Virus record (IMG/VR): IMGVR_UViG_3300025678_000001
Length of the DNA stretch: 64,000 bases
Source: a virus
Lineage: Duplodnaviria; Heunggongvirae; Uroviricota; Caudoviricetes
Direction: 5' to 3' (one strand)
The notes under the pieces were generated by a model. It saw only the letters and a list, made by a program, of their open reading frames with translations, searched no databases and was not told the DNA's origin. The translations under genes were made by a program, and so were the position numbers. How positions within the stretch are numbered: the first letter of the stretch is position 1; each line of letters opens with the position of its first letter. This document shows, piece after piece, positions 1-64,000 of this stretch.

Positions 1-141
1 GAACCCGAGATTCAAGATATTCAGCCTTTTCGGCCGGTACCTGGGAGCATTAAGATCTGGTTTTTTGTACGTTCTGGCCACAAGTTCTACATTAATAATT
101 TACGTAAAATCTATGAAGTTTCCTAGCTAAACTTGTAGAGG

Positions 142-1461
142 TTAAGCGTTGTAGGTAAACTCAGAGACCTTTCCTTTATGGTAGTCATGGATCTCCATAA
201 CCGCCTGACGTTTAGCACCGGTAAACTTATTGTGGTAGTGCCAGTAGTCTGACTTAGAGAGTGAGGGAAGATGTTTGAGGGCAAAACCGTGGATCTCATT
301 GTCTGTGATGTAGTCCAGGGTCTTTTTGGAGTGAAAGTGGCCGGTGTAGCAGGTACGGTAGTCTGTACAGCCCCATTCGGTAGGAAACTCTGTAGCGTAA
401 ACCAGGGGTGTCCATTTCTTAGTGACGTCTCCGTGCTCGAAGCCAAAGAAGTTCTGACCGAAGATCCGAACCTTCCGTTCTGCGTACTCTACGTCAAAGA
501 CGATCTGAGAGCTTTGGAAGCATTTAGAGAGCGCGTGGGCTAGGTGATAGGAAGATAATCTGTCATGGTTACCCGGAAGGTAGACCACCTCTAAGACGTT
601 GCAGTACTGTTTCAGGAAGTTTACTGACCAGTAGAGAGCATCAAAAGCCTCGTTATAGGCATCCTGGGCTCTTAGGTCATTGTCTACCGGGGTCCCCTTT
701 GTTGTGGTACCATTGAAGGTATCCATGTTCAAAAGATCCCCACCAAAGACGTAGATGATCCTTTCCAGCTGGTGAGACTTATAAGCTCGCTGAACCAGGT
801 TCACTATAGCTGCCTTAAAATCTGCTGTGATCGTCGAGTTTCCTTCCTTTCCGAAGTGCAGGTCCTGTACAGAGAGTACAGCTACCGACTTTTCTTCAAA
901 GGTGTTGTTGATGTAGACGTGATCTTTGGGTATGGGATTATAAACGGGCCGAAAGTTCTCCAGGGTCTCTTTGAGATAGTCCTGGGTTTCTTTCTTGATC
1001 TTTGTGACGAAAGCAGATACCAACCAGTAGCCGGCTTGCTGTTTGTTCCAGTAGTGCGAGAGTTTCCACTTGGTTGTATCAATCTTCAGGATCCGGATGA
1101 TCTCTTCAGGACTTTTTGGTTCTTCCGAGGCCATCCCTTTAATGTTAGCGGTACCTTGTTCCAGGTCCTCTTCAAACTCAATGACCTTCTCTTTGTTCTT
1201 GGCCAAAGCTTCTGCTAACTGATTTTCTAGTTCTGAAATGTACTCACTTTTTATGGCTTCGTCGTCCATGAGATTCAGTAGACGTTTACCAGCCAGATCT
1301 ACCACACTGTTTTGTAACTCTCCTTGAACTATATCTTTGGTCTCCAGTATCTGGGCTTTAAGTTCCTGATACTTTTTTACTGGGATACCGAGCCGAAGGG
1401 CACACCACTCATCTGTTTTTTTCCATTTGAGGGAGCCGTACACTTGATTGAGTAGATTCAT
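142..1461 (-). CDS. calcineurin-like metallophosphoesterase with N-terminal coiled-coil region
   Basis: 439-aa ORF with all five metallophosphatase motifs: DxH (LSVQDLHFG), GDxxN (VFGGDLLNMD), GNHD (LPGNHDRL), H (FGFEHGD), GHxH (TGHFH). Confidence 0.85.
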   Translation of the reverse strand: MNLLNQVYGSLKWKKTDEWCALRLGIPVKKYQELKAQILETKDIVQGELQNSVVDLAGKRLLNLMDDEAIKSEYISELENQLAEALAKNKEKVIEFEEDLEQGTANIKGMASEEPKSPEEIIRILKIDTTKWKLSHYWNKQQAGYWLVSAFVTKIKKETQDYLKETLENFRPVYNPIPKDHVYINNTFEEKSVAVLSVQDLHFGKEGNSTITADFKAAIVNLVQRAYKSHQLERIIYVFGGDLLNMDTFNGTTTKGTPVDNDLRAQDAYNEAFDALYWSVNFLKQYCNVLEVVYLPGNHDRLSSYHLAHALSKCFQSSQIVFDVEYAERKVRIFGQNFFGFEHGDVTKKWTPLVYATEFPTEWGCTDYRTCYTGHFHSKKTLDYITDNEIHGFALKHLPSLSKSDYWHYHNKFTGAKRQAVMEIHDYHKGKVSEFTYNA

Positions 1462-1552
1462 ATGGGTGTTGAGGTTAGTATACGGTGTATGAAAATAGAT
1501 ACAAAATGTAGAACTTATCTACAATCTATACACCTTTTATTAACAAGTTCTA

Positions 1553-1590
1553 TAAAAAGAAACCCCCGGTATAGACATACCAGGGGGGTG
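1553..1590 (-). terminator. rho-independent terminator (minus strand)
   Basis: GC hairpin CCCCCGGTAT...ATACCAGGGGGG followed on the minus strand by TTTCTTTTTAT. Confidence 0.45.
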
Positions 1591-1633
1591 TTATGTCAGA
1601 GGAAACCAACAAAACCACTGACTTTTATATCGT

Positions 1634-2512
1634 TTAAGCTATACATCCAAAAGGTCCAAGTAAGCTTCCACCTCCGCTAAGAACAGAAGGTGTGGGGGAT
1701 CCAGGTTCAGTAGCTATGGTATCTCCATTATTGAAGGTTGCTGAAATCGGTGAAGAAGATCCACAAGGAGTGTATTCCACCAGACCTGGGCCACTAGATC
1801 CGAAGAGTGTGTAGCATGCACAAGATCCAGGAGTATTACACTCTACACAGCTTGTGTACACAGCAATAACATCATTTGTATTTGGTGTACCAGTCGGACT
1901 TACGTTGTCAAAACACTGGTAAGATCCACCACCACAGGTACTACACCAGGCTCTTACAATGTCAGCACCTGTAAGGGAAAGAGTAGTCCGGAAGGCTACT
2001 GTGATTCCTCCACCACAAAGAATACCCGTATAGTAGTTATATGCCGGCGTTCCGCATGCGGTACCACATACAACATCACTTGTAGAACCATCTAGATCCA
2101 CGTCAAAAGAACCTGGATCAGGAGTGATCAAAGCACCAAGCTTATAAGTGTAAGTACCTACTTTATAGTACAGATTACTTGAAGGTGTAAGAGGAATAGA
2201 GGATCTTACAACTATGGTATTAGTTCCACCTACCTGAGCACAACTATCAAGACAGTTGAACTTAGTTGCAGTATAGTAATAGAAGTCATAAGCTGTAGAA
2301 AAGCTTTGTGCACTGGAATAAAGACCTCCACCACATGAAGCTTCGATGGTACCCGCGTAGGCTGATTCAGTAAGGCCAGTTTCAACAAAGGGACTTCCAC
2401 TGATCATCCGTACCGTAACGCTGGAAGGATTACTTACAGGCCAGAATCTAACCCGGTAGGATCCTGGGTTTGGACTAGCTAGAGTAAAGTTTACAGTAAG
2501 TGTATAGGACAT
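1634..2512 (-). CDS. Cys/Gly-rich virion structural protein (hypothetical)
   Basis: 292-aa ORF in the minus-strand structural operon; low-complexity G/T/S/C-rich. Confidence 0.5.
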   Translation of the reverse strand: MSYTLTVNFTLASPNPGSYRVRFWPVSNPSSVTVRMISGSPFVETGLTESAYAGTIEASCGGGLYSSAQSFSTAYDFYYYTATKFNCLDSCAQVGGTNTIVVRSSIPLTPSSNLYYKVGTYTYKLGALITPDPGSFDVDLDGSTSDVVCGTACGTPAYNYYTGILCGGGITVAFRTTLSLTGADIVRAWCSTCGGGSYQCFDNVSPTGTPNTNDVIAVYTSCVECNTPGSCACYTLFGSSGPGLVEYTPCGSSSPISATFNNGDTIATEPGSPTPSVLSGGGSLLGPFGCIA

Positions 2513-2523
2513 TGAATATTATT

Positions 2524-2970
2524 TTAAGCAACGCAGAGAGCTCCTTTAGTAAACGTAAGGCCTGGGGTCATTGGAATTACAGTGTTATCAACCGCACACA
2601 CCGTCTTTTCTAGTGTAGTCATGCCTCCTGTAATCGAAATAACCACAGGTGTTGTAGTTCCACAAGGTGTATAGGTGTACATACCAACATCATTCAGAAC
2701 AAAGCTGTAGCAAGTAATAGTAGCCCCAGATACCGGTACGATAATCTCTGTACCAGCTCCACCATCACAATCTGCCTGGATAGATACCTCGATGTTATAA
2801 CAAGAAGGTACTCCGACAATATTGATGGGATTTGTAAACTGGTTCGGAAGAATAGTCCAGGTACTATCTCCAATAACCCTCCATTTAACCTTGTATCCGT
2901 TTACCGGAGCAATGGCAGGTGGGGTCAGTGTGATCTGGGCCGTTTTAAATACTGAGCAAGGATAAGACAT
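2524..2970 (-). CDS. hypothetical structural protein
   Basis: 148-aa ORF tightly packed in the minus-strand operon. Confidence 0.45.
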   Translation of the reverse strand: MSYPCSVFKTAQITLTPPAIAPVNGYKVKWRVIGDSTWTILPNQFTNPINIVGVPSCYNIEVSIQADCDGGAGTEIIVPVSGATITCYSFVLNDVGMYTYTPCGTTTPVVISITGGMTTLEKTVCAVDNTVIPMTPGLTFTKGALCVA

Positions 2971-2987
2971 GATTTAGTGTTTGGTTT

Positions 2988-3623
2988 TTACACGATAGTT
3001 CCTATTCCGGATACTTTTACAGGAGATCCTATGAATGCTTTAAAGCTCTGAGGAGTATTAGACACCACGTTAATCGTAAAGATCTGATGGTCAGATCCTG
3101 TAGCTTTTACTACAGCGTTTCCGGAAAGCGGTGTAGTTGGAGCAAGAGATACAGTGAACGTAGTAGCACTTGTGATTGCAGTTACTGTAGTTCCTGCCTG
3201 GAACTCACCAGTTCCGGATACTACTTCTACAGTCATGCCTACAGCAAGACCAGTTGTACTACCTACAGTGATTGTAACAGTGGAGTTAGTAGCCCCAGGG
3301 GTAGAAGTGTAAATTGGACCAAGTCCAAGATAGGTCACAACTAACGGTGCAGGATTACCTCCAACAGCAGTATTTGTAGCAGTATAAGTAGCAAGATCAA
3401 CCGGTGTGTTGATCAGAGGATTGACAGCTTTATGGAGCTTTGTAAGAATAGTGATAAGACGATCACCATTCAATACTCCCAGGGCCGGCAGGTTAGGACC
3501 GGTATATGCTGTACAATCGGTCTGTACCAGTTCTTCACAAGGCTCTCCATTTACACAGGGAGCCAGCGGTGTTGGAACCGGGGTAGGTGTACAATCAACA
3601 CATGGGTTACAGCCGTAGCACAT
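2988..3623 (-). CDS. hypothetical structural protein
   Basis: 211-aa ORF, Cys-rich N-terminus, T/V/G-rich. Confidence 0.45.
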   Translation of the reverse strand: MCYGCNPCVDCTPTPVPTPLAPCVNGEPCEELVQTDCTAYTGPNLPALGVLNGDRLITILTKLHKAVNPLINTPVDLATYTATNTAVGGNPAPLVVTYLGLGPIYTSTPGATNSTVTITVGSTTGLAVGMTVEVVSGTGEFQAGTTVTAITSATTFTVSLAPTTPLSGNAVVKATGSDHQIFTINVVSNTPQSFKAFIGSPVKVSGIGTIV

Positions 3624-3648
3624 ATCTATTAAGTTTTAAGTTTTGTCA

Positions 3649-4911
3649 TTAAACTCCGTCAAGTGTTATACTACTACTAGTAATTGTCGGAGGATTACAC
3701 ACAGGAGCACCACAATCAGGACTATCTGCCTGGTACAATGCACCTGTTTGAGTATGGTTGTATGTAGCTGAGCAAGGGTTTGTGTCTATTTGTTGATAAT
3801 ACTTACTTGTCCCAACACATACATAATATAAAGTGATGTCACGGTTTACCCAGTTTGGTGCAGTACTGTTATGAGCTACTGTTACTACACTGGATGTTAC
3901 TACTCCACAAGTCCCAGTTACTACCACGCGGTATTTATAACCATTTATAGAAGATCCACCTGCAATCGAGTAGGTTGAAGATGTTGCTCCACCAATCGAA
4001 CTATAGGATAACCCACCGTTTGTACTTCTCTCCCACTGATATGTCAAACCAGATCCAGTAGCTGTTACTGAGAGATTGATAGGATCAGAAGGACAGGTAG
4101 CTGACAAAGTCGGCTGAACTGTAATTGCTGTTACTGGTATAATGGATATCACTGCAGCAGCTGAAGGAGTATCATCACAGATGTTTGTGGCTACACAGAC
4201 AAAAGATCCAAGTATAGAGCCGGCATCTGTAATGGTTAAAGAGTTGGTCTCAGCTCCAGAATAAGATCCACCATCTGGTATAAGTATACCATTACGATAC
4301 CATGCATACCCGGTGATATCTCCTGAAAACGTAGCAGTCAGCGTAACGTTTGTAGGGCCCGCGTCAGCACAGATTCCAACACTGCTGGGACTAGTCAAAA
4401 GACCCGGAGCTACATCTGAGGAAACCCTGGTCACAGTAGGACAATCTGTCTTACTGTTTCCATCAGCCCGAGGTACCACTCTTATCTTATAGGTAGCACC
4501 TGAAATAGTACCGGTGAATACACCACTTACGGTAGCTGCAGCCGGCTTAGTCTGTCGGTTAACCTCAACATCAACATTATTGTAAAGAACTATATCGTAC
4601 TGATTTACATCCCCACCCAGCTCAGAAAATGAATAACCAAGACCGCTACAGCTGCTCGAGGTTGTTACAGGATCTGGACAGGTCAGATTTACCAACTCAT
4701 ATGGAAGAGACTCGGTATCTCCCTGGGCACACTTTGTTACAATCTTGAACTGGTAAATCCTGTTATCCAGTAAACCGTTTACGTTATACGACGTAACAGT
4801 TCCACCTACCGTCGCAATCTTGGAGTAGGTGCCACCGTGTTTAAGCCTCAGATAAATATCCTGACTGGTTATACCCGGGCCTACACTCCATGTAACTAAG
4901 AAGTTGGCCAT
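3649..4911 (-). CDS. structural protein with Ig-like repeats
   Basis: 420-aa ORF with beta-rich T/S/G repeat segments typical of Ig-like decoration or tail domains. Confidence 0.5.
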   Translation of the reverse strand: MANFLVTWSVGPGITSQDIYLRLKHGGTYSKIATVGGTVTSYNVNGLLDNRIYQFKIVTKCAQGDTESLPYELVNLTCPDPVTTSSSCSGLGYSFSELGGDVNQYDIVLYNNVDVEVNRQTKPAAATVSGVFTGTISGATYKIRVVPRADGNSKTDCPTVTRVSSDVAPGLLTSPSSVGICADAGPTNVTLTATFSGDITGYAWYRNGILIPDGGSYSGAETNSLTITDAGSILGSFVCVATNICDDTPSAAAVISIIPVTAITVQPTLSATCPSDPINLSVTATGSGLTYQWERSTNGGLSYSSIGGATSSTYSIAGGSSINGYKYRVVVTGTCGVVTSSVVTVAHNSTAPNWVNRDITLYYVCVGTSKYYQQIDTNPCSATYNHTQTGALYQADSPDCGAPVCNPPTITSSSITLDGV

Positions 4912-4914
4912 ACA

Positions 4915-6150
4915 TTATACAAGAGTTGCTCCGGTTACGATCACATTAGGACAAGGAACAGAAGCTTCTTTTACTACGGTTTTACTACATGTCTGTCCAC
5001 TCTTCACAACACAACCTTCTACAGTTACAGTATAGTTTAGAGCTGCGTTTAAGCTGGCTCCTGATACATTGAATGTGATTCCAAGTACATCTGTAGCGGC
5101 TGCGATCAGGTCAACATAACCAACATAAGTGTGGCCAGCAGAATCTTTGATTGTTACTTTAGAGCCAAGACCAGTACAGTTTGCGTAACCGGCTGGAATA
5201 TTTGTCATACCAGCAAAGAACAGAGTAACCTCGGTTCTAAGCTCGTTTGTGCCTACTGTGTAATCCAGGATAAACTGAGAGCAATCCACACCACCACAGC
5301 AGTTTTTCAGGTCCTGAATGGCTGCACGCATGTCACATACAGTAATCCAGAGGTTCTGGAAGGATTGAGCTAAGCTTGTAAGAGTGTTATTCCATCCAGC
5401 AATAGAGTTCATGTTTCCTACCTGGCTAAGTGCCGGCAGGGCCCCAAGGTTGTTACACTGTTGGGCAATAGATGCTGACAGCTGAGCTGCAGAGCCTACC
5501 TGAGTTCTCAGTTGGCAATATTGGTCTTCTAAAGCAACTACTACCTGGGTGATCGGAGTAGGTACCGCGGGGAGCACACATGTAGGTGTTACATTAGGGA
5601 TAGCAGCGGCCTGGAGGTTATTGATCTGTAACTGATGGGAAGTCAGTGTATTATTGATTGTATTGATCTGGGTTGTATGCTGATCAACTGTTACCTTAAG
5701 AGAACAGAATTGATTAGCTAAACGTAAAGTATACTGATTATGAATCAGTTGTGTTACAGTTTGCCCAGTTCCAGGATCAACATACTGAAGACAACTTGGC
5801 AGATTAAGCGTAGGTTCAGTGTAAGAAGTACCAGGTTGGATAGCCTCGATAGCTGCATTTAAACAGCAAACCTTTTTAACAATGAAGTCCAATACTGCTA
5901 ACAGAGTCTTCGTAGTTGGAGCTGGATTGGCTGAGTTACAAAAAGTGACCAGGCAAGAGAGATCCAGGTCTGTAAGGTCATACGCACTTTGGATAGTGCA
6001 GAGATGACTTGCTACCTTGTAGACTACGTCTGTGACCGTATCACCAGCGCAAAGGTTGATACAAGGCAGGTCGGGGCCCTGCCAGGTGACACAGTTTGAG
6101 GATACCGGGGAACAACCCTGTTCAGCAGTATTGGACTTTTTAGGTAACAT
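4915..6150 (-). CDS. putative tail/baseplate protein
   Basis: 411-aa ORF adjacent to the fibre genes; Q/N-rich coiled segments. Confidence 0.45.
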   Translation of the reverse strand: MLPKKSNTAEQGCSPVSSNCVTWQGPDLPCINLCAGDTVTDVVYKVASHLCTIQSAYDLTDLDLSCLVTFCNSANPAPTTKTLLAVLDFIVKKVCCLNAAIEAIQPGTSYTEPTLNLPSCLQYVDPGTGQTVTQLIHNQYTLRLANQFCSLKVTVDQHTTQINTINNTLTSHQLQINNLQAAAIPNVTPTCVLPAVPTPITQVVVALEDQYCQLRTQVGSAAQLSASIAQQCNNLGALPALSQVGNMNSIAGWNNTLTSLAQSFQNLWITVCDMRAAIQDLKNCCGGVDCSQFILDYTVGTNELRTEVTLFFAGMTNIPAGYANCTGLGSKVTIKDSAGHTYVGYVDLIAAATDVLGITFNVSGASLNAALNYTVTVEGCVVKSGQTCSKTVVKEASVPCPNVIVTGATLV

Positions 6151-6300
6151 AGGATACGAAATATTGGATAACCCTGAAACACAGGGTGTTTGAGTTTAGA
6201 AAGTCTACAATATAATATACGGATTTTCTACAGGAAAAACAAAAAACCACCCCTGGAAAGAGGTGGTTTGTCATGCATCCGTACCGTGTGTTGCGATGGG

Positions 6301-6762
6301 TTAGCTTTCTGTGTCTACAAGCTTGAAGAGAACATGGTAGTTTTCAGTGGTTTCTACTTTCTCAAGAGCTTTAAGACTGATCTTTTTATACTCAATCTCC
6401 TTCTCTGTCTGCAGAAGTTCGTTGAACTCTGTTTCAAATGCTTGAAAATCAGGGTTTTTGATCATCGGTAACTGGTTATCCTCAGTAGAGTTTGGATCTT
6501 CTACCAGGGCAGGAATACTGATGTCTCCAGTCATGTCGTTTGGTTTACCGTACTTTTTGATCAGTTCATTCCTGAACTCGTCAATAGCAGCTTTTTCAAC
6601 CGCAGTCTTTTTAGCCAGATCGGTCAGCCAGTATTTGGTTACCAGCGGAAGCTTCTCGTTCAAAATACCTGTCTGGAGAACCTGACCGGTAGCAAGACGA
6701 ACTCCGTTTAACTCTGCATCCAGGTTATAGATTTCGTACAGTTTAAGGGTGATTTTTTCCAT
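6301..6762 (-). CDS. hypothetical protein
   Basis: 153-aa ORF flanked by TTGTAGAAC motif regions. Confidence 0.5.
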   Translation of the reverse strand: MEKITLKLYEIYNLDAELNGVRLATGQVLQTGILNEKLPLVTKYWLTDLAKKTAVEKAAIDEFRNELIKKYGKPNDMTGDISIPALVEDPNSTEDNQLPMIKNPDFQAFETEFNELLQTEKEIEYKKISLKALEKVETTENYHVLFKLVDTES

Positions 6763-6781
6763 GGTTTTTTATAGTTTAAAC

Positions 6782-6804
6782 TTCTACAAAGTTAACTTGT
6801 AGAA
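6782..6804. promoter_or_regulatory. dyad operator TTCTACAA-N7-TTGTAGAA
   Basis: perfect 8-bp inverted half-sites separated by AGTTAAC, intergenic between minus-strand genes. Confidence 0.4.
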
Positions 6805-6832
6805 CTCACTCTTTTTAAACAACTTTATCACA

Positions 6833-8998
6833 TTAGTTTAGTTTGACCCAGGTAGATCCGTCATAGCCCCACCAGCCTTTTGTAGTAATGGCTCCGGCAC
6901 CAGCCGATGTAGCATATACCAGAAGACCTTCTGCCGGGGTGGCAATGGCTTCGGCCTGGGCTCCCGTCATGCGGGGAGGTAAGAAACCTTTTGTAGTACT
7001 ACTGATCTCCAGAATAGCAGAAGCTCCGGGGGAAGTTGTACCAATACCTATATTGTCTGTACTGGCTTTTGCGTAGAACAGGTTGCTATTGGTTTGACCT
7101 TTGATCCAGAAGTTGACGTTTGAGTTATTTCCAGGATTGACATATATGCCTCCATAAAACTCAAGATGCATGTTTACTAAACCCCCGGATCCAACCATAT
7201 CAAGATTCGAGTTTTCATGTCTCAATATGACAGGATTACCTGTTACATCAATCCCAAAAGTACCACCACCAGTAAGATTCATATACAACCTGAACTTGTT
7301 ATCCAGGGTAAAGTATCCGGTATTTGAAGCATTTGTAAAGTATACACAGTAGGCATTCTGGTCATTTGTAGCCCCGGTCACCTGAAGTCTGGCATTACCA
7401 TAGTCAGTTGTACTACCAATACTCATCTCATCAGAGAAATAAGATTTTCCGATTACCTGAAGCTTATGACCCGTATCTGAGGTACTTCCTATAATAGCAT
7501 TGACACCAGTGTCGTATATGACCGAATTACCAATAGATCCTGCTCCAGTCCACTTGGTAACATAGTTGGTAGTTCCTGAACCACTAATACCTCCGGACGC
7601 AATTGTCCAGGATCTATCTGCACTAAGGTCGAGGGTTGTTCCATTGATCGTGATTGTTCTAGTTGTAGGTACAGCTCCAATTTCTGATAAGATCTGGGCT
7701 GCTGTTCTATACTTTATTACTCCACTATCAGATACAAGGATCTTATCTGTAGTTACTGCAGCAGCAGCTATACTACTTATAGTGAGTGAACCATAGATAT
7801 TATTTGTAGTACCATCCCAACGATATTTGATAGTACCATTTCCATCAGCTAGTACAATGTTGTTAGATACGTTTCCAATCACTACTTCCTGGCCGATGAC
7901 AGTGTTATAAGAACCTGTTGTGATTCCAGTTCCGAAATTACCACCACCAATAATCGTGTTGTTATTACCTTGAGTAATGCCAGCTCCAGCATTTTGACCG
8001 AAAGCTGCATTCTTAGCTCCAGATGTAACATTAGGAAGAGTAGTATATCCAACAGCCGTATTCAGATCACCTGTTGTACGACTGGCTAATACTCCGTCTG
8101 CTCCGATAGCTACTGAGTAGTAATCTTTACCATCAGAGATTTCCATACCCATACCAACCATGATCTTGGTATCAAACTGTATAGAAAACCCATCTTGAGT
8201 GATTGTTCTATTACCAGTTAATACACCATCTGCAGTATAAAAGTTTGGAACACTCCAGGATCTATCAGTAGAAAGATCATAAGCAGTACCGTTTATTGTA
8301 AGAATACGTGCATTTGTTACCGGGGTGTATGTGAGAGCGGTAGTTACATCAGAAGCCCCCAGAGTGATTGCTCCAGTTCTTGTATTGAAAGAACTCACAC
8401 CTGCTGCAATAGTCCATGAACGATCAGCAGAAAGGTCATATGTGGTACCATTGATCGTAAGTGTACGAGAAGTTGGTACCAGGTTCAGTTGAGCTTTGGT
8501 CATGTATTTGAGCTCATACTGTGAACCGTTTAGTTGAAAGACTGCAATCTTATCAGGATCTGTTACTGCGTTATTAATAACAGTTGCAAAAAGACCACCA
8601 CCAGCTACTATATTTCCAAACGTAGAGAGAACTCCTGAAGAGTTTAATGTCATCAGATCTCCGTTGGTTGTAGAAAGTCCATCCGTGTTTATTCCCCACT
8701 TTAACTGTCCTGTACTATGTACATATATTGAGTAGGTAGAATTAGTAAGATTGGTATCTGTAATCCACATGCCAGGAGAACCCGCACGCTTTAAAAGTAC
8801 ATAACCGTTTTCTGCGATCACGTTACCTTTAAGTCGTGTGTTACCATTAACATCTAGTTTATACCCAGAGTCAATAAGTGTTCCTACCAATAGATGCCCA
8901 CTAGAAGGAATAGAAAGACTAGCTGGTAGCGTTACATTACCAGCATCGTCATAACTAACGATGTTAATAAGATTGGATGTCTTTCTTTGGGGGTTCAT
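6833..8998 (-). CDS. tail fibre protein with three internal R(T)LTINGTxYDLSxDRSW repeats
   Basis: 721-aa G/T/S/N-rich ORF; repeat TSRTLTINGTTYDLSADRSWTI occurs three times. Confidence 0.6.
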   Translation of the reverse strand: MNPQRKTSNLINIVSYDDAGNVTLPASLSIPSSGHLLVGTLIDSGYKLDVNGNTRLKGNVIAENGYVLLKRAGSPGMWITDTNLTNSTYSIYVHSTGQLKWGINTDGLSTTNGDLMTLNSSGVLSTFGNIVAGGGLFATVINNAVTDPDKIAVFQLNGSQYELKYMTKAQLNLVPTSRTLTINGTTYDLSADRSWTIAAGVSSFNTRTGAITLGASDVTTALTYTPVTNARILTINGTAYDLSTDRSWSVPNFYTADGVLTGNRTITQDGFSIQFDTKIMVGMGMEISDGKDYYSVAIGADGVLASRTTGDLNTAVGYTTLPNVTSGAKNAAFGQNAGAGITQGNNNTIIGGGNFGTGITTGSYNTVIGQEVVIGNVSNNIVLADGNGTIKYRWDGTTNNIYGSLTISSIAAAAVTTDKILVSDSGVIKYRTAAQILSEIGAVPTTRTITINGTTLDLSADRSWTIASGGISGSGTTNYVTKWTGAGSIGNSVIYDTGVNAIIGSTSDTGHKLQVIGKSYFSDEMSIGSTTDYGNARLQVTGATNDQNAYCVYFTNASNTGYFTLDNKFRLYMNLTGGGTFGIDVTGNPVILRHENSNLDMVGSGGLVNMHLEFYGGIYVNPGNNSNVNFWIKGQTNSNLFYAKASTDNIGIGTTSPGASAILEISSTTKGFLPPRMTGAQAEAIATPAEGLLVYATSAGAGAITTKGWWGYDGSTWVKLN

Positions 8999-9015
8999 TA
9001 CGGATTACTTAAAGA

Positions 9016-9294
9016 TTAAACCAGGGGAAGCAGTGTGATATTCAGCTTGTCAGCTACATACTGATAGGCTGATTCATTACTGTTATCCCAGGCTACATAG
9101 TCATTACCTTCCATCAGAACATTACCTTCTGCAATAGAGGTTTCAACAAAAGGTTCTGTAACTGCTACGTTATAGAGTTGGTAGTAAAACTTAGCATAAC
9201 TTTTAAGATCGTCATACACACTTACTACACTGATCTTGCTGATGGTCATTAACCGACCATTGTACCATACATCAAAAGGTTGGATTGTTCTCAT
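9016..9294 (-). CDS. hypothetical protein (fibre-associated)
   Basis: 92-aa ORF between the two fibre genes. Confidence 0.45.
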   Translation of the reverse strand: MRTIQPFDVWYNGRLMTISKISVVSVYDDLKSYAKFYYQLYNVAVTEPFVETSIAEGNVLMEGNDYVAWDNSNESAYQYVADKLNITLLPLV

Positions 9295-9299
9295 AGTTG

Positions 9300-12200
9300 T
9301 TAATATTCTGTTTCGATATAAATACGGTTAATACCAAGCTGGATCTGGGTAGCTACTGTTAAAGCAGCATTACTAGCCAGAACACCAGCTGTAAGTAAGG
9401 TTGTGTTTGTGGGAAGGTTGGTTGTAGCAGTACCAGAAGCCTCGGTACCAGTTGTGATATCCACAATTCTCCAAGTATATTGTGAACTGTTTGGAGCACA
9501 GTAGATAAATAGATCATATCCTTTTTTGGATGTGATTGTAAAGCCAGTTGAAGCTTTTGTAGCAGCTGTACCTCTTGTAAGGAACGAGATAGCTCCGTTA
9601 TCAGCAGCATCCACACAGAATCCTACAGTATTGTTCAAAGCTGAAGGATCTGCAGATACTACAGTGGTAGCAGAGTGCATGCCAGCAAAGAAACGACCAC
9701 CATTTGTCCATACGTCAAAACCACAACGAGTATAGAAGAAGAAACCACCTTGACCAGCAGCACCACCCCTCATAAACATGGCATCAGTATTTCTTTGACC
9801 AAGTACCTGGTTCGTTGTAGTTACCACATTTGCGTACCTACTTCTCTTTGTGGCAGTATAAACGTTGGTAGTTGTAGGAAGGGCTGACGTAAATGTACCA
9901 GAACCAGCACCAGCTGTACCAATCCACAAACCAGCTGTTGCACCAGTGGTTGTCCACAGTACAATGTTGTTCTGCCATAAAGCAGATTGTAGAGACATGG
10001 CCAGACCAGTATCCCCGAGGATTCTAGCTGTTGCTCTACCAGCAATATACTTAGAGTATTTTACTGTGTTACCAGATGCAGGAACAGAAGGTTCTGTACT
10101 CAGACCTTTGATAAGCATCTGACTATTTGTAGCCAGTAATGATAAGATACCATTTGTGTCATCCCAGGTAAAGTTAGCAGATGCTCCCAGGGTACCGGCA
10201 TTATTATATTGGATCTGGGTATTTGAACCAGCCGGTGAAGCTGTTACAGTAGCCCAAGTATTATCTCCCCTCAGATATGTTGACGCTGAAGGGGTACCTG
10301 TAGCTGAAAGGTTTGAGATACCTACAATGGAGTTAGCCAGAGTTGTAGCAATAGCTGTTGTCCCAGATCCTGTTACAGCTCCGGATAATGTGATTGTTTG
10401 GTTACCTGTGAGATAAGTGTTTGTATCCAGAGCGAACGTACCAGCAGATGTCATCTTCACAAAGGAAGTTGAGACAAAGGACAGACCTGCTAAAGAAGTC
10501 AGGTTTGTGGACAAAGGTTGAGCACCAATAGTGTTATAACTTACTGTAAGAGCACTAGCTCCATTGAAAGTACTACCAGAAGTTCCACCGGTACCACCAT
10601 TGTTGAATGTAATAGCATTTGTTGTTGTACCACCACTACCAGATGGCGCGGCCCATGTTCCATCTGCACGAAGGAAGTTAGAAGTTCCTCCACCAGAAGC
10701 AGGAACCAGACCTTTCAGAGTACTTGTAAAGACATCCAGAAGTGTGGTAGCTTGTGTACCAGTCAATGTTTCCACGTTACCAGTTCCAGCTGTCACCCTA
10801 CCATGGAATGTACCAGTAGCTACCTGGGCCAACATGGCATTGGTTACCTTATTAGCACCAATGGTTGTTGTGATTGCTGTTGTACCAGTACCGGAAATAT
10901 CTCCAGAGAGTGTGATAGATTGGTTGGCTGTCAGATAAGTAGAACTATCCAGGCTACCATCACCTTTTACAAACTGACCAGACGTACCAGAAATATAGCT
11001 TATAACACCGGCTGTGGATTTTACAATACCAGTTCCTGACAAAGGAGCCTGATAGCTAAGAGCAGGAATATCAGTAGCAACCAGTAACCTAAATCCTGGA
11101 GTACCTGCAGAACCATTAGGAGCCGCATATACAAAGTTTGCAGTTTGAGATCCAAATGTGTTGTTTAGATCTGTACCGGTAACAGCTGTGTTACCCGTTA
11201 CGCGACCCTTTGTATCCAGGGTGATCTTTACAAAGTTGGCACCAGTAGATTGAACTACAGTAGCTAAGGTAGTTGTAATAGCGGTTGACCCTGTACCAGA
11301 AACGTCACCAGAAAGAGTGATCGACTGGTTTGCAGTTAGATAGGTTGAGGTATCAAATACCCAGGTATTGGTACCTGTACCAGTGTACTTCAGTAAGCCA
11401 GCACTGGCTCCGAGAGCCGGGAGAGCTACCCCTCTAAGACCTGTAACTGTTATTGCGGGTGTCAGAGATGTAGCACCAGATCCACCAGAAGAAGATACAT
11501 CTCCTGTAGGACTGAATGAGATTGTCTGGTTAGCTGTAAGATAAGTACTCGTGTCTAGAGTCCAGGTATTCAGAGCTGTTTTCTTAGCAAAACCTGTAGT
11601 TCCAGCCAGTGCTGCTATGGCACTAAGATCACCATCAAGCGGTTGATATGTTGTGGCAGCAGTAGCTGAAGTCAGATAAGGACTCAAAGCTGAACTGGTA
11701 ATATATCCAGAGTCATTCGTAAATGAAGATACGTTTGTCGGGGCCCCTGTTAGCTTACTATAGGCCAGGGAAGTAATCCAGGTTGGATCAGCGTACGAAC
11801 CACTTGTCAGAACATCACCAACACTCCAGGAACGGTTGAGAGATAAATCCAGGGTAGTACCGTTAATAGTCAAAGTTCTGGTTGTCTGTACATATCCGGT
11901 AAGGGCTGATGAGGTTATATAACCAGCATCATTTGTAAAACTGGATACGTTTGTGGGTGCTCCAGTCAGTTTACCATAAGCTAATGAAGTGATCCATGCA
12001 GGGTTTGCATAAGATCCAGAAGTATAAACTCCATTTGTTACAGTTCCGGCATTTCCACTAATACTGATGCTCCAGGTACCAGAAGCACCTGTACCGGTCA
12101 GAGAAGGAATATCAGTACCAATAGCCAGACCAAGATTTGTTCTAGCTGCCAGAGCTGTACTTGCACCAGTACCACCATTTACAATACCAAGTTCTCCAGA

Positions 12201-14882
12201 TACAGCTGCTGACTGATTTAAAGCTACCGCATTCCATTCTACCTGTGTACCGGTAGCATTAACCAGAAGTGATTTATAAGCGGCACCAAGAGTAAGTTTA
12301 CCCCAGGTATTTAAGGCAGAACCGTATAACAGATCTCCTACTGCTACGGTACTTAAACCAGTACCACCATGAGTAGGATCTACAATTCCAGATAAAGAAA
12401 ACTCAGTTCCAATAAGTTGTAAAGGAGCCAATGCTGAGTAATCCGGAGATGCACTAAAGAGTGTAAAGTCAATATCACTAACACCAAAGATAATTGGTGT
12501 ACTGATCGTCATTACATAAGACTCACCAGCACCAGGACTACCTTCTTTCAGATAGAAGTAGTCACCCTGGCCAAGTTTTGATGTACTATTTGGTCCGTAT
12601 TTATTAGTATCAGTAGAGCGGGTAAGCACCCAGTTAGTAGAACCAGATCCTACGTTTGTTACGGTATAAATACCGTTTTTGTACATAGCAACATCTTGAT
12701 CAAGTAAAACTCGATCACCCACATTCATTGTAACACCATTGATGACAAGAGCTGCTTGTACACCAGCATTTGTAAGAGTGGCTCCAACACCGGTATTAGC
12801 TTTACCACCTAGAGTATATCCAGATCCATTTGTAAGAGTTGTAATCTCAACACCACCATAAGTGGCAGATACTAGAAATGTATTCGGTGTAGGTACATCA
12901 TGTACAAAGTAGGCAACACCAGTTGTCAGACCATAAGCTGATGTATTGAATGTCACTACATCATCTACAGATAATCCATGGTTTACAGAAGTTGTCAGTG
13001 TTGTACCGCCTGAGATTGCAGTTACTGTAAACGTAGTTCCACCATCAGCATAGGTGGCGTTAACAGGACCATGAAGTTCTACACGAACTGCAGGATGAAT
13101 ATCAATACCAGTTGAGGTAGCATTATCTACATACTCTTTTGTAGTAAGTTGTGTAGCGTAAGTAACTGGGGCTGTAGCATACATAGCACCAGTAGATGAT
13201 ACGTTTCCAGTAATTCTGGCTGAACCAACAACCTGGAGTTTGTTTACCGTATCATCAGTAATAGTATTCAGAAGCAGGTTACCTGTTGCTGCTTTCAAGG
13301 TCATTTTGATATCAGCAGAAGACAGACCACCTGCAAACAGCACAATATCACTACCAGGAGTACCAGTACCTAAGTAGAGCATAGAAGGCTGAGCTCCTGC
13401 CCCACCTCCGGTAAACACATAACCAGAGTTAGCTGGAAAGATTGAATAGGTACTAGAGCTGTAGTTAGAGCTGTTGATACCCATATCAATGAAATAAGAA
13501 TCTACATCTGATGCATCATTATAAGCTACAAAGTCAGCTGAAGCATCTGAACCAGCATGTAGGTTTTGTACATATACCAACTGATAGTTGTTGGTATTTG
13601 ATACAAAACTAGCCATGGTATTGATGTACGGGGTATTACTTGTAACACCAGTACCATATACCTGTAGAGTCTTTGCTATGATGTCAGTAGCTGTAAGATC
13701 GTGTAAACCAAGATCCAGATCAGAAGTTGCCCCACTATAAGGAACGAATCCTGATACAGCAGCTACAGAAAGTGTAAAGTTTGGATAACTACCAGTGATT
13801 GTTACTCCACCTCCATTTGTAAGTGTTACTACCTGATCAGGAGCAGAGTTAGTAATTACACCAGTAGTATTGTTATAGTTAATACCAGTACCAGAAGATA
13901 AACCAGTACGAGCTATATAGTTGTTTGGATTACTTAAAGGATAGTAAGTGGCTGCTGCTGTTACAGAAGTCAGATAACTACCAAGAGCAGAAGGTATGAC
14001 ATAGTCTACCCCAGCTGTGGCGGCACTGATAGCAGTACCATTACCTTTCAGTAAGCCATTGATTGTAGTAGATAAAGTGATGGCTGGTGTAGTTGTAGCA
14101 TTAGCTACAGTTCCTGCAAAACCGTTTGCTGAAACAATAGAAACAGTAGTTACTCCACCTGTAGATACTGATGCCCAGGAAAGAGAAGAGCCATCTGTTG
14201 TCAGGAATTTACCTCCATTACCAGTTTGATCAGGAAGAGTTACTTCCATCAGAAGATCTGAGTAGATTACAATATCTACCACATCACCACTATGAACTGG
14301 ATCAACAAATGTGATACTGTGAGAAGTATTAGAGAACGAAGAGGTATTTATACGAACACCATTGATGAATACATCAAAGTATCCTACAACGAGCGTATGA
14401 GTAGTATTAAAAAGAGTCTGACCTTCAATACCACTGAAACTTTCTGTATAACGAGTAGTTGCGGTACCGGAAATAGCAGCTGTGGATATGTTGGAGATAC
14501 GACCATACTGGTCAACAGTAATAATAGGAACAGCGTTTGTTCCTCCGTAAGTATCTGCAGTTACCCCGGTAGTTGCCAGATCCAGAGTAACATCACCTGT
14601 TCCAGGATCAACGCCAGTACTTAAGATTGAAAGATTAGGTCCAACTGATATCTTACTTACATATGCTACGTCAATAGAAGATCCACTCCAACCAGTACCA
14701 TTCCAGGTAAACAGGTTATTTAGAGTAATATCATAAACAATGAAACCCTTATCACTAAGACCAAGAGTTCCACCAAGAGTGGTTCTATCAGTAGTAGTTA
14801 AAGGGTGAACCCGGGCGTTTAACAGCTTGTTTTTGTCCAGGTCTATGTTGTGTAGATATCTTGTTGTATCTAAGGTAGACAT
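9300..14882 (-). CDS. giant tail fibre or tail-associated protein (1860 aa) with several internal repeat families
   Basis: 5.6-kb ORF; tandem ~50-aa repeats (SGSYA[DN]P[AT]WITSLAY[GS]KLTGAPTNVSSFTND[AS]GYITSSAL), four STYLTANQSITLSGD repeats, and the INGTTLDLS motif shared with the 721-aa fibre. Confidence 0.65.
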   Translation of the reverse strand: MSTLDTTRYLHNIDLDKNKLLNARVHPLTTTDRTTLGGTLGLSDKGFIVYDITLNNLFTWNGTGWSGSSIDVAYVSKISVGPNLSILSTGVDPGTGDVTLDLATTGVTADTYGGTNAVPIITVDQYGRISNISTAAISGTATTRYTESFSGIEGQTLFNTTHTLVVGYFDVFINGVRINTSSFSNTSHSITFVDPVHSGDVVDIVIYSDLLMEVTLPDQTGNGGKFLTTDGSSLSWASVSTGGVTTVSIVSANGFAGTVANATTTPAITLSTTINGLLKGNGTAISAATAGVDYVIPSALGSYLTSVTAAATYYPLSNPNNYIARTGLSSGTGINYNNTTGVITNSAPDQVVTLTNGGGVTITGSYPNFTLSVAAVSGFVPYSGATSDLDLGLHDLTATDIIAKTLQVYGTGVTSNTPYINTMASFVSNTNNYQLVYVQNLHAGSDASADFVAYNDASDVDSYFIDMGINSSNYSSSTYSIFPANSGYVFTGGGAGAQPSMLYLGTGTPGSDIVLFAGGLSSADIKMTLKAATGNLLLNTITDDTVNKLQVVGSARITGNVSSTGAMYATAPVTYATQLTTKEYVDNATSTGIDIHPAVRVELHGPVNATYADGGTTFTVTAISGGTTLTTSVNHGLSVDDVVTFNTSAYGLTTGVAYFVHDVPTPNTFLVSATYGGVEITTLTNGSGYTLGGKANTGVGATLTNAGVQAALVINGVTMNVGDRVLLDQDVAMYKNGIYTVTNVGSGSTNWVLTRSTDTNKYGPNSTSKLGQGDYFYLKEGSPGAGESYVMTISTPIIFGVSDIDFTLFSASPDYSALAPLQLIGTEFSLSGIVDPTHGGTGLSTVAVGDLLYGSALNTWGKLTLGAAYKSLLVNATGTQVEWNAVALNQSAAVSGELGIVNGGTGASTALAARTNLGLAIGTDIPSLTGTGASGTWSISISGNAGTVTNGVYTSGSYANPAWITSLAYGKLTGAPTNVSSFTNDAGYITSSALTGYVQTTRTLTINGTTLDLSLNRSWSVGDVLTSGSYADPTWITSLAYSKLTGAPTNVSSFTNDSGYITSSALSPYLTSATAATTYQPLDGDLSAIAALAGTTGFAKKTALNTWTLDTSTYLTANQTISFSPTGDVSSSGGSGATSLTPAITVTGLRGVALPALGASAGLLKYTGTGTNTWVFDTSTYLTANQSITLSGDVSGTGSTAITTTLATVVQSTGANFVKITLDTKGRVTGNTAVTGTDLNNTFGSQTANFVYAAPNGSAGTPGFRLLVATDIPALSYQAPLSGTGIVKSTAGVISYISGTSGQFVKGDGSLDSSTYLTANQSITLSGDISGTGTTAITTTIGANKVTNAMLAQVATGTFHGRVTAGTGNVETLTGTQATTLLDVFTSTLKGLVPASGGGTSNFLRADGTWAAPSGSGGTTTNAITFNNGGTGGTSGSTFNGASALTVSYNTIGAQPLSTNLTSLAGLSFVSTSFVKMTSAGTFALDTNTYLTGNQTITLSGAVTGSGTTAIATTLANSIVGISNLSATGTPSASTYLRGDNTWATVTASPAGSNTQIQYNNAGTLGASANFTWDDTNGILSLLATNSQMLIKGLSTEPSVPASGNTVKYSKYIAGRATARILGDTGLAMSLQSALWQNNIVLWTTTGATAGLWIGTAGAGSGTFTSALPTTTNVYTATKRSRYANVVTTTNQVLGQRNTDAMFMRGGAAGQGGFFFYTRCGFDVWTNGGRFFAGMHSATTVVSADPSALNNTVGFCVDAADNGAISFLTRGTAATKASTGFTITSKKGYDLFIYCAPNSSQYTWRIVDITTGTEASGTATTNLPTNTTLLTAGVLASNAALTVATQIQLGINRIYIETEY

Positions 14883-15502
14883 TAGGATAAGTATGCTTTA
14901 CCGGCAACAGCCTGGTTAAAATAGATTTTTAGTGTGTTGTTATCAACCACTTCTATGGTACCTACTATATCGTTTCCATCCTGATCTTCTGTTCTGACGT
15001 TTGGCACCATATTCATACCGTGGGTAATCACCCAAACAGTAGCAGGTGTGCTCTGTGTAAATACATAAGAGCTGTTATGATTGATGGTAACAGCCGGGTT
15101 AAGATTGATCCTTGTGATACAACCACCACTGTTTACCTCAATAATATTCTGATTACCGTTTCCATATGCAAAACCAACTCCCAAAGTTTGGGGACCTGTT
15201 GGTGAACCCGTTTTGTAATAGCCCGGGCCCCAGGCATCTTTTGTAGAATCATATTGTACAAGAGAGTCGTTCCTATAGTTAACTGGTAGGAACGTAGTAT
15301 AGTTCATATTAGTCTGACACAGTGCATCCTCGTCTTCGTTACTCTGCCAGTCTACCAGCTCTTTTCTCATAGAGATCAGATCCGGATCAGCAAAAGATGT
15401 CGTACAAGAACTGATACCATAACGCATCTGCCGAGCCAGTTTGAACACTGAGTCAGCATATTCCTTATAGTACTTATCTTTTTTAGCGAGGAGGGTTCTC
15501 AT
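14882..15502 (-). CDS. hypothetical structural protein
   Basis: 206-aa ORF directly upstream of the giant fibre gene. Confidence 0.5.
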   Translation of the reverse strand: MRTLLAKKDKYYKEYADSVFKLARQMRYGISSCTTSFADPDLISMRKELVDWQSNEDEDALCQTNMNYTTFLPVNYRNDSLVQYDSTKDAWGPGYYKTGSPTGPQTLGVGFAYGNGNQNIIEVNSGGCITRINLNPAVTINHNSSYVFTQSTPATVWVITHGMNMVPNVRTEDQDGNDIVGTIEVVDNNTLKIYFNQAVAGKAYLS

Positions 15503-15785
15503 TAGGAGTAGGATTGATTGTTGTGGATACCACTTTTACCAGGCTATTTTCGTATGGAACTATACAGTTACTGCATACTTGTTTTCCATTGGAAGCTGTT
15601 CTGATCTGGCAGCCACAGGTGATCTGGGCACCACAGTTACTACATTTTTTCATTTGTTTGGTTTTTATTGGTTCAGCATGCACACTTAGCAGTGTACTTG
15701 TTAAGTCTCTTCTGAGCGTAAACAAGCAGCTCCATGCCCTGTTCCGGGTCGTGAGCGTATTCCACCTTGGCTTTAGCTGCATCAA
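15483..15785 (-). CDS. small zinc-ribbon protein (probably starts at an internal Met near 15653)
   Basis: C-terminal CSNCGAQITCGCQ...CSNCIV Cys cluster; the N-terminal part overlaps the neighbouring ORF. Confidence 0.4.
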   Translation of the reverse strand: MMQLKPRWNTLTTRNRAWSCLFTLRRDLTSTLLSVHAEPIKTKQMKKCSNCGAQITCGCQIRTASNGKQVCSNCIVPYENSLVKVVSTTINPTPNENPPR

Positions 15786-16221
15786 TGAAGCTCTTGATCA
15801 GTCGAAGCTCGTTGAGCTGTTCCTTTACGTCGGCATCCGGCTCGCATCCACTAAGTTCCAGCTGGGCAAGCAGGTTGTAGTACTTATTGAGAGTCTGTGT
15901 TACGCGTAAGTAGTCATACTCTACGAACACATTTGAGTTGGGAGATACAGAGTAGTTGATCTTGTAGATACCATCCGGAATCACTTGAGAGTACTCTCCA
16001 CAACCGGTACTTTGAAGACCCAAAGCACAGGCATTGAGAACCAGGTTAAAGTGAGGTAAAACCTCTATAACTACAGGCATGTTGAAACCTGGGGAAGTGA
16101 TCAGCAGTTTTCCGCAGTCCACAGTCAGGCCCTCAGCATAGTAGCTGGTATCAAAAAGGCGTAAAACCTTGATATTATTGGTATCTGGCAGCTCTAAACT
16201 TAGCTGATGTTTGCTTGCCAT
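15673..16221 (-). CDS. hypothetical protein
   Basis: 182-aa ORF. Confidence 0.5.
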   Translation of the reverse strand: MASKHQLSLELPDTNNIKVLRLFDTSYYAEGLTVDCGKLLITSPGFNMPVVIEVLPHFNLVLNACALGLQSTGCGEYSQVIPDGIYKINYSVSPNSNVFVEYDYLRVTQTLNKYYNLLAQLELSGCEPDADVKEQLNELRLIKSFIDAAKAKVEYAHDPEQGMELLVYAQKRLNKYTAKCAC

Positions 16222-16354
16222 AGGGTATAAACTTTAGAGAGTTATATGTATAATGTGTACAGGTTCTCAATAATAATATACAAAATCTTAAGGACCTATC
16301 CAAAAAGAAAAGGGGAAGGTATAGACCTCCCCCTTTATAATGGATCGTGTAAGA

Positions 16355-17716
16355 TTACACAGTTTCCAGACTTACTGAGTTACCAGCAGCAGTGCAGGAT
16401 GCAGTGATGAAGGTAGTCAGGTCTGTGGTTGTTGTTCCAGTCGGAACGTGTACAACCAGCAGGTACTGATCGTTGTCGAAGGTACCGGTCGGGTTGTTGA
16501 ACCGAGGTACGTTGTGCAGGATCAGCACGCGGTCGTAGAGGGCACTACGTGTTACGGTAGCCAGAGCCGGATCGGCTTCGATCTCACGCATACGCAGGTG
16601 TTCTACGCGGCCGCTATCAGGATAAGCGTTCTGGAGATAACGACCATCCTGGATCAGTTCACGAAGAACTGTTTCGCCAACACCCTGAGCTTGAACAGGA
16701 GTCTGGATCTCGGAAACTGCAAAGCAGTTCACGTCACAAGGCTCACCGTTGTCCATGGTGAAGGAAGGATACAGGAACAGGGGCTCCAGGTCGTACTTAT
16801 CAGTTACTGTAAAGGTACAGTTACCGAAAGTAGTGTCTACATAAGCCACTGTCAGGGCCAGGTGGCTTACAACGTCAGTCCAGTTAGAAGTAACCGGAGT
16901 GTAACCTGCAGTTGTGATCGGAGCGAATACCTGAGCGTTTACATTTGTAGAGCTTGTAGCTTTTGCACTCAGAACGATGTTTGTGTTGCTACCACCGGCA
17001 GAACCAGCAGCACCAACGCTTACAACAGTAGTGTTACCAGGAAGACCTGCCGCAACTACTTTGTAACCAGCAACGAACTTAGTACGATCAGCATCAGCTA
17101 CAACGATTGTAGCACTACCAGAAGTAGGATCAATTGCTACAGAAGCTTGAGTTTGGTTCCAAACTTTAGCTTGCACAAAGTCCTTCAGCAGCGGGTAGCT
17201 GTTGATCTGGTCTGCCCACTGAAGCAGCACAACGTTCTGATCTACAGGGTTTCCAGAAGCATCACAGCAACCTGTGAAGGCATCCAGAGTACGGTAGATA
17301 TTGTGGCTCAGGAAACGCAGAGCAGGGGATCCTTTGATGTCCAGACGAAGACGGTAAGTCTTGTTACACTCGATAGTGCAGCTGGAAGGATCTACGGTAA
17401 CGATTTGGTTTACCGGGCTTTTAGCAGACACCTTGATAAGGCGGCTGATGTACTTGGGGTTGATTACTTTAGACTTTACAGACTCTTTGTAACCACCGTG
17501 AACGGGGCCAATCTTGTCTGAAGTGAAGTAAGAACCCTGAGCCAGGATAAACGGGGTAGCTTGAGCTGTAGTACCCAGAGCTGCATAAGTCTTGGCATCG
17601 AAGAAACCAAGCTTACCTGCAGTCAGGTCAGCTGTAGTACCAGCATTTGCAAGAGCGATTGCGTTGGTCTCAGGGACCGGCAGGAAGCTCTTTCTAAAGG
17701 CATGAGGGAAATACAT
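16355..17716 (-). CDS. putative major tail or structural protein
   Basis: 453-aa ORF downstream of the head genes; T/S/A-rich. Confidence 0.45.
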   Translation of the reverse strand: MYFPHAFRKSFLPVPETNAIALANAGTTADLTAGKLGFFDAKTYAALGTTAQATPFILAQGSYFTSDKIGPVHGGYKESVKSKVINPKYISRLIKVSAKSPVNQIVTVDPSSCTIECNKTYRLRLDIKGSPALRFLSHNIYRTLDAFTGCCDASGNPVDQNVVLLQWADQINSYPLLKDFVQAKVWNQTQASVAIDPTSGSATIVVADADRTKFVAGYKVVAAGLPGNTTVVSVGAAGSAGGSNTNIVLSAKATSSTNVNAQVFAPITTAGYTPVTSNWTDVVSHLALTVAYVDTTFGNCTFTVTDKYDLEPLFLYPSFTMDNGEPCDVNCFAVSEIQTPVQAQGVGETVLRELIQDGRYLQNAYPDSGRVEHLRMREIEADPALATVTRSALYDRVLILHNVPRFNNPTGTFDNDQYLLVVHVPTGTTTTDLTTFITASCTAAGNSVSLETV

Positions 17717-17752
17717 AGGGCTTTAAAGATTAGGGGTTAATAAATAAAAAAG

Positions 17753-18160
17753 TTATTTTAAGAACAGCAGTTTATACTTGATGCTGTTTATGGTTGACTT
17801 TACATTGTCCAGTTCATTCACGATCTCACTATATGGCATCTGACTTTGAAGACTAGTGATCATCTCTTTGATCTCTCTGAGGTAAGCAACAGCTTCCTGC
17901 ACTGAGTTCAGAGGTCTTGGAGCTGAATCTTGATAATCCAGAAGCTTCTCAGAAGCTCCTTGAAAACCTTCTGCCAGATCATCAGCATGACCCGGGAGAG
18001 CGTCGTACAGCTCGTTCAGAGCTTTGTGGCCGGCAAAGGATCCAACACCAGTTATCTTCAAGTGAAGCTTGTGAAAGCTGGTTCTCGCGTTCATAAGCTC
18101 AGTAACACAAGAGGCGGTCGTTGATTCCAGTGAAGAACCTGGTCTGGGTAATTTTGTCAT
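17753..18160 (-). CDS. hypothetical protein
   Basis: 135-aa ORF. Confidence 0.5.
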   Translation of the reverse strand: MTKLPRPGSSLESTTASCVTELMNARTSFHKLHLKITGVGSFAGHKALNELYDALPGHADDLAEGFQGASEKLLDYQDSAPRPLNSVQEAVAYLREIKEMITSLQSQMPYSEIVNELDNVKSTINSIKYKLLFLK

Positions 18161-18162
18161 GA

Positions 18163-18864
18163 TTAGCTATTTCTTTGTCCGTTTTGAGTTTCTCTCTGAT
18201 ACTGGTTCATGCTCTCTATGTCACCGGCAAGGATAGCAGCCGCTTCATCTATAAGGATCTCAGTCACGTCATCTTTAAACTCACAGGTCACATCTGTTTG
18301 AGATACATTACCGGTTGCAGGATCTACACAGTTTCTGAACTGCACCACACGTGGTTTTCTGTAGTAAACCAGATCAACCTGGGTAACTGAAAACTTACCG
18401 TTTGTATATACTCTCACAGTGTTTCCAACAAGAGTGCTCAGTGTTTCGGCCCAGTCAAAACTGGGTGCCTTGGTTTCAGTTGTAAGCAGGATACCTATGT
18501 TGGCTTCCTCTGCTTCATAGACCGTCATCCGTCTTGCAGGACAACAGTCATTCTTGGCCATTGCGTCTACCCGTACATAGTACAGGTAGTTATCCGGTAA
18601 ATCACTTTCTACGTAGAGATCTTTATTTCTCACAGTCATCTTCTCAGCGGTCGTCATCAGAACTCTCAGATCATCTGTCAGACCGGTCGACTGTTCTGTA
18701 CCCTCTCTACGAGTATTGAGACCGTAGATCTGTCTCCTAGTCCACTCAAGTTGGGCTTTGTTAAACGCCTCCTGAACCATCCAACATTCGATGTTATCAT
18801 AGTCCATAGAAGCCAGCTTGTTAAGCCGCTGCTTGATCTTGATCTGTAAGAGAGCGTTTGTCAT
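18163..18864 (-). CDS. hypothetical protein (head-tail joining?)
   Basis: 233-aa ORF. Confidence 0.5.
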   Translation of the reverse strand: MTNALLQIKIKQRLNKLASMDYDNIECWMVQEAFNKAQLEWTRRQIYGLNTRREGTEQSTGLTDDLRVLMTTAEKMTVRNKDLYVESDLPDNYLYYVRVDAMAKNDCCPARRMTVYEAEEANIGILLTTETKAPSFDWAETLSTLVGNTVRVYTNGKFSVTQVDLVYYRKPRVVQFRNCVDPATGNVSQTDVTCEFKDDVTEILIDEAAAILAGDIESMNQYQRETQNGQRNS

Positions 18865-18869
18865 AGTTT

Positions 18870-19883
18870 TTACTGGTTCCAGTATTTTTCGACCGCTTTA
18901 GTCAGATCAATCAGGATCTCTTCGTTCAGCGGGTTTCTTAAAAACTCAGCTACATCTGTAGGAGTTCTGCCCATCATGGTACCAGTTTTCATATGGTAGA
19001 TGAAGCCATCTGCTTTGGGAGAGATGAACTTGAAGTAGCCGGCATCTTTTACGATAGCCCGGATCTTCAGGCTCTCCATATCCAGGTTAGCTGCATCCAG
19101 GAAACGCTGGGCTGTCTTACGCTTATCTTTATCTACCAGATCACCGTTGATGAACTTATCCATGTTGTCATAGATAATATCGTTCGGTGTAGTCTTCTTA
19201 TACTGTGCACTGTTCGGGTCAAGAACTTTAGCTACATACATGAGCTTGTTCTGATTCTTGTCATAGAGCTTCTGCAGTTCGGCCAGGGCCTTGTTGCGGA
19301 TCTTCTTAACTTCTGTCTTGATAGAAGCTGTTTCTTCCAGCTTATCCAGATAGAACTTAGGAGGTACCGGCATTCTGCGGGCTTCTTCCAGGCTACGAGC
19401 AATGATTGAGAAACCACCTGCTTCGATAGCGTAGAGTCTGATCAGATCATAAGGATCTTTGTCAGGTTCCAGATAAACTGGTTCATTACCACAACGGATC
19501 TTGATCTTATCCCAGAACTCGTCATTATTAGGCTTCAGCAGTTTTACTTTGTTCCAGAACTCGGGATCATCTGCAGAGACCACATTGGCTGCAAGACTCT
19601 TCTCCAGTTCTGCCACGATTGTCCGAATCTGTTTGATCTTTGCTTCCTGGTCTTCCGGAGAAAGACTCTTAACTTCCGGAGCAAATTCGTTAAGCCCTGT
19701 TACGTATCTTTTAATACCGTTGATCTCCAGACAAGAGATCGGTTCTTCGTAAAAGGCCCCGTCAAAAAGACTCAGTCCGTATTTCTCAAGACCCATGTTG
19801 GATACCATGGGATCGAAGTAGGGACGGATAGCAATAGAGCTACGTTTGTTCTGCGGATAAGCCTCCACAATAGTTACGCTCAT
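18870..19883 (-). CDS. hypothetical protein
   Basis: 337-aa ORF. Confidence 0.5.
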   Translation of the reverse strand: MSVTIVEAYPQNKRSSIAIRPYFDPMVSNMGLEKYGLSLFDGAFYEEPISCLEINGIKRYVTGLNEFAPEVKSLSPEDQEAKIKQIRTIVAELEKSLAANVVSADDPEFWNKVKLLKPNNDEFWDKIKIRCGNEPVYLEPDKDPYDLIRLYAIEAGGFSIIARSLEEARRMPVPPKFYLDKLEETASIKTEVKKIRNKALAELQKLYDKNQNKLMYVAKVLDPNSAQYKKTTPNDIIYDNMDKFINGDLVDKDKRKTAQRFLDAANLDMESLKIRAIVKDAGYFKFISPKADGFIYHMKTGTMMGRTPTDVAEFLRNPLNEEILIDLTKAVEKYWNQ

Positions 19884-20277
19884 GATTTGGTTTTTTGGTT
19901 TTTATAATAAGCAACCTGATATCAGGTATGTCTTAATCTTGGTACCTGGGAAGAGTTACGAGCTCTTCGTGGACGCATCCCCAGGCTACTAAACAGGTTT
20001 TCCTCCTGTAAACTCCTTTCACGATCATGACTTCGTTACTCATCCCGTCATTGAGGGACCGGTAAAAACCGGGAGGGGGTACTAAATGACTCAAAGTGGT
20101 GCGGGTGTTTTCCGGTAAACCGGTGGCCATTAATCCCGTTCTGAGTACTGTTCTTTTTTAACTTAGCAGCCTTTCTTGCCGCCTTTCTTACCGCCTTTAC
20201 CTTTCATGGTGTTTGGTTTTGAGCTAACTACCCGGGGAGATTGCTCCCCCCGGGGATAGCAGGTTTATAGGATTGGA

Positions 20278-21897
20278 TTAGAAAGAACCACCAGTGATCG
20301 GGTTCCTCATCACGATCTTCAGCACTTTTGTCGGGTCTTTTACCCAGATTGCCGGCATGGTCTGAGTCATGAACACGCGGTAACCGTTGAAGTTACCAGA
20401 GCTTTGGAAGCCTTGTGTACGACCCATGTAGTCCATAGTACCGTTCTGGTAGAACCACTTCAGTTGATTGTCCCAAGACAGCTTCAGAAGGAAGATGTTG
20501 TCGTTGGTGTTATCAGTGATGTCGAAGATGATGAAGTTGTAGCTAGACAGCGGGAAACCGTCGATGATCGGGTTCTCGATGTCATTTGTGTGTACGTTGT
20601 CGAACGCAGGGTTCAGGACAAACTTCACGTTAGCTAAGAACGGAATAACGTACTGAGTGTAAGCGAAACCGAAGTTCAGGTCCATACCCTTACCAGTGAT
20701 AGCTCCGATTTCAGAAGCGTTGATCACCAGACCAGAGTTGATAGCCTCACGTTTGATGGCTTCGTTTACCAGGCGCATACCACCCATACCGGTCTGAACG
20801 ATAAGCTGACGCTTAGGATCCGGACCTTGGAACTCAACCTTACCGTTGAAGAAGTTGAAGATCTCACTCTTGAACAGATCCAGGTTGAAGGAACCTTTGT
20901 TGTAGATGCGTTTGAAGCTGTTATCCAGCTGTTTCCACAGACCCACAGAAAGGCGGATATCGTCCGGACCGTCTTGCTTAACCTTACCACCTTGACCCCA
21001 CATTAGGTAAGTCTCGATGTCGTTAGCAATCTTAGTCAGGTGAGCAGCTTCCAGGGTTGTAAGGAAGGAGCGAGACAGTTGACCAGATTGATAAGCTTTC
21101 TTCACGTAGTCCTTACCCATCTTGGCAGCCATGTCTTCCAGGTTGGTAATAGAAGGATCTACAGTCTTATCGAAGTTTCTCCACAGCTCGATTACCGGTA
21201 CAGTACCGTCGGCTTTCATACCACCTTTCAGCATCAGGTCAGCGCGACTGGAGATGCTGTAGTGTACGTGAGCTTCTGCACCACCAACGTAGTTGTAGAA
21301 CTCACGGAAACCTGCAGACACATTACCGATATCAGAGAAACGTTCACCGTACTCACCGCGGGCAGAACCCTTACGGAATACTTTGGTACCAACACGCAGG
21401 TACTTGTTATCCAGGTACTTAGCGTTGTCGTTGTTTACCAGTTGCACAGTGTAGATGAAACCATCACCAGCAGGGATGATATCATCTTGAGTGATATACA
21501 TCTCAACACCGTTGTACTTGTCGTAGGTGATGATATCACCATGACCAAAGGAACGTTTGTTGATCTTGATCTTGAAGGTCTGGCCGTCAACACCTTTTGT
21601 AGTGTTTGAAGACTCAATATCCTCCACGATGTAAGGAAGGTCCTGGGCTACAGGTACCTGCCACTTATACTCACCTCTGGAGTTATCTACAGAGATAACA
21701 TTCTTACCACCGAAAGAGGACATCTGGTACAGAGGCATTTCTACCTTTTGTGCCATAGCCCACAGGTCAACAGGTCCGAGATCAGTCGGCTCTGCTGATT
21801 TCAGCAGGTTAGAGAGGTGGTATGAGTCTACGTGTGAGCTAGTTTGATAGCTGGTATCCCGTAGAAATATACCATTGTTTAAAACAGGGGTTGCCAT
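20278..21897 (-). CDS. putative major capsid protein
   Basis: 539-aa ORF immediately downstream of the scaffold-like gene in the portal-scaffold-capsid order; followed by a long structured gap. Confidence 0.5.
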   Translation of the reverse strand: MATPVLNNGIFLRDTSYQTSSHVDSYHLSNLLKSAEPTDLGPVDLWAMAQKVEMPLYQMSSFGGKNVISVDNSRGEYKWQVPVAQDLPYIVEDIESSNTTKGVDGQTFKIKINKRSFGHGDIITYDKYNGVEMYITQDDIIPAGDGFIYTVQLVNNDNAKYLDNKYLRVGTKVFRKGSARGEYGERFSDIGNVSAGFREFYNYVGGAEAHVHYSISSRADLMLKGGMKADGTVPVIELWRNFDKTVDPSITNLEDMAAKMGKDYVKKAYQSGQLSRSFLTTLEAAHLTKIANDIETYLMWGQGGKVKQDGPDDIRLSVGLWKQLDNSFKRIYNKGSFNLDLFKSEIFNFFNGKVEFQGPDPKRQLIVQTGMGGMRLVNEAIKREAINSGLVINASEIGAITGKGMDLNFGFAYTQYVIPFLANVKFVLNPAFDNVHTNDIENPIIDGFPLSSYNFIIFDITDNTNDNIFLLKLSWDNQLKWFYQNGTMDYMGRTQGFQSSGNFNGYRVFMTQTMPAIWVKDPTKVLKIVMRNPITGGSF

Positions 21898-21928
21898 AGG
21901 GCATCGGATTTAAGGGTTATTGTAAAAG

Positions 21929-23197
21929 TTACCTTTTGAATATGTTAGTAGGTCTTGCGATCTTTCTTGAACTTGGTTCGTCATCATCCTGTTGAGAAGC
22001 AGCAGTCTTACGTGATTGTTCAGTTTTCAGAAGACGAACTGTTTGTTCTATTTTTTGGTTCCCGCCTTGTTTCTGAAGCTGACCACGGTATCCTTCAGGA
22101 TCACTCAGCAGCCACAGAGCTTCTGCGATAAGGCTGTAGTTGGGTTCTACGAACTGGTATTTCTCGAGCAGGTGACCCAGCAGGTTTGTCTGGCGTCCAC
22201 TGATAGAGGGGTAATTAGGCTGGGTTAAACCGGAGTATAGTTGAGCCTGGGTTTTCTTGTCCAGTTTCAGACCGTTGATCTCTGCCGGCCGAAGGGCTTC
22301 AAACACGTTTTGTTGGTAAGCCTGAGCAGCCTGTTTCTGTTGTTCTTTCCGGGCCTCCTGTTCAGCAAGCTGATTCTGCACGATTTCTTCCTGCATCTGG
22401 TCAAGCTTCGGCTTGAACTGTTTGGCTTTCTTTTCCAGAACACCCAGATCTTTCCAGGTAGTAAGCTCTTCTTCAATCTCTTCTGCAGTACCAAACTTGG
22501 TAGCTTGCAGGTAGTTCCGGATGATCACCTCCTGGTCATTGTCTTTGGTAGGATCCAGTTCACGAACCTCTTCTACCTGAGCCAGGGCTTTGAACAGTCC
22601 TTTGATGTCTTGTCCACCATCTGCTACATACTTTGCAGCATACTGGAGTTCTTGAGGAAGGCTATCAAAAAACTCTTGAGGTGTTTTAGCAGCCACCTCC
22701 TGCTTCATATTGTCTACGTTAGCTTGCCACAGCTCATCAATATCTTTTTCAGAAAGAGAGCCCAGATATTCGTCCAGTGTTTGTTTTGATTCATCATAGT
22801 CATCAAAGGCAAACATCTCTTTGGACTCAATCCTTTTCTTCAGGAATCCTACGAGTGCGTTCTTATCGGTCTTAGGACGACCACCTTTTTTCTGTTCACC
22901 TTCCTGGTTCTCGTCGATCTCGTCAAGAAATTCTGTAGACGTTTCACGGGAAACTGCACCTTTAGAAGTATCAGTTTTCTCCACTTTCTTTTCAGGATCG
23001 TCTTCAACCTCTTCTTCATCTTCTTTATCCAGAAAGCTCATGTCAGCTGTCTTGGTAGTAAAGATGCTCGGTTTAGCCTTGTTGGGGTCACCGGTTGGAG
23101 TAATAATACTATCAGCTCCAGGGGCAGCTCCAAAGATCTCATTCAGATCGACGTCCACTTGTTGTACAGAAGTTTGTACAGCGGGTTGGTTTTCCAT
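21929..23197 (-). CDS. putative scaffolding protein
   Basis: 422-aa highly acidic E/K-rich coiled-coil ORF between the portal-like and capsid-like genes. Confidence 0.5.
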   Translation of the reverse strand: MENQPAVQTSVQQVDVDLNEIFGAAPGADSIITPTGDPNKAKPSIFTTKTADMSFLDKEDEEEVEDDPEKKVEKTDTSKGAVSRETSTEFLDEIDENQEGEQKKGGRPKTDKNALVGFLKKRIESKEMFAFDDYDESKQTLDEYLGSLSEKDIDELWQANVDNMKQEVAAKTPQEFFDSLPQELQYAAKYVADGGQDIKGLFKALAQVEEVRELDPTKDNDQEVIIRNYLQATKFGTAEEIEEELTTWKDLGVLEKKAKQFKPKLDQMQEEIVQNQLAEQEARKEQQKQAAQAYQQNVFEALRPAEINGLKLDKKTQAQLYSGLTQPNYPSISGRQTNLLGHLLEKYQFVEPNYSLIAEALWLLSDPEGYRGQLQKQGGNQKIEQTVRLLKTEQSRKTAASQQDDDEPSSRKIARPTNIFKR

Positions 23198-23315
23198 AAC
23201 TTAACTTGGTTTTTTGTTGTATTCTTCTACAATAAAAATATACAACTTTAAACCTTATCAAGTTACTTTTTGTAGAACTTAGGGGGCTGATGTCCGTATA
23301 ATAGGGCTATAGTTC

Positions 23316-26069
23316 TTAACTCTTTTTGGATTTAGGCTTCTCTCCTACTACCGGATTCTGAAGTTTTGTCTTTTCTATCTGAAGTCTTTTATCAGCAATC
23401 TCTTTATTGGCTTGAATCTTCTCACGTTCCAGGTTCATCTTTTGCTGGTTACTCATGTTCTTGTTAACCTCCTGCTCACGCTTGAAGTTCATCTGCTCAC
23501 GATAGTTATCCTGCTCCTGGATCTTTTCCAGGGCATCCTGATAATCACTCTGAGCGTTCTGGTTAAGATCTACAGCAGCCCCGTAGCCGGCAGAACGGAT
23601 CTCAGCTACAGTGATGTCCTTCTTGATCATCTTATCGTCACGATTAGCCATAAACTCGCGTTCTGCAGCCTTATCACGTTCCTGAGAAGCAATCAGTTGC
23701 TGCTGCAGTTCTTGTTGATGCTGCTGATCAGCCAGTCTGATGGCGTTAGTCTTCTCTTCAGAAGTCTTCAGGGCATGGTTGATCTCAGCCAGAGAGTCAG
23801 CCTTGATGATGTTACCCAGATCATAGATGGAAGCACCGGCTGTATTGTTGTTCAGAGCCAGCTGTTTAAGCTGCTCCATGATGTTCCGGGAGTTTACCCT
23901 GGTAGTACAGAAGATGTTCAGATCGCGTAAAAGAAGACTTGTACCATTAATCTGGAAGTTGACCTTCTCATCGGACTGAGTAATGTACTGAAGACGGATA
24001 GAGGGCTTCTTAGAATGGTAGTACTGGGCCAGGTCGGTCCTCATCTGGTGAACCCGCGGCATTAGGTAGTCAGAGTGCTGAGTAAACAGGTGTTCTGTCT
24101 GAGCATAGGAGGCTGATTGAGCCATCTCAAGACCTTTTGCAGAATCCTGTACTCCAAGCTGCTGACCCATCCGCTGGGGGTTCAGACCAATGACCTCAAA
24201 GGCCTGGTTCTTAAAGTAGGTAGCCAGGTTAATACGGGAAAGCAGACGGTTTGTCTGTTCCAGGTTTAGTACCTGGTAGTGTTGGAAGGAAAGGGCGTTC
24301 TCAGTGTTTGTAATCGTACTGTCCAGGGGCAGCATCTGGAAGTTCTTCATAGCCACATAGGCTTTGGCCAGATTATTTTTACCCCAGTCTTCTCCCATAG
24401 AGTGACGAGGTAAAGCGTTCTGGTCCAAAAGAATAACCGTACCAAGCTCATCTACAAGGATGTCAGCTATCTGGTTATTCACTATGTTGTAGCCTATCTG
24501 GTATGGCTTCATCAGATCGACCAGTGAAATACTGCGGGTGTTACGATCACCGAATACAGCACCTTCCACTGGGAGTTTGCAGCCATAGAGAGTACTATCT
24601 CCTTTAAACTGGAAAGGAATAGGGCCCGGTTTACCACCGTTCAGTCCGAGATAGATCGGATTGATACCACCAGGGTTATTCATACCCCAGAAACTTGGCC
24701 TATTAGGACCAATCTTGATACCACCATAGGTCTCGTTAATCCAGATCCAGTCAATATGTTCACCAAAGATCAGGTTGTCCTTACTCTTCTGTTTGTATAA
24801 TGCAGTGTTATAGAGAGGTTTATCTGTAACTTTGTAGGTCTCATCTACAATATCCTGAATAAGTTCTCCTTCTTCAGTGATCTTGGTAAGGTGTCCTACC
24901 TTCCGCTGACTTTTCCAGTAAGCAGTGGTTACCCTTAAAAGGTGCTGCTTTCCGAAGTCCTGAGTATCTTCTGAGTCGGCCAGGATCCACTCTACAATGT
25001 CCCCGGTACCAAACTTAGTATCATAGAGACTCATGAACTGACGGTAAGCCAGGGAGGGCATCTGAGTATTCCACTCATGAGATCTTGTAGGATCATAGTA
25101 GGTACCATCATTCTGATATCCTTGTACAGCATAGCCGGCAGATCTTACCGGATAGATAGTCTCGATGGCTTCCAGTTGCTCCTGGGTCATCATCCAGCCA
25201 TACTTGTCAATGATATCAGCAGCACTGGCCAGGTCAATCTTACCTACCCAGGAACCCTGGGAAATATACCTGGTATCCGGTGATTTATGGTAGAAAGTCA
25301 GTAGAGGATTCCATAACTCAATTTCATAGTCATCCTCCATCATCCGGAAGTGCCAGAACTCACGGTCGGTGATCAACATGTCACGGAAACCGCGTTCTTC
25401 CAGCTCATCCATACGGAAACGTTCCTCATCAACGCGTTTTTGGTGAGCAGCCCACTCTTCGATCATACTACGATAATCCTTCTTGAAAAAACCCTCAATC
25501 TCCGGGAGCTTCTTGAGGTTATCTGGTTGCATGGCGGTTTGAGCCTCCTCACTGTCCAGTTCAAGGCCTTGGGACATCATCTGAAGCGTCATCTTACGTT
25601 GAGCGTTTTGAAGTAAAACCTGCTCGATCTGAGCACGTTTCTCTTCAAGCATCTCGTTGTAAGATAGGTCATCTACCGCCCGGAACATGATCTTTGAGGT
25701 TCTCTGGGCAAACTCGTTACACAGAACGTTGATTACGTTCGGAATGATCGGATAAAACTTGAGCTCTAACGCTGATGAGTCCTCTTTGGTAAGAGTTTCG
25801 ATTAGGTCAGCCATCTCGTTGTCTTCCTCAACTATGTAGTCAGATTTATCAATAATCCCTTTGGCCAGCTTGTAGTTCTTCATGAGTCTGCGAGCATTAC
25901 GTCTCAGCATCTTCATACCCTGCCACTCGAGCCAGTCAAGGTTCCATGCACGCCACTCATCATCCTTTTCCTTTGCAGGAAGGAACTGGATAGGTTGGGT
26001 CAGAGTACCCATCTTGTTGTACTCAACCTTCTTTCCGGCTTTTAGGTCAAGGGCGTTATATATTTGCAT
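23316..26069 (-). CDS. putative portal protein
   Basis: 917-aa ORF directly downstream of the terminase-like gene; C-terminal Q/E-rich coiled coil. Confidence 0.5.
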   Translation of the reverse strand: MQIYNALDLKAGKKVEYNKMGTLTQPIQFLPAKEKDDEWRAWNLDWLEWQGMKMLRRNARRLMKNYKLAKGIIDKSDYIVEEDNEMADLIETLTKEDSSALELKFYPIIPNVINVLCNEFAQRTSKIMFRAVDDLSYNEMLEEKRAQIEQVLLQNAQRKMTLQMMSQGLELDSEEAQTAMQPDNLKKLPEIEGFFKKDYRSMIEEWAAHQKRVDEERFRMDELEERGFRDMLITDREFWHFRMMEDDYEIELWNPLLTFYHKSPDTRYISQGSWVGKIDLASAADIIDKYGWMMTQEQLEAIETIYPVRSAGYAVQGYQNDGTYYDPTRSHEWNTQMPSLAYRQFMSLYDTKFGTGDIVEWILADSEDTQDFGKQHLLRVTTAYWKSQRKVGHLTKITEEGELIQDIVDETYKVTDKPLYNTALYKQKSKDNLIFGEHIDWIWINETYGGIKIGPNRPSFWGMNNPGGINPIYLGLNGGKPGPIPFQFKGDSTLYGCKLPVEGAVFGDRNTRSISLVDLMKPYQIGYNIVNNQIADILVDELGTVILLDQNALPRHSMGEDWGKNNLAKAYVAMKNFQMLPLDSTITNTENALSFQHYQVLNLEQTNRLLSRINLATYFKNQAFEVIGLNPQRMGQQLGVQDSAKGLEMAQSASYAQTEHLFTQHSDYLMPRVHQMRTDLAQYYHSKKPSIRLQYITQSDEKVNFQINGTSLLLRDLNIFCTTRVNSRNIMEQLKQLALNNNTAGASIYDLGNIIKADSLAEINHALKTSEEKTNAIRLADQQHQQELQQQLIASQERDKAAEREFMANRDDKMIKKDITVAEIRSAGYGAAVDLNQNAQSDYQDALEKIQEQDNYREQMNFKREQEVNKNMSNQQKMNLEREKIQANKEIADKRLQIEKTKLQNPVVGEKPKSKKS

Positions 26070-26074
26070 GGTTC

Positions 26075-26380
26075 TTAGTTATTTGTATACAGAGAGGGTG
26101 TAGGATGATCAGACCCCTGAGCTGTTAGTGAGCTTAAAGCTTGAACATTGTTACTATACAGAATACCACTATCTCTGGGCTGCCAGGGAGCAGTTGTAGG
26201 AGTATTCCACGGATGATTAGGAGCAGCCGTACCTGGTATATTGATCGGCAGAAGAGGTTTGATACCCAGTGATTCTTCTTCTTTTAACAGCAGAATAGCT
26301 TCTTCCAGAGTAAGGGAGCTTTCTTTGATCAAACGAGAAAGTATAGCTACTTTCTGGGAATGTAATGTACTGTTTTCCAT
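26075..26380 (-). CDS. hypothetical protein
   Basis: 101-aa ORF between the terminase-like and portal-like genes. Confidence 0.4.
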   Translation of the reverse strand: MENSTLHSQKVAILSRLIKESSLTLEEAILLLKEEESLGIKPLLPINIPGTAAPNHPWNTPTTAPWQPRDSGILYSNNVQALSSLTAQGSDHPTPSLYTNN

Positions 26381-28578
26381 TATCTTAGGTTTTTAAAGGG
26401 TGTTCTGGGTGGTGTCATACTTTTGGAACCCCCTTCTGATGACCCAATATGTCTAAAAGGTCTCCAATTTAATTTACTGATTTTTTGGGAGTTCTCCAAC
26501 TTTTGTTCCACTCGTTCTACACGTTTGGTGTATCCACGGTTGGCTTGTTGAACCTTGGCAAAGGCTATGAGTGCACAGAAAGATACCAGACGGTCCACGT
26601 TGAGTCCATCATAGTAAGCTTTCATCTCTTTGAGCAGCATTGGATCCGGAATACGTTCCACGCCGTAGGTTGTCCTTACAATGGTCCCGTCTTCCTTTGT
26701 TTCGTGGTCCAGTTCTTCCTTGGTAAACTCGATACCGTAGCTTAGGATGTTACCCTTGAATAGGGTCCCTACGTTTTTCCAACCATATTCCTGGAAGACG
26801 TTTCGGTTGGCTCCCAGGTCCTTCAGAAACAGAATCATGTCTTTTGGCACCAGGTACCGCTGTTTCTTTTTAGAGATCATGTACTGGATAAATAAGGCCA
26901 CGTTATTCTCCACAACTGTCCAAGCATTATACCACTCGATCATCAACTCTAGGCGTTCATGAGTTTTGTTGATGTCATCAAAACGTCCACACCAGCTAGC
27001 CACGATCTTATCCCGCTCTATGGTGTTCTCTACTTTACCATCACCATAGTCCTTAATGACTTCAACCGGGTTTTTATAGATGTAGATCGAGCATAGGGAA
27101 TCTGAGGTTGTAGTCTTACCTTCTCCTACCGGGTCGACAGACGCGTAGTACATTCCAAAAGGAGGGTCTTTAACCGGTCGTTCGTAGATACAGATGACCC
27201 CTTCTTTGTTTTCCATCTTCTTTGGTACAGGAAACTCCATGATCGGAGTCTTCCTGGAGGGAGAGTCAATGATCTTCCCTTCAGCATTTCTGGAGAGCTC
27301 TAGGTATTCAACAGGGTACTCTTTATCAGCGATCCGTCGTTCTTGTTGTGCAACTAGGTGTGCAGGGAATACGCTTACTTTACGCGTATCAAACGCTTCC
27401 TCGATGTTTCTGGGGTGCTGAGAAAGCTCTAGCTGGTAAGCTTGAGGGGTAAGATCTCGTTTGGCCTTCTCAAAGTACTTATCCAGGGCCTCTAAGGCTT
27501 TTTCTACCAGAGAGTTTCCAAATTCATCCATGTATGGAGGCATGGACCACTGTTCTGGTATAAAGAGCCCGGTTACTCTGATTGTACCATTCTTGTCTAC
27601 AAGATTGGACTCTACACCATAGAACCCGTTTTCTTCCGGATGCATAATGTATTCTTTCATGGGTTCACACTGATCCAGGTCACCCACGGAACCAGCAGCT
27701 ATGAACTGACCGGTAATGATATGACCAGACTTCAGGGCCGGCTTGATATAACCATAGGTCAGGTCCATCTTGGGTGCGATACCGCCCTCTTCATGGAAGA
27801 AATAAGTTACCGGTCCACCAACGCCATTTGTAGGATCCTTTTCAAAAGAGTAACCAGCAATGGTACTCTTAAGACCCTTATAGGTATCACGGCCATTTAT
27901 ACGTACTTTGATCTGCTGGTTCCAGGCAAATACCTTATCAGGTTCGGCCGGTCGGTACCAGGCAGTATGCTCGTTCAAGAAGTTTTTGTATTCATCCAGG
28001 AACTTCCAGGAGCCTTTCTCGTTTATATAGTCTTTCAGTGAGGCACCGATCTTACAGATACTACCGGATTCAAACCAGTAAGTATTGATCAGTTTTGCCA
28101 TATGAAAGTAAGAAGAAGCTATCTGACGCTTCTTTAGGATGATAGCATGTTTGTAGTTCAGCTCAGCCAGATGTTCATACAAGGCCATATGATACTGGGC
28201 ATCACGAACCTTGGCAAAGTCAAACTTCTTTTCTTCCTTGTCATAGATAGGAAGAAAGTTGAGCCACATGTAGTAGTCCCTGGTTATATACCAGGTCTTT
28301 GACTTGTTCTTTACAATGATGCCGTTTCTGCACTTATTCTTCTGGTCATCCCAGTAGGTCATGAAGTCTTTGCTCTTCAGTGGAGCATTGCAGTAGTAAC
28401 CCTGGGTCTGAAACTTACGAGCCTCAGCATTAAAGATCCTGGTTACTTCATCAAACTCATACTTGCCTGGTTCTTTGAATAGAAAGAACAAGAAATCCCG
28501 GAACTCCTCCCGGGTATTAAAAGTGGTTACGAACCAGTTACCGTTTTCGTAGGTAGGGACTTGTTTAAAGGGGGTCAT
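26380..28578 (-). CDS. putative terminase large subunit
   Basis: 732-aa ORF; C-terminal nuclease-like segment (YYASVDPVGEG...SLCSIYIYK...TVVENN); position upstream of the portal. Confidence 0.55.
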   Translation of the reverse strand: MTPFKQVPTYENGNWFVTTFNTREEFRDFLFFLFKEPGKYEFDEVTRIFNAEARKFQTQGYYCNAPLKSKDFMTYWDDQKNKCRNGIIVKNKSKTWYITRDYYMWLNFLPIYDKEEKKFDFAKVRDAQYHMALYEHLAELNYKHAIILKKRQIASSYFHMAKLINTYWFESGSICKIGASLKDYINEKGSWKFLDEYKNFLNEHTAWYRPAEPDKVFAWNQQIKVRINGRDTYKGLKSTIAGYSFEKDPTNGVGGPVTYFFHEEGGIAPKMDLTYGYIKPALKSGHIITGQFIAAGSVGDLDQCEPMKEYIMHPEENGFYGVESNLVDKNGTIRVTGLFIPEQWSMPPYMDEFGNSLVEKALEALDKYFEKAKRDLTPQAYQLELSQHPRNIEEAFDTRKVSVFPAHLVAQQERRIADKEYPVEYLELSRNAEGKIIDSPSRKTPIMEFPVPKKMENKEGVICIYERPVKDPPFGMYYASVDPVGEGKTTTSDSLCSIYIYKNPVEVIKDYGDGKVENTIERDKIVASWCGRFDDINKTHERLELMIEWYNAWTVVENNVALFIQYMISKKKQRYLVPKDMILFLKDLGANRNVFQEYGWKNVGTLFKGNILSYGIEFTKEELDHETKEDGTIVRTTYGVERIPDPMLLKEMKAYYDGLNVDRLVSFCALIAFAKVQQANRGYTKRVERVEQKLENSQKISKLNWRPFRHIGSSEGGSKSMTPPRTPFKNLR

Positions 28579-28580
28579 CT

Positions 28581-28802
28581 TTACTTCAGTTTGCTCAGAT
28601 AGTCAGGGTCTTTTTCAACCTTGGCTATAAGCGTCTGCAGTGTAGTGATGCTAGATGATCTAATCACGCGTGGGTGGTTAAAGTCACTCCAATACTCATT
28701 GTAACAGTCCCTGGGAATAGCTGCCCAGCTACCGGTCAAGTAGTTAAAGTGAAATACCCAATCATACAGATGCTCGTTCTGAGTTGTGGTTTCTTTTGCC
28801 AT
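28581..28802 (-). CDS. hypothetical protein
   Basis: 73-aa ORF. Confidence 0.35.
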   Translation of the reverse strand: MAKETTTQNEHLYDWVFHFNYLTGSWAAIPRDCYNEYWSDFNHPRVIRSSSITTLQTLIAKVEKDPDYLSKLK

Positions 28803-28972
28803 AGTCTTAGGTTTTTAGCTGTAAGGGGACGGGTCGAACGTCCACGCAGAGATTCAGTATTGGAACGGCATATACGCTTGCAAGCATTAGTGGTCAACCC
28901 TTACCGTATACCTATTTCTTTATCTGCACCCACGAGACGAGTGGGCGTGTCTGCCAGTTTCACCACCTTACA

Positions 28973-29485
28973 TTATTGATCGTACGCTAGGTTTTGTCCT
29001 CCGCGTACTGTGGAACTTTGTTCTTCTTTCAGATCTCGGTAAACTCCTTTGAAAGACTGACGTACCTGGTCAAATCGTTCAGCTATACGTAACAGAGCAG
29101 TAGCAGATCCATCACGGCCGGCAGTAGGTTTCTCGTTAGCCATGAAAGTGGCCATGTTATCAAGTGCTACCTTGATACCGTGATATGCCCTGTATGTAGG
29201 AGTTTCATAAAGCTTCCTGCATCTGAATAAACCTTCTTTGATAAGATCATCATCAGTAGAAAAGTCGGCATCAACCTCCTGTAAGATCATCTCTTCCTTA
29301 TCTTGTTCGGGTACATCAAAGAAGGGATTAAGATCCGGGTTAGGACAGGTCATATAGAACAAGTACGCATAGATCTTTAAGTGATCATCCGGATACTTGT
29401 CCATGATGTCTTTCAAAAACTTCAGTGTGTAACAGTGTTCGGTAGCTGTTACTTTTCCATTCTGTATATCAAATAGTCTTACCAT
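28973..29485 (-). CDS. hypothetical protein
   Basis: 170-aa ORF. Confidence 0.45.
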   Translation of the reverse strand: MVRLFDIQNGKVTATEHCYTLKFLKDIMDKYPDDHLKIYAYLFYMTCPNPDLNPFFDVPEQDKEEMILQEVDADFSTDDDLIKEGLFRCRKLYETPTYRAYHGIKVALDNMATFMANEKPTAGRDGSATALLRIAERFDQVRQSFKGVYRDLKEEQSSTVRGGQNLAYDQ

Positions 29486-29768
29486 GGGTGTTTTTACGCA
29501 TCTTCCTGCGTGTGGGTTTATTGGATCTTACTTTTTCAAAATACTTTCCTATAGCATCTTTGAAGTCGTCTAGCTTAAATTGTTTGTTATACGCCTGCTT
29601 GTTTCCTTCTTTCAACTGTTCATACAAGCCTTTATACCGGTTATCCAGCTCCTTTGCAATCATCTTTAGTCCTGTTGGACCTGTCATGATGCGTATTTGT
29701 CTTTCCATGTTTTCTTCTTCTGTTTTTCTTCTTCCTGGGTTCCGTTGTGATTCCGTTACTGACATCAA
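29469..29768 (-). CDS. small basic protein
   Basis: 99-aa K/R-rich ORF. Confidence 0.4.
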   Translation of the reverse strand: MMSVTESQRNPGRRKTEEENMERQIRIMTGPTGLKMIAKELDNRYKGLYEQLKEGNKQAYNKQFKLDDFKDAIGKYFEKVRSNKPTRRKMRKNTHGKTI

Positions 29769-29801
29769 GAAGTATAAAACTGTAACTCTCTAAAGGATCT
29801 T

Positions 29802-30740
29802 TCATGACTTAGGTTTGAGTTTATCTCTGTTATCTTCTAACCAGTGCATAAGAGAGATCACCTCTGCCTTAAGATAAGGAAGCTCATACTGGACAACATC
29901 TTTTACAATCGGATCTCCATTTGTATCCAGGGCAGTAATGGGGTTACCATACTTATCCTCTCCTACTGTATCAAAAAGTATATGGTGGATGATCAGCTTA
30001 CCTGGCTTTAACCTGGGATTATGTTTCAGGATCATATACATGTACAGAGAGAGCTGTAGATTATAATGATTCAGATTACAGTCATCCAGATGTCCTACTG
30101 GTGTCTGCATCTTTTGAGTGATACCTTCCCAGTTAGTATAGCCTTCTGTCTTGATCTCCTTATTTGTTTTGTAGTCTGTGATATGCACGACACCATTTAC
30201 CACCTCGACCAGGTCAGACTGTCCACATAGACCGGCAGACTTCAGATAAACCAAGTGTTCAGGATACACACCATCCTTAAGTTTTTGTTCCGGGGAATAT
30301 TTGATACCCTCTATCTCCACTGGTTTTATGATAGGGACTGATACACCATGGCGTTCTATTGTTTCCAGTTCACAGAGATCTCGTTCACGACAGTTATGGT
30401 ACCAGGTACCTAGTGTAGTAGCACGGTTGGCTTCAGATCTCCAGGCTTCTTTGATAGCCTCTGGAGTCATACCATACCATTTGCTTTTCTTGTTTTTGGA
30501 GCTTTTAAGAGCTATTGCATCAGCATCAAAGGGTTGTTTGAAGTTGGATATGAAACTGGTTACGGAAACCCAGTCCCGTTTATCTTCGTCCTTTATACTT
30601 GTGTACTTGTGATCTTGGGGTGTGAATCTTAGTATCATAGGTAAATCCGATTTGGTTTTTAACTGGTCGGCACTCAAGTACGTTGAGTATTTCATCGACC
30701 GAGTGGTAAGTAGCATAGAACTGGGCAGAGTATTTATCAA
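29802..30740 (-). CDS. putative PD-(D/E)XK-family nuclease
   Basis: 312-aa ORF with a GQSDLVEV...HITDYKTNK segment resembling a D...(D/E)xK catalytic core. Confidence 0.45.
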   Translation of the reverse strand: MINTLPSSMLLTTRSMKYSTYLSADQLKTKSDLPMILRFTPQDHKYTSIKDEDKRDWVSVTSFISNFKQPFDADAIALKSSKNKKSKWYGMTPEAIKEAWRSEANRATTLGTWYHNCRERDLCELETIERHGVSVPIIKPVEIEGIKYSPEQKLKDGVYPEHLVYLKSAGLCGQSDLVEVVNGVVHITDYKTNKEIKTEGYTNWEGITQKMQTPVGHLDDCNLNHYNLQLSLYMYMILKHNPRLKPGKLIIHHILFDTVGEDKYGNPITALDTNGDPIVKDVVQYELPYLKAEVISLMHWLEDNRDKLKPKS

Positions 30741-30972
30741 ATACCACCGACCTGGTTTTTGCTATCTTATGTTTAGAAGTCACATACTCCTCAATACTCA
30801 CGATCCCCTCTTTTCTTACCCACTTCTTTACCCGTAGCTGTTTAACCAGCTTTTGTTTCTTCACTGGAAAAAGATCACCCTCAGGCATTTTTTCAAACTC
30901 GATCTTTTCCTTGTAGACAGAGTGTATGACTTCTAGCTGTATGCTTTCGTTAGTGTGAACAACAGGCATCAA
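30580..30972 (-). CDS. hypothetical protein
   Basis: 130-aa basic ORF; its 3-prime end overlaps the downstream nuclease ORF, whose true start is probably an internal Met. Confidence 0.4.
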   Translation of the reverse strand: MMPVVHTNESIQLEVIHSVYKEKIEFEKMPEGDLFPVKKQKLVKQLRVKKWVRKEGIVSIEEYVTSKHKIAKTRSVVFDKYSAQFYATYHSVDEILNVLECRPVKNQIGFTYDTKIHTPRSQVHKYKGRR

Positions 30973-31352
30973 TAGCCGATTTTTTCTTTGAGTTTATCTT
31001 CTTCCTCTTCTGTAAGTTCAGCCTCCCACTTTTTTAGCGGACATGCTGATGAAAGACTTCTGGTCTTGAAATCCAGGGAGCATCCACAGCCTCCTTTTGT
31101 TGAGTCACAACAGGGATAAGTTCCCGGTACAACACAACCTTCAGAGTTATAGGTAAGAAGCTCACACTGCCGGCAGATTTGCATGCGTTCGTGAGCTATG
31201 TGTTCGACGTCTTCACGCTTGAACACGCTGTTCATTACTCCCTCAAGTATCTGACCCTTGTTCTTCCAGATCCTGATCAGGCTCTCCTTTAGTAACATAA
31301 CTGGTCTTTTTGTGTAGTTTAATAAACTCTGCTCGTTGGTTTTCTTCCTCAA
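30969..31352 (-). CDS. Cys-rich zinc-binding protein
   Basis: CRQCELLTYNSEGCVVPGTYPCCDSTKGGCGCS cluster. Confidence 0.45.
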   Translation of the reverse strand: MRKKTNEQSLLNYTKRPVMLLKESLIRIWKNKGQILEGVMNSVFKREDVEHIAHERMQICRQCELLTYNSEGCVVPGTYPCCDSTKGGCGCSLDFKTRSLSSACPLKKWEAELTEEEEDKLKEKIGY

Positions 31353-31662
31353 TGATCTTCTTAAGACTCTTCAGATCATAAAGTGTCTCTGCAGTTTTGA
31401 ACCTAGCCGTTATCTGCTGCAGACCTTTTAGTCTATTGGACTCTTCAAACTGTTCAAGCCTCATTATTTTTTCATCCAGTTTCCAGTGCTTTACTACGAA
31501 GTCACCGAGATTAGTGACATGTACGCGTGAGTGTTTCAAACCGGATAAAGCTTTCCGAACCTCCCTCCAGTAGTGATTGATGATGACCATTGCCACATCG
31601 GGTGAGATGTCTACTTCCGTAGCTACCTGGGGAACCAGGTCTTTAGCTTTGATTGGTCTCAA
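31243..31662 (-). CDS. hypothetical protein
   Basis: 139-aa ORF. Confidence 0.4.
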   Translation of the reverse strand: MRPIKAKDLVPQVATEVDISPDVAMVIINHYWREVRKALSGLKHSRVHVTNLGDFVVKHWKLDEKIMRLEQFEESNRLKGLQQITARFKTAETLYDLKSLKKIIEEENQRAEFIKLHKKTSYVTKGEPDQDLEEQGSDT

Positions 31663-32014
31663 CGCTTAGGAATTTATAGTCAAGCAGAATGTTACCTTTT
31701 GCATGGATCTTCAGTTCAGGGTTCAGATAGATCTTCTTCTTATTCTTACCCTCTTTCTTGATAAGGTTTTTCTTTTCTGCCTTTGTTAAACAGTTACGTA
31801 CAGACTGAGTGGATGAAAAGATTGCACTCTTTGAAGCATTGTTACAAAACTGGGTAAGCTCTTGCTCCCCACTTATTGCAAGCATGGTAAGACAGTTCAG
31901 ATCAGCCTCACTTACAGATATCTTGGTCAGGTAACAATGAGTCATCAGCTGGTACTTTACAATGTCCCAGAGATTCATTCTTACTCTTTTATCAACCTGG
32001 TTTACTAGTGCCAT
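31643..32014 (-). CDS. hypothetical protein
   Basis: 123-aa ORF. Confidence 0.45.
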   Translation of the reverse strand: MALVNQVDKRVRMNLWDIVKYQLMTHCYLTKISVSEADLNCLTMLAISGEQELTQFCNNASKSAIFSSTQSVRNCLTKAEKKNLIKKEGKNKKKIYLNPELKIHAKGNILLDYKFLSVETNQS

Positions 32015-32015
32015 G

Positions 32016-32447
32016 TTACAAATCCATTTTAAAAAACATGTAGTCTTCTCCTGTACCTCCCCAGTTTACATGCAGAACTACTGGTGTAGCTCCAAGGTTC
32101 TCGAAGATGTGCCAGCTCTTTCCTTTCCTGGCCTCTCCAGTTACATGCTTAAACCCAAACTCTTTAGCCCATTCCAGACCGGCTCTGACTATTTTGTAAC
32201 CAAGACCTTTTCCTTGAAAGGCCGGGAGTACAGTGAAACTGTCAATGTGAGCCACGTTATCACTCTCCCAGCTAAAAAGGATCTCAGCTACTATTTCAGA
32301 TCGGTCAACAAGCCAGATACCCTGAAACTTGTCTTCCTGGGTAAGCATGTACAACTTGTACTTATCATCCCATCGAAGCTCTTTGGGATGCTCGCGTTCA
32401 AACTTGAAAGTCTCTTTGTAGTCTTTGAGTTTGTACAGGATCTTCAT
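32016..32447 (-). CDS. GNAT-family N-acetyltransferase
   Basis: motif A FQGKGLGYKIVRAGLEWAKEFGF (Q/RxxGxG) in a 143-aa ORF. Confidence 0.7.
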   Translation of the reverse strand: MKILYKLKDYKETFKFEREHPKELRWDDKYKLYMLTQEDKFQGIWLVDRSEIVAEILFSWESDNVAHIDSFTVLPAFQGKGLGYKIVRAGLEWAKEFGFKHVTGEARKGKSWHIFENLGATPVVLHVNWGGTGEDYMFFKMDL

Positions 32448-32448
32448 A

Positions 32449-32844
32449 TTACTTTTTCAGTGTTCGTTCTTTTTTCTGCTCCTGCTCATTAGGGATGATC
32501 ACTTCCTCACCAACGGTTAATCCCATCTCAGCCAGTTCCGGATTGTTATCCAGATCTTCCTGGGTAATCTTATGAGGAGTTCCTCCCTGATAAGGATCCG
32601 GATCTGGTTTAGGGTTCGTGATCTGGGCAATAAAAGTCAACGCTTTTAGCTCCTCGGCCCTGGACACAGCTAAACGTGTGTTCAGATCCTGGAGCTCAAC
32701 CTGGACTTTTTTTACTTCGATCTGTTCTTGGAAAAACTTGAGGATTTCCTCCCTGGTAGGGGCAGTCTTTTCCTCGGTGGGAGTTACATTGTCCTTAGAC
32801 ATAGGGCGTGGGTTTTTTAGGTGTTTAGAAATTCGGGCTATCAT
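32449..32844 (-). CDS. hypothetical protein
   Basis: 131-aa ORF. Confidence 0.45.
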   Translation of the reverse strand: MIARISKHLKNPRPMSKDNVTPTEEKTAPTREEILKFFQEQIEVKKVQVELQDLNTRLAVSRAEELKALTFIAQITNPKPDPDPYQGGTPHKITQEDLDNNPELAEMGLTVGEEVIIPNEQEQKKERTLKK

Positions 32845-33118
32845 CTGACTCTACCCCATGGTAGGCCAGAAACTTATGTTCAAACTCTTCAAACGGAGTG
32901 TCAATGATCAGATGGTCGTCGTTCTTCATGAACAATGTGGTACATCCGCATGTCATCTCACCCTCATCATCTGAGGTAAGCTTAATACTTCTTACATCTT
33001 CCAAGAGAAACACAAAGTCCAGCCATTTACCTTTGTCGGTAATGTTCATGTCCTCAGCTTCTTTTGGATCCATGGAGTAGCAATGAAGCCTACACTTATG
33101 AAGCTTTAGAGTTTTCAT
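32825..33118 (-). CDS. hypothetical protein
   Basis: 97-aa ORF. Confidence 0.45.
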   Translation of the reverse strand: MKTLKLHKCRLHCYSMDPKEAEDMNITDKGKWLDFVFLLEDVRSIKLTSDDEGEMTCGCTTLFMKNDDHLIIDTPFEEFEHKFLAYHGVESDDSPNF

Positions 33119-33333
33119 TAGAGTACGGATTTGTTTTTCTTAGAAACATGGTACTGGTTATACCGCATATACTTGCTCTGGTTGGAGGCCTTGAGGATCT
33201 GGGTTGCCAGGGCACGTTCGGCTTCACCATCCCGGACATCTACTACGGGAACGTAGATCTTCTGTCCGTACTTATTTACAGTCTCTCTGAAATAGGATAA
33301 CTGGGTTTGATCGTCTAATGATTGGTTTTCCAT
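33118..33333 (-). CDS. hypothetical protein (first gene of the minus-strand operon)
   Basis: 71-aa ORF; the TTCTACAA-N7-TTGTAGAA dyad lies just upstream. Confidence 0.4.
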   Translation of the reverse strand: MENQSLDDQTQLSYFRETVNKYGQKIYVPVVDVRDGEAERALATQILKASNQSKYMRYNQYHVSKKNKSVL

Positions 33334-33381
33334 AGTGTAATAAGTTAAGGTTACAGTATAATATACTTAATAAGTTTAAAC

Positions 33382-33404
33382 TCTACAAATTTATCTTGTA
33401 GAAC
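33382..33404. promoter_or_regulatory. dyad operator TCTACAA-N7-TTGTAGA(AC) upstream of the structural operon and downstream of hxlR
   Basis: same half-sites and 7-nt spacer as the 6782 dyad. Confidence 0.45.
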
Positions 33405-33533
33405 TTATAAAAAGTACACAAACTTATACACTATGTGTGGATATGTAAGCGTTGAGGAAGTACAAAGAAAGCCGGTTACTTGGAGAGATGCAAGTACCCG
33501 GGCCCTAAATATCTTAGAGAGGTTAGGTGGTAA

Positions 33534-33920
33534 CTAGGCAGAAAGCTGTTCCTTTTCTAATAAGACAATGATGTCTTCTGGGAGATTGTGCTTCTTATGA
33601 TGCTTGTAGAAATAGTTCACCAGGGCTTTGTGGTAGACCTCCTGGGCATGCGTGAGAGGTTTGGTATCCTCATGAAGTTCATAGGTAACTTTTACCGGTA
33701 TGGTCTGGTACTGCTTTCGTACAACCAGCTCATATTCTTCCAGATCTTTTAAGGTCTCACTGAGGACTTTGACAGATATATCCGGGAGCTTGCGTTTGAG
33801 TTCAGAGAATCTCATGGGGCCCTGGCGTAGGTGCCAGATAACTACTGCTCTCCACTTTTTGCCCCACATCTCGGAGGCTAGGTTCATCAGGTAAGCTGCT
33901 AACATATGATTACAACACAA
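33534..33920 (-). CDS. HxlR-family winged-helix transcriptional regulator
   Basis: WGKKWRAVVIWHLRQGPMRFSELKRKLPDISVKVLSETLKDLEEYELVVRKQYQTIPVKVTYELHE matches the HxlR/DUF24 signature (WxxxILxxLxxGPxRFxEL...IxxKxLxxxLKxLExxGLVxR...P..VEYxLT). Confidence 0.8.
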   Translation of the reverse strand: MCCNHMLAAYLMNLASEMWGKKWRAVVIWHLRQGPMRFSELKRKLPDISVKVLSETLKDLEEYELVVRKQYQTIPVKVTYELHEDTKPLTHAQEVYHKALVNYFYKHHKKHNLPEDIIVLLEKEQLSA

Positions 33921-34048
33921 TAAACAAAACTCAGCAGTAGTAGTTGTCTTTAGAGTGGACTATTTCTCACTGAGGTAAGTAGATTACTAAGGGGTAATAC
34001 TTAGTAAAATTAATCAGTGTCAGCTTATATACAACTGATTCTTATCAG

Positions 34049-34120
34049 TTTCCTCCCCTGGGTACGATCCAGGAACTGCAGGGCCAAAACCTGCCGTGAT
34101 ACCAGTTTCACCAAAAGGAA
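34049..34120 (-). tRNA. tRNA-Gln(UUG)
   Basis: T-arm CCTGG/ATCGTAC/CCAGG, anticodon arm GCAGG-UUUUGGC-CCUGC, acceptor pairs with two GU. Confidence 0.6.
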
Positions 34121-34126
34121 ATAGTG

Positions 34127-34198
34127 GGTGTAAGGACGGTACCGACCCGTCTTCCCCAGGTCCACAACCTGGTGCATCACCTTAATGCTTCAAACACC
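34127..34198 (-). tRNA. tRNA-His(GUG)-like, encoded G-1/C73, two U-U mismatches in the acceptor stem
   Basis: anticodon arm CCAGG-UUGUGGA-CCUGG; T-arm GACGG/GTCGGTA/CCGTC; extra 5-prime G opposite C73. Confidence 0.45.
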
Positions 34199-34203
34199 AT
34201 AAG

Positions 34204-34275
34204 AGCCTTCTACCGGAACCGACCCGGTAAGTCCTGTTTACAAGACAGGCAGTTTTCCAGTTAGCTTAAGAAGGC
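34204..34275 (-). tRNA. tRNA-Thr(UGU)
   Basis: perfect 7-bp acceptor (GCCTTCT/AGAAGGC), T-arm ACCGG/GTCGGTT/CCGGT, anticodon loop CTTGTAA. Confidence 0.65.
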
Positions 34276-34280
34276 CTGTG

Positions 34281-34353
34281 TGGTACAGAGTGGTTACGAT
34301 CCACTTCCCCCGGTTTTTCAGACCGGTGCTTCTACCAAGTTAGCTTCTGCACC
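34281..34353 (-). tRNA. tRNA-Phe(GAA)
   Basis: T-arm AGTGG/ATCGTAA/CCACT, anticodon arm CCGGT-CTGAAAA-ACCGG, acceptor with one GU. Confidence 0.65.
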
Positions 34354-34428
34354 AAGTAGGACTTTGTCAAAGCCGGCCACTCCTGCACAAAGAGGAGACC
34401 AGCTTGATCAGGTGTCCTGAAACCTTTG

Positions 34429-34501
34429 AGGTGGGTGGGAAACTCGAAGCCCCGTATGACTGTTTTGCGGACAGTTGCCTTACCATCTTGGCGAACCCAC
34501 C
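34429..34501 (-). tRNA. tRNA-Cys(GCA)-like (C33, weak T-stem)
   Basis: acceptor GGTGGGT/ACCCACC, D-arm GCC-AAGATGGTAA-GGC, anticodon loop CCGCAAA, T-loop TTCGAGT. Confidence 0.4.
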
Positions 34502-34507
34502 ATGTTG

Positions 34508-34579
34508 TCTAGCTGATCTGGATCGAACAGACGTAATCTTGCTCCCAAAGCAAGTGCCTTACCGCTAGGCTACAGCTAG
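34508..34579 (-). tRNA. tRNA-Pro(UGG)
   Basis: acceptor CTAGCTG/CAGCTAG, D-arm GCC-TAGCGGTAA-GGC, anticodon arm CTTGC-TTTGGGA-GCAAG, T-loop TTCGATC. Confidence 0.7.
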
Positions 34580-34617
34580 AAAAAGAAAACCCCCAAACCG
34601 TTTTACCAGTCTGGGGG
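34578..34617 (-). terminator. rho-independent terminator (minus strand)
   Basis: CCCCCA...TGGGGG hairpin followed on the minus strand by TTTTCTTTTTCT. Confidence 0.5.
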
Positions 34618-34757
34618 TTAGTATTTTGATTTTGTACTTCTTAACTCGTTGCTATGATCACTGTACATACACCAACACAACTACCCCCGCAGACCGGACA
34701 AGGTTGCGTAAACTGGGTAAACTGTGTATGGGTAGTAATCTTCTTCATCTACAATAC

Positions 34758-34789
34758 AAAGATACTACTTTTTGTAGAACTACCAAAAT
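34758..34789 (-). promoter_or_regulatory. minus-strand promoter (-33 TTTTG, N19, -7 TATCTTTG) overlapping the TTGTAGAAC box
   Basis: reverse complement of caaagata (34758-65) and caaaa (34785-89); ~130 nt upstream of the 34578-34617 terminator. Confidence 0.45.
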
Positions 34790-34797
34790 CTTTTTGC

Positions 34798-34870
34798 ACG
34801 GGCCCAGGGAAACGATCCCTGTCCATCCGAGGTTTTGGAGACCTGGTGCATACCATTATGCTGGCCCATG
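34798..34870 (-). tRNA. tRNA-Trp(CCA)-like
   Basis: T-arm CAGGG/ATCGTTT/CCCTG; anticodon loop CTCCAAA with a 27-43 mismatch; acceptor with GU. Confidence 0.45.
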
Positions 34871-34875
34871 TATGT

Positions 34876-34959
34876 GGGAAGTGAGTGAGTCGAACACCCC
34901 GAGTCCGTAGACAGCTGGTTTACAATCAGCCCCGCTACCACTTACGGTATAACTTCCCC
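34876..34959 (-). tRNA. tRNA-Tyr(GUA), class II (long variable arm)
   Basis: acceptor GGGAAGT/ACTTCCC, anticodon loop TTGTAAA, T-arm GGGTG/TTCGACT/CACTC, 84 nt. Confidence 0.55.
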
Positions 34960-35040
34960 TATTTCGCATATCCAGTCAGTAGTCTTTCCGTCAAAAGCTA
35001 TCAACCAGAGTATGCCGTTCATATTAACGATGTACATGCA

Positions 35041-35123
35041 GAGAGCAGAGTAGTCGAAACCCACCCCGGTTAAGGAGCCCACTGTTTAGCAAACAGGTCT
35101 GACCACCTAGTCAGTTTACTCTC
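35041..35123 (-). tRNA. tRNA-Ser(GCU)-like, class II, T-arm poorly formed
   Basis: anticodon arm CCTGT-TTGCTAA-ACAGT, D-arm CTGAC-TAGGTG-GTCAG, acceptor GAGAGTA/TGCTCTC. Confidence 0.4.
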
Positions 35124-35129
35124 TAGATG

Positions 35130-35221
35130 CGGAAGGCAGAGGAACCGACCCCCATGCCCGTGTAAGGGGCAGCCTAGTTTTCAAGACTAGTCGCCACTCC
35201 AATGTAGCTGCATTACCTTCC
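35130..35221 (-). tRNA. tRNA-Ser(UGA), class II
   Basis: acceptor GGAAGGT/GCCTTCC, anticodon arm CTAGT-CTTGAAA-ACTAG, variable-arm hairpin, T-loop GTCGGTT. Confidence 0.6.
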
Positions 35222-35226
35222 ATGTA

Positions 35227-35313
35227 GTACCGGTGGAGGGGGATGATCCCACACGATCCTTTCGGATCACAAGATTTTAAGTCTTGCGTGTCTGCCTATT
35301 TCACCACACCGGC
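35227..35313 (-). tRNA. tRNA-Leu(UAA), class II
   Basis: anticodon arm CAAGA-CTTAAAA-TCTTG, variable-arm hairpin GATCC-GAAA-GGATC, acceptor GCCGGTG/CACCGGT. Confidence 0.55.
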
Positions 35314-35394
35314 AGTTGTCTGGACTCTCACCATAGCAGTCAGGGATTTCAGGTCCCCAGGTGTGCATTCAATTCGTCCCACCTTCTGACATCG

Positions 35395-35477
35395 TACCTC
35401 TGACAGGCCTCGAACCTGCACCCGTTTCCGGACTAGATCCTAAGTCTAGCGTGTCTCCCAAGTTTCACCACAGAGGT
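35395..35477 (-). tRNA. tRNA-Leu(UAG), class II
   Basis: perfect acceptor ACCTCTG/CAGAGGT, T-arm GCAGG/TTCGAGG/CCTGT, anticodon arm CTAGA-CTTAGGA-TCTAG. Confidence 0.65.
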
Positions 35478-35518
35478 ATAAAAACCAAAATCCCGACCAG
35501 GAAAACCTAATCGGGATT
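35478..35518 (-). terminator. rho-independent terminator (minus strand)
   Basis: 8-bp stem AATCCCGA/TCGGGATT followed on the minus strand by TTTGGTTTTTAT. Confidence 0.5.
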
Positions 35519-35673
35519 GGAAACTTTTTCAGTAACTACATACCTCACCCGATTGGTTTATGCAACCAATACAGACTGAGTGAGGATAGAGTAAACTGCT
35601 TCATAAAAATTTGGTGGATGGTCACCCCACTTGTTTTAATCTAAACAAGAAATCATCGGTCGGTTACGTTAAC

Positions 35674-35735
35674 TTCTCAGCTTGAACGCCTGTCGTGTGA
35701 CCTTTCAGCTTTCACGCCTGTTAAGAGGCTTTACC
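35674..35735. repeat. imperfect direct repeat CAGCTT(G/T)(A/C)ACGCCTGT x2, spaced 29 nt
   Basis: cagcttgaacgcctgt and cagctttcacgcctgt inside the short promoter-to-terminator unit. Confidence 0.35.
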
Positions 35736-35748
35736 GACCATCACAATA

Positions 35749-35780
35749 CAAATATACAACTCTTTTGGAGTTCTACAAAA
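35749..35780 (-). promoter_or_regulatory. minus-strand promoter (-33 TTTTG in TTTTGTAGAAC, N19, -7 TATATTTG)
   Basis: reverse complement of caaatata (35749-56) and caaaa (35776-80); transcribes a ~230-nt ORF-free segment ending at the 35478-35518 terminator. Confidence 0.45.
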
Positions 35781-35788
35781 TATTTTTG

Positions 35789-35864
35789 TGGAGACTCTGG
35801 AACTTGAATCCAGCTGATATCCTGCTTGCAAGGCAGGTGTCCACTCCTGGCAGACCCAGTCCCC
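35789..35864 (-). tRNA. tRNA-Ala(UGC)
   Basis: T-arm CTGGA/TTCAAGT/TCCAG, anticodon arm CCTGC-CTTGCAA-GCAGG. Confidence 0.6.
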
Positions 35865-35870
35865 ATGCTG

Positions 35871-35942
35871 TACTCTCGGGTGGTAACGATCCACCTACCT
35901 TCTCCGTATCAGGGAGCTACTCTACCATTGAGCTACGAGAGT
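35871..35942 (-). tRNA. tRNA-Ile(GAU)
   Basis: perfect acceptor ACTCTCG/CGAGAGT, T-arm GGTGG/ATCGTTA/CCACC, anticodon loop CTGATAC. Confidence 0.65.
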
Positions 35943-35947
35943 ATAAG

Positions 35948-36020
35948 TTGATCCGGGTGGGTACGATCCACCGACCTTGACGTTATGAGCGTCCTGCTAC
36001 TACCACTGAGCTACGGATCA
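35948..36020 (-). tRNA. tRNA-Met(CAU)
   Basis: perfect acceptor TGATCCG/CGGATCA, T-arm GGTGG/ATCGTAC/CCACC, anticodon loop CTCATAA. Confidence 0.6.
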
Positions 36021-36025
36021 GTATG

Positions 36026-36099
36026 CGGTCCGTACCGGGATCAAACCGGTCATCTCTGGCGTGACAAGCCAGCGTCTTCATCGTGCAGACCCACGGACC
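36026..36099 (-). tRNA. tRNA-Asp(GUC)
   Basis: perfect acceptor GGTCCGT/ACGGACC, T-arm ACCGG/TTTGATC/CCGGT, anticodon arm CTGGC-TTGTCAC-GCCAG. Confidence 0.7.
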
Positions 36100-36105
36100 A
36101 AATAG

Positions 36106-36180
36106 TACCCCCACCGGAGATCGAATCCGGTTCTTCACCGTGAAAGGGTGGCGTCCTGTACCTTCTAGACGATAGGGGCA
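36106..36180 (-). tRNA. tRNA-Glu(UUC)
   Basis: the sequence GCCCCTATCGTCTAGAAGGTACAGGACGCCACCCTTTCACGGTG...TTCGATC... closely parallels canonical bacterial tRNA-Glu. Confidence 0.65.
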
Positions 36181-36259
36181 AATTGGAGGCTTAGGACTCC
36201 ATCATCCTCCTTGAGATCCCGGCGTCCTTCTACTTTTTATAGTACGGATCTCTTTTACG

Positions 36260-36331
36260 AGCAGCATCTCGGGGTCGATCCGAGTTCTCCGGTTTGGAAG
36301 ACCGGCACATCAGCCCTAATGCTTATGCTGC
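36260..36331 (-). tRNA. tRNA-Gly(UCC)
   Basis: perfect acceptor GCAGCAT/ATGCTGC, T-arm CTCGG/ATCGACC/CCGAG, anticodon arm CCGGT-CTTCCAA-ACCGG. Confidence 0.7.
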
Positions 36332-36445
36332 ATGAAAGAACAGAGCTCCAGGGGAATCTCACCCGTCTGTCCGGAACAGACCTCACTGCCTTTTACTATG
36401 TACGGTATTTACTCGTACACAACAGCTACCTGAAGATGATCTTGG

Positions 36446-36515
36446 TTGCGGGGCCGGGATTTGAACCCGGGAAACACGGCTTATGAGACCGGTCGGCCAC
36501 CTGGCTCCCCACAAT
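36446..36515 (-). tRNA. tRNA-like gene, anticodon arm unresolved
   Basis: canonical T-arm CCGGG/TTCAAAT/CCCGG and acceptor pairing TGTGGGG/CCCCGCA, but the interior is 2 nt short of a standard cloverleaf. Confidence 0.3.
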
Positions 36516-36522
36516 AAAACTG

Positions 36523-36595
36523 CGGACTCTCCGGGGAACGATCCTGGAACCTTCACCTTAACAGGGTGCCGCTCTACCAGTTGAGCTAAGAGTCC
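36523..36595 (-). tRNA. tRNA-Asn(GUU)
   Basis: perfect acceptor GGACTCT/AGAGTCC, D-arm AGCTCAACTGGTAGAGCG, anticodon loop CTGTTAA, T-loop ATCGTTC. Confidence 0.7.
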
Positions 36596-36596
36596 G

Positions 36597-36668
36597 TATA
36601 CTTAGAAGGATTCCAACCTTCACTTTCAGTTTAGAAGACTGACGTGCTAAGCATTACACCATAAGTAC
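36597..36668 (-). tRNA. tRNA-Arg(UCU)
   Basis: T-arm GAAGG/TTGGAAT/CCTTC, anticodon arm TCAGT-CTTCTAA-ACTGA. Confidence 0.65.
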
Positions 36669-36676
36669 ATATCTGG

Positions 36677-36747
36677 AAGACCCGGAGGTAGTCGAAACCC
36701 CATCATCACGTTCGTAGCGTGATATCCTTCCATTGAACGACGGGTCC
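36677..36747 (-). tRNA. tRNA-Arg(ACG)
   Basis: acceptor GGACCCG/CGGGTCT, T-arm GGGGT/TTCGACT/ACCTC, anticodon arm TCACG-CTACGAA-CGTGA. Confidence 0.65.
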
Positions 36748-36802
36748 TTGTTAAGACCGTCTTCGGTAATATGTACTGTAGTGTGTCATGTCTTCTGTCT
36801 GG

Positions 36803-36876
36803 TAGCTCCTATCCGGGTCGAACGGATGCATTCTCGGTATGTAACACCGAAGCTCTACCACCTGAGCTAAGGAGCT
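36803..36876 (-). tRNA. tRNA-Val(UAC)
   Basis: perfect acceptor AGCTCCT/AGGAGCT, D-arm TAGCTCAGGTGGTAGAGCT, T-arm ATCCG/TTCGACC/CGGAT, anticodon loop GTTACAT. Confidence 0.7.
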
Positions 36877-36882
36877 ATTTGA

Positions 36883-36932
36883 AGCTCATTATTGAGCTTG
36901 AATGAGCTGAATATTGAGCTTAATCGGCTCAT
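36883..36932. promoter_or_regulatory. palindromic operator AGCTCA-N4-TGAGCT plus three phased TGAGCT half-sites
   Basis: AGCTCATTATTGAGCT at 36883-98; TGAGCT again at 36903, 36915; GGCTCA at 36927; lies between tRNA-Val and tRNA-Lys. Confidence 0.4.
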
Positions 36933-36940
36933 ATATCTTG

Positions 36941-37012
36941 TTCCCCCGTCCGGTAACGATCCGGACCCCACGGATTAAAAGTCCGTTGCCTACACCTGTT
37001 TGCTACGAGGGA
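36941..37012 (-). tRNA. tRNA-Lys(UUU)
   Basis: T-arm TCCGG/ATCGTTA/CCGGA, anticodon arm ACGGA-CTTTTAA-TCCGT, acceptor with one GU. Confidence 0.65.
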
Positions 37013-37050
37013 AAATAAAAAACCCCGGTAGCTGGTGCTCCGGGGTTCTT
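37011..37050. terminator. bidirectional hairpin terminator (strong T-tract on the minus strand)
   Basis: CCCCGG-N11-CCGGGG hairpin flanked by AAAATAAAAAA on one side and TTCTTGTTATCTT on the other. Confidence 0.5.
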
Positions 37051-37194
37051 GTTATCTTAAACTTACTTCTAGTTATCCTAGATCAGTACAGACAAATGAA
37101 CCCACGGAGCGTACCTTCTCATCCGCTCTGCGTTCCATAATGCCTATATTGACTGTAAGTAACATTTGCTGTGTAATAGTTTTATGTAGATCTC

Positions 37195-37235
37195 TGACCT
37201 ACAATACAAATATACGTTAGTTCTACAACATGACC
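37195..37235 (-). promoter_or_regulatory. conserved CTACAATACAAATATAC / GTTCTACAA box (candidate minus-strand promoter at the head of the tRNA array)
   Basis: -7-like TATATTTG on the minus strand (reverse complement of 37207-14) adjacent to GTTCTACAA. Confidence 0.4.
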
Positions 37236-37239
37236 AAAT

Positions 37240-37563
37240 TTATTTCATCGTTTTTCCTGAGAAAAGTTTGTCGAGTTCTCGTACAGCAATGTTGTACGCT
37301 ATCTGTTGAGCTTTCATTTGATCTGTCATTGAGTTATCCAGATCTGGTTTCAGTTCCTCTTCGTTTATAGGATCTATACCTACAATATAAGGTGGAGCTT
37401 CAGACTTATTCCGGATAGTCTTCTTTACCTGCTTACGACGGTTATAGTGTTTCCGAGGAAGTGGAATCTTCCAACTCCACTCATCTTGTAACCCGATCAC
37501 TATGCTCTTCTTACCTTTCCCAGGTCCGTCAAACGCCGGGTTGTGTTCTACTTCTATCTTCAT
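37240..37563 (-). CDS. hypothetical protein
   Basis: 107-aa ORF. Confidence 0.45.
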   Translation of the reverse strand: MKIEVEHNPAFDGPGKGKKSIVIGLQDEWSWKIPLPRKHYNRRKQVKKTIRNKSEAPPYIVGIDPINEEELKPDLDNSMTDQMKAQQIAYNIAVRELDKLFSGKTMK

Positions 37564-37738
37564 GCTTCCTCATTTTTCTGCGGGTACGTTTTTTATCTTT
37601 GATTATAGTCTTTGCCGGGCCCCACATCAGATAGGTTTCAACTGCTCTTTTCCATGCTTGTTCTCTTTCCTGTTCTTCCTCAGTCATCAAGCGTATAGCA
37701 CCGGATCTGTCTTTAAGCATGAGTACCTTGTTACTCAT
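37529..37738 (-). CDS. hypothetical small basic protein
   Basis: 69-aa ORF. Confidence 0.3.
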   Translation of the reverse strand: MSNKVLMLKDRSGAIRLMTEEEQEREQAWKRAVETYLMWGPAKTIIKDKKRTRRKMRKHEDRSRTQPGV

Positions 37739-37932
37739 TTCTGACCCTTTTTGGTATTGGAGCCCGGGTAAGCCTCGTTGAGTACTATCATCTTCTTAAG
37801 CTCATCTCTGTGTACCCACTGTACCTTACCCACCGCGGCATAGTACTTCCAGGCCATCTCATCCTGGGGGAGATCACCATTCTTATACAGCTCGACCACA
37901 CAAGCCAGGTCTGTATAGACTACTTCACTCAT
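37735..37932 (-). CDS. hypothetical small protein
   Basis: 65-aa ORF in a tightly packed array. Confidence 0.35.
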   Translation of the reverse strand: MSEVVYTDLACVVELYKNGDLPQDEMAWKYYAAVGKVQWVHRDELKKMIVLNEAYPGSNTKKGQK

Positions 37933-38326
37933 TGGGATTAAGTTTTAAAAGTCGATCCGGATCAAATCCCCTGGTGGCAAATGCCTTGAACGTCTCAGCG
38001 TACTTGGGGGTCTCAGTTCTCTGAGGCATACCGTAGGTCTCCCCAGCCTGTACACAGAGAGCTGCTATCTTTCGTAGAAACTCCATGGTATACTGGTGTG
38101 GTACCGATCCCTTATACCATGCCTCTAATGCTTTGTTCAGGTTATACTGAATTGCAGTGATGGTATCTCCAACATGCAGGTCCTGGATCATATCCGGCCT
38201 GGTCGGGTCAGCTATCATCTTTTCCTGGAAGTCACGCTCGGTGTCAATCACCTTATAGACTTCTTCTCTGGTCATAACGGTCGGTTTTTGGTAGACCGGT
38301 TCAAGATCCTGATAGGTTGTATTCAT
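37925..38326 (-). CDS. hypothetical protein
   Basis: 133-aa ORF, last minus-strand gene before the divergent control region. Confidence 0.5.
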   Translation of the reverse strand: MNTTYQDLEPVYQKPTVMTREEVYKVIDTERDFQEKMIADPTRPDMIQDLHVGDTITAIQYNLNKALEAWYKGSVPHQYTMEFLRKIAALCVQAGETYGMPQRTETPKYAETFKAFATRGFDPDRLLKLNPNE

Positions 38327-38458
38327 AACTAAGCTGTTTTAAAAGTGAGGGGGCTTTTACACCCCCTTGGGCTAAGGCAGGTCTGTCAAGTTTCATGAGT
38401 TCTCTACAAATATAAGAAACCAGACTCCAGTTCTCCAAATATTTCTACAAGTTTCCTT

Positions 38459-38529
38459 GAGCTCATTTTTGAGCCCTAGAACATAGTAATAAGGAATACA
38501 TGGTATGTTATAGAGCTCAGATTTGAGCT
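38459..38529. promoter_or_regulatory. two palindromic operators AGCTCA-N4-TGAGC(C/T) in the divergent intergenic region
   Basis: AGCTCATTTTTGAGCC at 38459-74 and AGCTCAGATTTGAGCT at 38514-29. Confidence 0.4.
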
Positions 38530-38544
38530 CAAGGAAAGTTGGAC

Positions 38545-38640
38545 CCAGTTCTCCAAGATACCCCCCGGTACTATCGTAGTTTTACGATACCCCCCCCCGG
38601 GTAGTTTTACTAACCTCGGGTACCGGTATGGTTTGTAGGA
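38545..38640. repeat. C-tract direct repeats (GATACCCCCC(C)GG(G)TA...GTAGTTTTAC x2; C6, C9, C5-6 tracts)
   Basis: seen in the divergent intergenic region between the minus- and plus-strand gene blocks. Confidence 0.4.
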
Positions 38641-38736
38641 GAGGATGGGGGTACCTCTCCCTGATCAACCCCCGCCACCCTCCAAAGAACTCCGTACCCC
38701 CCTCAAATCCAGTGTTAACTTTTAAAAAAACTCTAT

Positions 38737-38973
38737 ATGGAGAAGAATCAAACACCGCTGAACAGCATCGCGCTGACTACCTTCAAACAACTGAACGGTA
38801 TTGACAAGATTTCCGTAAACAAGGGTGACGGACGCATGTTTGCGGACACCGTTGCGGGACGCCTCTACTTCGCGGAGAAGGTGGACCTGAATAAACCCCT
38901 GTTCGTGGCCAAGGGTCAGTACGACAGTTACTGGGTATTCAACCAGAACGTGAAACAGGTGGCAGAGCTTTAA
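38737..38973 (+). CDS. hypothetical protein (first plus-strand gene)
   Basis: 78-aa ORF downstream of the divergent intergenic region. Confidence 0.4.
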   Translation: MEKNQTPLNSIALTTFKQLNGIDKISVNKGDGRMFADTVAGRLYFAEKVDLNKPLFVAKGQYDSYWVFNQNVKQVAEL

Positions 38974-40281
38974 GCTCTCCCTGTTCACGCAGTACAAAGA
39001 GAGCCGTGGCTTTACGTTACGGTTCTCTTCTACATCTCAAGTCCACCATTCTTTTCACCATTTAACGTTACTGTTCTATGAAACACGTACGAACACTCCG
39101 CTTTCAGTGTTACCAGCTCTTTGTATCCTGGTACACTAAGATCAGCCAAAGGTTTCACGACCTCAGACTCTGCAACATCAAGACACGTTGGCAGGACCAT
39201 TGTGTTGTTGTAGTGGTAACTTACTGAGTTTTCCTCTGTAAGATGCTGATTACGAACTGATTGTGGGTGTATGACTGAGTGATAGTTATACACCCACTTC
39301 TTTCCTCATACTCTTCATCCACAGTCAACCTGAATACGGTCGGGCGTGGATCAAATAGCTATAGGCACGGGTGTTCCCTGCCGTATGCAAAACACAACAA
39401 ACCCAAGTGGCACAGGGGGTAACTCTCTGCAGGGAGATATAGTAGATGTCTGTAACAAGCTCTATGGTCACACTAGGCATATTGGTAATTATTCTTGGTA
39501 AGCCGGTATATGCCACCGGCTCCAAAAAAACGCTAGAGACCAACGCCGGCACAGTGGACTGGACTACTGGAGGGGATGTGAAGAACCAGATATTAGCTGA
39601 CTCCCTGACGTGCTGGTGTTGTTATCTCTACTACACAACTACTGTCTCTTATGTATCAATGCGTCACAACCTGGTTCCCAAGGCTAGGCAGTTGTAATAG
39701 GCTCAAGACTTTTAAGTCTGTAAGTAGTGGAAACAGTTAGGTTCAAATCCTACATATTACAACTGAACGCAGAGGGATATGATACCTGATTTCTCCACCG
39801 TTCTAAAACCTACGCTATATGCCACAGGATCCTTCATTACCGTTTACTATCATTTCAATGTATCCGTCTGTTGAACACCCTGGTAAGGTGGCTGTCCTTG
39901 TACAGTACAAAGATGGTATACAGAAAGTCTTATACCTGACCGACAAGCCTGTCTATGGTATTCAGGTAGAACAATAAAACCGACCCGGATATGAAACTTG
40001 AGACAAAGAGAAAGCTGTTATTCAGGCTCACTGAAGCCTGGCAGCAGTCCTTCCCGGGACAGTATGGTTACTTCCGGGTGTTTACGCGTCCACCGATTAG
40101 GTATTCTCCACGATACAGGGGAGTAAGGGACACTAAACGCAGAGTTACCGTACAGATCGTACACAGGATGGACACAACAGATAATGCTGTGTACCAGAGC
40201 CTGAAACAATTCACCAAACCTTTTAATCAGGACTTCCCACACCTGCACTGGCAGTGGTGGTAGTCTGCAAATCAACCCGTT

Positions 40282-40503
40282 ATGAAATACTTCACTCTCA
40301 TCTACGGTATTGTGGTATTCCTTCTGGCCACTGTTCTTCTGATCATGGTACCTCAGCGTGTACCTCATATGAACGCAGGTCAGTGGACCATGCTTCTTAT
40401 GATCTGTATACTGGGATACTTCTCAGCCGGCCTGTGTTTCTGGGTGTATACCCAGACCAGGAAAGATCCGGTCATGGAAGACTATGCCAGACTGGGTCAT
40501 TGA
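40282..40503 (+). CDS. small membrane protein (hypothetical)
   Basis: 73-aa ORF with two hydrophobic helices. Confidence 0.3.
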   Translation: MKYFTLIYGIVVFLLATVLLIMVPQRVPHMNAGQWTMLLMICILGYFSAGLCFWVYTQTRKDPVMEDYARLGH

Positions 40504-41078
40504 TCGTCTTTCCCAATGCACATATTCTCATGTGGTAACATGTCGTACGGCAACGACTATAACAAGTAATAAGGAGTAAGTCACCTCAGATAACATCTCC
40601 TACGACGTGAAGCCACACTGATTAACCTGTTATAGAAACAGGCTACTGTATATGTAATGCAGTGAAATAAAGTAATCAGTCTCTTCAAGAGATGAGAAAA
40701 CAGTTGTAATAAGCTAATACAGGCTGAATAGAGTAAACGTGAAACCTTACGTTACAACTGTTTGTGCAAAGGGATCTCGGCAAGGTGGTGTTAAGCCTTG
40801 TGCGTTCAGTGTGGTATATCCATACTGAGGTCACCAGATCTTATTGTTATGTGGGTATTTAACCTTAAGAAATACCAGTTTGACCATATCGCATCTACCA
40901 TGAGAAAACATGGTCGTGGTTATGAATGGCATACTGGTGATTACACTGCTATCAAGCTTAAGATAGAAGATTGGAAAGAGTTCTTTCCACACTATCTCAA
41001 CTCCTCTGTGGGAGTATAAACCGTGTTAAGCACAGAGCGTTCACATAGTTAAAGTATACACTTTAAGGCTAAGCTGTA

Positions 41079-41324
41079 TTGTTTAAACCAGCCCAACTAT
41101 GTGGGATCACCAAATCTTTTTTTATGTATAAGCTCCTTCAATATCACATGATACCCAATCCTGAGTATCTGTTCGGACACGCAGAAATAGCTGGTATGCT
41201 GGCCAACAACGATGAAAAGGTAAACACCTGGACTAAATATGTTCTGGAGTGTCAGCGTAGGGGTATTATATACTACAGTGAGGAATGTTACAACCAGTTT
41301 ATGATCGACTGTAACCGTCTTTAA
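41079..41324 (+). CDS. hypothetical protein
   Basis: 81-aa ORF. Confidence 0.3.
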   Translation: MFKPAQLCGITKSFFMYKLLQYHMIPNPEYLFGHAEIAGMLANNDEKVNTWTKYVLECQRRGIIYYSEECYNQFMIDCNRL

Positions 41325-41531
41325 GATATCCTTCTCTTTAGTGGTACGAGAGAGGTGCTGGGAACAGCCTTAGGTATCGTATATAAATACGCGGACCGGT
41401 TTGACTGGTCTGAATAATCGTATATGGTATGGCCACACCAATGTCGGTTGGTAAATCTATATTAGGAAAACATGGGAGACTTGGTTCGACGGCTGGGTCT
41501 CCCTACTTTTTAACTCACCCAAACTCACTAT

Positions 41532-41765
41532 ATGAAAGTCTTCATCATCTTTCTTTTGTCTTGTATGCTCTTGGCATGCAAGGAACATAGTAAACGTCAA
41601 GTACTGTTTCGTGCCAAACAAGTCTGGTCAGATCACATGGGTACAAAAAGAGTGTCTCAGGATGTTTATATCGTGTGGTTTGACAGTGCATACCATGTAG
41701 GAGATACTGTGGATGCTGGTCCATGGAATACTTTCAGTTACATACTCTTGGAACGCGTCCGATAA
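41532..41765 (+). CDS. small lipoprotein
   Basis: signal peptide with lipobox MKVFIIFLLSCMLLAC. Confidence 0.45.
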   Translation: MKVFIIFLLSCMLLACKEHSKRQVLFRAKQVWSDHMGTKRVSQDVYIVWFDSAYHVGDTVDAGPWNTFSYILLERVR

Positions 41766-41831
41766 CCACGCTCCTTCTTTTTTTTCTTTTTTCCCACGTC
41801 CTAAACCTGATAACTCACCTAAAACAAGTTT

Positions 41832-42092
41832 ATGATCGACTTCCAAATCCCGGATCTTACACTGGATATGTGTAAGGCCGGCCGTGTTTCCGAACACCAG
41901 TACTATCCCAGACATGTCATCGAACTCCTGGTTGACCAGGAAGGCTACAAACACTGTGGCTGGCTTAATGATGGAATTTTTCCTCCGGCTCTTGATGACT
42001 GGATGGAGGTATACCGTAACTACACCGGCTCCTATACGATCATGGTATCCCATGGTTCTAAGATGCTCTACTGCGTAGACATGGGAGACTAA
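41832..42092 (+). CDS. hypothetical protein
   Basis: 86-aa ORF followed by a terminator hairpin. Confidence 0.35.
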   Translation: MIDFQIPDLTLDMCKAGRVSEHQYYPRHVIELLVDQEGYKHCGWLNDGIFPPALDDWMEVYRNYTGSYTIMVSHGSKMLYCVDMGD

Positions 42093-42099
42093 AATAAAT

Positions 42100-42146
42100 G
42101 GTGAGCTGGGGTCCGCGAGGGCTCTGGCTCACTTAACTTTTTTGTT
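42100..42146 (+). terminator. rho-independent terminator
   Basis: GGTGAGC...GCTCAC hairpin then TTAACTTTTTTGTT. Confidence 0.5.
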
Positions 42147-42172
42147 CACACCCTAAACCAAATAACACCAGA

Positions 42173-42607
42173 ATGAAAAAGCTTTTGCTTATGGTGTCTA
42201 TACTGTCATGTCTGGCGGTATCAGCCCAAACCACTTTAACAGTGGAGAGTTACAGGAACCTCTACTCTGTCTTTAATGAAGACGATAAAACCTGGTACAA
42301 TGTGGAAGACAACTCGGACAATATCGAGATTGTATTATCCAGTGTTACAAACACACTTGCTGTACATGCAAAGAAAGAACTTCTCTTTCATTACTACGGT
42401 GAGTCCAAAAAGATCTCCAGTCCACTGGATGATGATGCCGGCTATGACGGCATAGAACGTGGCGTATACTGGTATGCAAACGGATACAAGTTCACCGGTG
42501 ATCTTCGGGTCATTACGTACAGAAAAGACAAGGCCCACCGGATAGATATATTCTTCCGAAATGCCGCAGATATATACTCTGTATACAGTTACTGGTTCCG
42601 AATGTAA
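42173..42607 (+). CDS. secreted protein (signal peptide)
   Basis: MKKLLLMVSILSCLAVSAQ signal peptide; 144 aa. Confidence 0.5.
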   Translation: MKKLLLMVSILSCLAVSAQTTLTVESYRNLYSVFNEDDKTWYNVEDNSDNIEIVLSSVTNTLAVHAKKELLFHYYGESKKISSPLDDDAGYDGIERGVYWYANGYKFTGDLRVITYRKDKAHRIDIFFRNAADIYSVYSYWFRM

Positions 42608-42661
42608 CCTCAACTCTTTCAAACACAAGTAAATCACCTCAACCTTAAAAACGTAAACAAA

Positions 42662-43246
42662 ATGCGTAAACTTTCATTGTTCTTTGTACTGATTACAGTT
42701 ACACTGACATCGTTCTCACAGAACGTCGCCTTCAACCCTTTCTATTCTTCTCAGAAATCCAACATGCTTGGAGCTGATGTATACAATGCATCCAACTCTG
42801 GTCTGATCCTGGGAGCTGGTTTCTCTTTTGCCCTGCGTACCTATAACGGTACCAGTAAGATCTATGAAGAGAATATCCACATCCTGCAGGATTATCCCAT
42901 GAGCAGCAAAGATGTGATCTCTGAGTTCTCTTACTACACCAAACAGGTACACGGTATCGTGGGTTACCAGTTCGGTACTGTATCCGTGGCTACTGAATGG
43001 GGTATTGCCTGGAGACTGAAATACTGGGCATGTAACAGTCATCTGTCCGGTAATACAGTCATGCTCCCCAACTCCAATCCTTCGGGTGCATACTTCACCT
43101 ATACCAAGCTTCCTGAAAAGTTCCTGATGGGTGCAACCGTGGCTATTCCTGTAGTTGGAACAACCAGAGTGTACCTGGGATACAATAACGTGGAACAGTT
43201 CAAATTCGGAGTATCTCTGCCGATCACACCGATCTTCAGAATGTAA
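42662..43246 (+). CDS. secreted beta-rich protein, possibly outer membrane
   Basis: MRKLSLFFVLITVTLTSFSQ signal peptide; alternating hydrophobic beta-strand pattern. Confidence 0.5.
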   Translation: MRKLSLFFVLITVTLTSFSQNVAFNPFYSSQKSNMLGADVYNASNSGLILGAGFSFALRTYNGTSKIYEENIHILQDYPMSSKDVISEFSYYTKQVHGIVGYQFGTVSVATEWGIAWRLKYWACNSHLSGNTVMLPNSNPSGAYFTYTKLPEKFLMGATVAIPVVGTTRVYLGYNNVEQFKFGVSLPITPIFRM

Positions 43247-43272
43247 TTATCTGATTTCAAATCACCATCTGT

Positions 43273-43533
43273 ATGAGAGTCTTTAAATCTATACCGTTTT
43301 GGTCCTGGGTAAGCTTTTGCTTATGCATAAGTACATTCTGGACCTGGGTGTTCTACCGTCTGCACCCTGCATTATGGGTGCCTACAGTTATTTCTTTACT
43401 TATGACGCTGATACTTTTCAGAAAAGACAGTCTGGAAAACCAGCGTATTGATAAGAAGTATACTGATCCACCCAGAAAATGTGGACTCATCAAGGACAAA
43501 GACGATGGGATCTACTGGGACTACAAGAACTGA
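43273..43533 (+). CDS. small membrane protein
   Basis: 86-aa ORF with two TM helices. Confidence 0.4.
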   Translation: MRVFKSIPFWSWVSFCLCISTFWTWVFYRLHPALWVPTVISLLMTLILFRKDSLENQRIDKKYTDPPRKCGLIKDKDDGIYWDYKN

Positions 43534-43716
43534 CACGTTAGGTACCATGGTACTTAGTACGGTCGAATGACATATCTACAACAGGCAGCCGCATCTCCGC
43601 CTCTGGGCCGTGTACGGCTGTTTTCTATCTTCTTTTTCTGGTGAACCTGGTCTCGAAAGGGGCTGGGTTCACCTTGTTATCACTGTAAGAATCAGTGACA
43701 AAGAGGATAATATAGT

Positions 43717-43920
43717 ATGGCAGCTAAAAAAGCTCAACTCATCATCGTTGGGATGTTGAAGCCACTGGGTAACTTAAGTAACTCCTGGGTACGGTGTACA
43801 TACTGGTCAACAACTATATTTATTTTCTTGGGGCTTATATCCTTGATTATCCTTGTCTGGACAGTAAAGGCAGGTGTGTACTACTTAAAGAGATTGGTAA
43901 TCAAGGTAATTAGTGCGTAA
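43717..43920 (+). CDS. small membrane protein
   Basis: 67-aa ORF with a TM helix. Confidence 0.35.
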   Translation: MAAKKAQLIIVGMLKPLGNLSNSWVRCTYWSTTIFIFLGLISLIILVWTVKAGVYYLKRLVIKVISA

Positions 43921-43938
43921 CATTAAAAACACTACACC

Positions 43939-44262
43939 ATGAAAGGACTAACAAAAAGAGTACGCCATGTACACTATAAAAGAATGTTGGAGTACTTTGA
44001 GAAACACATTGAACAAAAAAAGAAGTCTGTGTTTGGTATCCACTGTATGGGTCTTTGCAGGCTTGTATACCTTTCACTACGTCCTCTGTACAAGTGGGAG
44101 TCGGACGTTCCTTTTCTGGAGCACTATCCAGAACTTATGGCAAAAAGACCAAAAAGGTATTATGGACCTTTTTGGTGGGATACCAGGATCAAAGATGGAG
44201 GACATCTCAAACGTATTCGTGCACTTAAAAAGTGCATAGAGGAAACCAAACGAACCTCATAA
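43939..44262 (+). CDS. hypothetical basic protein
   Basis: 107-aa ORF. Confidence 0.4.
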   Translation: MKGLTKRVRHVHYKRMLEYFEKHIEQKKKSVFGIHCMGLCRLVYLSLRPLYKWESDVPFLEHYPELMAKRPKRYYGPFWWDTRIKDGGHLKRIRALKKCIEETKRTS

Positions 44263-44324
44263 CTCACAGCTAACTGACCAGGATATCTTCCTGGTTTTTT
44301 AATACACCCACAAACCATCCAAAA

Positions 44325-44699
44325 ATGGAAAAACTTTTTATCGACCTTAACGAAGGTTACATTCATCTTACACTCGGTATCTCTGAAGAACGTGCCCGTG
44401 AGCTTGGAAAAGCTGTGGCAGAAACAGTTAAAAATGCTCGTCAAAACGGCATCATCACAGATGTTGAGAAAGACGGTCAAAAAGGCGTTAAGATCAGCGG
44501 TCCGCGTCTGTTGGAAATCCTGCTGAATGATGTGGCTCAAACTGAACCGGAACGGATCATGTTGATGTCCAAGTTTGAAAGTATGATAAAAGATCTCAGA
44601 TCTAGCATGGATGATACTTTTGAACAGCTTAAAGATCTGCTGAAACAGATGAAAGAAGCTCAATCTGCTGGTTCGGATGAGTCTACTACTCAGCTGTAA
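44325..44699 (+). CDS. hypothetical protein, paralog A of a tandem pair
   Basis: 124 aa; clear similarity to the next ORF (ISEERARELGK vs ITDERAEKLGK; LLNDVAQTEPERI vs LLNEVAQTTAEQI). Confidence 0.55.
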   Translation: MEKLFIDLNEGYIHLTLGISEERARELGKAVAETVKNARQNGIITDVEKDGQKGVKISGPRLLEILLNDVAQTEPERIMLMSKFESMIKDLRSSMDDTFEQLKDLLKQMKEAQSAGSDESTTQL

Positions 44700-44782
44700 A
44701 AACACTCACACCCTGTTACTCATGTGACAGGGTGTTTCTTAAGTACACAACTATTCCTCATACACCCTAAAACCATCCAAGT

Positions 44783-45115
44783 ATGGAAAAGATTAACATC
44801 GTCCACGGACCTGACTATCTGCATCTGAACTTCGGTATCACCGACGAACGTGCTGAAAAACTGGGCAAGATCGTCTTTGACGAGATCATAGCCAAAGCTG
44901 TCGAGAGAGGCATCATTGCCACCTACAAAGACGAGAACACAGGAGACGAAGGTCTTACTGTTATTGGTAGCAAACTGGCTGAAGCTCTGCTCAATGAGGT
45001 TGCTCAGACAACTGCTGAACAGATCTTTCTGTTCGTAAGGTTCGATGACCTCCTGAACAACCTGGGCGCGAAGATCATGGTCATGCAGCAAGAAGCTGAT
45101 GAACAGGTCGAGTAA
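44783..45115 (+). CDS. hypothetical protein, paralog B of a tandem pair
   Basis: 110 aa; paralog of 44325-44699; conserved upstream ACACCC-AAACCATCCAA-ATGGAAAA and downstream CCTGTTAC hairpin. Confidence 0.55.
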   Translation: MEKINIVHGPDYLHLNFGITDERAEKLGKIVFDEIIAKAVERGIIATYKDENTGDEGLTVIGSKLAEALLNEVAQTTAEQIFLFVRFDDLLNNLGAKIMVMQQEADEQVE

Positions 45116-45144
45116 CTCAAATCATCCTGTTACATACCTCTAAA

Positions 45145-45450
45145 GTGTGTAACAGGATCTTTAACTCACCAAAAAACATTGTTATGAACGCTAAACATCT
45201 GCAAGGTTTGCTGGTTCTGGTAGCATCAGCTACACCCAGAGAAAAACTTCTGGAAGATCTGGAAGAAGCCTGCAAAGAGGCGCGACTGCGGCCTGATAAC
45301 AAAGAAGCCCAGGCTCTTGTTGCTTTTCATGCTCAACTCATTCTGATCAACATCGGTACGGACGGTAAGTTTGAGAAAGCAGCACAAATGCTGGAACGCA
45401 TGGATCATATCGACAAGATGAGTGAACTGGTCAAACCTGCTGACAACTAA
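45145..45450 (+). CDS. hypothetical protein
   Basis: 101-aa ORF (may start at the Met at 45184). Confidence 0.4.
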   Translation: MCNRIFNSPKNIVMNAKHLQGLLVLVASATPREKLLEDLEEACKEARLRPDNKEAQALVAFHAQLILINIGTDGKFEKAAQMLERMDHIDKMSELVKPADN

Positions 45451-45625
45451 GACATTTCTTATATGGATGGTTGCCCTGGAGACAATGTTCAAAGGGGCAG
45501 CCATTCTTTCTTTACTGAACAACTAAGTTGTATGCCGTAAAGCATGCAGACCCTGAGCAGTAGTATAAACGGCCCTGATACCTGGTACTGGGGCCACTTT
45601 TTTATAGTGTAAAATCGTCCTCAAC

Positions 45626-45850
45626 ATGAAAAAACTTCTTTTACTACTTGGTTTCCATAGTACTAATGAAGTAGAGGCCCCTACTCCTCGTTCTGAAGTT
45701 GTTGAACGCCCCTTTGATGCAAAAGACTATGCATTGTGGTGTAAGCAGTTTAACGTATCCAGGATGAGTAACCGTAACGGTCAGTTCACTGTTCGGATTG
45801 GAGAAACTGAAAAGGTTGTAGAACTTGACAGCAACCTCAACATTTCTTAA
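45626..45850 (+). CDS. hypothetical protein
   Basis: 74-aa ORF. Confidence 0.4.
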   Translation: MKKLLLLLGFHSTNEVEAPTPRSEVVERPFDAKDYALWCKQFNVSRMSNRNGQFTVRIGETEKVVELDSNLNIS

Positions 45851-45870
45851 CTTTACTTTTTTGTAGAACT

Positions 45871-46434
45871 ATGGTATTCCAAAACATCAAGCTTAACCAT
45901 GAAGTAGATGACTTCAAGGAAGCACTCGGCCTTACAAAAAGTCTGATGAATGTCTGCAGGGAAAGGATCTTCTTCTCCCACTTTGCCAACAACTTGATGG
46001 CCATTGAGTTATATGACTCAAAGGATGCAGCACCTAATGACCTGACCACCATATCTGGTGACCTTCAGCGTTGTCTGAAGATGATAACAGATCCTCTGGA
46101 GTATGAAGCTACACTTCTGTTCTTTTCACACTACCACGAGATAGCAATCCATGCTTTCAAGTATTGGAAGCTTGAGCATGCAAAAGATTTGACTGTAGAA
46201 CAGAAACTCAAACTCTCCATTCTGAAGCTGACTTTAGAAGCAGCCAAGAAGAAGGTAGAGCGTGAGAACAAAGAAAACGTCCTTTTACTCAGCGACCTGG
46301 TACAACGCATAGATGTAGTAGTTAAATCTAACTATAACTTCAGTAAGTACATGAAAATCATAGGCATTCCCTATGACGATGGTACTTCCCAGGTGGACGA
46401 CATGCTGAAAGACCTCTTTAAAGATGGTGACTAA
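45871..46434 (+). CDS. hypothetical protein
   Basis: 187-aa ORF; TTGTAGAACT motif abuts its ATG (leaderless?). Confidence 0.5.
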   Translation: MVFQNIKLNHEVDDFKEALGLTKSLMNVCRERIFFSHFANNLMAIELYDSKDAAPNDLTTISGDLQRCLKMITDPLEYEATLLFFSHYHEIAIHAFKYWKLEHAKDLTVEQKLKLSILKLTLEAAKKKVERENKENVLLLSDLVQRIDVVVKSNYNFSKYMKIIGIPYDDGTSQVDDMLKDLFKDGD

Positions 46435-46453
46435 GTTACCAGTCCAAACTTTT

Positions 46454-46524
46454 TTTGTTTACACTTTGTAGAACTAAGAAAAACGTCTACATTTGTTCTA
46501 CATCTTTAAAGTTTACATGTTACA
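46454..46524 (+). promoter_or_regulatory. iteron-like cluster of GTT(C)TACA repeats with a TTGTAGAAC box upstream of the wHTH gene
   Basis: GTTTACA, TTGTAGAAC, GTCTACA, GTTCTACA, GTTTACA, GTTACA within 70 bp. Confidence 0.35.
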
Positions 46525-46808
46525 TGAAAAAGAATCCCCGGTTGTCCGGTGGGTTTGGAATGGTATCCAAGACAGTAATGTCAGATCCAGAACTCTCCAT
46601 GAGAGAGAAGGGTCTGTATGCTTACCTGGCTACATATGCTGATAGTGTAACAAACGAGCTGACAGTAAGTGTAAACAGGATGTGTGCTGAGCTTGGTATT
46701 ACCCAGGCCACCGTTAAAAGATCTTTGAGTTTACTTGAGAAGAAAGGTATCATAACCAGAGTTGACAAACGTGCATGCACTGTAAGAACTACAGTGCTTT
46801 TAAAATAA
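46524..46808 (+). CDS. winged-helix DNA-binding protein (replisome-organiser/DnaD-like N-terminal domain?)
   Basis: MKKNPRLSGG...LYAYLATYADSVTNELTVSVNRMCAELGITQATVKRSLSLLEKKGIITRV wHTH pattern; iteron-like GTTCTACA repeats upstream. Confidence 0.5.
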   Translation: MKKNPRLSGGFGMVSKTVMSDPELSMREKGLYAYLATYADSVTNELTVSVNRMCAELGITQATVKRSLSLLEKKGIITRVDKRACTVRTTVLLK

Positions 46809-47238
46809 CTAGGTACCAGGTCGAGGGAATGTTTGCTCACGTAATGGGTAAATCCTTCTATGCATAGGTTTATGCTGTTATTGGAACAGATACCCCTCGA
46901 TCCTAGTACCAAACTTTTTGTTGACTGATCACTAGAGCCATACAAACTCTGTAGAGGGCAGATCGAGCTGGTTCATGTAAAGAAGATGCTAACCTTACAC
47001 TGGCTGTAAGAAGATGCAGATTTCTTGCAGGTAGGTTGAAACACTTGCCACATGTTCAAGTGCTCTCTGTTTGCAGCAGAAGCGGTCTCCTCATAAGAGA
47101 CTTATGTCCTGGAGATAGCCCCAACAAAGCCAAGTCTGATCCTGGTGGGTGTTGCTTTGAAACATGCTCCAAGGGTACGCCGTGCTACAGAGAATGCGTA
47201 GACAACACCACCCAGGATAGACTTAAAAACAGTACAGT

Positions 47239-47970
47239 ATGAAACATTCTAAAGTCGTAGGCCAGATCTACGAAACAACCAATTATGAAATGTTCAAAAA
47301 ACGCAGTGACAACCGTCAGCTGAAAGAACACATCGTAAAAGAAAGAATGGAAAGCATCAAGCAGATTGGCCAACAAGATGCTATCAAGGTTTCTAAAGAC
47401 TTTATGGTAGACGACGGCCAACATCGGTTGGAAGCTTGCAGAAGGCTTCAAAAACCGGTAAAATATACTTTCCAGGAAGAGCCGCTCAGTACTCACGAGC
47501 TGGCCACCTTGCAGACACAATCTTCCCGGTGGAAGGTTGAAGACCACGCTCAATCTTTCCTGTCAAAAGGAATTGAAGACTACAGACTTTATAACCTGTT
47601 TGTAAAACTCTATCCTGAGTTCAACCACAGTGTTGCGTTAGTTCTTCTGACCAATACGATCAGCAGAAACCGTCACACTGAAGAACAATTCAAGATCGGA
47701 ACATTCAAAGTGAAAAGCTATACGAAAGCCGTTAAGCTGGCAGATCAGCTTAGAAAAATAGGTGAGTACTATGAAGGCTATGTTCGTAATGGATTTATCC
47801 AGGCATTTCTGACTTTGGCTGAACATCCGGACTTTGAGTTCAACCGGTTACTCCGGAAGATTCCTAAGCGTAGGAAAGAACTGATGGACTTCTCTAAAGC
47901 AGAGGATTACATCCAAACACTGGAACATATGTACAACTGGAAAGAAACCAAGAAAGTACAGTTTACATAA
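47239..47970 (+). CDS. ParB-like nuclease domain protein
   Basis: DGQHRLEA motif (ParB/Srx DGxHR) in a 243-aa ORF. Confidence 0.5.
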   Translation: MKHSKVVGQIYETTNYEMFKKRSDNRQLKEHIVKERMESIKQIGQQDAIKVSKDFMVDDGQHRLEACRRLQKPVKYTFQEEPLSTHELATLQTQSSRWKVEDHAQSFLSKGIEDYRLYNLFVKLYPEFNHSVALVLLTNTISRNRHTEEQFKIGTFKVKSYTKAVKLADQLRKIGEYYEGYVRNGFIQAFLTLAEHPDFEFNRLLRKIPKRRKELMDFSKAEDYIQTLEHMYNWKETKKVQFT

Positions 47971-48005
47971 TCCAGCTTCAACAACTTTTAAAACCTCAAT
48001 CGTCT

Positions 48006-48227
48006 ATGCGTAAACTAATCTTAGAGATCCTGGTAGCACTGGTAACACTTTGTGTGACTGTTAATGCGGTGTACTACCTGGGAGATATCCTCTCCGGAAA
48101 AATCAACTTCCTCATCATGTTTGTGGTACTGTTTGCTCTCGGAGTTTGTGTCATAGCATCAGTTTACGTTCTGATGAGAGTGGTTAAAACCTATTCTCAA
48201 ACTGTAAAAAAACAAAGTAAGTCATGA
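48006..48227 (+). CDS. small membrane protein, translationally coupled to the SPFH gene
   Basis: 73-aa two-TM ORF; its stop overlaps the next start (ATGA). Confidence 0.45.
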   Translation: MRKLILEILVALVTLCVTVNAVYYLGDILSGKINFLIMFVVLFALGVCVIASVYVLMRVVKTYSQTVKKQSKS

Positions 48228-49210
48228 TTTTCCTCATCACCCTCATCTTGTCACTCGGCCTTTTAGGTCTGATGTTCGGGATCTTCAATTTCAACAACTA
48301 CGTTAAAGTAGTCAAAAAAGAAGTAAACTACGGTAGCAGAACCCAAACTATTGAAGAAGAACAAGTCAACGTTGCTCAGATCATTAAGACAGCAGCCGTT
48401 GTTCTCTTCTGTATCATCGCATCTGCTGTAAATCCTCTTTCCCTGCAGCGTATTGACGCCGGTAATGTGGGTCTTAAGATCGACAAAGTCGGTAACATGA
48501 AAGGTATCCCTACCGCTATCCCGGTAAAGGGTTGGGTATTCTATAATGACTGGACTACAGACATCGTAGAGTATTCTATCCGCCAGGGTCACGTACAGTA
48601 TGAAGCATTCGATGTAACTACCAAAGGTGGTTTCAACATCAAGGTAAACCCGAGCTTCAACTTTGCCCTGAAACCTGAGAAAGCCGCGGACGTCTATATC
48701 AACCTGCTGAAAGGTGGAAGCTTCTCCAGTCTTACTGATAACTGGATCAAGACAGCTACCAACATCGCCATGAATAATGCTACGAATAAGTATACCATTG
48801 ACAGCATCTTCAACAACCGGGAACACTATCAACAGGATATCATCAAAGAGCTCAACAAAGAAATGAGTGCTTACTTTACTGTGTCCCAGATCAATCCTGG
48901 TGTTGTCCCGCCTCCGGAACTGGCTAACGTAATCAAGCAGAAAACTGAAACTATTCAGAAAGCACAACAGGCTGAGCTTGACCGTATTACAGCTGAGAAC
49001 GAAGCTCTTACAAAGATCGCTACGGCTCGTGGTGACTCAGCTCAGGCTGTGATCCAGGCTGCAGGTAGGGCCGAAGCTATCAAGCGTGAACAACAGACTC
49101 TTACACCCTTATACATCGAGTATATCAAAACTCAGAAGTGGAACGGTGATGTACCCAGTACTGTGTTAGGTAACTCCAACGGGTTCATGATCAACCTCAA
49201 TAACAAGTAA
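48224..49210 (+). CDS. SPFH/band-7 (prohibitin/HflK-like) domain protein
   Basis: N-terminal TM, SPFH-like core, C-terminal A/E/Q-rich coiled coil (QKAQQAELDRITAENEALTKIATARGDSAQAVIQAAGRAEAIKREQQ). Confidence 0.6.
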   Translation: MIFLITLILSLGLLGLMFGIFNFNNYVKVVKKEVNYGSRTQTIEEEQVNVAQIIKTAAVVLFCIIASAVNPLSLQRIDAGNVGLKIDKVGNMKGIPTAIPVKGWVFYNDWTTDIVEYSIRQGHVQYEAFDVTTKGGFNIKVNPSFNFALKPEKAADVYINLLKGGSFSSLTDNWIKTATNIAMNNATNKYTIDSIFNNREHYQQDIIKELNKEMSAYFTVSQINPGVVPPPELANVIKQKTETIQKAQQAELDRITAENEALTKIATARGDSAQAVIQAAGRAEAIKREQQTLTPLYIEYIKTQKWNGDVPSTVLGNSNGFMINLNNK

Positions 49211-49265
49211 CAAAGAGCCGGGTAAAACCGGCTCCCTTCATATCACCCTAAAAAATACTACTGCT

Positions 49266-49505
49266 ATGTGGTTTAACAGCAAGCCCCAAGACAGTGTCCT
49301 GGAACTCCAGGATCGTTCTAAAAACGTGGTGGACGTGTTTACAAGAACCGTTGAAGATCTGAAACAGATTAACCACGATATCCAGAATCTTTCTGAGAAG
49401 AAAGAACAAGAAAAAGCCAAGTTGGAAGGTGAACTGGCTACCCTGGATGGCCAGAAGGTTTCCAACAACAAAGTCATCGAGAAGATCAACAAGATCTTTG
49501 AGTAA
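49266..49505 (+). CDS. small coiled-coil protein
   Basis: 79-aa E/K-rich ORF. Confidence 0.4.
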   Translation: MWFNSKPQDSVLELQDRSKNVVDVFTRTVEDLKQINHDIQNLSEKKEQEKAKLEGELATLDGQKVSNNKVIEKINKIFE

Positions 49506-49519
49506 CCCAAACTAAAAGC

Positions 49520-49825
49520 ATGGAAAAAAGACGTGTAGGAGCAATCCTCTCCTCTTCAGAAAACGAAGTTCGGTTTCTGGGATATGGATGGTACGTCGGT
49601 GATCACGTACCTGAATACAAAGAAGGTGCAGGTATGAGAAACTTGATGAGTAAGATGGATATGACCAACCCCAAAATCGAATTGGACAACGGTACCGTTG
49701 TATACGGCTGTGAATGCTGGTGGGGTCCGGAAGAAAAGATCAAAGAGCATATGGAAGGTCGTAATGTAGTTGAAGTAAGCATCGAAGAACTCTTCGGTCC
49801 TGAACCTGCAGCACAACCTGAATGA
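49520..49825 (+). CDS. hypothetical protein
   Basis: 101-aa ORF. Confidence 0.45.
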   Translation: MEKRRVGAILSSSENEVRFLGYGWYVGDHVPEYKEGAGMRNLMSKMDMTNPKIELDNGTVVYGCECWWGPEEKIKEHMEGRNVVEVSIEELFGPEPAAQPE

Positions 49826-50013
49826 TCTGATACTGAGAGCTAGTAAGTAATCTATGGGGAAGTCCGTCGAACAGTTTTTCACTTAGTACCGTCCCCGTGT
49901 GATAATAGGCGTAGCCGGTCTGGGAACCGTGCATAAACCCAGTAGATCCACTCGAAGTAGTGTGAAAGCTATCCTCAGTATAGACCTTGGCTTGGAACAC
50001 TTGTGCCAGTAAA

Positions 50014-50086
50014 CAGGTGTACTCAGGGAGTAGCTCAGATAGGAGAGCATCCGGGCGACCCCCGGAAGGTCGGTGGTGCAAGTCCA
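50014..50086 (+). ncRNA. degenerate tRNA-like element
   Basis: canonical D-arm TAGCTCAGATAGGAGAGCA and T-stem GGTGG/CCACC, acceptor 6 of 7 pairs, but anticodon loop GCGACCC (C33) and T-loop TGCAAGT are non-canonical. Confidence 0.3.
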
Positions 50087-50113
50087 CCCTTCCTAACTAA
50101 ACCAAAGAAACCT

Positions 50114-50914
50114 ATGAGTTACGCCATTAAACTTTTATTCTTTTTAGGTAGTTGTATTCTTGCATTTGTAGCCGGTAGGCTTACAAGCAGTCTGTCTTAC
50201 CACTGGAGTCAAGTGGATGGGCCGAATCAGGCCGTTATAGTTTCACCCAATGACAGTACCACACAAGTCAACGGTTTGGTACAGGGTGTCTATCATTTTG
50301 AGTTAGCAGTTACCGACCCTCAAGGAGCTACAGGACGGGATACCATGATGGTTACCGTACTTCCTGGAGTTCTTCCTATCAAACTGGTTTACTTCAAAGC
50401 GTACCCGCTGGCTGATGTAAACATGATCAAGTGGAAAACATCTGAAGAGATAAACATAAAAGAGTTTATCCTGGAATCCTCTACAGACGGTGTTCATTTT
50501 TACGGTCTCTATCATACGTTTGCTATCGGAGCTACACCAACCTCTCCTTCTGAGTATGACTATGAACATAAGTTCCCAGGAAGAGAGCAGTATTACAGAC
50601 TTAAGTCTATTGAGACATCTGGTACTTATACATACAGTGATGTTGTAAAAGTAACCAGATCTATTTCGACATCTATTTGGTCAAACAACCCTGTTACATC
50701 GACTCTTAATGTTACCATAAACGTAGATAATGCTACTACAGCTAACTTCTACATTTATGATGCTACCGGAAGAAGAATGGCATTCTATACGTACAATCTA
50801 AGTCCTGGTAAGAACAGTTTCAGTTATCATACTGGTCAGTATGCTTCTGGTCTGTATATCATTAAAGTTGACGTAGGAGGTATTATCTCAACCAAAAAAT
50901 TCGTCAAACAATGA
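50114..50914 (+). CDS. secreted protein with Ig/PKD-like domain and a Type IX secretion system C-terminal sorting domain
   Basis: signal peptide MSYAIKLLFFLGSCILAFVAG; C-terminus ...NSFSYHTGQYASGLYIIKVDVGGIISTKKFVKQ matches the Por/T9SS CTD pattern; the ORF-track start at 50003 is rejected because it lies within a tRNA-like element. Confidence 0.65.
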   Translation: MSYAIKLLFFLGSCILAFVAGRLTSSLSYHWSQVDGPNQAVIVSPNDSTTQVNGLVQGVYHFELAVTDPQGATGRDTMMVTVLPGVLPIKLVYFKAYPLADVNMIKWKTSEEINIKEFILESSTDGVHFYGLYHTFAIGATPTSPSEYDYEHKFPGREQYYRLKSIETSGTYTYSDVVKVTRSISTSIWSNNPVTSTLNVTINVDNATTANFYIYDATGRRMAFYTYNLSPGKNSFSYHTGQYASGLYIIKVDVGGIISTKKFVKQ

Positions 50915-51174
50915 ACCCTCATGCTTTAATAACCTTTATCGTTTGTATAGGAGGTTTTCTTTGGCTTGTTACATCCAGTACTATCGTTGTTCTATGCAAG
51001 CCACAGCTTCCCAAGCTTTGGTGGTATAAAAACTGGTTACTTATTGTACAGGTACTCTGTGCTTTTATACTACTTCTGATGGGACTTCAGAAAGCTTCTC
51101 AAGATGTTGGATTCAAAGAAGACAAACCTCAATACGAACAAATCAATGAACCTTTATACAGATTAAAACAGTAA
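50911..51174 (+). CDS. small membrane protein
   Basis: 87-aa ORF with two TM helices. Confidence 0.4.
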   Translation: MNPHALITFIVCIGGFLWLVTSSTIVVLCKPQLPKLWWYKNWLLIVQVLCAFILLLMGLQKASQDVGFKEDKPQYEQINEPLYRLKQ

Positions 51175-51186
51175 AACGAAACACAC

Positions 51187-51585
51187 ATGAAAAAGCTCTT
51201 CTTTATCCTTTGTCTGACAGTAGGATCTCTTATGGCAAACGCCCAACACGTTACTGTTGAACCCCACGTTGTAGTGGAACCGCATGTAACCCCTGTTGAA
51301 CACGTTACTCCGGTCACAGAACATGCTGTACCGGTAGAACATTTCACGCCCAGTCATCCATATTCAGCATCCGAAGAATACCACCCGGTATATAATGGTG
51401 GTGTCTGGTTTGCCCTGATCCATAACCACCAGACCGGTAATACCGATACTGTAAAGGCATCCTCTAAGAATGAACTGGATAAGATGATCCAGGATAAAAC
51501 GGTAGATGAAGATGAAGGACGTACCGGAGCAATGCTCTTGGTACTGGTTATTCTTTTATTTGTTCTTGGTCTGTTCTTTTTATAA
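51187..51585 (+). CDS. secreted repeat protein with C-terminal membrane anchor
   Basis: signal peptide MKKLFFILCLTVGSLMANAQ, HVTVEPHVVVEPHVTPVEHVTPVTEHAVPVEH repeats, C-terminal TM. Confidence 0.5.
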   Translation: MKKLFFILCLTVGSLMANAQHVTVEPHVVVEPHVTPVEHVTPVTEHAVPVEHFTPSHPYSASEEYHPVYNGGVWFALIHNHQTGNTDTVKASSKNELDKMIQDKTVDEDEGRTGAMLLVLVILLFVLGLFFL

Positions 51586-51592
51586 CCACCAT

Positions 51593-51901
51593 ATGAAAAA
51601 ACAAATCATTGTTACGATCCCGGATAATCCGGATTATAGAGTTGTAGCCGACTTTGGTACTTTCAACAATGTGATTGAAGACGTCTGGTTCTTTGTACTT
51701 CAAAAACGAGAGTATCGGAAAAAGTGGGGGTTCTTTGGTAAACCTCAACCACGATGGATCGAAGTAGATTCCAGATGGACGTCTGACGATTTTACAACGT
51801 CTTCAAAAGTATACAAATATGCTTTTGAACTCTATGATTTACTCGTAGGGAAACGTCTCAACAGAGCCCGTAACGCACAGGAGATAGAACGTTCACTATA
51901 A
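51593..51901 (+). CDS. hypothetical protein
   Basis: in-frame Met (MKKQIIVT) of ORF 51506-51901 just after the upstream stop. Confidence 0.4.
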   Translation: MKKQIIVTIPDNPDYRVVADFGTFNNVIEDVWFFVLQKREYRKKWGFFGKPQPRWIEVDSRWTSDDFTTSSKVYKYAFELYDLLVGKRLNRARNAQEIERSL

Positions 51902-52140
51902 ACTTCTTAATACCTGCTGAAAGCAAAACAACTGAAACCAAGTATCCGCCGGTAGTAGCGGTTTAAACAGTGAGTACACTTACCTTGGTTAATTCAGAAC
52001 CCCTACCAAGAGGGAGTTGTTTGTGGACAGATACTCTGATAAGTAAAGCCTCTTGGACTCAAACTCCAACGTAACGTAAGGATAAAGTATTCACACACTT
52101 GGAGTGACAGGTATTAACTTCTAAAACCCTTAACAAGCAT

Positions 52141-52596
52141 ATGGCTACTAAAAAGAAAGCTGCTAAAAAGAAAGCAGCGTACAAACCACTGAACCCTACG
52201 TTCTTTAAACAGGTTACAGTATCGGAGCTTGACTGGTCAAAAGTTCCTGTTGGTACAAAAGTGACAGCAAAAGTAGACCGAACAATCATTACTGGAAGGA
52301 TCTACAAAGAAGATAAAGAGATTTTGATCTGTCACAATAACAGAAACAAAGACTGCTATACAGAAGGTTTATTAGGATATAAATACTCTGTTAACATTGG
52401 AACCGGTTCTCCTGTTGATCTTAAACACAACGAAGTTCAGATCCTGGAACTTGAACGTGATCCTAACTGGGTAGCACCAGTTCAGATCTTTATTGACGGG
52501 GATGCTATCATCTTCGGAAAAGGTAAGATCAGAGTGGGATGTACCACCGTTAAAAACGAAGTTGTCAGAGAGATAGCAAAGAATCTCGTTGACTAA
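52141..52596 (+). CDS. hypothetical protein with Lys/Ala-rich N-terminus
   Basis: 151-aa ORF starting MATKKKAAKKKAAYK. Confidence 0.5.
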   Translation: MATKKKAAKKKAAYKPLNPTFFKQVTVSELDWSKVPVGTKVTAKVDRTIITGRIYKEDKEILICHNNRNKDCYTEGLLGYKYSVNIGTGSPVDLKHNEVQILELERDPNWVAPVQIFIDGDAIIFGKGKIRVGCTTVKNEVVREIAKNLVD

Positions 52597-53290
52597 TAAG
52601 CTTGTAAAGTATGTAGTCTTCCAGTGACATGAGGACGGTAAGATGTATCGGTTAATAACCAGAGTCTTACGAGTAAGTCACCTTTACATGATCAGGCTAA
52701 ACATTGAAGCCTTTGTACGCTGCTCGACGACATTTGTAACGTGAGTCAGACTGCATAAAGATAACAACCCTGAATGAACAGGGTGTAGATAACCTTAAAG
52801 CAATAAGAGGTGAGAAAAGTACCTTGAGGGTCTAAGAACGATGGACACTTTTATAGTGCACCAGTTTCCCGCCAGAGTAAGGACGGAGGGACTAAGACTA
52901 TATCTTTCAAAATCTATGGAGTAATCCTGTACGTGTTGTTCCCTTGAGAAAGGAAGGGTTACGTGGATGAGCGTGGTTAAGAGCCTACCCCCAACAACAC
53001 GAATGAGTTTTCAGCAAGTAGTTATGAGGAGGAGATTAAGATTCTCTATCAGGTACAGAAGCCAAAGCGGAGTGCTCTGTTAGGTAAATGGGATGCTTGA
53101 GTAAGCCGTTATATTAAAGCATCGGTAATAACTACACGACCCTACTCTTATAGAAGACTGAGGCTTGATAAGAGCCCATCCTCACTGAAATATGACCAGA
53201 CCTCTTTTACATGACCAAGTTTGTAGAAGAAGGGTACTGTAAGGAGTCATTACTATAAGACAAGAGGGTGCTAGTGATTTACAAGGAACA

Positions 53291-53956
53291 ATGACGCATT
53301 ACGGCCTGGGTCTTTACCCGGGCCTCTTTTTCTTAATCCAAAAAACCAGAAACATGAGTCAAAAGGAAGACTTGAGTATAGCCGGATCAGGTAGTCCAAT
53401 CTCACTTAAAAAGTTCTTACTAAAACATCCTGATGCCAAACCTCTGACTGTCTTGGTTGACGGTACAGGGTTAGGTATAGCTAAGGATGATTCAGGTACA
53501 ATATACATCACTCGTGAAGATTGTGCCCAACAAGCCCTGTACTACTGTAAAGAAGTATTTGATGGAGTAAGAGTTCCTGCTTACCTATTCAGGTACCTGA
53601 ACTACATGATGTTTGATGACGAGCGTTGGAATGACGATAAACAAGTAGCCCAGGCTTTCATTGACGGTACAGTAAACGATCAGTCAGAAGAGTACCTCCG
53701 GGTCAAAAACTTCTTGACCTATGCAGAACACAATCCAGAAGGATTACAGGTCATAGGTCTTATTCAGCTTATTGGAGGTAGTCTGAACATGGCTCGTAAA
53801 CGTAACTCAGGTATCCGGATCTATCTTGAACACCCTGAGACAGCCTTGCATCCAAAAAGACAATCACGTTTTATAAGCTTGTTTTACAAGCTTCAAAAAG
53901 ATTATGGTTATGAGGAGGTTCAACCAGCGCATGACGTGGATGGTGACCAAGACTAG
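53291..53956 (+). CDS. hypothetical protein (may start at 53354, MSQKEDL)
   Basis: 221-aa ORF after a 0.7-kb ORF-free region. Confidence 0.45.
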   Translation: MTHYGLGLYPGLFFLIQKTRNMSQKEDLSIAGSGSPISLKKFLLKHPDAKPLTVLVDGTGLGIAKDDSGTIYITREDCAQQALYYCKEVFDGVRVPAYLFRYLNYMMFDDERWNDDKQVAQAFIDGTVNDQSEEYLRVKNFLTYAEHNPEGLQVIGLIQLIGGSLNMARKRNSGIRIYLEHPETALHPKRQSRFISLFYKLQKDYGYEEVQPAHDVDGDQD

Positions 53957-54000
53957 TAACCATAGTCTTTTTTAACAAATCTAAAACCCCTTTACATACA

Positions 54001-54336
54001 ATGAAAAAGATCATCTTTTCAATCTTAACAGCAGTAGTACTGCTGAGTGCATGTGAAACATCTGAAGGTATCAAAGCTGGTACCTTACAGAAAGTAAGTC
54101 ATAAGACCTTCCCCTGCTCCTACTATGTAGCGGAGTTTGCATTTGAAGGTGGCCGGGCATCTGGTTCTAACGACTCAAAAGCTTACGCGAACACCCAGGA
54201 AGTGGAAATCACTAAAGAAGCTTTTGACAGCCTCCAGAACCTGGTAGGAAGCCGTGTACGGTTCTCCTACAAAGACGAAGGTTTCAAGGCGTGTGCTCCG
54301 AATAAAAAACTGGAGACACTGGCTGTCATTAAATGA
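54001..54336 (+). CDS. lipoprotein
   Basis: MKKIIFSILTAVVLLSAC lipobox signal peptide. Confidence 0.5.
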   Translation: MKKIIFSILTAVVLLSACETSEGIKAGTLQKVSHKTFPCSYYVAEFAFEGGRASGSNDSKAYANTQEVEITKEAFDSLQNLVGSRVRFSYKDEGFKACAPNKKLETLAVIK

Positions 54337-54689
54337 TCAAACCGGTTGGGTAGCACAAACACAGAAACTGTCCAAATGTTGTACAACTCTGTATGAACAT
54401 CTGAGCCAAGTAGTGCGTCGGTGTCCAAAGCCGAAGATGATGGGGTAGGTCCATCCCTGGCCACACGTTCCGAAACATGACAACGGATAGTACCATCCTG
54501 TATGATGAGAAGCAGAGTGATGTCTGTATGGATAAGTGACAACTTCTTTGAAAGTTGTGGGCCGACAGCCTGAGATCTGTGATCTTAAAAGTCTAGTCCT
54601 AACTCACCTAGAAAAAACAGCAGGGAGGGGATAACCCTCTGTGAGGACAGCCACGGTACTTGCAAGCTGGATAAATTAGAGTACCACAC

Positions 54690-54810
54690 GGGCTTATTAG
54701 TTCAGTGGCAGAACACCGGGTCCGATGAGGCGGCTTTTATTAAGGTTATTGCAACCCCAAAAGAAAACCGAAACCCCGGGAGGTCACCAGTTCAAATCTG
54801 GTATAAGCCC
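54690..54810 (+). tRNA. tRNA-like gene with a ~47-nt structured insertion replacing the anticodon loop
   Basis: G(-1)+GGCTTAT acceptor pairing with ATAAGCC+C73, D-arm TA-GTTC-AGTGGCA-GAAC, T-arm ACCAG-TTCAAAT-CTGGT, anticodon stem CCGGG/CCCGG flanking 54 nt containing its own hairpin. Confidence 0.45.
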
Positions 54811-54844
54811 CTATAAACAAACACTTTAAATTAGTCTAAAGCTT

Positions 54845-55084
54845 ATGAAAGTCTTATTCGGAAAGATGCCCAGTAAGTTGATCGTACGTTTGAAGATAGC
54901 ACTGGGTATCTTTACTATCTGTACGATCTTTGGGATTATAGGGTACTTTGTACCTTCTTCAAAGCCTCCCTTACTTAGAACATTTGCTGCGTTCATCCTA
55001 CCACTTGCTTGTCTAACAGCAGTTCTGATCTTGTTTAAGATCATGGAATTTATCCTGTGGTGTTTTGATTGTAAGCCCAGGTAA
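54845..55084 (+). CDS. small membrane protein (hypothetical)
   Basis: 79-aa ORF with two TM helices, downstream of the tRNA-like gene. Confidence 0.3.
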   Translation: MKVLFGKMPSKLIVRLKIALGIFTICTIFGIIGYFVPSSKPPLLRTFAAFILPLACLTAVLILFKIMEFILWCFDCKPR

Positions 55085-55498
55085 AAATATAGTACAGAGG
55101 AGGTAGGCTTGGAAGTAGCCATAAGGTAGAACCTTACTCTTGGGTTGAGGCTGGCTGAGATCAGATATACATCTAAGAGTCCTTTAAAGAGTTGCAAGTA
55201 GGACCCGTAACTGATTATGTGACGACTAAAAGTGGTAAAACTACAGGAGATATAGTCCTGATGAAAAGAAGTAAGCGTCAATAGGACTGAGTAGCTGGAT
55301 TATTATACACTCCTTAGAGCATTTGGTGTAACAACACACTCTGTACTTTTTTCTTAGCTCCGGGGATCACACCATCCGTCAATCTGGTTGTGTTATGTTT
55401 AAGCAAGCTTAAAAGAGCAGCTCCATTGGTCTGTTTACTGTCTGGTGAGCTCAGACTTTAAAAAGTAGAATGGGTCAACTGGAAAAGCTGCAGAAATA

Positions 55499-55530
55499 TT
55501 TGTAGAACTCCTAAAAAAGTTCTATATTTG
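55499..55530 (+). promoter_or_regulatory. Bacteroidetes-type promoter (-33 TTTG within TTTGTAGAAC, N20, -7 TATATTTG) driving the tmRNA-like gene
   Basis: TTTG at 55499-55502, TATATTTG at 55523-55530, RNA 5-prime GGGCCCG at 55540. Confidence 0.5.
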
Positions 55531-55539
55531 TTCTACACT

Positions 55540-56195
55540 GGGCCCGTCTGGTTTAGACAGCAGAGTGAGTGGTAACTACACATGTGGACAAAGTAAGAAC
55601 GTCCTAAAATACTTACAAAACAATAAACGCTATGACTAAGTCTGAGCGTGTAGCAGAAGGTGAAGCTATCCTGGCTTCTATCTTCGTTGATGAGGCTGTA
55701 GCAGCCTGATCCTACGGGGGATCTATCCCTGGCAACAGAAAATAGAACTGAAGTCTTATATGAGCATACAGAACTAAACGGGACATATGCCGTAAAGTAA
55801 TCCGTGTATAAGACGTAGAGTGGCTCCCTTAATAGTCTAGGCTGACCTAGAGCATTCTAACTGAAGCATGGTATACAGGGGGTGAAGCCGTGCAACCCAG
55901 CTATGGGTTACCAGAATGATACAGTTACAGATGAGCGTAGTATGTGAAAACATTCAAATAAGTATCTGTTATAAAAAGTATAGTGACTGAATGTTTGGTA
56001 GTAATAGCATGTTTTCCTGGTTATGTCAAAACTAGGTGGTGGAGTAGGCGGTCTTGATTGGACGCCCCCAAACTACGGTGCAGATGAAGTGACGCAGTCT
56101 TTTAGACTTGATCCAAAGTAATCAGTACTAAACATGTAATACGTTGTAGTTATTGACTTCTTTGTTGGACACGAGTTCGATTCTCGTCGGGTCCA
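55540..56195 (+). ncRNA. ssrA: candidate phage-encoded tmRNA (ssrA-like), unusually long (~650 nt)
   Basis: 5-prime GGGCCCG-UCUGGUUUAGAC parallels E. coli tmRNA 5-prime GGGGCUG-AUUCUGGAUUCGAC; 3-prime GGAC-ACGAG-UUCGAUU-CUCGU-CGGGUCC-A parallels GGAC-GCGGG-UUCAACU-CCCGC-CAGCUCC-A; the 5-prime and 3-prime 7-mers pair (one GU); internal frame ...ASIFVDEAVAA followed by UGA at 55707; consensus promoter upstream and rho-independent terminator downstream; no ORF of 60 aa or more. Confidence 0.45.
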
Positions 56196-56221
56196 CTCTC
56201 TCAAAGCTAAGCAATCGTTAG

Positions 56222-56257
56222 ACCCCCGGTGGTTTCTACTACTGGGGTTTTCTTTTT
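56222..56257 (+). terminator. rho-independent terminator after the tmRNA-like gene
   Basis: 7-bp stem CCCCGGT/ACTGGGG (one GU) with a 10-nt loop, then TTTTCTTTTT. Confidence 0.6.
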
Positions 56258-56590
56258 AAACAAGTTACTCAACATATTTTCTTAGAGATGTTCTCTTTGA
56301 AAATCTGGATACGTCTTTATCCAAGTCCCGTGGGGAAGGTCATTGAGACCATAGACTGTCACAAGAGGAAAAAACTGGAAGATTCTTACGGCAGTTAAGA
56401 TATCCTGACTTCAATGTCGAAGTAACACTTGTCGTAGACGGGTTTAAAAAAGAGTAGTACAATTCTAGATATGTACGTTGATCCTGAGTATTTATACAAT
56501 ATACCCGCTGATACAGAAGTATCAGAGACGTAAACTCCTGTCTGACGACCAGTACGTTAAACTGGTCTTTTTACATCCTTAACCAAGCAT

Positions 56591-56899
56591 ATGGAAGAAT
56601 ACCTGATTATCAACAAGAAGAATGATGAAATAGAGTACATCATCTCTGTGATTACAGACAGTATCGGAACCAGTTACATGATGCGTAGGTCTAAAGCTAG
56701 TTCCTGGTCAGAAGACGTACGTGATAAACGTGTTCTGACAATTACAGACACCGGTGACAACATGATCGTAGATCCTAAGCTCGGTAAGAAGCTTGAGTAC
56801 GACGTATATGCAGAACTTTTAATCCTAATGAACTTCATCAAGAGTAAAGACAAAAACCTCACTGAAGAATACATGGTTGCAAACTATTCAAAGCCATAA
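56591..56899 (+). CDS. hypothetical protein
   Basis: 102-aa ORF. Confidence 0.45.
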   Translation: MEEYLIINKKNDEIEYIISVITDSIGTSYMMRRSKASSWSEDVRDKRVLTITDTGDNMIVDPKLGKKLEYDVYAELLILMNFIKSKDKNLTEEYMVANYSKP

Positions 56900-57158
56900 T
56901 ATGAGCAGAATCACTCGTCGTAACTGGACCGAAGATAAATTCGGCATAGTATCAAAAGGTAGCCTACCAGATCTTTTTGACAACACTGTTAAAAGTGTTT
57001 ACAGAATCACAGATCAGGAGTATGATCTGTTGGCAGAGAAAATGACAGAGACAGAGATGAACTTGTTTATTACGGAAAATCCAACGTATGCTGAAAAGCG
57101 TGTTATGATTCAACTGTTGAACAAGTACATCGACTACTCAGTATTGCAAGATCAGTAA
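56877..57158 (+). CDS. hypothetical protein
   Basis: 93-aa ORF. Confidence 0.4.
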   Translation: MQTIQSHNMSRITRRNWTEDKFGIVSKGSLPDLFDNTVKSVYRITDQEYDLLAEKMTETEMNLFITENPTYAEKRVMIQLLNKYIDYSVLQDQ

Positions 57159-57200
57159 CCTGTATTCACAGGCATTTTAAACAAGACAAAAACATACAGC

Positions 57201-58241
57201 ATGAACAATGTATGGTCACAACGTGGGAGCAGTTTTATCCCCGAAGAAATCACCCACCAGGTACAGAAGTTACCGGTTGGGATTTATAAAGTTCAAGAGC
57301 ATCCGGCTCTGAAGTTCCTGTACTTGGATCGTGTTCAGGACAGTTTCCCTTTCCCGTATAAAGTATACGGTATTGAAAGGCCGTTCATCGACCGCGTGAA
57401 AAAGTCTTATGAAAACACCACAGGAAACTTTGGTGTACTGCTTAACGGTATGAAAGGTACCGGTAAGACTGTCACAGCTGAAATCATCTGTAACGAGATG
57501 AACCTACCGGTTATCATCATCCCCAGGCACTATGACAGTATAGTGTCCTTCTTAAATAACATACAGCAGGATGTTATTGTTTTTATCGACGAGTTTGAGA
57601 AAATCTATGATCGGTACCAGAACAGTCTTCTGACGATCATGGATGGAGCCATGAAGACCAAACACCGTATTTTCTTCCTGCTGACTACCAATGAAACCAG
57701 GATTGATTCAAACTTGTTACAACGTCCGAGCCGTATCCGGTACGTAAAAATGTTCAGTGACATGAAACTGGAAGTCATCATGGAAGTAGTAGATGATCTC
57801 TTAAAGCACAAACACCACAGAGAGTCTGCTATCAAGATGATCTCCGAGATGCCGATCATCACCATGGACCTGGTAAAAGCTGTGATCAACGAGATCAACA
57901 TCCACGATGAAGATCCTTACGAGTTCCGTGAGATCTTCAACGTACACGCAGATCGTTCTGAACTGTACAACATTTTTGAGATCAAAGATGGAGAACGTCT
58001 GGAGATCAAAACGTTTGCTACGATCAGTCCAAGCTGGCTCAGTGAGTACAGTGTAGGTGAAGACTTCGAGATCAATGGAAGACCCATTGGTTACATCAAA
58101 TCCGTTCTGTCTAGCCGCCAGCTCCTGGTTGCTGAAAGAGAGGACGAAGATGATGCATCCACAGAAGTAGCCCGTCTGATCCTGCTGGAACCGGCTGTAA
58201 AAACACATAAAGCTTTTGCCGGAAGCTCTCTGGCATTTTAA
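57201..58241 (+). CDS. AAA+ ATPase
   Basis: Walker A GMKGTGKT, Walker B VIVFIDEFEK, sensor/arginine region LLTTNETRID...RPSRIRY. Confidence 0.75.
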   Translation: MNNVWSQRGSSFIPEEITHQVQKLPVGIYKVQEHPALKFLYLDRVQDSFPFPYKVYGIERPFIDRVKKSYENTTGNFGVLLNGMKGTGKTVTAEIICNEMNLPVIIIPRHYDSIVSFLNNIQQDVIVFIDEFEKIYDRYQNSLLTIMDGAMKTKHRIFFLLTTNETRIDSNLLQRPSRIRYVKMFSDMKLEVIMEVVDDLLKHKHHRESAIKMISEMPIITMDLVKAVINEINIHDEDPYEFREIFNVHADRSELYNIFEIKDGERLEIKTFATISPSWLSEYSVGEDFEINGRPIGYIKSVLSSRQLLVAEREDEDDASTEVARLILLEPAVKTHKAFAGSSLAF

Positions 58242-58244
58242 GCC

Positions 58245-58811
58245 ATGTTGACAAAAGAAGAATATAAAGAACTTAAAGATTCCTTCTTCAACTTTATGAA
58301 GAAGCTTCTGGTCGAACAAGGTGACCTGAATCCCTGTATTGTACTAATGGGAAAGAAGCTTGCTAATGCCTTGGGAGAAGAAGAAGAATCAAACGCAGTA
58401 GTTTACGTTCCCATTCCTGGTAAGTACATGAAGACAGAGAAGACCAAGGAAGAATTTGTAACAGAAGTAATACCAAAAATGGGAACAGAAATACGTCAAT
58501 ACTTTTCTATCTACGCAGTAGCATGGGTAGCAGAAGCCTGGGTACGTGAAGTTCATCAAGGTGAAGTTCCTGTTAACTGGAAAGATCTTCCTATTCAAAA
58601 AGAAGTTTTGATCATTACGATTGAAACCAAGGATGCCACAGAAGGTATTACATTTGAGATCAAACGAAACGGGAAAGAAGTAAACGCAGAAGGTGAGCTG
58701 ATTGACCACATCGAACTGATCGAAGATATACGAGCCAATGGGTTTATTCCTTCAGGAGGACGTTTCAGTGGTTTGTACAAACAATTCACAGAATCTGGGA
58801 CAAGCTCTTAA
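58245..58811 (+). CDS. hypothetical protein
   Basis: 188-aa ORF directly after the AAA+ gene. Confidence 0.5.
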   Translation: MLTKEEYKELKDSFFNFMKKLLVEQGDLNPCIVLMGKKLANALGEEEESNAVVYVPIPGKYMKTEKTKEEFVTEVIPKMGTEIRQYFSIYAVAWVAEAWVREVHQGEVPVNWKDLPIQKEVLIITIETKDATEGITFEIKRNGKEVNAEGELIDHIELIEDIRANGFIPSGGRFSGLYKQFTESGTSS

Positions 58812-59130
58812 ACTTGTTCCAGATTTTTATATAGTACCCCCTTTTTTTCATTAATACAAAGCTTATGAATTGGTTAAAAAAACTATTCACTAAAGATGAT
58901 TGTGAACAAGCTAAAAAAGAGCTGGAGCAAAAAGTCGTCATCTTAGAGGCTGAACTGGAGAAAAGGCAGGAAGCCATTAACCGGACCAATGCCTACTGGA
59001 AAAAACGCTTCTACAACAGACGAAGAAATCCTTCCAGTTCCTGATTATAGCTCTATTATCCACACTTCCAAACTCCGGATTTTGTATAACTAGTTGTAGA
59101 CCTTATCTTTATAAGATAAGTAAACACCCT

Positions 59131-59391
59131 ATGTTGTACCAACTGCCAAACGGTAAGGTCATTGAGATCTCCACTGAGCAGTATCTGGAACTATCTGATG
59201 AAGAACTGGAATACCTCGTTGCTTACAATTACGGAGAAACCGTGGAAAACCCATGGTTTGGATCCGTTTTAAGCAGACGTGAATCAGCTTCCATCACTGA
59301 AGATCCAGAAACAGCTGAAGATCTGACTGAGATTCCGGAAGAAGATAAGCTATCTGCACTTGATATGGACTTTGAGCCTGAGGAAGAATAA
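59131..59391 (+). CDS. small acidic protein
   Basis: 86-aa E/D-rich ORF. Confidence 0.4.
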   Translation: MLYQLPNGKVIEISTEQYLELSDEELEYLVAYNYGETVENPWFGSVLSRRESASITEDPETAEDLTEIPEEDKLSALDMDFEPEEE

Positions 59392-59478
59392 TCCCCAAGC
59401 CTGAGTTTCTCAATAACGTAATAACCCTGGTTACCTGAGGTAGCTGGGGTTTTTTATTCATTCCCTAAACAGTTCGTT

Positions 59479-59952
59479 ATGTACGGAAAAGTAAAGGTGA
59501 CTGCTGATGAAAACGGAAACATCATCGGTCGGTCCCAAAACAACCCCGAGTTCGGCTATATCCGTGTAGAACAACAGGTTACGCAAATCAACCAGGAAGG
59601 TTGGCTCAGGCGTGCCACTCGTTCTGCTCTGATCAAAGGCCGTGTAGATGATTTGGTAGCAGCGTCGTTCACTGCTGGCCAGGAACTCCCCGGAAAGATC
59701 GTAGTACGGGAGTCTTTTGAACCCTTCAATCCGCAGAATCCGGATCGTGATCTGAAAATGGCGGGAACCACCGGCGTTATCTGCCGCGTAGGTGATCAGC
59801 CGATCTATCGTCAAAGCTTCTATGTCACTGATGATACAGCTTCTGATGAGCTGATCATGCACGACAACAGAGAAGAGATCCGCCAGGTCCAAGCTGTCTT
59901 ACGTCTGACAGAAAAGGACACCTTTAAAGAAACACCTGTAGCTACTCTCTAA
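59479..59952 (+). CDS. hypothetical protein
   Basis: 157-aa ORF. Confidence 0.5.
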   Translation: MYGKVKVTADENGNIIGRSQNNPEFGYIRVEQQVTQINQEGWLRRATRSALIKGRVDDLVAASFTAGQELPGKIVVRESFEPFNPQNPDRDLKMAGTTGVICRVGDQPIYRQSFYVTDDTASDELIMHDNREEIRQVQAVLRLTEKDTFKETPVATL

Positions 59953-60071
59953 GTAGCTCTATAAGAGTAGGAGTGCCTGGTAACCTAGTTACTGGGCACT
60001 CTTTTTATATGTAGACTATTCTTTGGAGAACTGTCACAAGTTCTCTAACTTCACCATTTAAACTGTAGATC

Positions 60072-60593
60072 ATGCGTTACAATCCTCACAAGACCGTATC
60101 CGCTAACTCTAAAGGCATCATTATCTCCTTCAGAGATGTAAACAAACATAAGTTTCAACCTTATGAAGCTCTTCACATAGAAGAAATTCAGACCAAGGGC
60201 CGGAAACGGTACCAGGAACTGGAAAAGCCGGCTTTCAACAAAGTTCAGCAACAGCTCTATGCCGAAGCTGTCTATGGTTTAAGCCATTACTCTGAGGATG
60301 ATGTCAACAAGATGTCCAAGTCTAAGAAATTACGCGTACTTGCTAAGTACGCAAAAGCCCAACGGATCCTTAACCGGTGGAAACAAGAGATTATAAACGA
60401 GAGGGTGGATAGCTTTCTTATGGCTTTCTTCCCTAACTCACCGATCACTAAAGCCCTGGTTGAGACCAAAGGTCATGACCGATCCATCCATGAAAGTCAT
60501 TCTTTCAAAGAACTGGGACTCTCCCAACAAGACGTAGCCTCTAAACTCATGGAGGTCAACATTTTACCCAAAAACTTTTATCAACTAGTATGA
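60072..60593 (+). CDS. hypothetical protein
   Basis: 173-aa ORF. Confidence 0.5.
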   Translation: MRYNPHKTVSANSKGIIISFRDVNKHKFQPYEALHIEEIQTKGRKRYQELEKPAFNKVQQQLYAEAVYGLSHYSEDDVNKMSKSKKLRVLAKYAKAQRILNRWKQEIINERVDSFLMAFFPNSPITKALVETKGHDRSIHESHSFKELGLSQQDVASKLMEVNILPKNFYQLV

Positions 60594-60874
60594 AAAAGAT
60601 CTATAAGTATCCAATCAATCCTGGGTTCAACGGAGTTTGGATAGTAGACATCCCCCAAGAAGCAACCTTTTTATATGCAGGACTGGACCCTACTGGTCAA
60701 CTCTGTATGTGGTGGGAGATAGACCCTGATGAAGAAGCCACACCCTGTACATTCTGTATTGTAGGTACAGGGCAAGAGTATGATCCAAACGAGTGGGTAT
60801 ACCTGCAAACAGTTCAAGATGGCCGCTTCATGTGGCATCTTTTTTCATCGAGCAAAGACATCAAAGAAGTATGA
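60590..60874 (+). CDS. hypothetical protein
   Basis: 94-aa ORF overlapping by 4 nt. Confidence 0.45.
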   Translation: MKKIYKYPINPGFNGVWIVDIPQEATFLYAGLDPTGQLCMWWEIDPDEEATPCTFCIVGTGQEYDPNEWVYLQTVQDGRFMWHLFSSSKDIKEV

Positions 60875-61275
60875 TCCAAACCAAGTTAAAACCGTGTGCC
60901 GGCTGTAAACAGCTGAAGCATATATGGAAGTCCCATGGAAAGGAAAAGTACTGTAAAGAGTGCTGGTACTCTATGGAAAAACCCAAACCCATCCCGCCTA
61001 TCTCTAAGAAAAGGAAGACGGAGATGTCCGAGTATGATAAACGCAGAAGTCTGTTCTTGATAGCGAATCCTAAGTGTCAGGCCAATCTCGTGGGGTGTAC
61101 GTTGGTAGCAACCGATGTACACCACACGGAGGGCCGTATAGGAGAGAACTATCTGAACATGTCTAAGTGGAAAGCTCTCTGCAGAAACTGTCATACCTGG
61201 ATAGAAACACATCCCGAAGAGGCTAAAGAGCTTGGCCTTTCTTCATCACGTTTAAACGAACCTAAAAATGAATAA
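60871..61275 (+). CDS. HNH endonuclease
   Basis: CAGC...CKEC zinc knuckle, DVHHTEGR...N...CRNCH (HNH His-Asn-His with flanking Cys pairs). Confidence 0.6.
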   Translation: MIQTKLKPCAGCKQLKHIWKSHGKEKYCKECWYSMEKPKPIPPISKKRKTEMSEYDKRRSLFLIANPKCQANLVGCTLVATDVHHTEGRIGENYLNMSKWKALCRNCHTWIETHPEEAKELGLSSSRLNEPKNE

Positions 61276-61546
61276 GTATTCCCTGTTACTGAACATCGGT
61301 ATCATAGTTATCTGTGCGTTGTTCTTGGCTCAGATCTCTATCCAGTTCAAACCGTTCAAAATCGAACTGAAGAACTGGTTACAAGCCGTGGGATACCTGG
61401 TACTGTTTGCCGGTATCGGTATTCTGATCGTAGACACACACTCAAAAGCTTATGCAAAGGGTGTTCATGATGGTGGTGAGGTCTATGAGAAAGCCTTGAT
61501 AGAAAAAATCAATGAGTTCAAGATGAACCACCCGACCAAAGAATAA
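61268..61546 (+). CDS. small membrane protein
   Basis: 92-aa ORF with two TM helices. Confidence 0.4.
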   Translation: MNKYSLLLNIGIIVICALFLAQISIQFKPFKIELKNWLQAVGYLVLFAGIGILIVDTHSKAYAKGVHDGGEVYEKALIEKINEFKMNHPTKE

Positions 61547-61568
61547 TTCTAACACCAAAAACATAGTT

Positions 61569-62303
61569 ATGCATCTCTATAGTAAGTATGCATCAGAAGC
61601 TGCTGCGTATTGCAGACAAAAAATCAAAGAGTTCAAAGAGGATCAGGACCGTGATCCTAACAAAGTATTCAGTGTCCACTATAACGCAAGACATCGGGAT
61701 CAGGTGTGGATACCATGGGTATATTGGAAATGGAGGAGTACAGATATGGAACCTGGTTGTCACATACTCAAAGGCTTTGTGGCCAACACTCTTGAACAAG
61801 TAGACCTGGGGGACAACAGAAGGGTCACCAGTGGATCTTTCAAGTATAATCGTACTAAGAATGCCCTGGTAGGTACTATTAACACAAGTAAACACTACGA
61901 GTCTCTCTTAAAGCATTCAATCCGGTTCAAAGAAGAGATCAACGCTGATAAAGCTACTTTGTTTATACAGATCCATGGCAGAACAAAAGTGTATGTAACA
62001 CTCTCTATTGAACTGAAGAACGGGTTTGTTGATAATACACTTGTAGCTCAAGTAGAAAAAAGGATCGAAAACGGGATCAAAGTCTCACTTGAAAAAGCTC
62101 TGAAAAACTGCAAAGGAAAACTGAGCAGAATTGATGAACGGATAGCATTGAATAACGGGTTAGCTAAGACAAAAGTAGATATTGAGCTTAGTCTGAATAC
62201 ATATGAGTCTATCCCGAACATTCCCTACACCATTTCTTTCAAAAAATCTGTAAACCATGATGAAGCTAAAAATAGACACGAGCAAGCTAACCTCGACGCA
62301 TAG
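61569..62303 (+). CDS. hypothetical protein
   Basis: 244-aa ORF. Confidence 0.5.
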   Translation: MHLYSKYASEAAAYCRQKIKEFKEDQDRDPNKVFSVHYNARHRDQVWIPWVYWKWRSTDMEPGCHILKGFVANTLEQVDLGDNRRVTSGSFKYNRTKNALVGTINTSKHYESLLKHSIRFKEEINADKATLFIQIHGRTKVYVTLSIELKNGFVDNTLVAQVEKRIENGIKVSLEKALKNCKGKLSRIDERIALNNGLAKTKVDIELSLNTYESIPNIPYTISFKKSVNHDEAKNRHEQANLDA

Positions 62304-63036
62304 ATATGAGATGTTCGAGTATGTAGTATGTGGGCTACCTCAACTTGGTCTGACAGAGGCCCTGCGTCTTTGGAGAACAAAGTATGATGACTTCAAAGAC
62401 TTCAACAAAGAAGTTATTGAAGGAAAACCAGGCATGAAAGACTTCGGTGAGTTCGTATACGAGATGTGGGACAAAATCCAAAAAGTAACCGTCACAGAAG
62501 CCCTGGCTTTGGAGAATGCGGAAAAACGCAGAGTATACTTTGACTGCATTGGTGTTGAGACCATCTTTAAACAGATGGAACCAACCCTCAGAGATCGTCA
62601 GGTCATCAAGAAAAAACGCATGCGTTGGGACACTAACAATGACCCGTACGATTACGAGTTTGAGGATGTCTACGAACTCTATGAGATCGAAGGAGAAAAA
62701 CTCTTTGGTAAAGACAGATGGAACCGGATGTTAAACCCGGTTTACGCAGTAAGATGCTGGTGTACTACCACAAACCGTGAGTACTGGCTCTATGTATCAC
62801 CAGAAGCTGTAGAAGAAGGTCCGGTTGCAAGATGGGGCAGAAGACAACAAGAAGAGATAAAGTATGATGCTATCAGTGCCATAGCATGGACTATCAGGAT
62901 AGACATCAGTCATCCTGAACGTATCTACCGGCAAGGAGATATCATCGTAGCCAAAATGAGTGATCAAAGTGAGACTGTAAGCCGTTACCATCTTACCAAA
63001 GAAAACTATCTCGAGCTGATGTATTCTGAAACCTGA
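62257..63036 (+). CDS. hypothetical protein
   Basis: 259-aa ORF (likely a later start codon; 47-nt overlap with the previous ORF). Confidence 0.5.
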   Translation: MMKLKIDTSKLTSTHRYEMFEYVVCGLPQLGLTEALRLWRTKYDDFKDFNKEVIEGKPGMKDFGEFVYEMWDKIQKVTVTEALALENAEKRRVYFDCIGVETIFKQMEPTLRDRQVIKKKRMRWDTNNDPYDYEFEDVYELYEIEGEKLFGKDRWNRMLNPVYAVRCWCTTTNREYWLYVSPEAVEEGPVARWGRRQQEEIKYDAISAIAWTIRIDISHPERIYRQGDIIVAKMSDQSETVSRYHLTKENYLELMYSET

Positions 63037-63075
63037 TACCAGGTTTCCTTTTATAACCGTTTTAAAAACAGAACC

Positions 63076-63327
63076 ATGGCAGTAAAGAAAGCTAAGCGGA
63101 TCGTGCTTGGAGAAGGAGAGATCTTCGGACACAAGCATATCCTGGAATGCAACAAAGACATGAGTGTTGAAGAGACAAATAACTCTATCACATTCATGCT
63201 GCACGAAATGGGTATCCTTACTCATGACGAGCATGATCGTATGGTGTTTGAGCCCGGTAAATACCGATCTTATAACCAGGTCGAGTACAATCCATTCGAC
63301 GGATCTGTATCTCGTGTATATGACTAA
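63076..63327 (+). CDS. hypothetical protein
   Basis: 83-aa ORF. Confidence 0.4.
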   Translation: MAVKKAKRIVLGEGEIFGHKHILECNKDMSVEETNNSITFMLHEMGILTHDEHDRMVFEPGKYRSYNQVEYNPFDGSVSRVYD

Positions 63328-63338
63328 ACCCGTAACAC

Positions 63339-63626
63339 ATGAATCAGGACAACTATAAAAAGCCCGCATACCCGGAACCAACTAGTGAAGACGGTTGGCC
63401 AACCACAACTAATACGGGCTTTACAAAGCTTGAAGCTGCAAGCATACAGATAGCTACTGGTCTATTAAATCTAGATCCTAGTTGGGAAACAATGTTTTCT
63501 ACGCCTTTGGATGAGCCAAAAAAAGGAAGCAAGTTCTCACAAGCTAAACTAGCTCGTAATGCTGTAGCCATAGCTAAGGCTGTTCTTGATGAGTGTGCAA
63601 AAGAACAACAAGATGAGCAAACGTAA
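63339..63626 (+). CDS. hypothetical protein
   Basis: 95-aa ORF. Confidence 0.4.
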   Translation: MNQDNYKKPAYPEPTSEDGWPTTTNTGFTKLEAASIQIATGLLNLDPSWETMFSTPLDEPKKGSKFSQAKLARNAVAIAKAVLDECAKEQQDEQT

Positions 63627-64000
63627 CGAAGTCCAGAAAGAAGCTCTCGAAATGGCTGTAAAACATAAACACTGTGGACTGGGCATTAGTATGGGCGTCG
63701 GTAAAACTCTCATCGGTTTACGGTATGTAGATCATTTCCAGAAGGAAAAAGATGGGAATCTTAAAGTGCTGGTAGCAGCACCTAAGGTTTCCATCTTTGA
63801 AACCTGGAAAGCTGAAGGAAAGAAGCATGGTATATCAACTGACAACATAGAGTTTACAACCTATTTGTCACTGAACAAGCTTACTCCTTCTCACTATGAT
63901 ATCGTAATCTTAGATGAGTGTCACAGTTTACTCTACAGTCATGAGATCTTTCTTTCTCAGTTCACAGGGCGTATACTTGGCTTGAGCGGAACTCCGCCCA
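63613..64000 (+). CDS. superfamily-2 DEAD/DEAH-like helicase (N-terminal part, truncated by the window end)
   Basis: Walker A GVGKTL, Walker B DECH, motif III SGTP; no stop before the window end. Confidence 0.6.
   Translation, partial: MSKRNEVQKEALEMAVKHKHCGLGISMGVGKTLIGLRYVDHFQKEKDGNLKVLVAAPKVSIFETWKAEGKKHGISTDNIEFTTYLSLNKLTPSHYDIVILDECHSLLYSHEIFLSQFTGRILGLSGTPP

Follow-up and report, generated by a model that had tools for sequence, protein, structure and literature searches.

The question raised by this locus is whether about 650 nt of phage DNA encode a working tmRNA and, if so, what makes that RNA so long. An earlier reading of the letters alone (the sequence-only reading) had proposed that a phage tmRNA is encoded here, about twice as long as usual and equipped with its own promoter and terminator. 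The DNA analyzed, called the window here, is a 64,000-nt stretch of the IMG/VR virus record IMGVR_UViG_3300025678_000001. Positions 55540–56195 of its plus strand form a complete one-piece tmRNA gene of 656 nt (659 with CCA). The covariance-model search that had been recommended placed the Rfam tmRNA model RF00023 on 55540–56198, end to end (model positions 1–374), with 60.7 bits and E = 3e-21 against a gathering threshold of 47 bits. The model of two-piece (permuted) tmRNA, RF04321, gave 12.9–15.8 bits against a threshold of 47, and the gene order is the standard one. The proposal is further borne out by helices that covary in a family of relatives and by a conserved coding tag frame. All of the elements that it listed were located in the sequence where it had placed them, and together they far exceed chance expectation. 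What had been named as grounds for abandoning it turned out otherwise: the model matches, there is support for the terminal helix, the frame differs from an ordinary ATG-initiated one, and the gene is full length and not a 3' fragment. The locus is very probably a working one-piece tmRNA gene (ssrA) carried by a tailed phage that has not been cultivated and the host of which probably belongs to Bacteroidota. The features of the gene are collected in Table 1.

Table 1. Features of the tmRNA gene and its flanks in window coordinates
Feature	Positions	Strand	Remarks
Promoter-like site: TTTG (55499–55502), 20 nt, TATATTTG (55523–55530)	55499–55530	+	Ends 9 nt before G55540
Acceptor stem, 5' strand, GGGCCCG	55540–55546	+	Pairs with 56188–56194; base 3 is in G3:U
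D-loop analogue, UCUGGUUUAGA	55547–55557	+	RF00023 model positions 8–19; GG and the next GAC invariant in the family
Helix 2, 5' strand	55558–55585	+	26 pairs with 56132–56167; 11 change on both sides
Pseudoknot 1: stem 1 GGAC/GUCC, stem 2 GUAAG/CUUAC	55586–55616	+	Kept in the family
Tag frame: resume codon GCU 55629, 26 codons AMTKSERVAEGEAILASIFVDEAVAA, stop TGA 55707–55709	55629–55709	+	
Conserved element 3' of the stop: GGGA-UCUA-UCCC hairpin and 23-mer CTATCCCTGGCAACAGAAAATAG	55710–55745	+	Near-invariant in all family members
Central 264 nt specific to the window copy	55746–56009	+	Most of the excess length; no homologue
Conserved 3' module: hairpin CCUGG/CUAGG, second hairpin, invariant ACGGUGCAG	56011–56088	+	Islands common to the relatives
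Helix 2, 3' strand, after conserved GUACUAA(A/G)CAUG box	56132–56167	+	
T-arm ACGAG-UUCGAUU-CUCGU: 5-bp stem, 7-nt UUCRAnU loop	56171–56187	+	100% paired
Acceptor stem, 3' strand, CGGGUCC, and discriminator A56195	56188–56195	+	
3' trailer, then intrinsic terminator (hairpin 56224–56247, T-run to 56257)	56196–56257	+	Terminator scan

Relatives of the gene were reached by way of a neighboring ATPase gene and then by way of the conserved 23-mer CTATCCCTGGCAACAGAAAATAG. They comprise 10 further distinct full-length homologues of 514–684 nt and 2 partial ones, found on IMG/VR viral and metagenome contigs. Nine loci with 8 distinct sequences (L027, L028, L029, L030, L031, L033, L034, L037 and L038) score 64–81 bits on RF00023 and L039 scores 57.9 bits, the range for the other intron-free loci overall (n = 10) being 57.9–81 bits. 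Within the family the window copy has diverged furthest and has the second-lowest RF00023 score, the lowest being that of L039. The size variants within the family differ by whole blocks in the central domain.

The parallel between the ends of the RNA and the tRNA-like domain of tmRNA, which the sequence-only reading had drawn, is upheld by the end-to-end match and by the end segments themselves. The 5' end is GGGCCCGTCTGGTTTAGAC (55540–55558), and the 3' end is composed of TTGGAC (56165–56170), ACGAG (56171–56175), TTCGATT (56176–56182), CTCGT (56183–56187), CGGGTCC (56188–56194) and A (56195). The terminal 7-mers had been said to pair with one G-U, and this was located at the third pair. In the 8 aligned sequences all 7 acceptor pairs hold, with 4 of the 7 changed on both sides, and G3:U is pair 3 in 8/8 while the neighboring pairs vary. 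The G3:U70 wobble is the alanine identity element recognized by alanyl-tRNA synthetase. Pairing of the acceptor stem and T-arm, put forward earlier as a check on the proposal, holds at 100% in the 8 sequences with compensatory changes, 4 of the 5 T-arm stem pairs changing on both sides across the family. Helix 2 has 92–100% of its cells paired. In a covariation test on the 8 aligned sequences, which covered the acceptor stem, T-arm, helix 2 and the alignable columns of pseudoknot 1, 95.4% of cells were paired over 46 pairs, and 24 of these pairs had changed on both sides; none of 500 shuffles reached any measure, and slid controls paired only 43–48%. The helices are under purifying selection.

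Upstream of the tag frame, three unrelated sequence solutions within the family keep an H-type pseudoknot at the same spot. In relatives the stems are GGACC/GGUCC with GUAG/CUGC, or AGUGG/CCACU with UGGUUCU/GGAAUCA, and the alignable columns covary; in the window copy pseudoknot 1 ends 12 nt before the resume codon. The 3' CCA is not encoded, the acceptor stem and A being followed by CUC. An encoded CCA is not needed for a gene to be classed as tmRNA, many tRNA and tmRNA genes being without it. On this RNA it would need to be added post-transcriptionally, as for most of the phage tRNAs.

The frame at 55629–55709 is the sole open frame in the tmRNA and has 26–27 codons in every family member. 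It is open in all 11 distinct sequences, and its variable sites fall mostly in third positions (3/2/9 by codon position); this record of purifying selection points to the 26-residue tag being maintained as a translated peptide. Its first 19 residues are conserved at the peptide level as x-x-T-(K/Q)-S-(E/D)-R-V-A-E-G-E-A-I-L-A-S-(I/L)-F, and the C-terminus is always (V/I)AA, the window copy ending in EAVAA (...ILASIFVDEAVAA). The sequence-only reading had described a frame that ends in EAVAA with a TGA at 55709 and has an ATG at 55632, and both were confirmed. Its placement of the start at the ATG had to be given up, since the actual start is GCT 55629, one codon earlier. Codon 1 is GCN or GGC across the family and codon 2 is AUG, AAG or ACG; the ATG of the window is replaced by AAG in L010, L028, L030, L031 and L037 and by ACG in L034.

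These substitutions also bear on a case that the sequence-only reading had raised against itself, namely that 55632–55709 encodes an ordinary small protein (MTKSERVAEGEAILASIFVDEAVAA). The frame would then belong to an mRNA, and the tRNA-like ends would be a coincidence. The ATG at 55632 is what such a gene would have, but it is not kept in six relatives while conservation reaches the upstream codon GCN/GGC, and the flanks of the frame form the covarying tRNA-like domain. We consider the probability of an ordinary protein gene to be close to nil. Shine-Dalgarno sites were found in 3 of 34 genes of the phage, so that their absence before 55632 is uninformative either way.

With the gene taken as a tmRNA, its size has to be accounted for. 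On comparison with the family, the excess length is assigned to the variable central (pseudoknot) domain and not to an intron. The 264-nt block at 55746–56009 resembles neither the relatives nor the other DNA compared; it occurs once in the window and is not bounded by terminal repeats. Over the central region (55707–56125) nested folding was no better than in shuffles (z −0.30), and a crude search for H-type pseudoknots returned 5 candidates against 5.1 in shuffles. Pseudoknots had been expected on both sides of the tag frame; the upstream one is present, and the downstream candidates do not rise above shuffles. A riboswitch inside the tmRNA, as in phage Melnitz, was not found (wcaG, 16 bits against a threshold of 42). 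For the 3' module at 56011–56088, which makes up the conserved last ~80 nt of the central region, a consensus fold of 17 pairs, 4 of them changed on both sides, gives modest support. About 40% of the RNA lies in sequence without homologue, in a central region that as a whole has no thermodynamic or covariation support.

Could the extra length come from an intervening sequence, be it an intron or an insertion of a mobile or degenerate kind, which is either cut out or without function, so that the working RNA is of ordinary size? The lack of a homologue for the block and of a structural signal in the central region would agree with this. The program ARAGORN misses the full-length window gene but, when 55746–56009 is deleted in silico, calls an identical resume codon and tag and the same tRNA-like domain, so that a 393-nt RNA is acceptable to it; relatives in the family do gain group I introns. 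Against this, no Rfam family, group I and group II introns included, matches the block at E ≤ 10, the block has neither copies in the window nor terminal repeats, and the known tmRNA introns are all in the T-loop (PMC11915505). Moreover, all of the intron-free relatives are long too (514–684 nt), with the excess in the same domain and in mosaic blocks. We regard an intervening sequence as an unlikely source of the length, and a tmRNA that is long in its central domain remains our reading. The suggestion of a group I intron fails for the window copy, which matches no intron family even at E ≤ 10 and has an intact, uninterrupted T-loop. It does apply to two relatives, in which the intron is in the T-loop.

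In these two, L010 and L035, a group I intron (RF00028, 85.5 bits in L010 and 87.9 bits in L035) splits the tmRNA after GGGUU and before CGA, between loop nucleotides 2 and 3. The L010 intron has a U-G pair in P1 and a terminal G, is 812 nt long, carries a 202-aa ORF on the opposite strand, and brings the gene to 1341 bp. Among intron-form tmRNA genes, a group I intron at T-loop position 3 is listed only for class Bacteroidia (9 Bacteroidota, 0 Cyanobacteriota), no tmRNA intron exceeds 700 bp, and the longest gene is 1152 bp (PMC11915505). L010 and L035 share this site and differ from those genes in lying on viral contigs, and the L010 gene and its intron each exceed the longest in that 2025 database paper. 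Group I introns with homing-endonuclease-like ORFs thus also invade phage tmRNA genes, and do so at the site listed for Bacteroidia.

Size also affects detection. ARAGORN misses all 11 distinct full-length members, the intron-bearing L010 having been tried both as the gene and as the spliced RNA, and finds the window gene with the same tag only after the deletion described above. The surveys in PMC9004378 and PMC7162821 called tmRNAs with ARAGORN. Current counts of phage tmRNAs are, in consequence of these misses, lower bounds.

The TTTG-N20 promoter that had been proposed just upstream of the gene is present (Table 1). The site contains a TTGTAGAACT box and a flanking inverted repeat, GTAGAAC/GTTCTAC. 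Its class is enriched in the window, with 6 sites against 0.85 expected and none of 100 shuffles reaching 6; the TTTG...TAnnTTTG sites fall within or next to the tRNA array, and upstream of the tmRNA. We infer that transcription starts from this site. The proposed intrinsic terminator was likewise recovered. Its hairpin of 10 pairs, followed by TTTTCTTTTT, begins 28 nt after A56195, and a terminator is found in every relative, with a covarying stem and a conserved loop, GUUUCUAC. The middle promoters of crAss-like phage phi14:2 are similarly a repeated extended −35/−10-like motif upstream of tRNA genes and are read by host RNA polymerase (bioRxiv 10.1101/2020.03.07.982082). These crAss-like phages are related to the window phage through the portal protein; the two sets of promoters are likened by description and not by motif letters, and use of the host polymerase would be presumed here.

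The window is phage DNA, with genes for a major head protein, portal, large terminase and tail protein and an array of about 20 tRNA genes, most of which, like the tmRNA gene, have no encoded CCA. In 9 related loci, a homologue of the 188-aa ORF at 58245–58811 follows the tmRNA at a distance of about 1–2 kb. We considered whether the adjacent AAA ATPase (57201–58241) is functionally linked to the tmRNA and rejected this: the ATPase occurs without a tmRNA in L001–L009 and L011, and the fetched flanks of the L027–L039 tmRNA loci hold no ATPase homologue. No SmpB was seen in the 64 kb by tblastn with an approximate E. coli SmpB query or by Pfam scans of about 29 ORFs; for function, the host SmpB would thus have to accept an RNA that has diverged.

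The host is probably a member of Bacteroidota. This assignment combines a type IX secretion sorting domain, the rarity of Shine-Dalgarno sites, portal relatives from Bacteroidota and the intron site of the relatives, each of which is rather weak alone. The closest cultured relative by portal protein is Leptolyngbya phage Lbo-JY46 (31% identity), for which our literature search found no paper. The same kind of promoter motif is enriched in Lbo-JY46, and so the motif was rejected as sole proof of a Bacteroidota host.

The tmRNA gene itself is patchily distributed. It is absent from the related phages L001–L009, L011 and Lbo-JY46, and a profile of the 5' 215 nt of the family found no further copy in L001–L026, in Lbo-JY46 or elsewhere in the window. 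It is therefore dispensable for the lineage. IMG/VR does not contain the exact motifs of the 5' and 3' ends, and when the locus was compared at the nucleotide level with 50,697 GenBank phage records, neither the near nor the distant mode gave a match. A conserved 20-mer gave only chance matches and no family member in 185,579 reference bacterial species genomes, by which the tmRNA is judged not to have been captured recently from a host. The matches of the 20-mer to three bins of bacterial genomes and two metagenome contigs (L036, L040, L042–L044) were set aside as chance, no tmRNA being found around them.

Patchiness would also be seen if the locus were a relic, that is, a host tmRNA gene or an attP-like fragment that was taken up and is now decaying, and tmRNA genes are frequent integration sites (PMC11915505, PMC9004378). 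Yet the gene has both halves of the tRNA-like domain, and its full length speaks against the attP-like tRNA 3' fragment that the sequence-only reading had named as a possible refutation. Compensatory changes keep the helices, the frame is open across diverged copies, synteny is conserved in phage contigs, and no bacterial genome searched holds the conserved motif. Decay is, in our judgment, extremely unlikely, and we continue with a functional gene.

As such, the tmRNA would have its own promoter, a member of the class also found within and next to the tRNA array, and transcription would stop at the hairpin terminator. Host enzymes would trim its ends and add CCA, and G3:U would direct charging with alanine by the host alanyl-tRNA synthetase. 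Together with host SmpB and EF-Tu, it would enter ribosomes stalled on broken or stop-less mRNAs; translation would resume at GCU 55629, adding Ala and AMTKSERVAEGEAILASIFVDEAVAA. At the UGA the ribosome would terminate and be released, and the ...AVAA end would route the product to host Clp-type proteases. The phage would probably benefit by having ribosomes at its disposal during heavy translation and the degradation of host mRNA, which would place the tmRNA in the same translation-support set as the approximately 20 phage tRNAs.

Whether the RNA is more than a spare copy of the host tmRNA is a further question. Conceivably, the phage re-purposes trans-translation through the long tag and the enlarged central domain, an idea that we advance tentatively and hold to be rather unlikely. 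With its first 19 residues conserved, the tag is much more than a short degron at the C-terminus, and these residues could act as a signal specific to the phage, for example an adaptor docking site or one that gives tagged host proteins a different fate. The central domain, which is enlarged and evolves fast, could recruit factors by which the phage RNA prevails in competition with the host tmRNA. A distinct alternative is that the RNA works mainly as a tRNA-like decoy or competitor of the host tmRNA, blocking or re-routing host trans-translation instead of rescuing ribosomes for the phage. The phage tag differs from the type of tag found in Bacteroidota hosts, which would suit a decoy. A pure decoy needs no tag frame, whereas the 26-codon frame is open in 11/11 distinct sequences with mostly third-position substitutions, and pseudoknot 1 and its spacing to the resume codon are also kept. 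A decoy role is in our view very unlikely, and a tmRNA that tags proteins is preferred.

If re-purposing were true, phage tmRNAs would be systematically under-counted, since ARAGORN surveys are blind at such length. The family in any event takes the size and tag length of the standard tmRNA well past the usual values. The natural variants of 514–684 nt, which differ by central blocks, are a ready-made series for finding the purpose of the central domain. A tag unlike that of the host would let phage-driven tagging be followed apart from host tagging in infected cells.

The gene has the part order of the standard one-piece tmRNA (SsrA, RF00023), from the acceptor stem with G3:U through to the T-arm and discriminator A. 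It shares with it the D-loop analogue, helix 2, pseudoknot 1, resumption without a start codon, a tag ending in Ala-Ala, the stop and a central domain. It differs in its length of 656 nt, tmRNAs being typically about 350 nt and at most 425 nt in a survey of 274 sequences (PMC1168896), and in its 26-residue tag, the most frequent tag length being 10 (PMC11915505). In addition, its central domain cannot be mapped onto pseudoknots 2–4, its CCA is unencoded, and it is carried by a phage. Phage tmRNAs as such are not new. They occur in mycobacteriophages of cluster C1, in Cellulophaga phage Calle, with 20 tRNAs and 1 tmRNA (PMC8776804), in methylophage Melnitz (PMC9004378) and in huge phages (PMC7162821). 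ARAGORN was positive for tmRNA in 402 of 18,146 phage genomes, about 2% (PMC9004378), and a 2025 tmRNA database holds 79 unique phage sequences (PMC11915505). In common with known phage tmRNAs, the present gene is a complete ssrA on a lytic-type phage genome with many tRNA genes. It differs from them in having no nucleotide match among GenBank phages, a long and conserved tag, and a length too great for ARAGORN, and from the two-piece tmRNA of Melnitz in being one-piece. Since phage tmRNAs were known before, what is new here is the oversized form and not the kind of RNA.

The whole length of the Rfam tmRNA covariance model RF00023 matched 55540-56198 of the window (60.7 bits, E = 3e-21; gathering score 47), in agreement with the sequence-only reading, which had proposed a candidate phage tmRNA with its own promoter and terminator. 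All of the elements it had quoted are present where it placed them, as judged by reading 55300-56500, and the terminal 7-mers do base-pair with one G-U, which is the third pair. CCA is absent from the gene, as it is from 15 of the 17 phage tRNA genes called by ARAGORN, a program that reported no tmRNA in the window. The best-supported reading of the sequence is that 55540-56195 would be a working tmRNA.

Features of the window and of the intron-containing relative L010, with strand and basis
Feature	Position	Strand	Basis or remark
1860-aa ORF, structural block	9300-14882	-	no PHROGs/Pfam match
Major head protein	20278-21897		PHROGs
Portal	23316-26069		PHROGs
Large terminase	26380-28578		PHROGs
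About 20 tRNA genes	34048-37012	-	ARAGORN + Rfam
Array tRNA genes added by Rfam over ARAGORN	34429-34501, 36106-36179, 36446-36513	-	45.2, 48.6, 30.2 bits
Promoter-like sites between tRNA genes	34757-34787, 35749-35779	-	
Promoter-like sites 0.2 and 1.4 kb upstream of tRNA array	37207-37238, 38407-38439	-	
Other promoter-like sites	46465-46495, 55499-55530 (tmRNA)	+	
303-aa ORF	50003-50914	+	PKD + sorting domain
221-aa ORF	53291-53956	+	about 1.6 kb upstream of tmRNA
tRNA-like gene	54691-54810	+	Rfam tRNA, 46.2 bits
tmRNA 5' end, GGGCCCGTCTGGTTTAGAC	55540-55558	+	sequence reading
Shared central element	36 nt directly 3' of stop		
Shared central module, about 80 nt	56011-56088		two hairpins, modest covariation (4/17 pairs)
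Invariant ACGGUGCAG, common to relatives	inside 56011-56088 module		
tmRNA 3' end, TTGGAC-ACGAG-TTCGATT-CTCGT-CGGGTCC-A	56165-56195	+	sequence reading
Terminator, 10-pair hairpin followed by TTTTCTTTTT	56224-56247		terminator scan
188-aa ORF	58245-58811		
L010 tmRNA exon 1	5979-6486		gene 1341 bp
L010 tmRNA intron			812 nt
L010 tmRNA exon 2	7299-7319		

A search of GenBank phages with the tmRNA locus returned nothing similar, and the exact tmRNA end motifs were absent from IMG/VR. Loci around relatives of a neighbouring AAA ATPase yielded one homologue, L010 (IMGVR_UViG_3300016665_000106, 5979-7319). A conserved 23-mer directly 3' of the stop codon led to six further IMG/VR contigs, and a 20-mer taken from it to six metagenome contigs; five other 20-mer matches, three of them in bacterial genome bins, were set aside as chance. 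Ten loci, with lengths of 514-684 nt, passed the RF00023 threshold, and ARAGORN found none of these. The family comprises 11 distinct full-length sequences, among which are the window copy and L010 after splicing, plus two partial ones. In nine loci a homologue of the 188-aa ORF lies about 1-2 kb downstream of the tmRNA in the same orientation, and the tmRNA therefore occupies a constant position in this phage group. The compared loci L001-L009 and L011 and Leptolyngbya phage Lbo-JY46 lack it. The AAA ATPase was rejected as a dedicated tmRNA partner, since each occurs without the other among the relatives.

For structural comparison, the 5' 92-97 nt and 3' 76 nt of eight distinct sequences were joined and aligned. 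RNAalifold returned the canonical tRNA-like domain, helix 2, and stem 1 of pseudoknot 1, with compensatory changes in 21 of 45 pairs. The covariation count used a 46-pair structure, three pseudoknot pairs among them: 95.4% of cells are paired, both sides have changed in 24 pairs, and the covariation score is 0.388 versus 0.163 in shuffles. Any of these measures was reached by 0 of 500 shuffles, and slid controls gave only 43-48% pairing. The window has GGGCCCG/CGGGUCC as its acceptor stem, most relatives have GGGGGUG/CACCUCC, and G3:U is constant in all. Three unrelated sequence solutions for pseudoknot 1 occupy one position: GGAC/GUCC + GUAAG/CUUAC in the window, GGACC/GGUCC + GUAG/CUGC in the L027 type of relative, and AGUGG/CCACU + UGGUUCU/GGAAUCA in the L029 type. 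In the window copy 12 nt separate its end from the resume codon. The whole window tmRNA folds more strongly than shuffles (z -2.74), with the terminal helices present in the minimum-energy structure. Set beside these paired changes, a decaying relic or an attP fragment is a very improbable description of the locus.

Each family member carries a single open frame of 26 or 27 codons, which begins GCN/GGC directly 3' of (U/C)AAAC and ends in (V/I)-A-A and a stop. The tag peptide is AMTKSERVAEGEAILASIFVDEAVAA in the window and (A/G)(M/K/T)TQS(E/D)RVAEGEAILASIFGEVA(V/I)AA in most relatives. The frame end proposed earlier, ...EAVAA-TGA at 55709, stands, and codon 2 is AUG, AAG, or ACG among members. 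The tag frame is therefore not an ATG-initiated gene, and we give scarcely any credence to 55632-55709 as an ordinary small ORF. Of the variable sites in the first 19 tag codons, 3 fall at first, 2 at second, and 9 at third codon positions, and from codon 3 onward every change is either synonymous or conservative (K/Q, D/E, I/L). The final tag codons form part of a small hairpin, GGCUG-UAG-CAGCC in the window and GCAG-UAG-CUGC in the majority of relatives, and two synonymous changes in its Ala codons offset one another. A tmRNA-like RNA of DS6A, without a tag frame, was reported as a decoy of host tmRNA; a decoy role for the present RNA is quite unlikely, as selection on the tag peptide speaks against it.

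What, then, makes the RNA about twice the usual length? Typical tmRNAs have about 350 nt, and the maximum was 425 nt in a 2005 survey of 274 (PMC1168896). In the family no extra length sits in the tRNA-like domain, helix 2, pseudoknot 1, or the spacing, all of normal size, and the tag contributes about 50 nt beyond a typical one. What remains of the excess is found between the stop codon and the 3' strand of helix 2, a stretch of 413 nt in the window and 265-435 nt in relatives. Within it, 55746-56009 (264 nt) matched neither relatives nor the other DNA compared. For the central region 55707-56125, folding is no stronger than in shuffles (z -0.30), and candidate pseudoknots are no more numerous. 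Between relatives, this domain differs by entire blocks, and the central domain of the family is therefore fast-evolving and mosaic. ARAGORN misses the family because of RNA length, as judged by deletion tests: once nt 207-470 were deleted in silico it called a tmRNA whose tRNA-like domain boundaries, resume codon, and tag peptide were the same, the tag being labelled 'not identified'. Offered as isolated RNAs, the unaltered gene, a 200-nt-deletion version, and the 514-550 nt relatives L027, L039, L034, and spliced L010 were all missed.

An intron had been suggested as a possible source of the extra length. None was found in the window copy, where Rfam gave no match to 55746-56009 at E<=10, and excision of an intervening sequence from this copy is unlikely. 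Relatives do carry group I introns. The T-loop of L010 is split after GGGUU|CGA by an intron (RF00028, 85.5 bits) with a 202-aa ORF on the opposite strand, to which Pfam assigned no confident family. In L035 (Ga0209536_100610005), whose contig stops short of the 3' exon, an intron (87.9 bits) carrying a LAGLIDADG-like ORF follows the same GGGUU. This T-loop subsite, position 3, is listed only for Bacteroidia in the 2025 tmRNA database paper (PMC11915505).

The promoter pattern claimed for the window copy is present: TTTG (55499-55502), a 20-nt gap, and TATATTTG (55523-55530), ending 9 nt upstream of the first G of the tmRNA. TTTG-N18-21-TAnnTTTG, which we take to be the Bacteroidota housekeeping promoter consensus, occurs at six window sites versus 0.85 expected. 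A TTGTAGAACT box is shared among sites of this class, with exact TTGTAGAAC(T) in four of the six; TTGTAGAAC with at most one mismatch occurs 58 times in the window versus 23 expected. A GTAGAAC/GTTCTAC inverted repeat, which could be an operator, flanks the promoter at the tmRNA site and the 46465 site. A promoter-like site directly upstream of the tmRNA occurs in the window copy alone. In relatives an ORF or tRNA-like gene abuts the tmRNA 5' end, so that their tmRNAs are probably released by processing from a shared transcript. The proposed terminator was recovered, and its hairpin is found in all members (the window, L010, L027-L034, L039); the stem covaries, and the loop, GUUUCUAC, is conserved. 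This loop resembles the GTTCTAC half-site flanking the promoter. The tRNA-like gene of the window, missed by ARAGORN, has intact acceptor, D, and T arms and 53 nt in place of the anticodon loop; a group I intron was ruled out as the insert, which is too short. Similar versions of 99-125 nt occur in compared loci (L003/L004 2474-2579, L008 1292-1416, L033 12071-12169 (-)), one of them just 7 nt upstream of the tmRNA of the same phage.

The window is phage, and PHROGs families also give a tail protein and an exonuclease. The closest cultured relative of the portal is that of Lbo-JY46 (31% identity, 98% of the protein covered), followed by Cellulophaga, crAss-like Bacteroides, and Flavobacterium phages. 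The tRNA array of Lbo-JY46 (L047 18444-24443 = PP438436.1 118444-124443) has nearly the same order as that of the window. Given the distant crAss-like kinship, the 1860-aa ORF could by analogy be a crAss-like giant virion protein, e.g., a virion RNA polymerase. The 221-aa ORF scored below threshold for AAA_15 (22.4 bits) and AAA_21 (16.8 bits), the latter an AbiEii-type toxin ATPase domain, and no homologue of it was seen in related loci.

The host is likely a member of the Bacteroidota, as judged from a type IX secretion sorting domain, few Shine-Dalgarno motifs, the promoter pattern, and the intron site of the relatives. The 303-aa ORF has PKD and type IX secretion C-terminal sorting domains (PF18962, 35.1 bits; cut-off 27), and its product is apparently built for export via a Bacteroidota-type host system. 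To our knowledge, type IX secretion is confined to Bacteroidota and close allies, and this ORF would serve as a host marker. Shine-Dalgarno-like motifs precede only 3 of 34 window genes. The promoter argument is weak by itself because Lbo-JY46 has a motif of the same kind, TTTGGTAG...TATCTTTG (nine observed versus 1.4 expected). Lbo-JY46 is recorded as infecting a cyanobacterium, yet its motif fits the Bacteroidota consensus; either the motif is phage-lineage-specific or the host relationships of the group are odd.

A search of the 64 kb for SmpB, by tblastn with an E. coli sequence and by Pfam scans of about 29 ORFs, brought up no such gene. The phage tmRNA would employ the AlaRS, SmpB, EF-Tu, processing enzymes, and proteases of the host and, expressed alongside the phage tRNAs, might keep ribosomes free in infection.

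The closest described analogue of the promoter-like class is the extended -35/-10-like motif of crAss-like phage phi14:2, which marks middle genes transcribed by host polymerase and lies upstream of a tRNA gene in 12 of the 14 phages analysed with phi14:2 (bioRxiv 10.1101/2020.03.07.982082). Phage tmRNAs as such have been described before: an ARAGORN survey of 18,146 phage genomes detected them in 402 (PMC9004378), the 2025 database counts 79 unique sequences from phages (PMC11915505), and Cellulophaga phage Calle, which has a Bacteroidota host, carries one (PMC8776804). The novelty, as far as sequence comparison goes, lies in a separate phage lineage of standard tmRNAs that are oversized and have a long tag whose peptide sequence is conserved; ARAGORN does not see them, and GenBank phage records contain none. 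Some members have introns of record length: the L010 gene and its intron exceed the database maxima, which are a longest gene of 1152 bp and no intron above 700 bp (PMC11915505).
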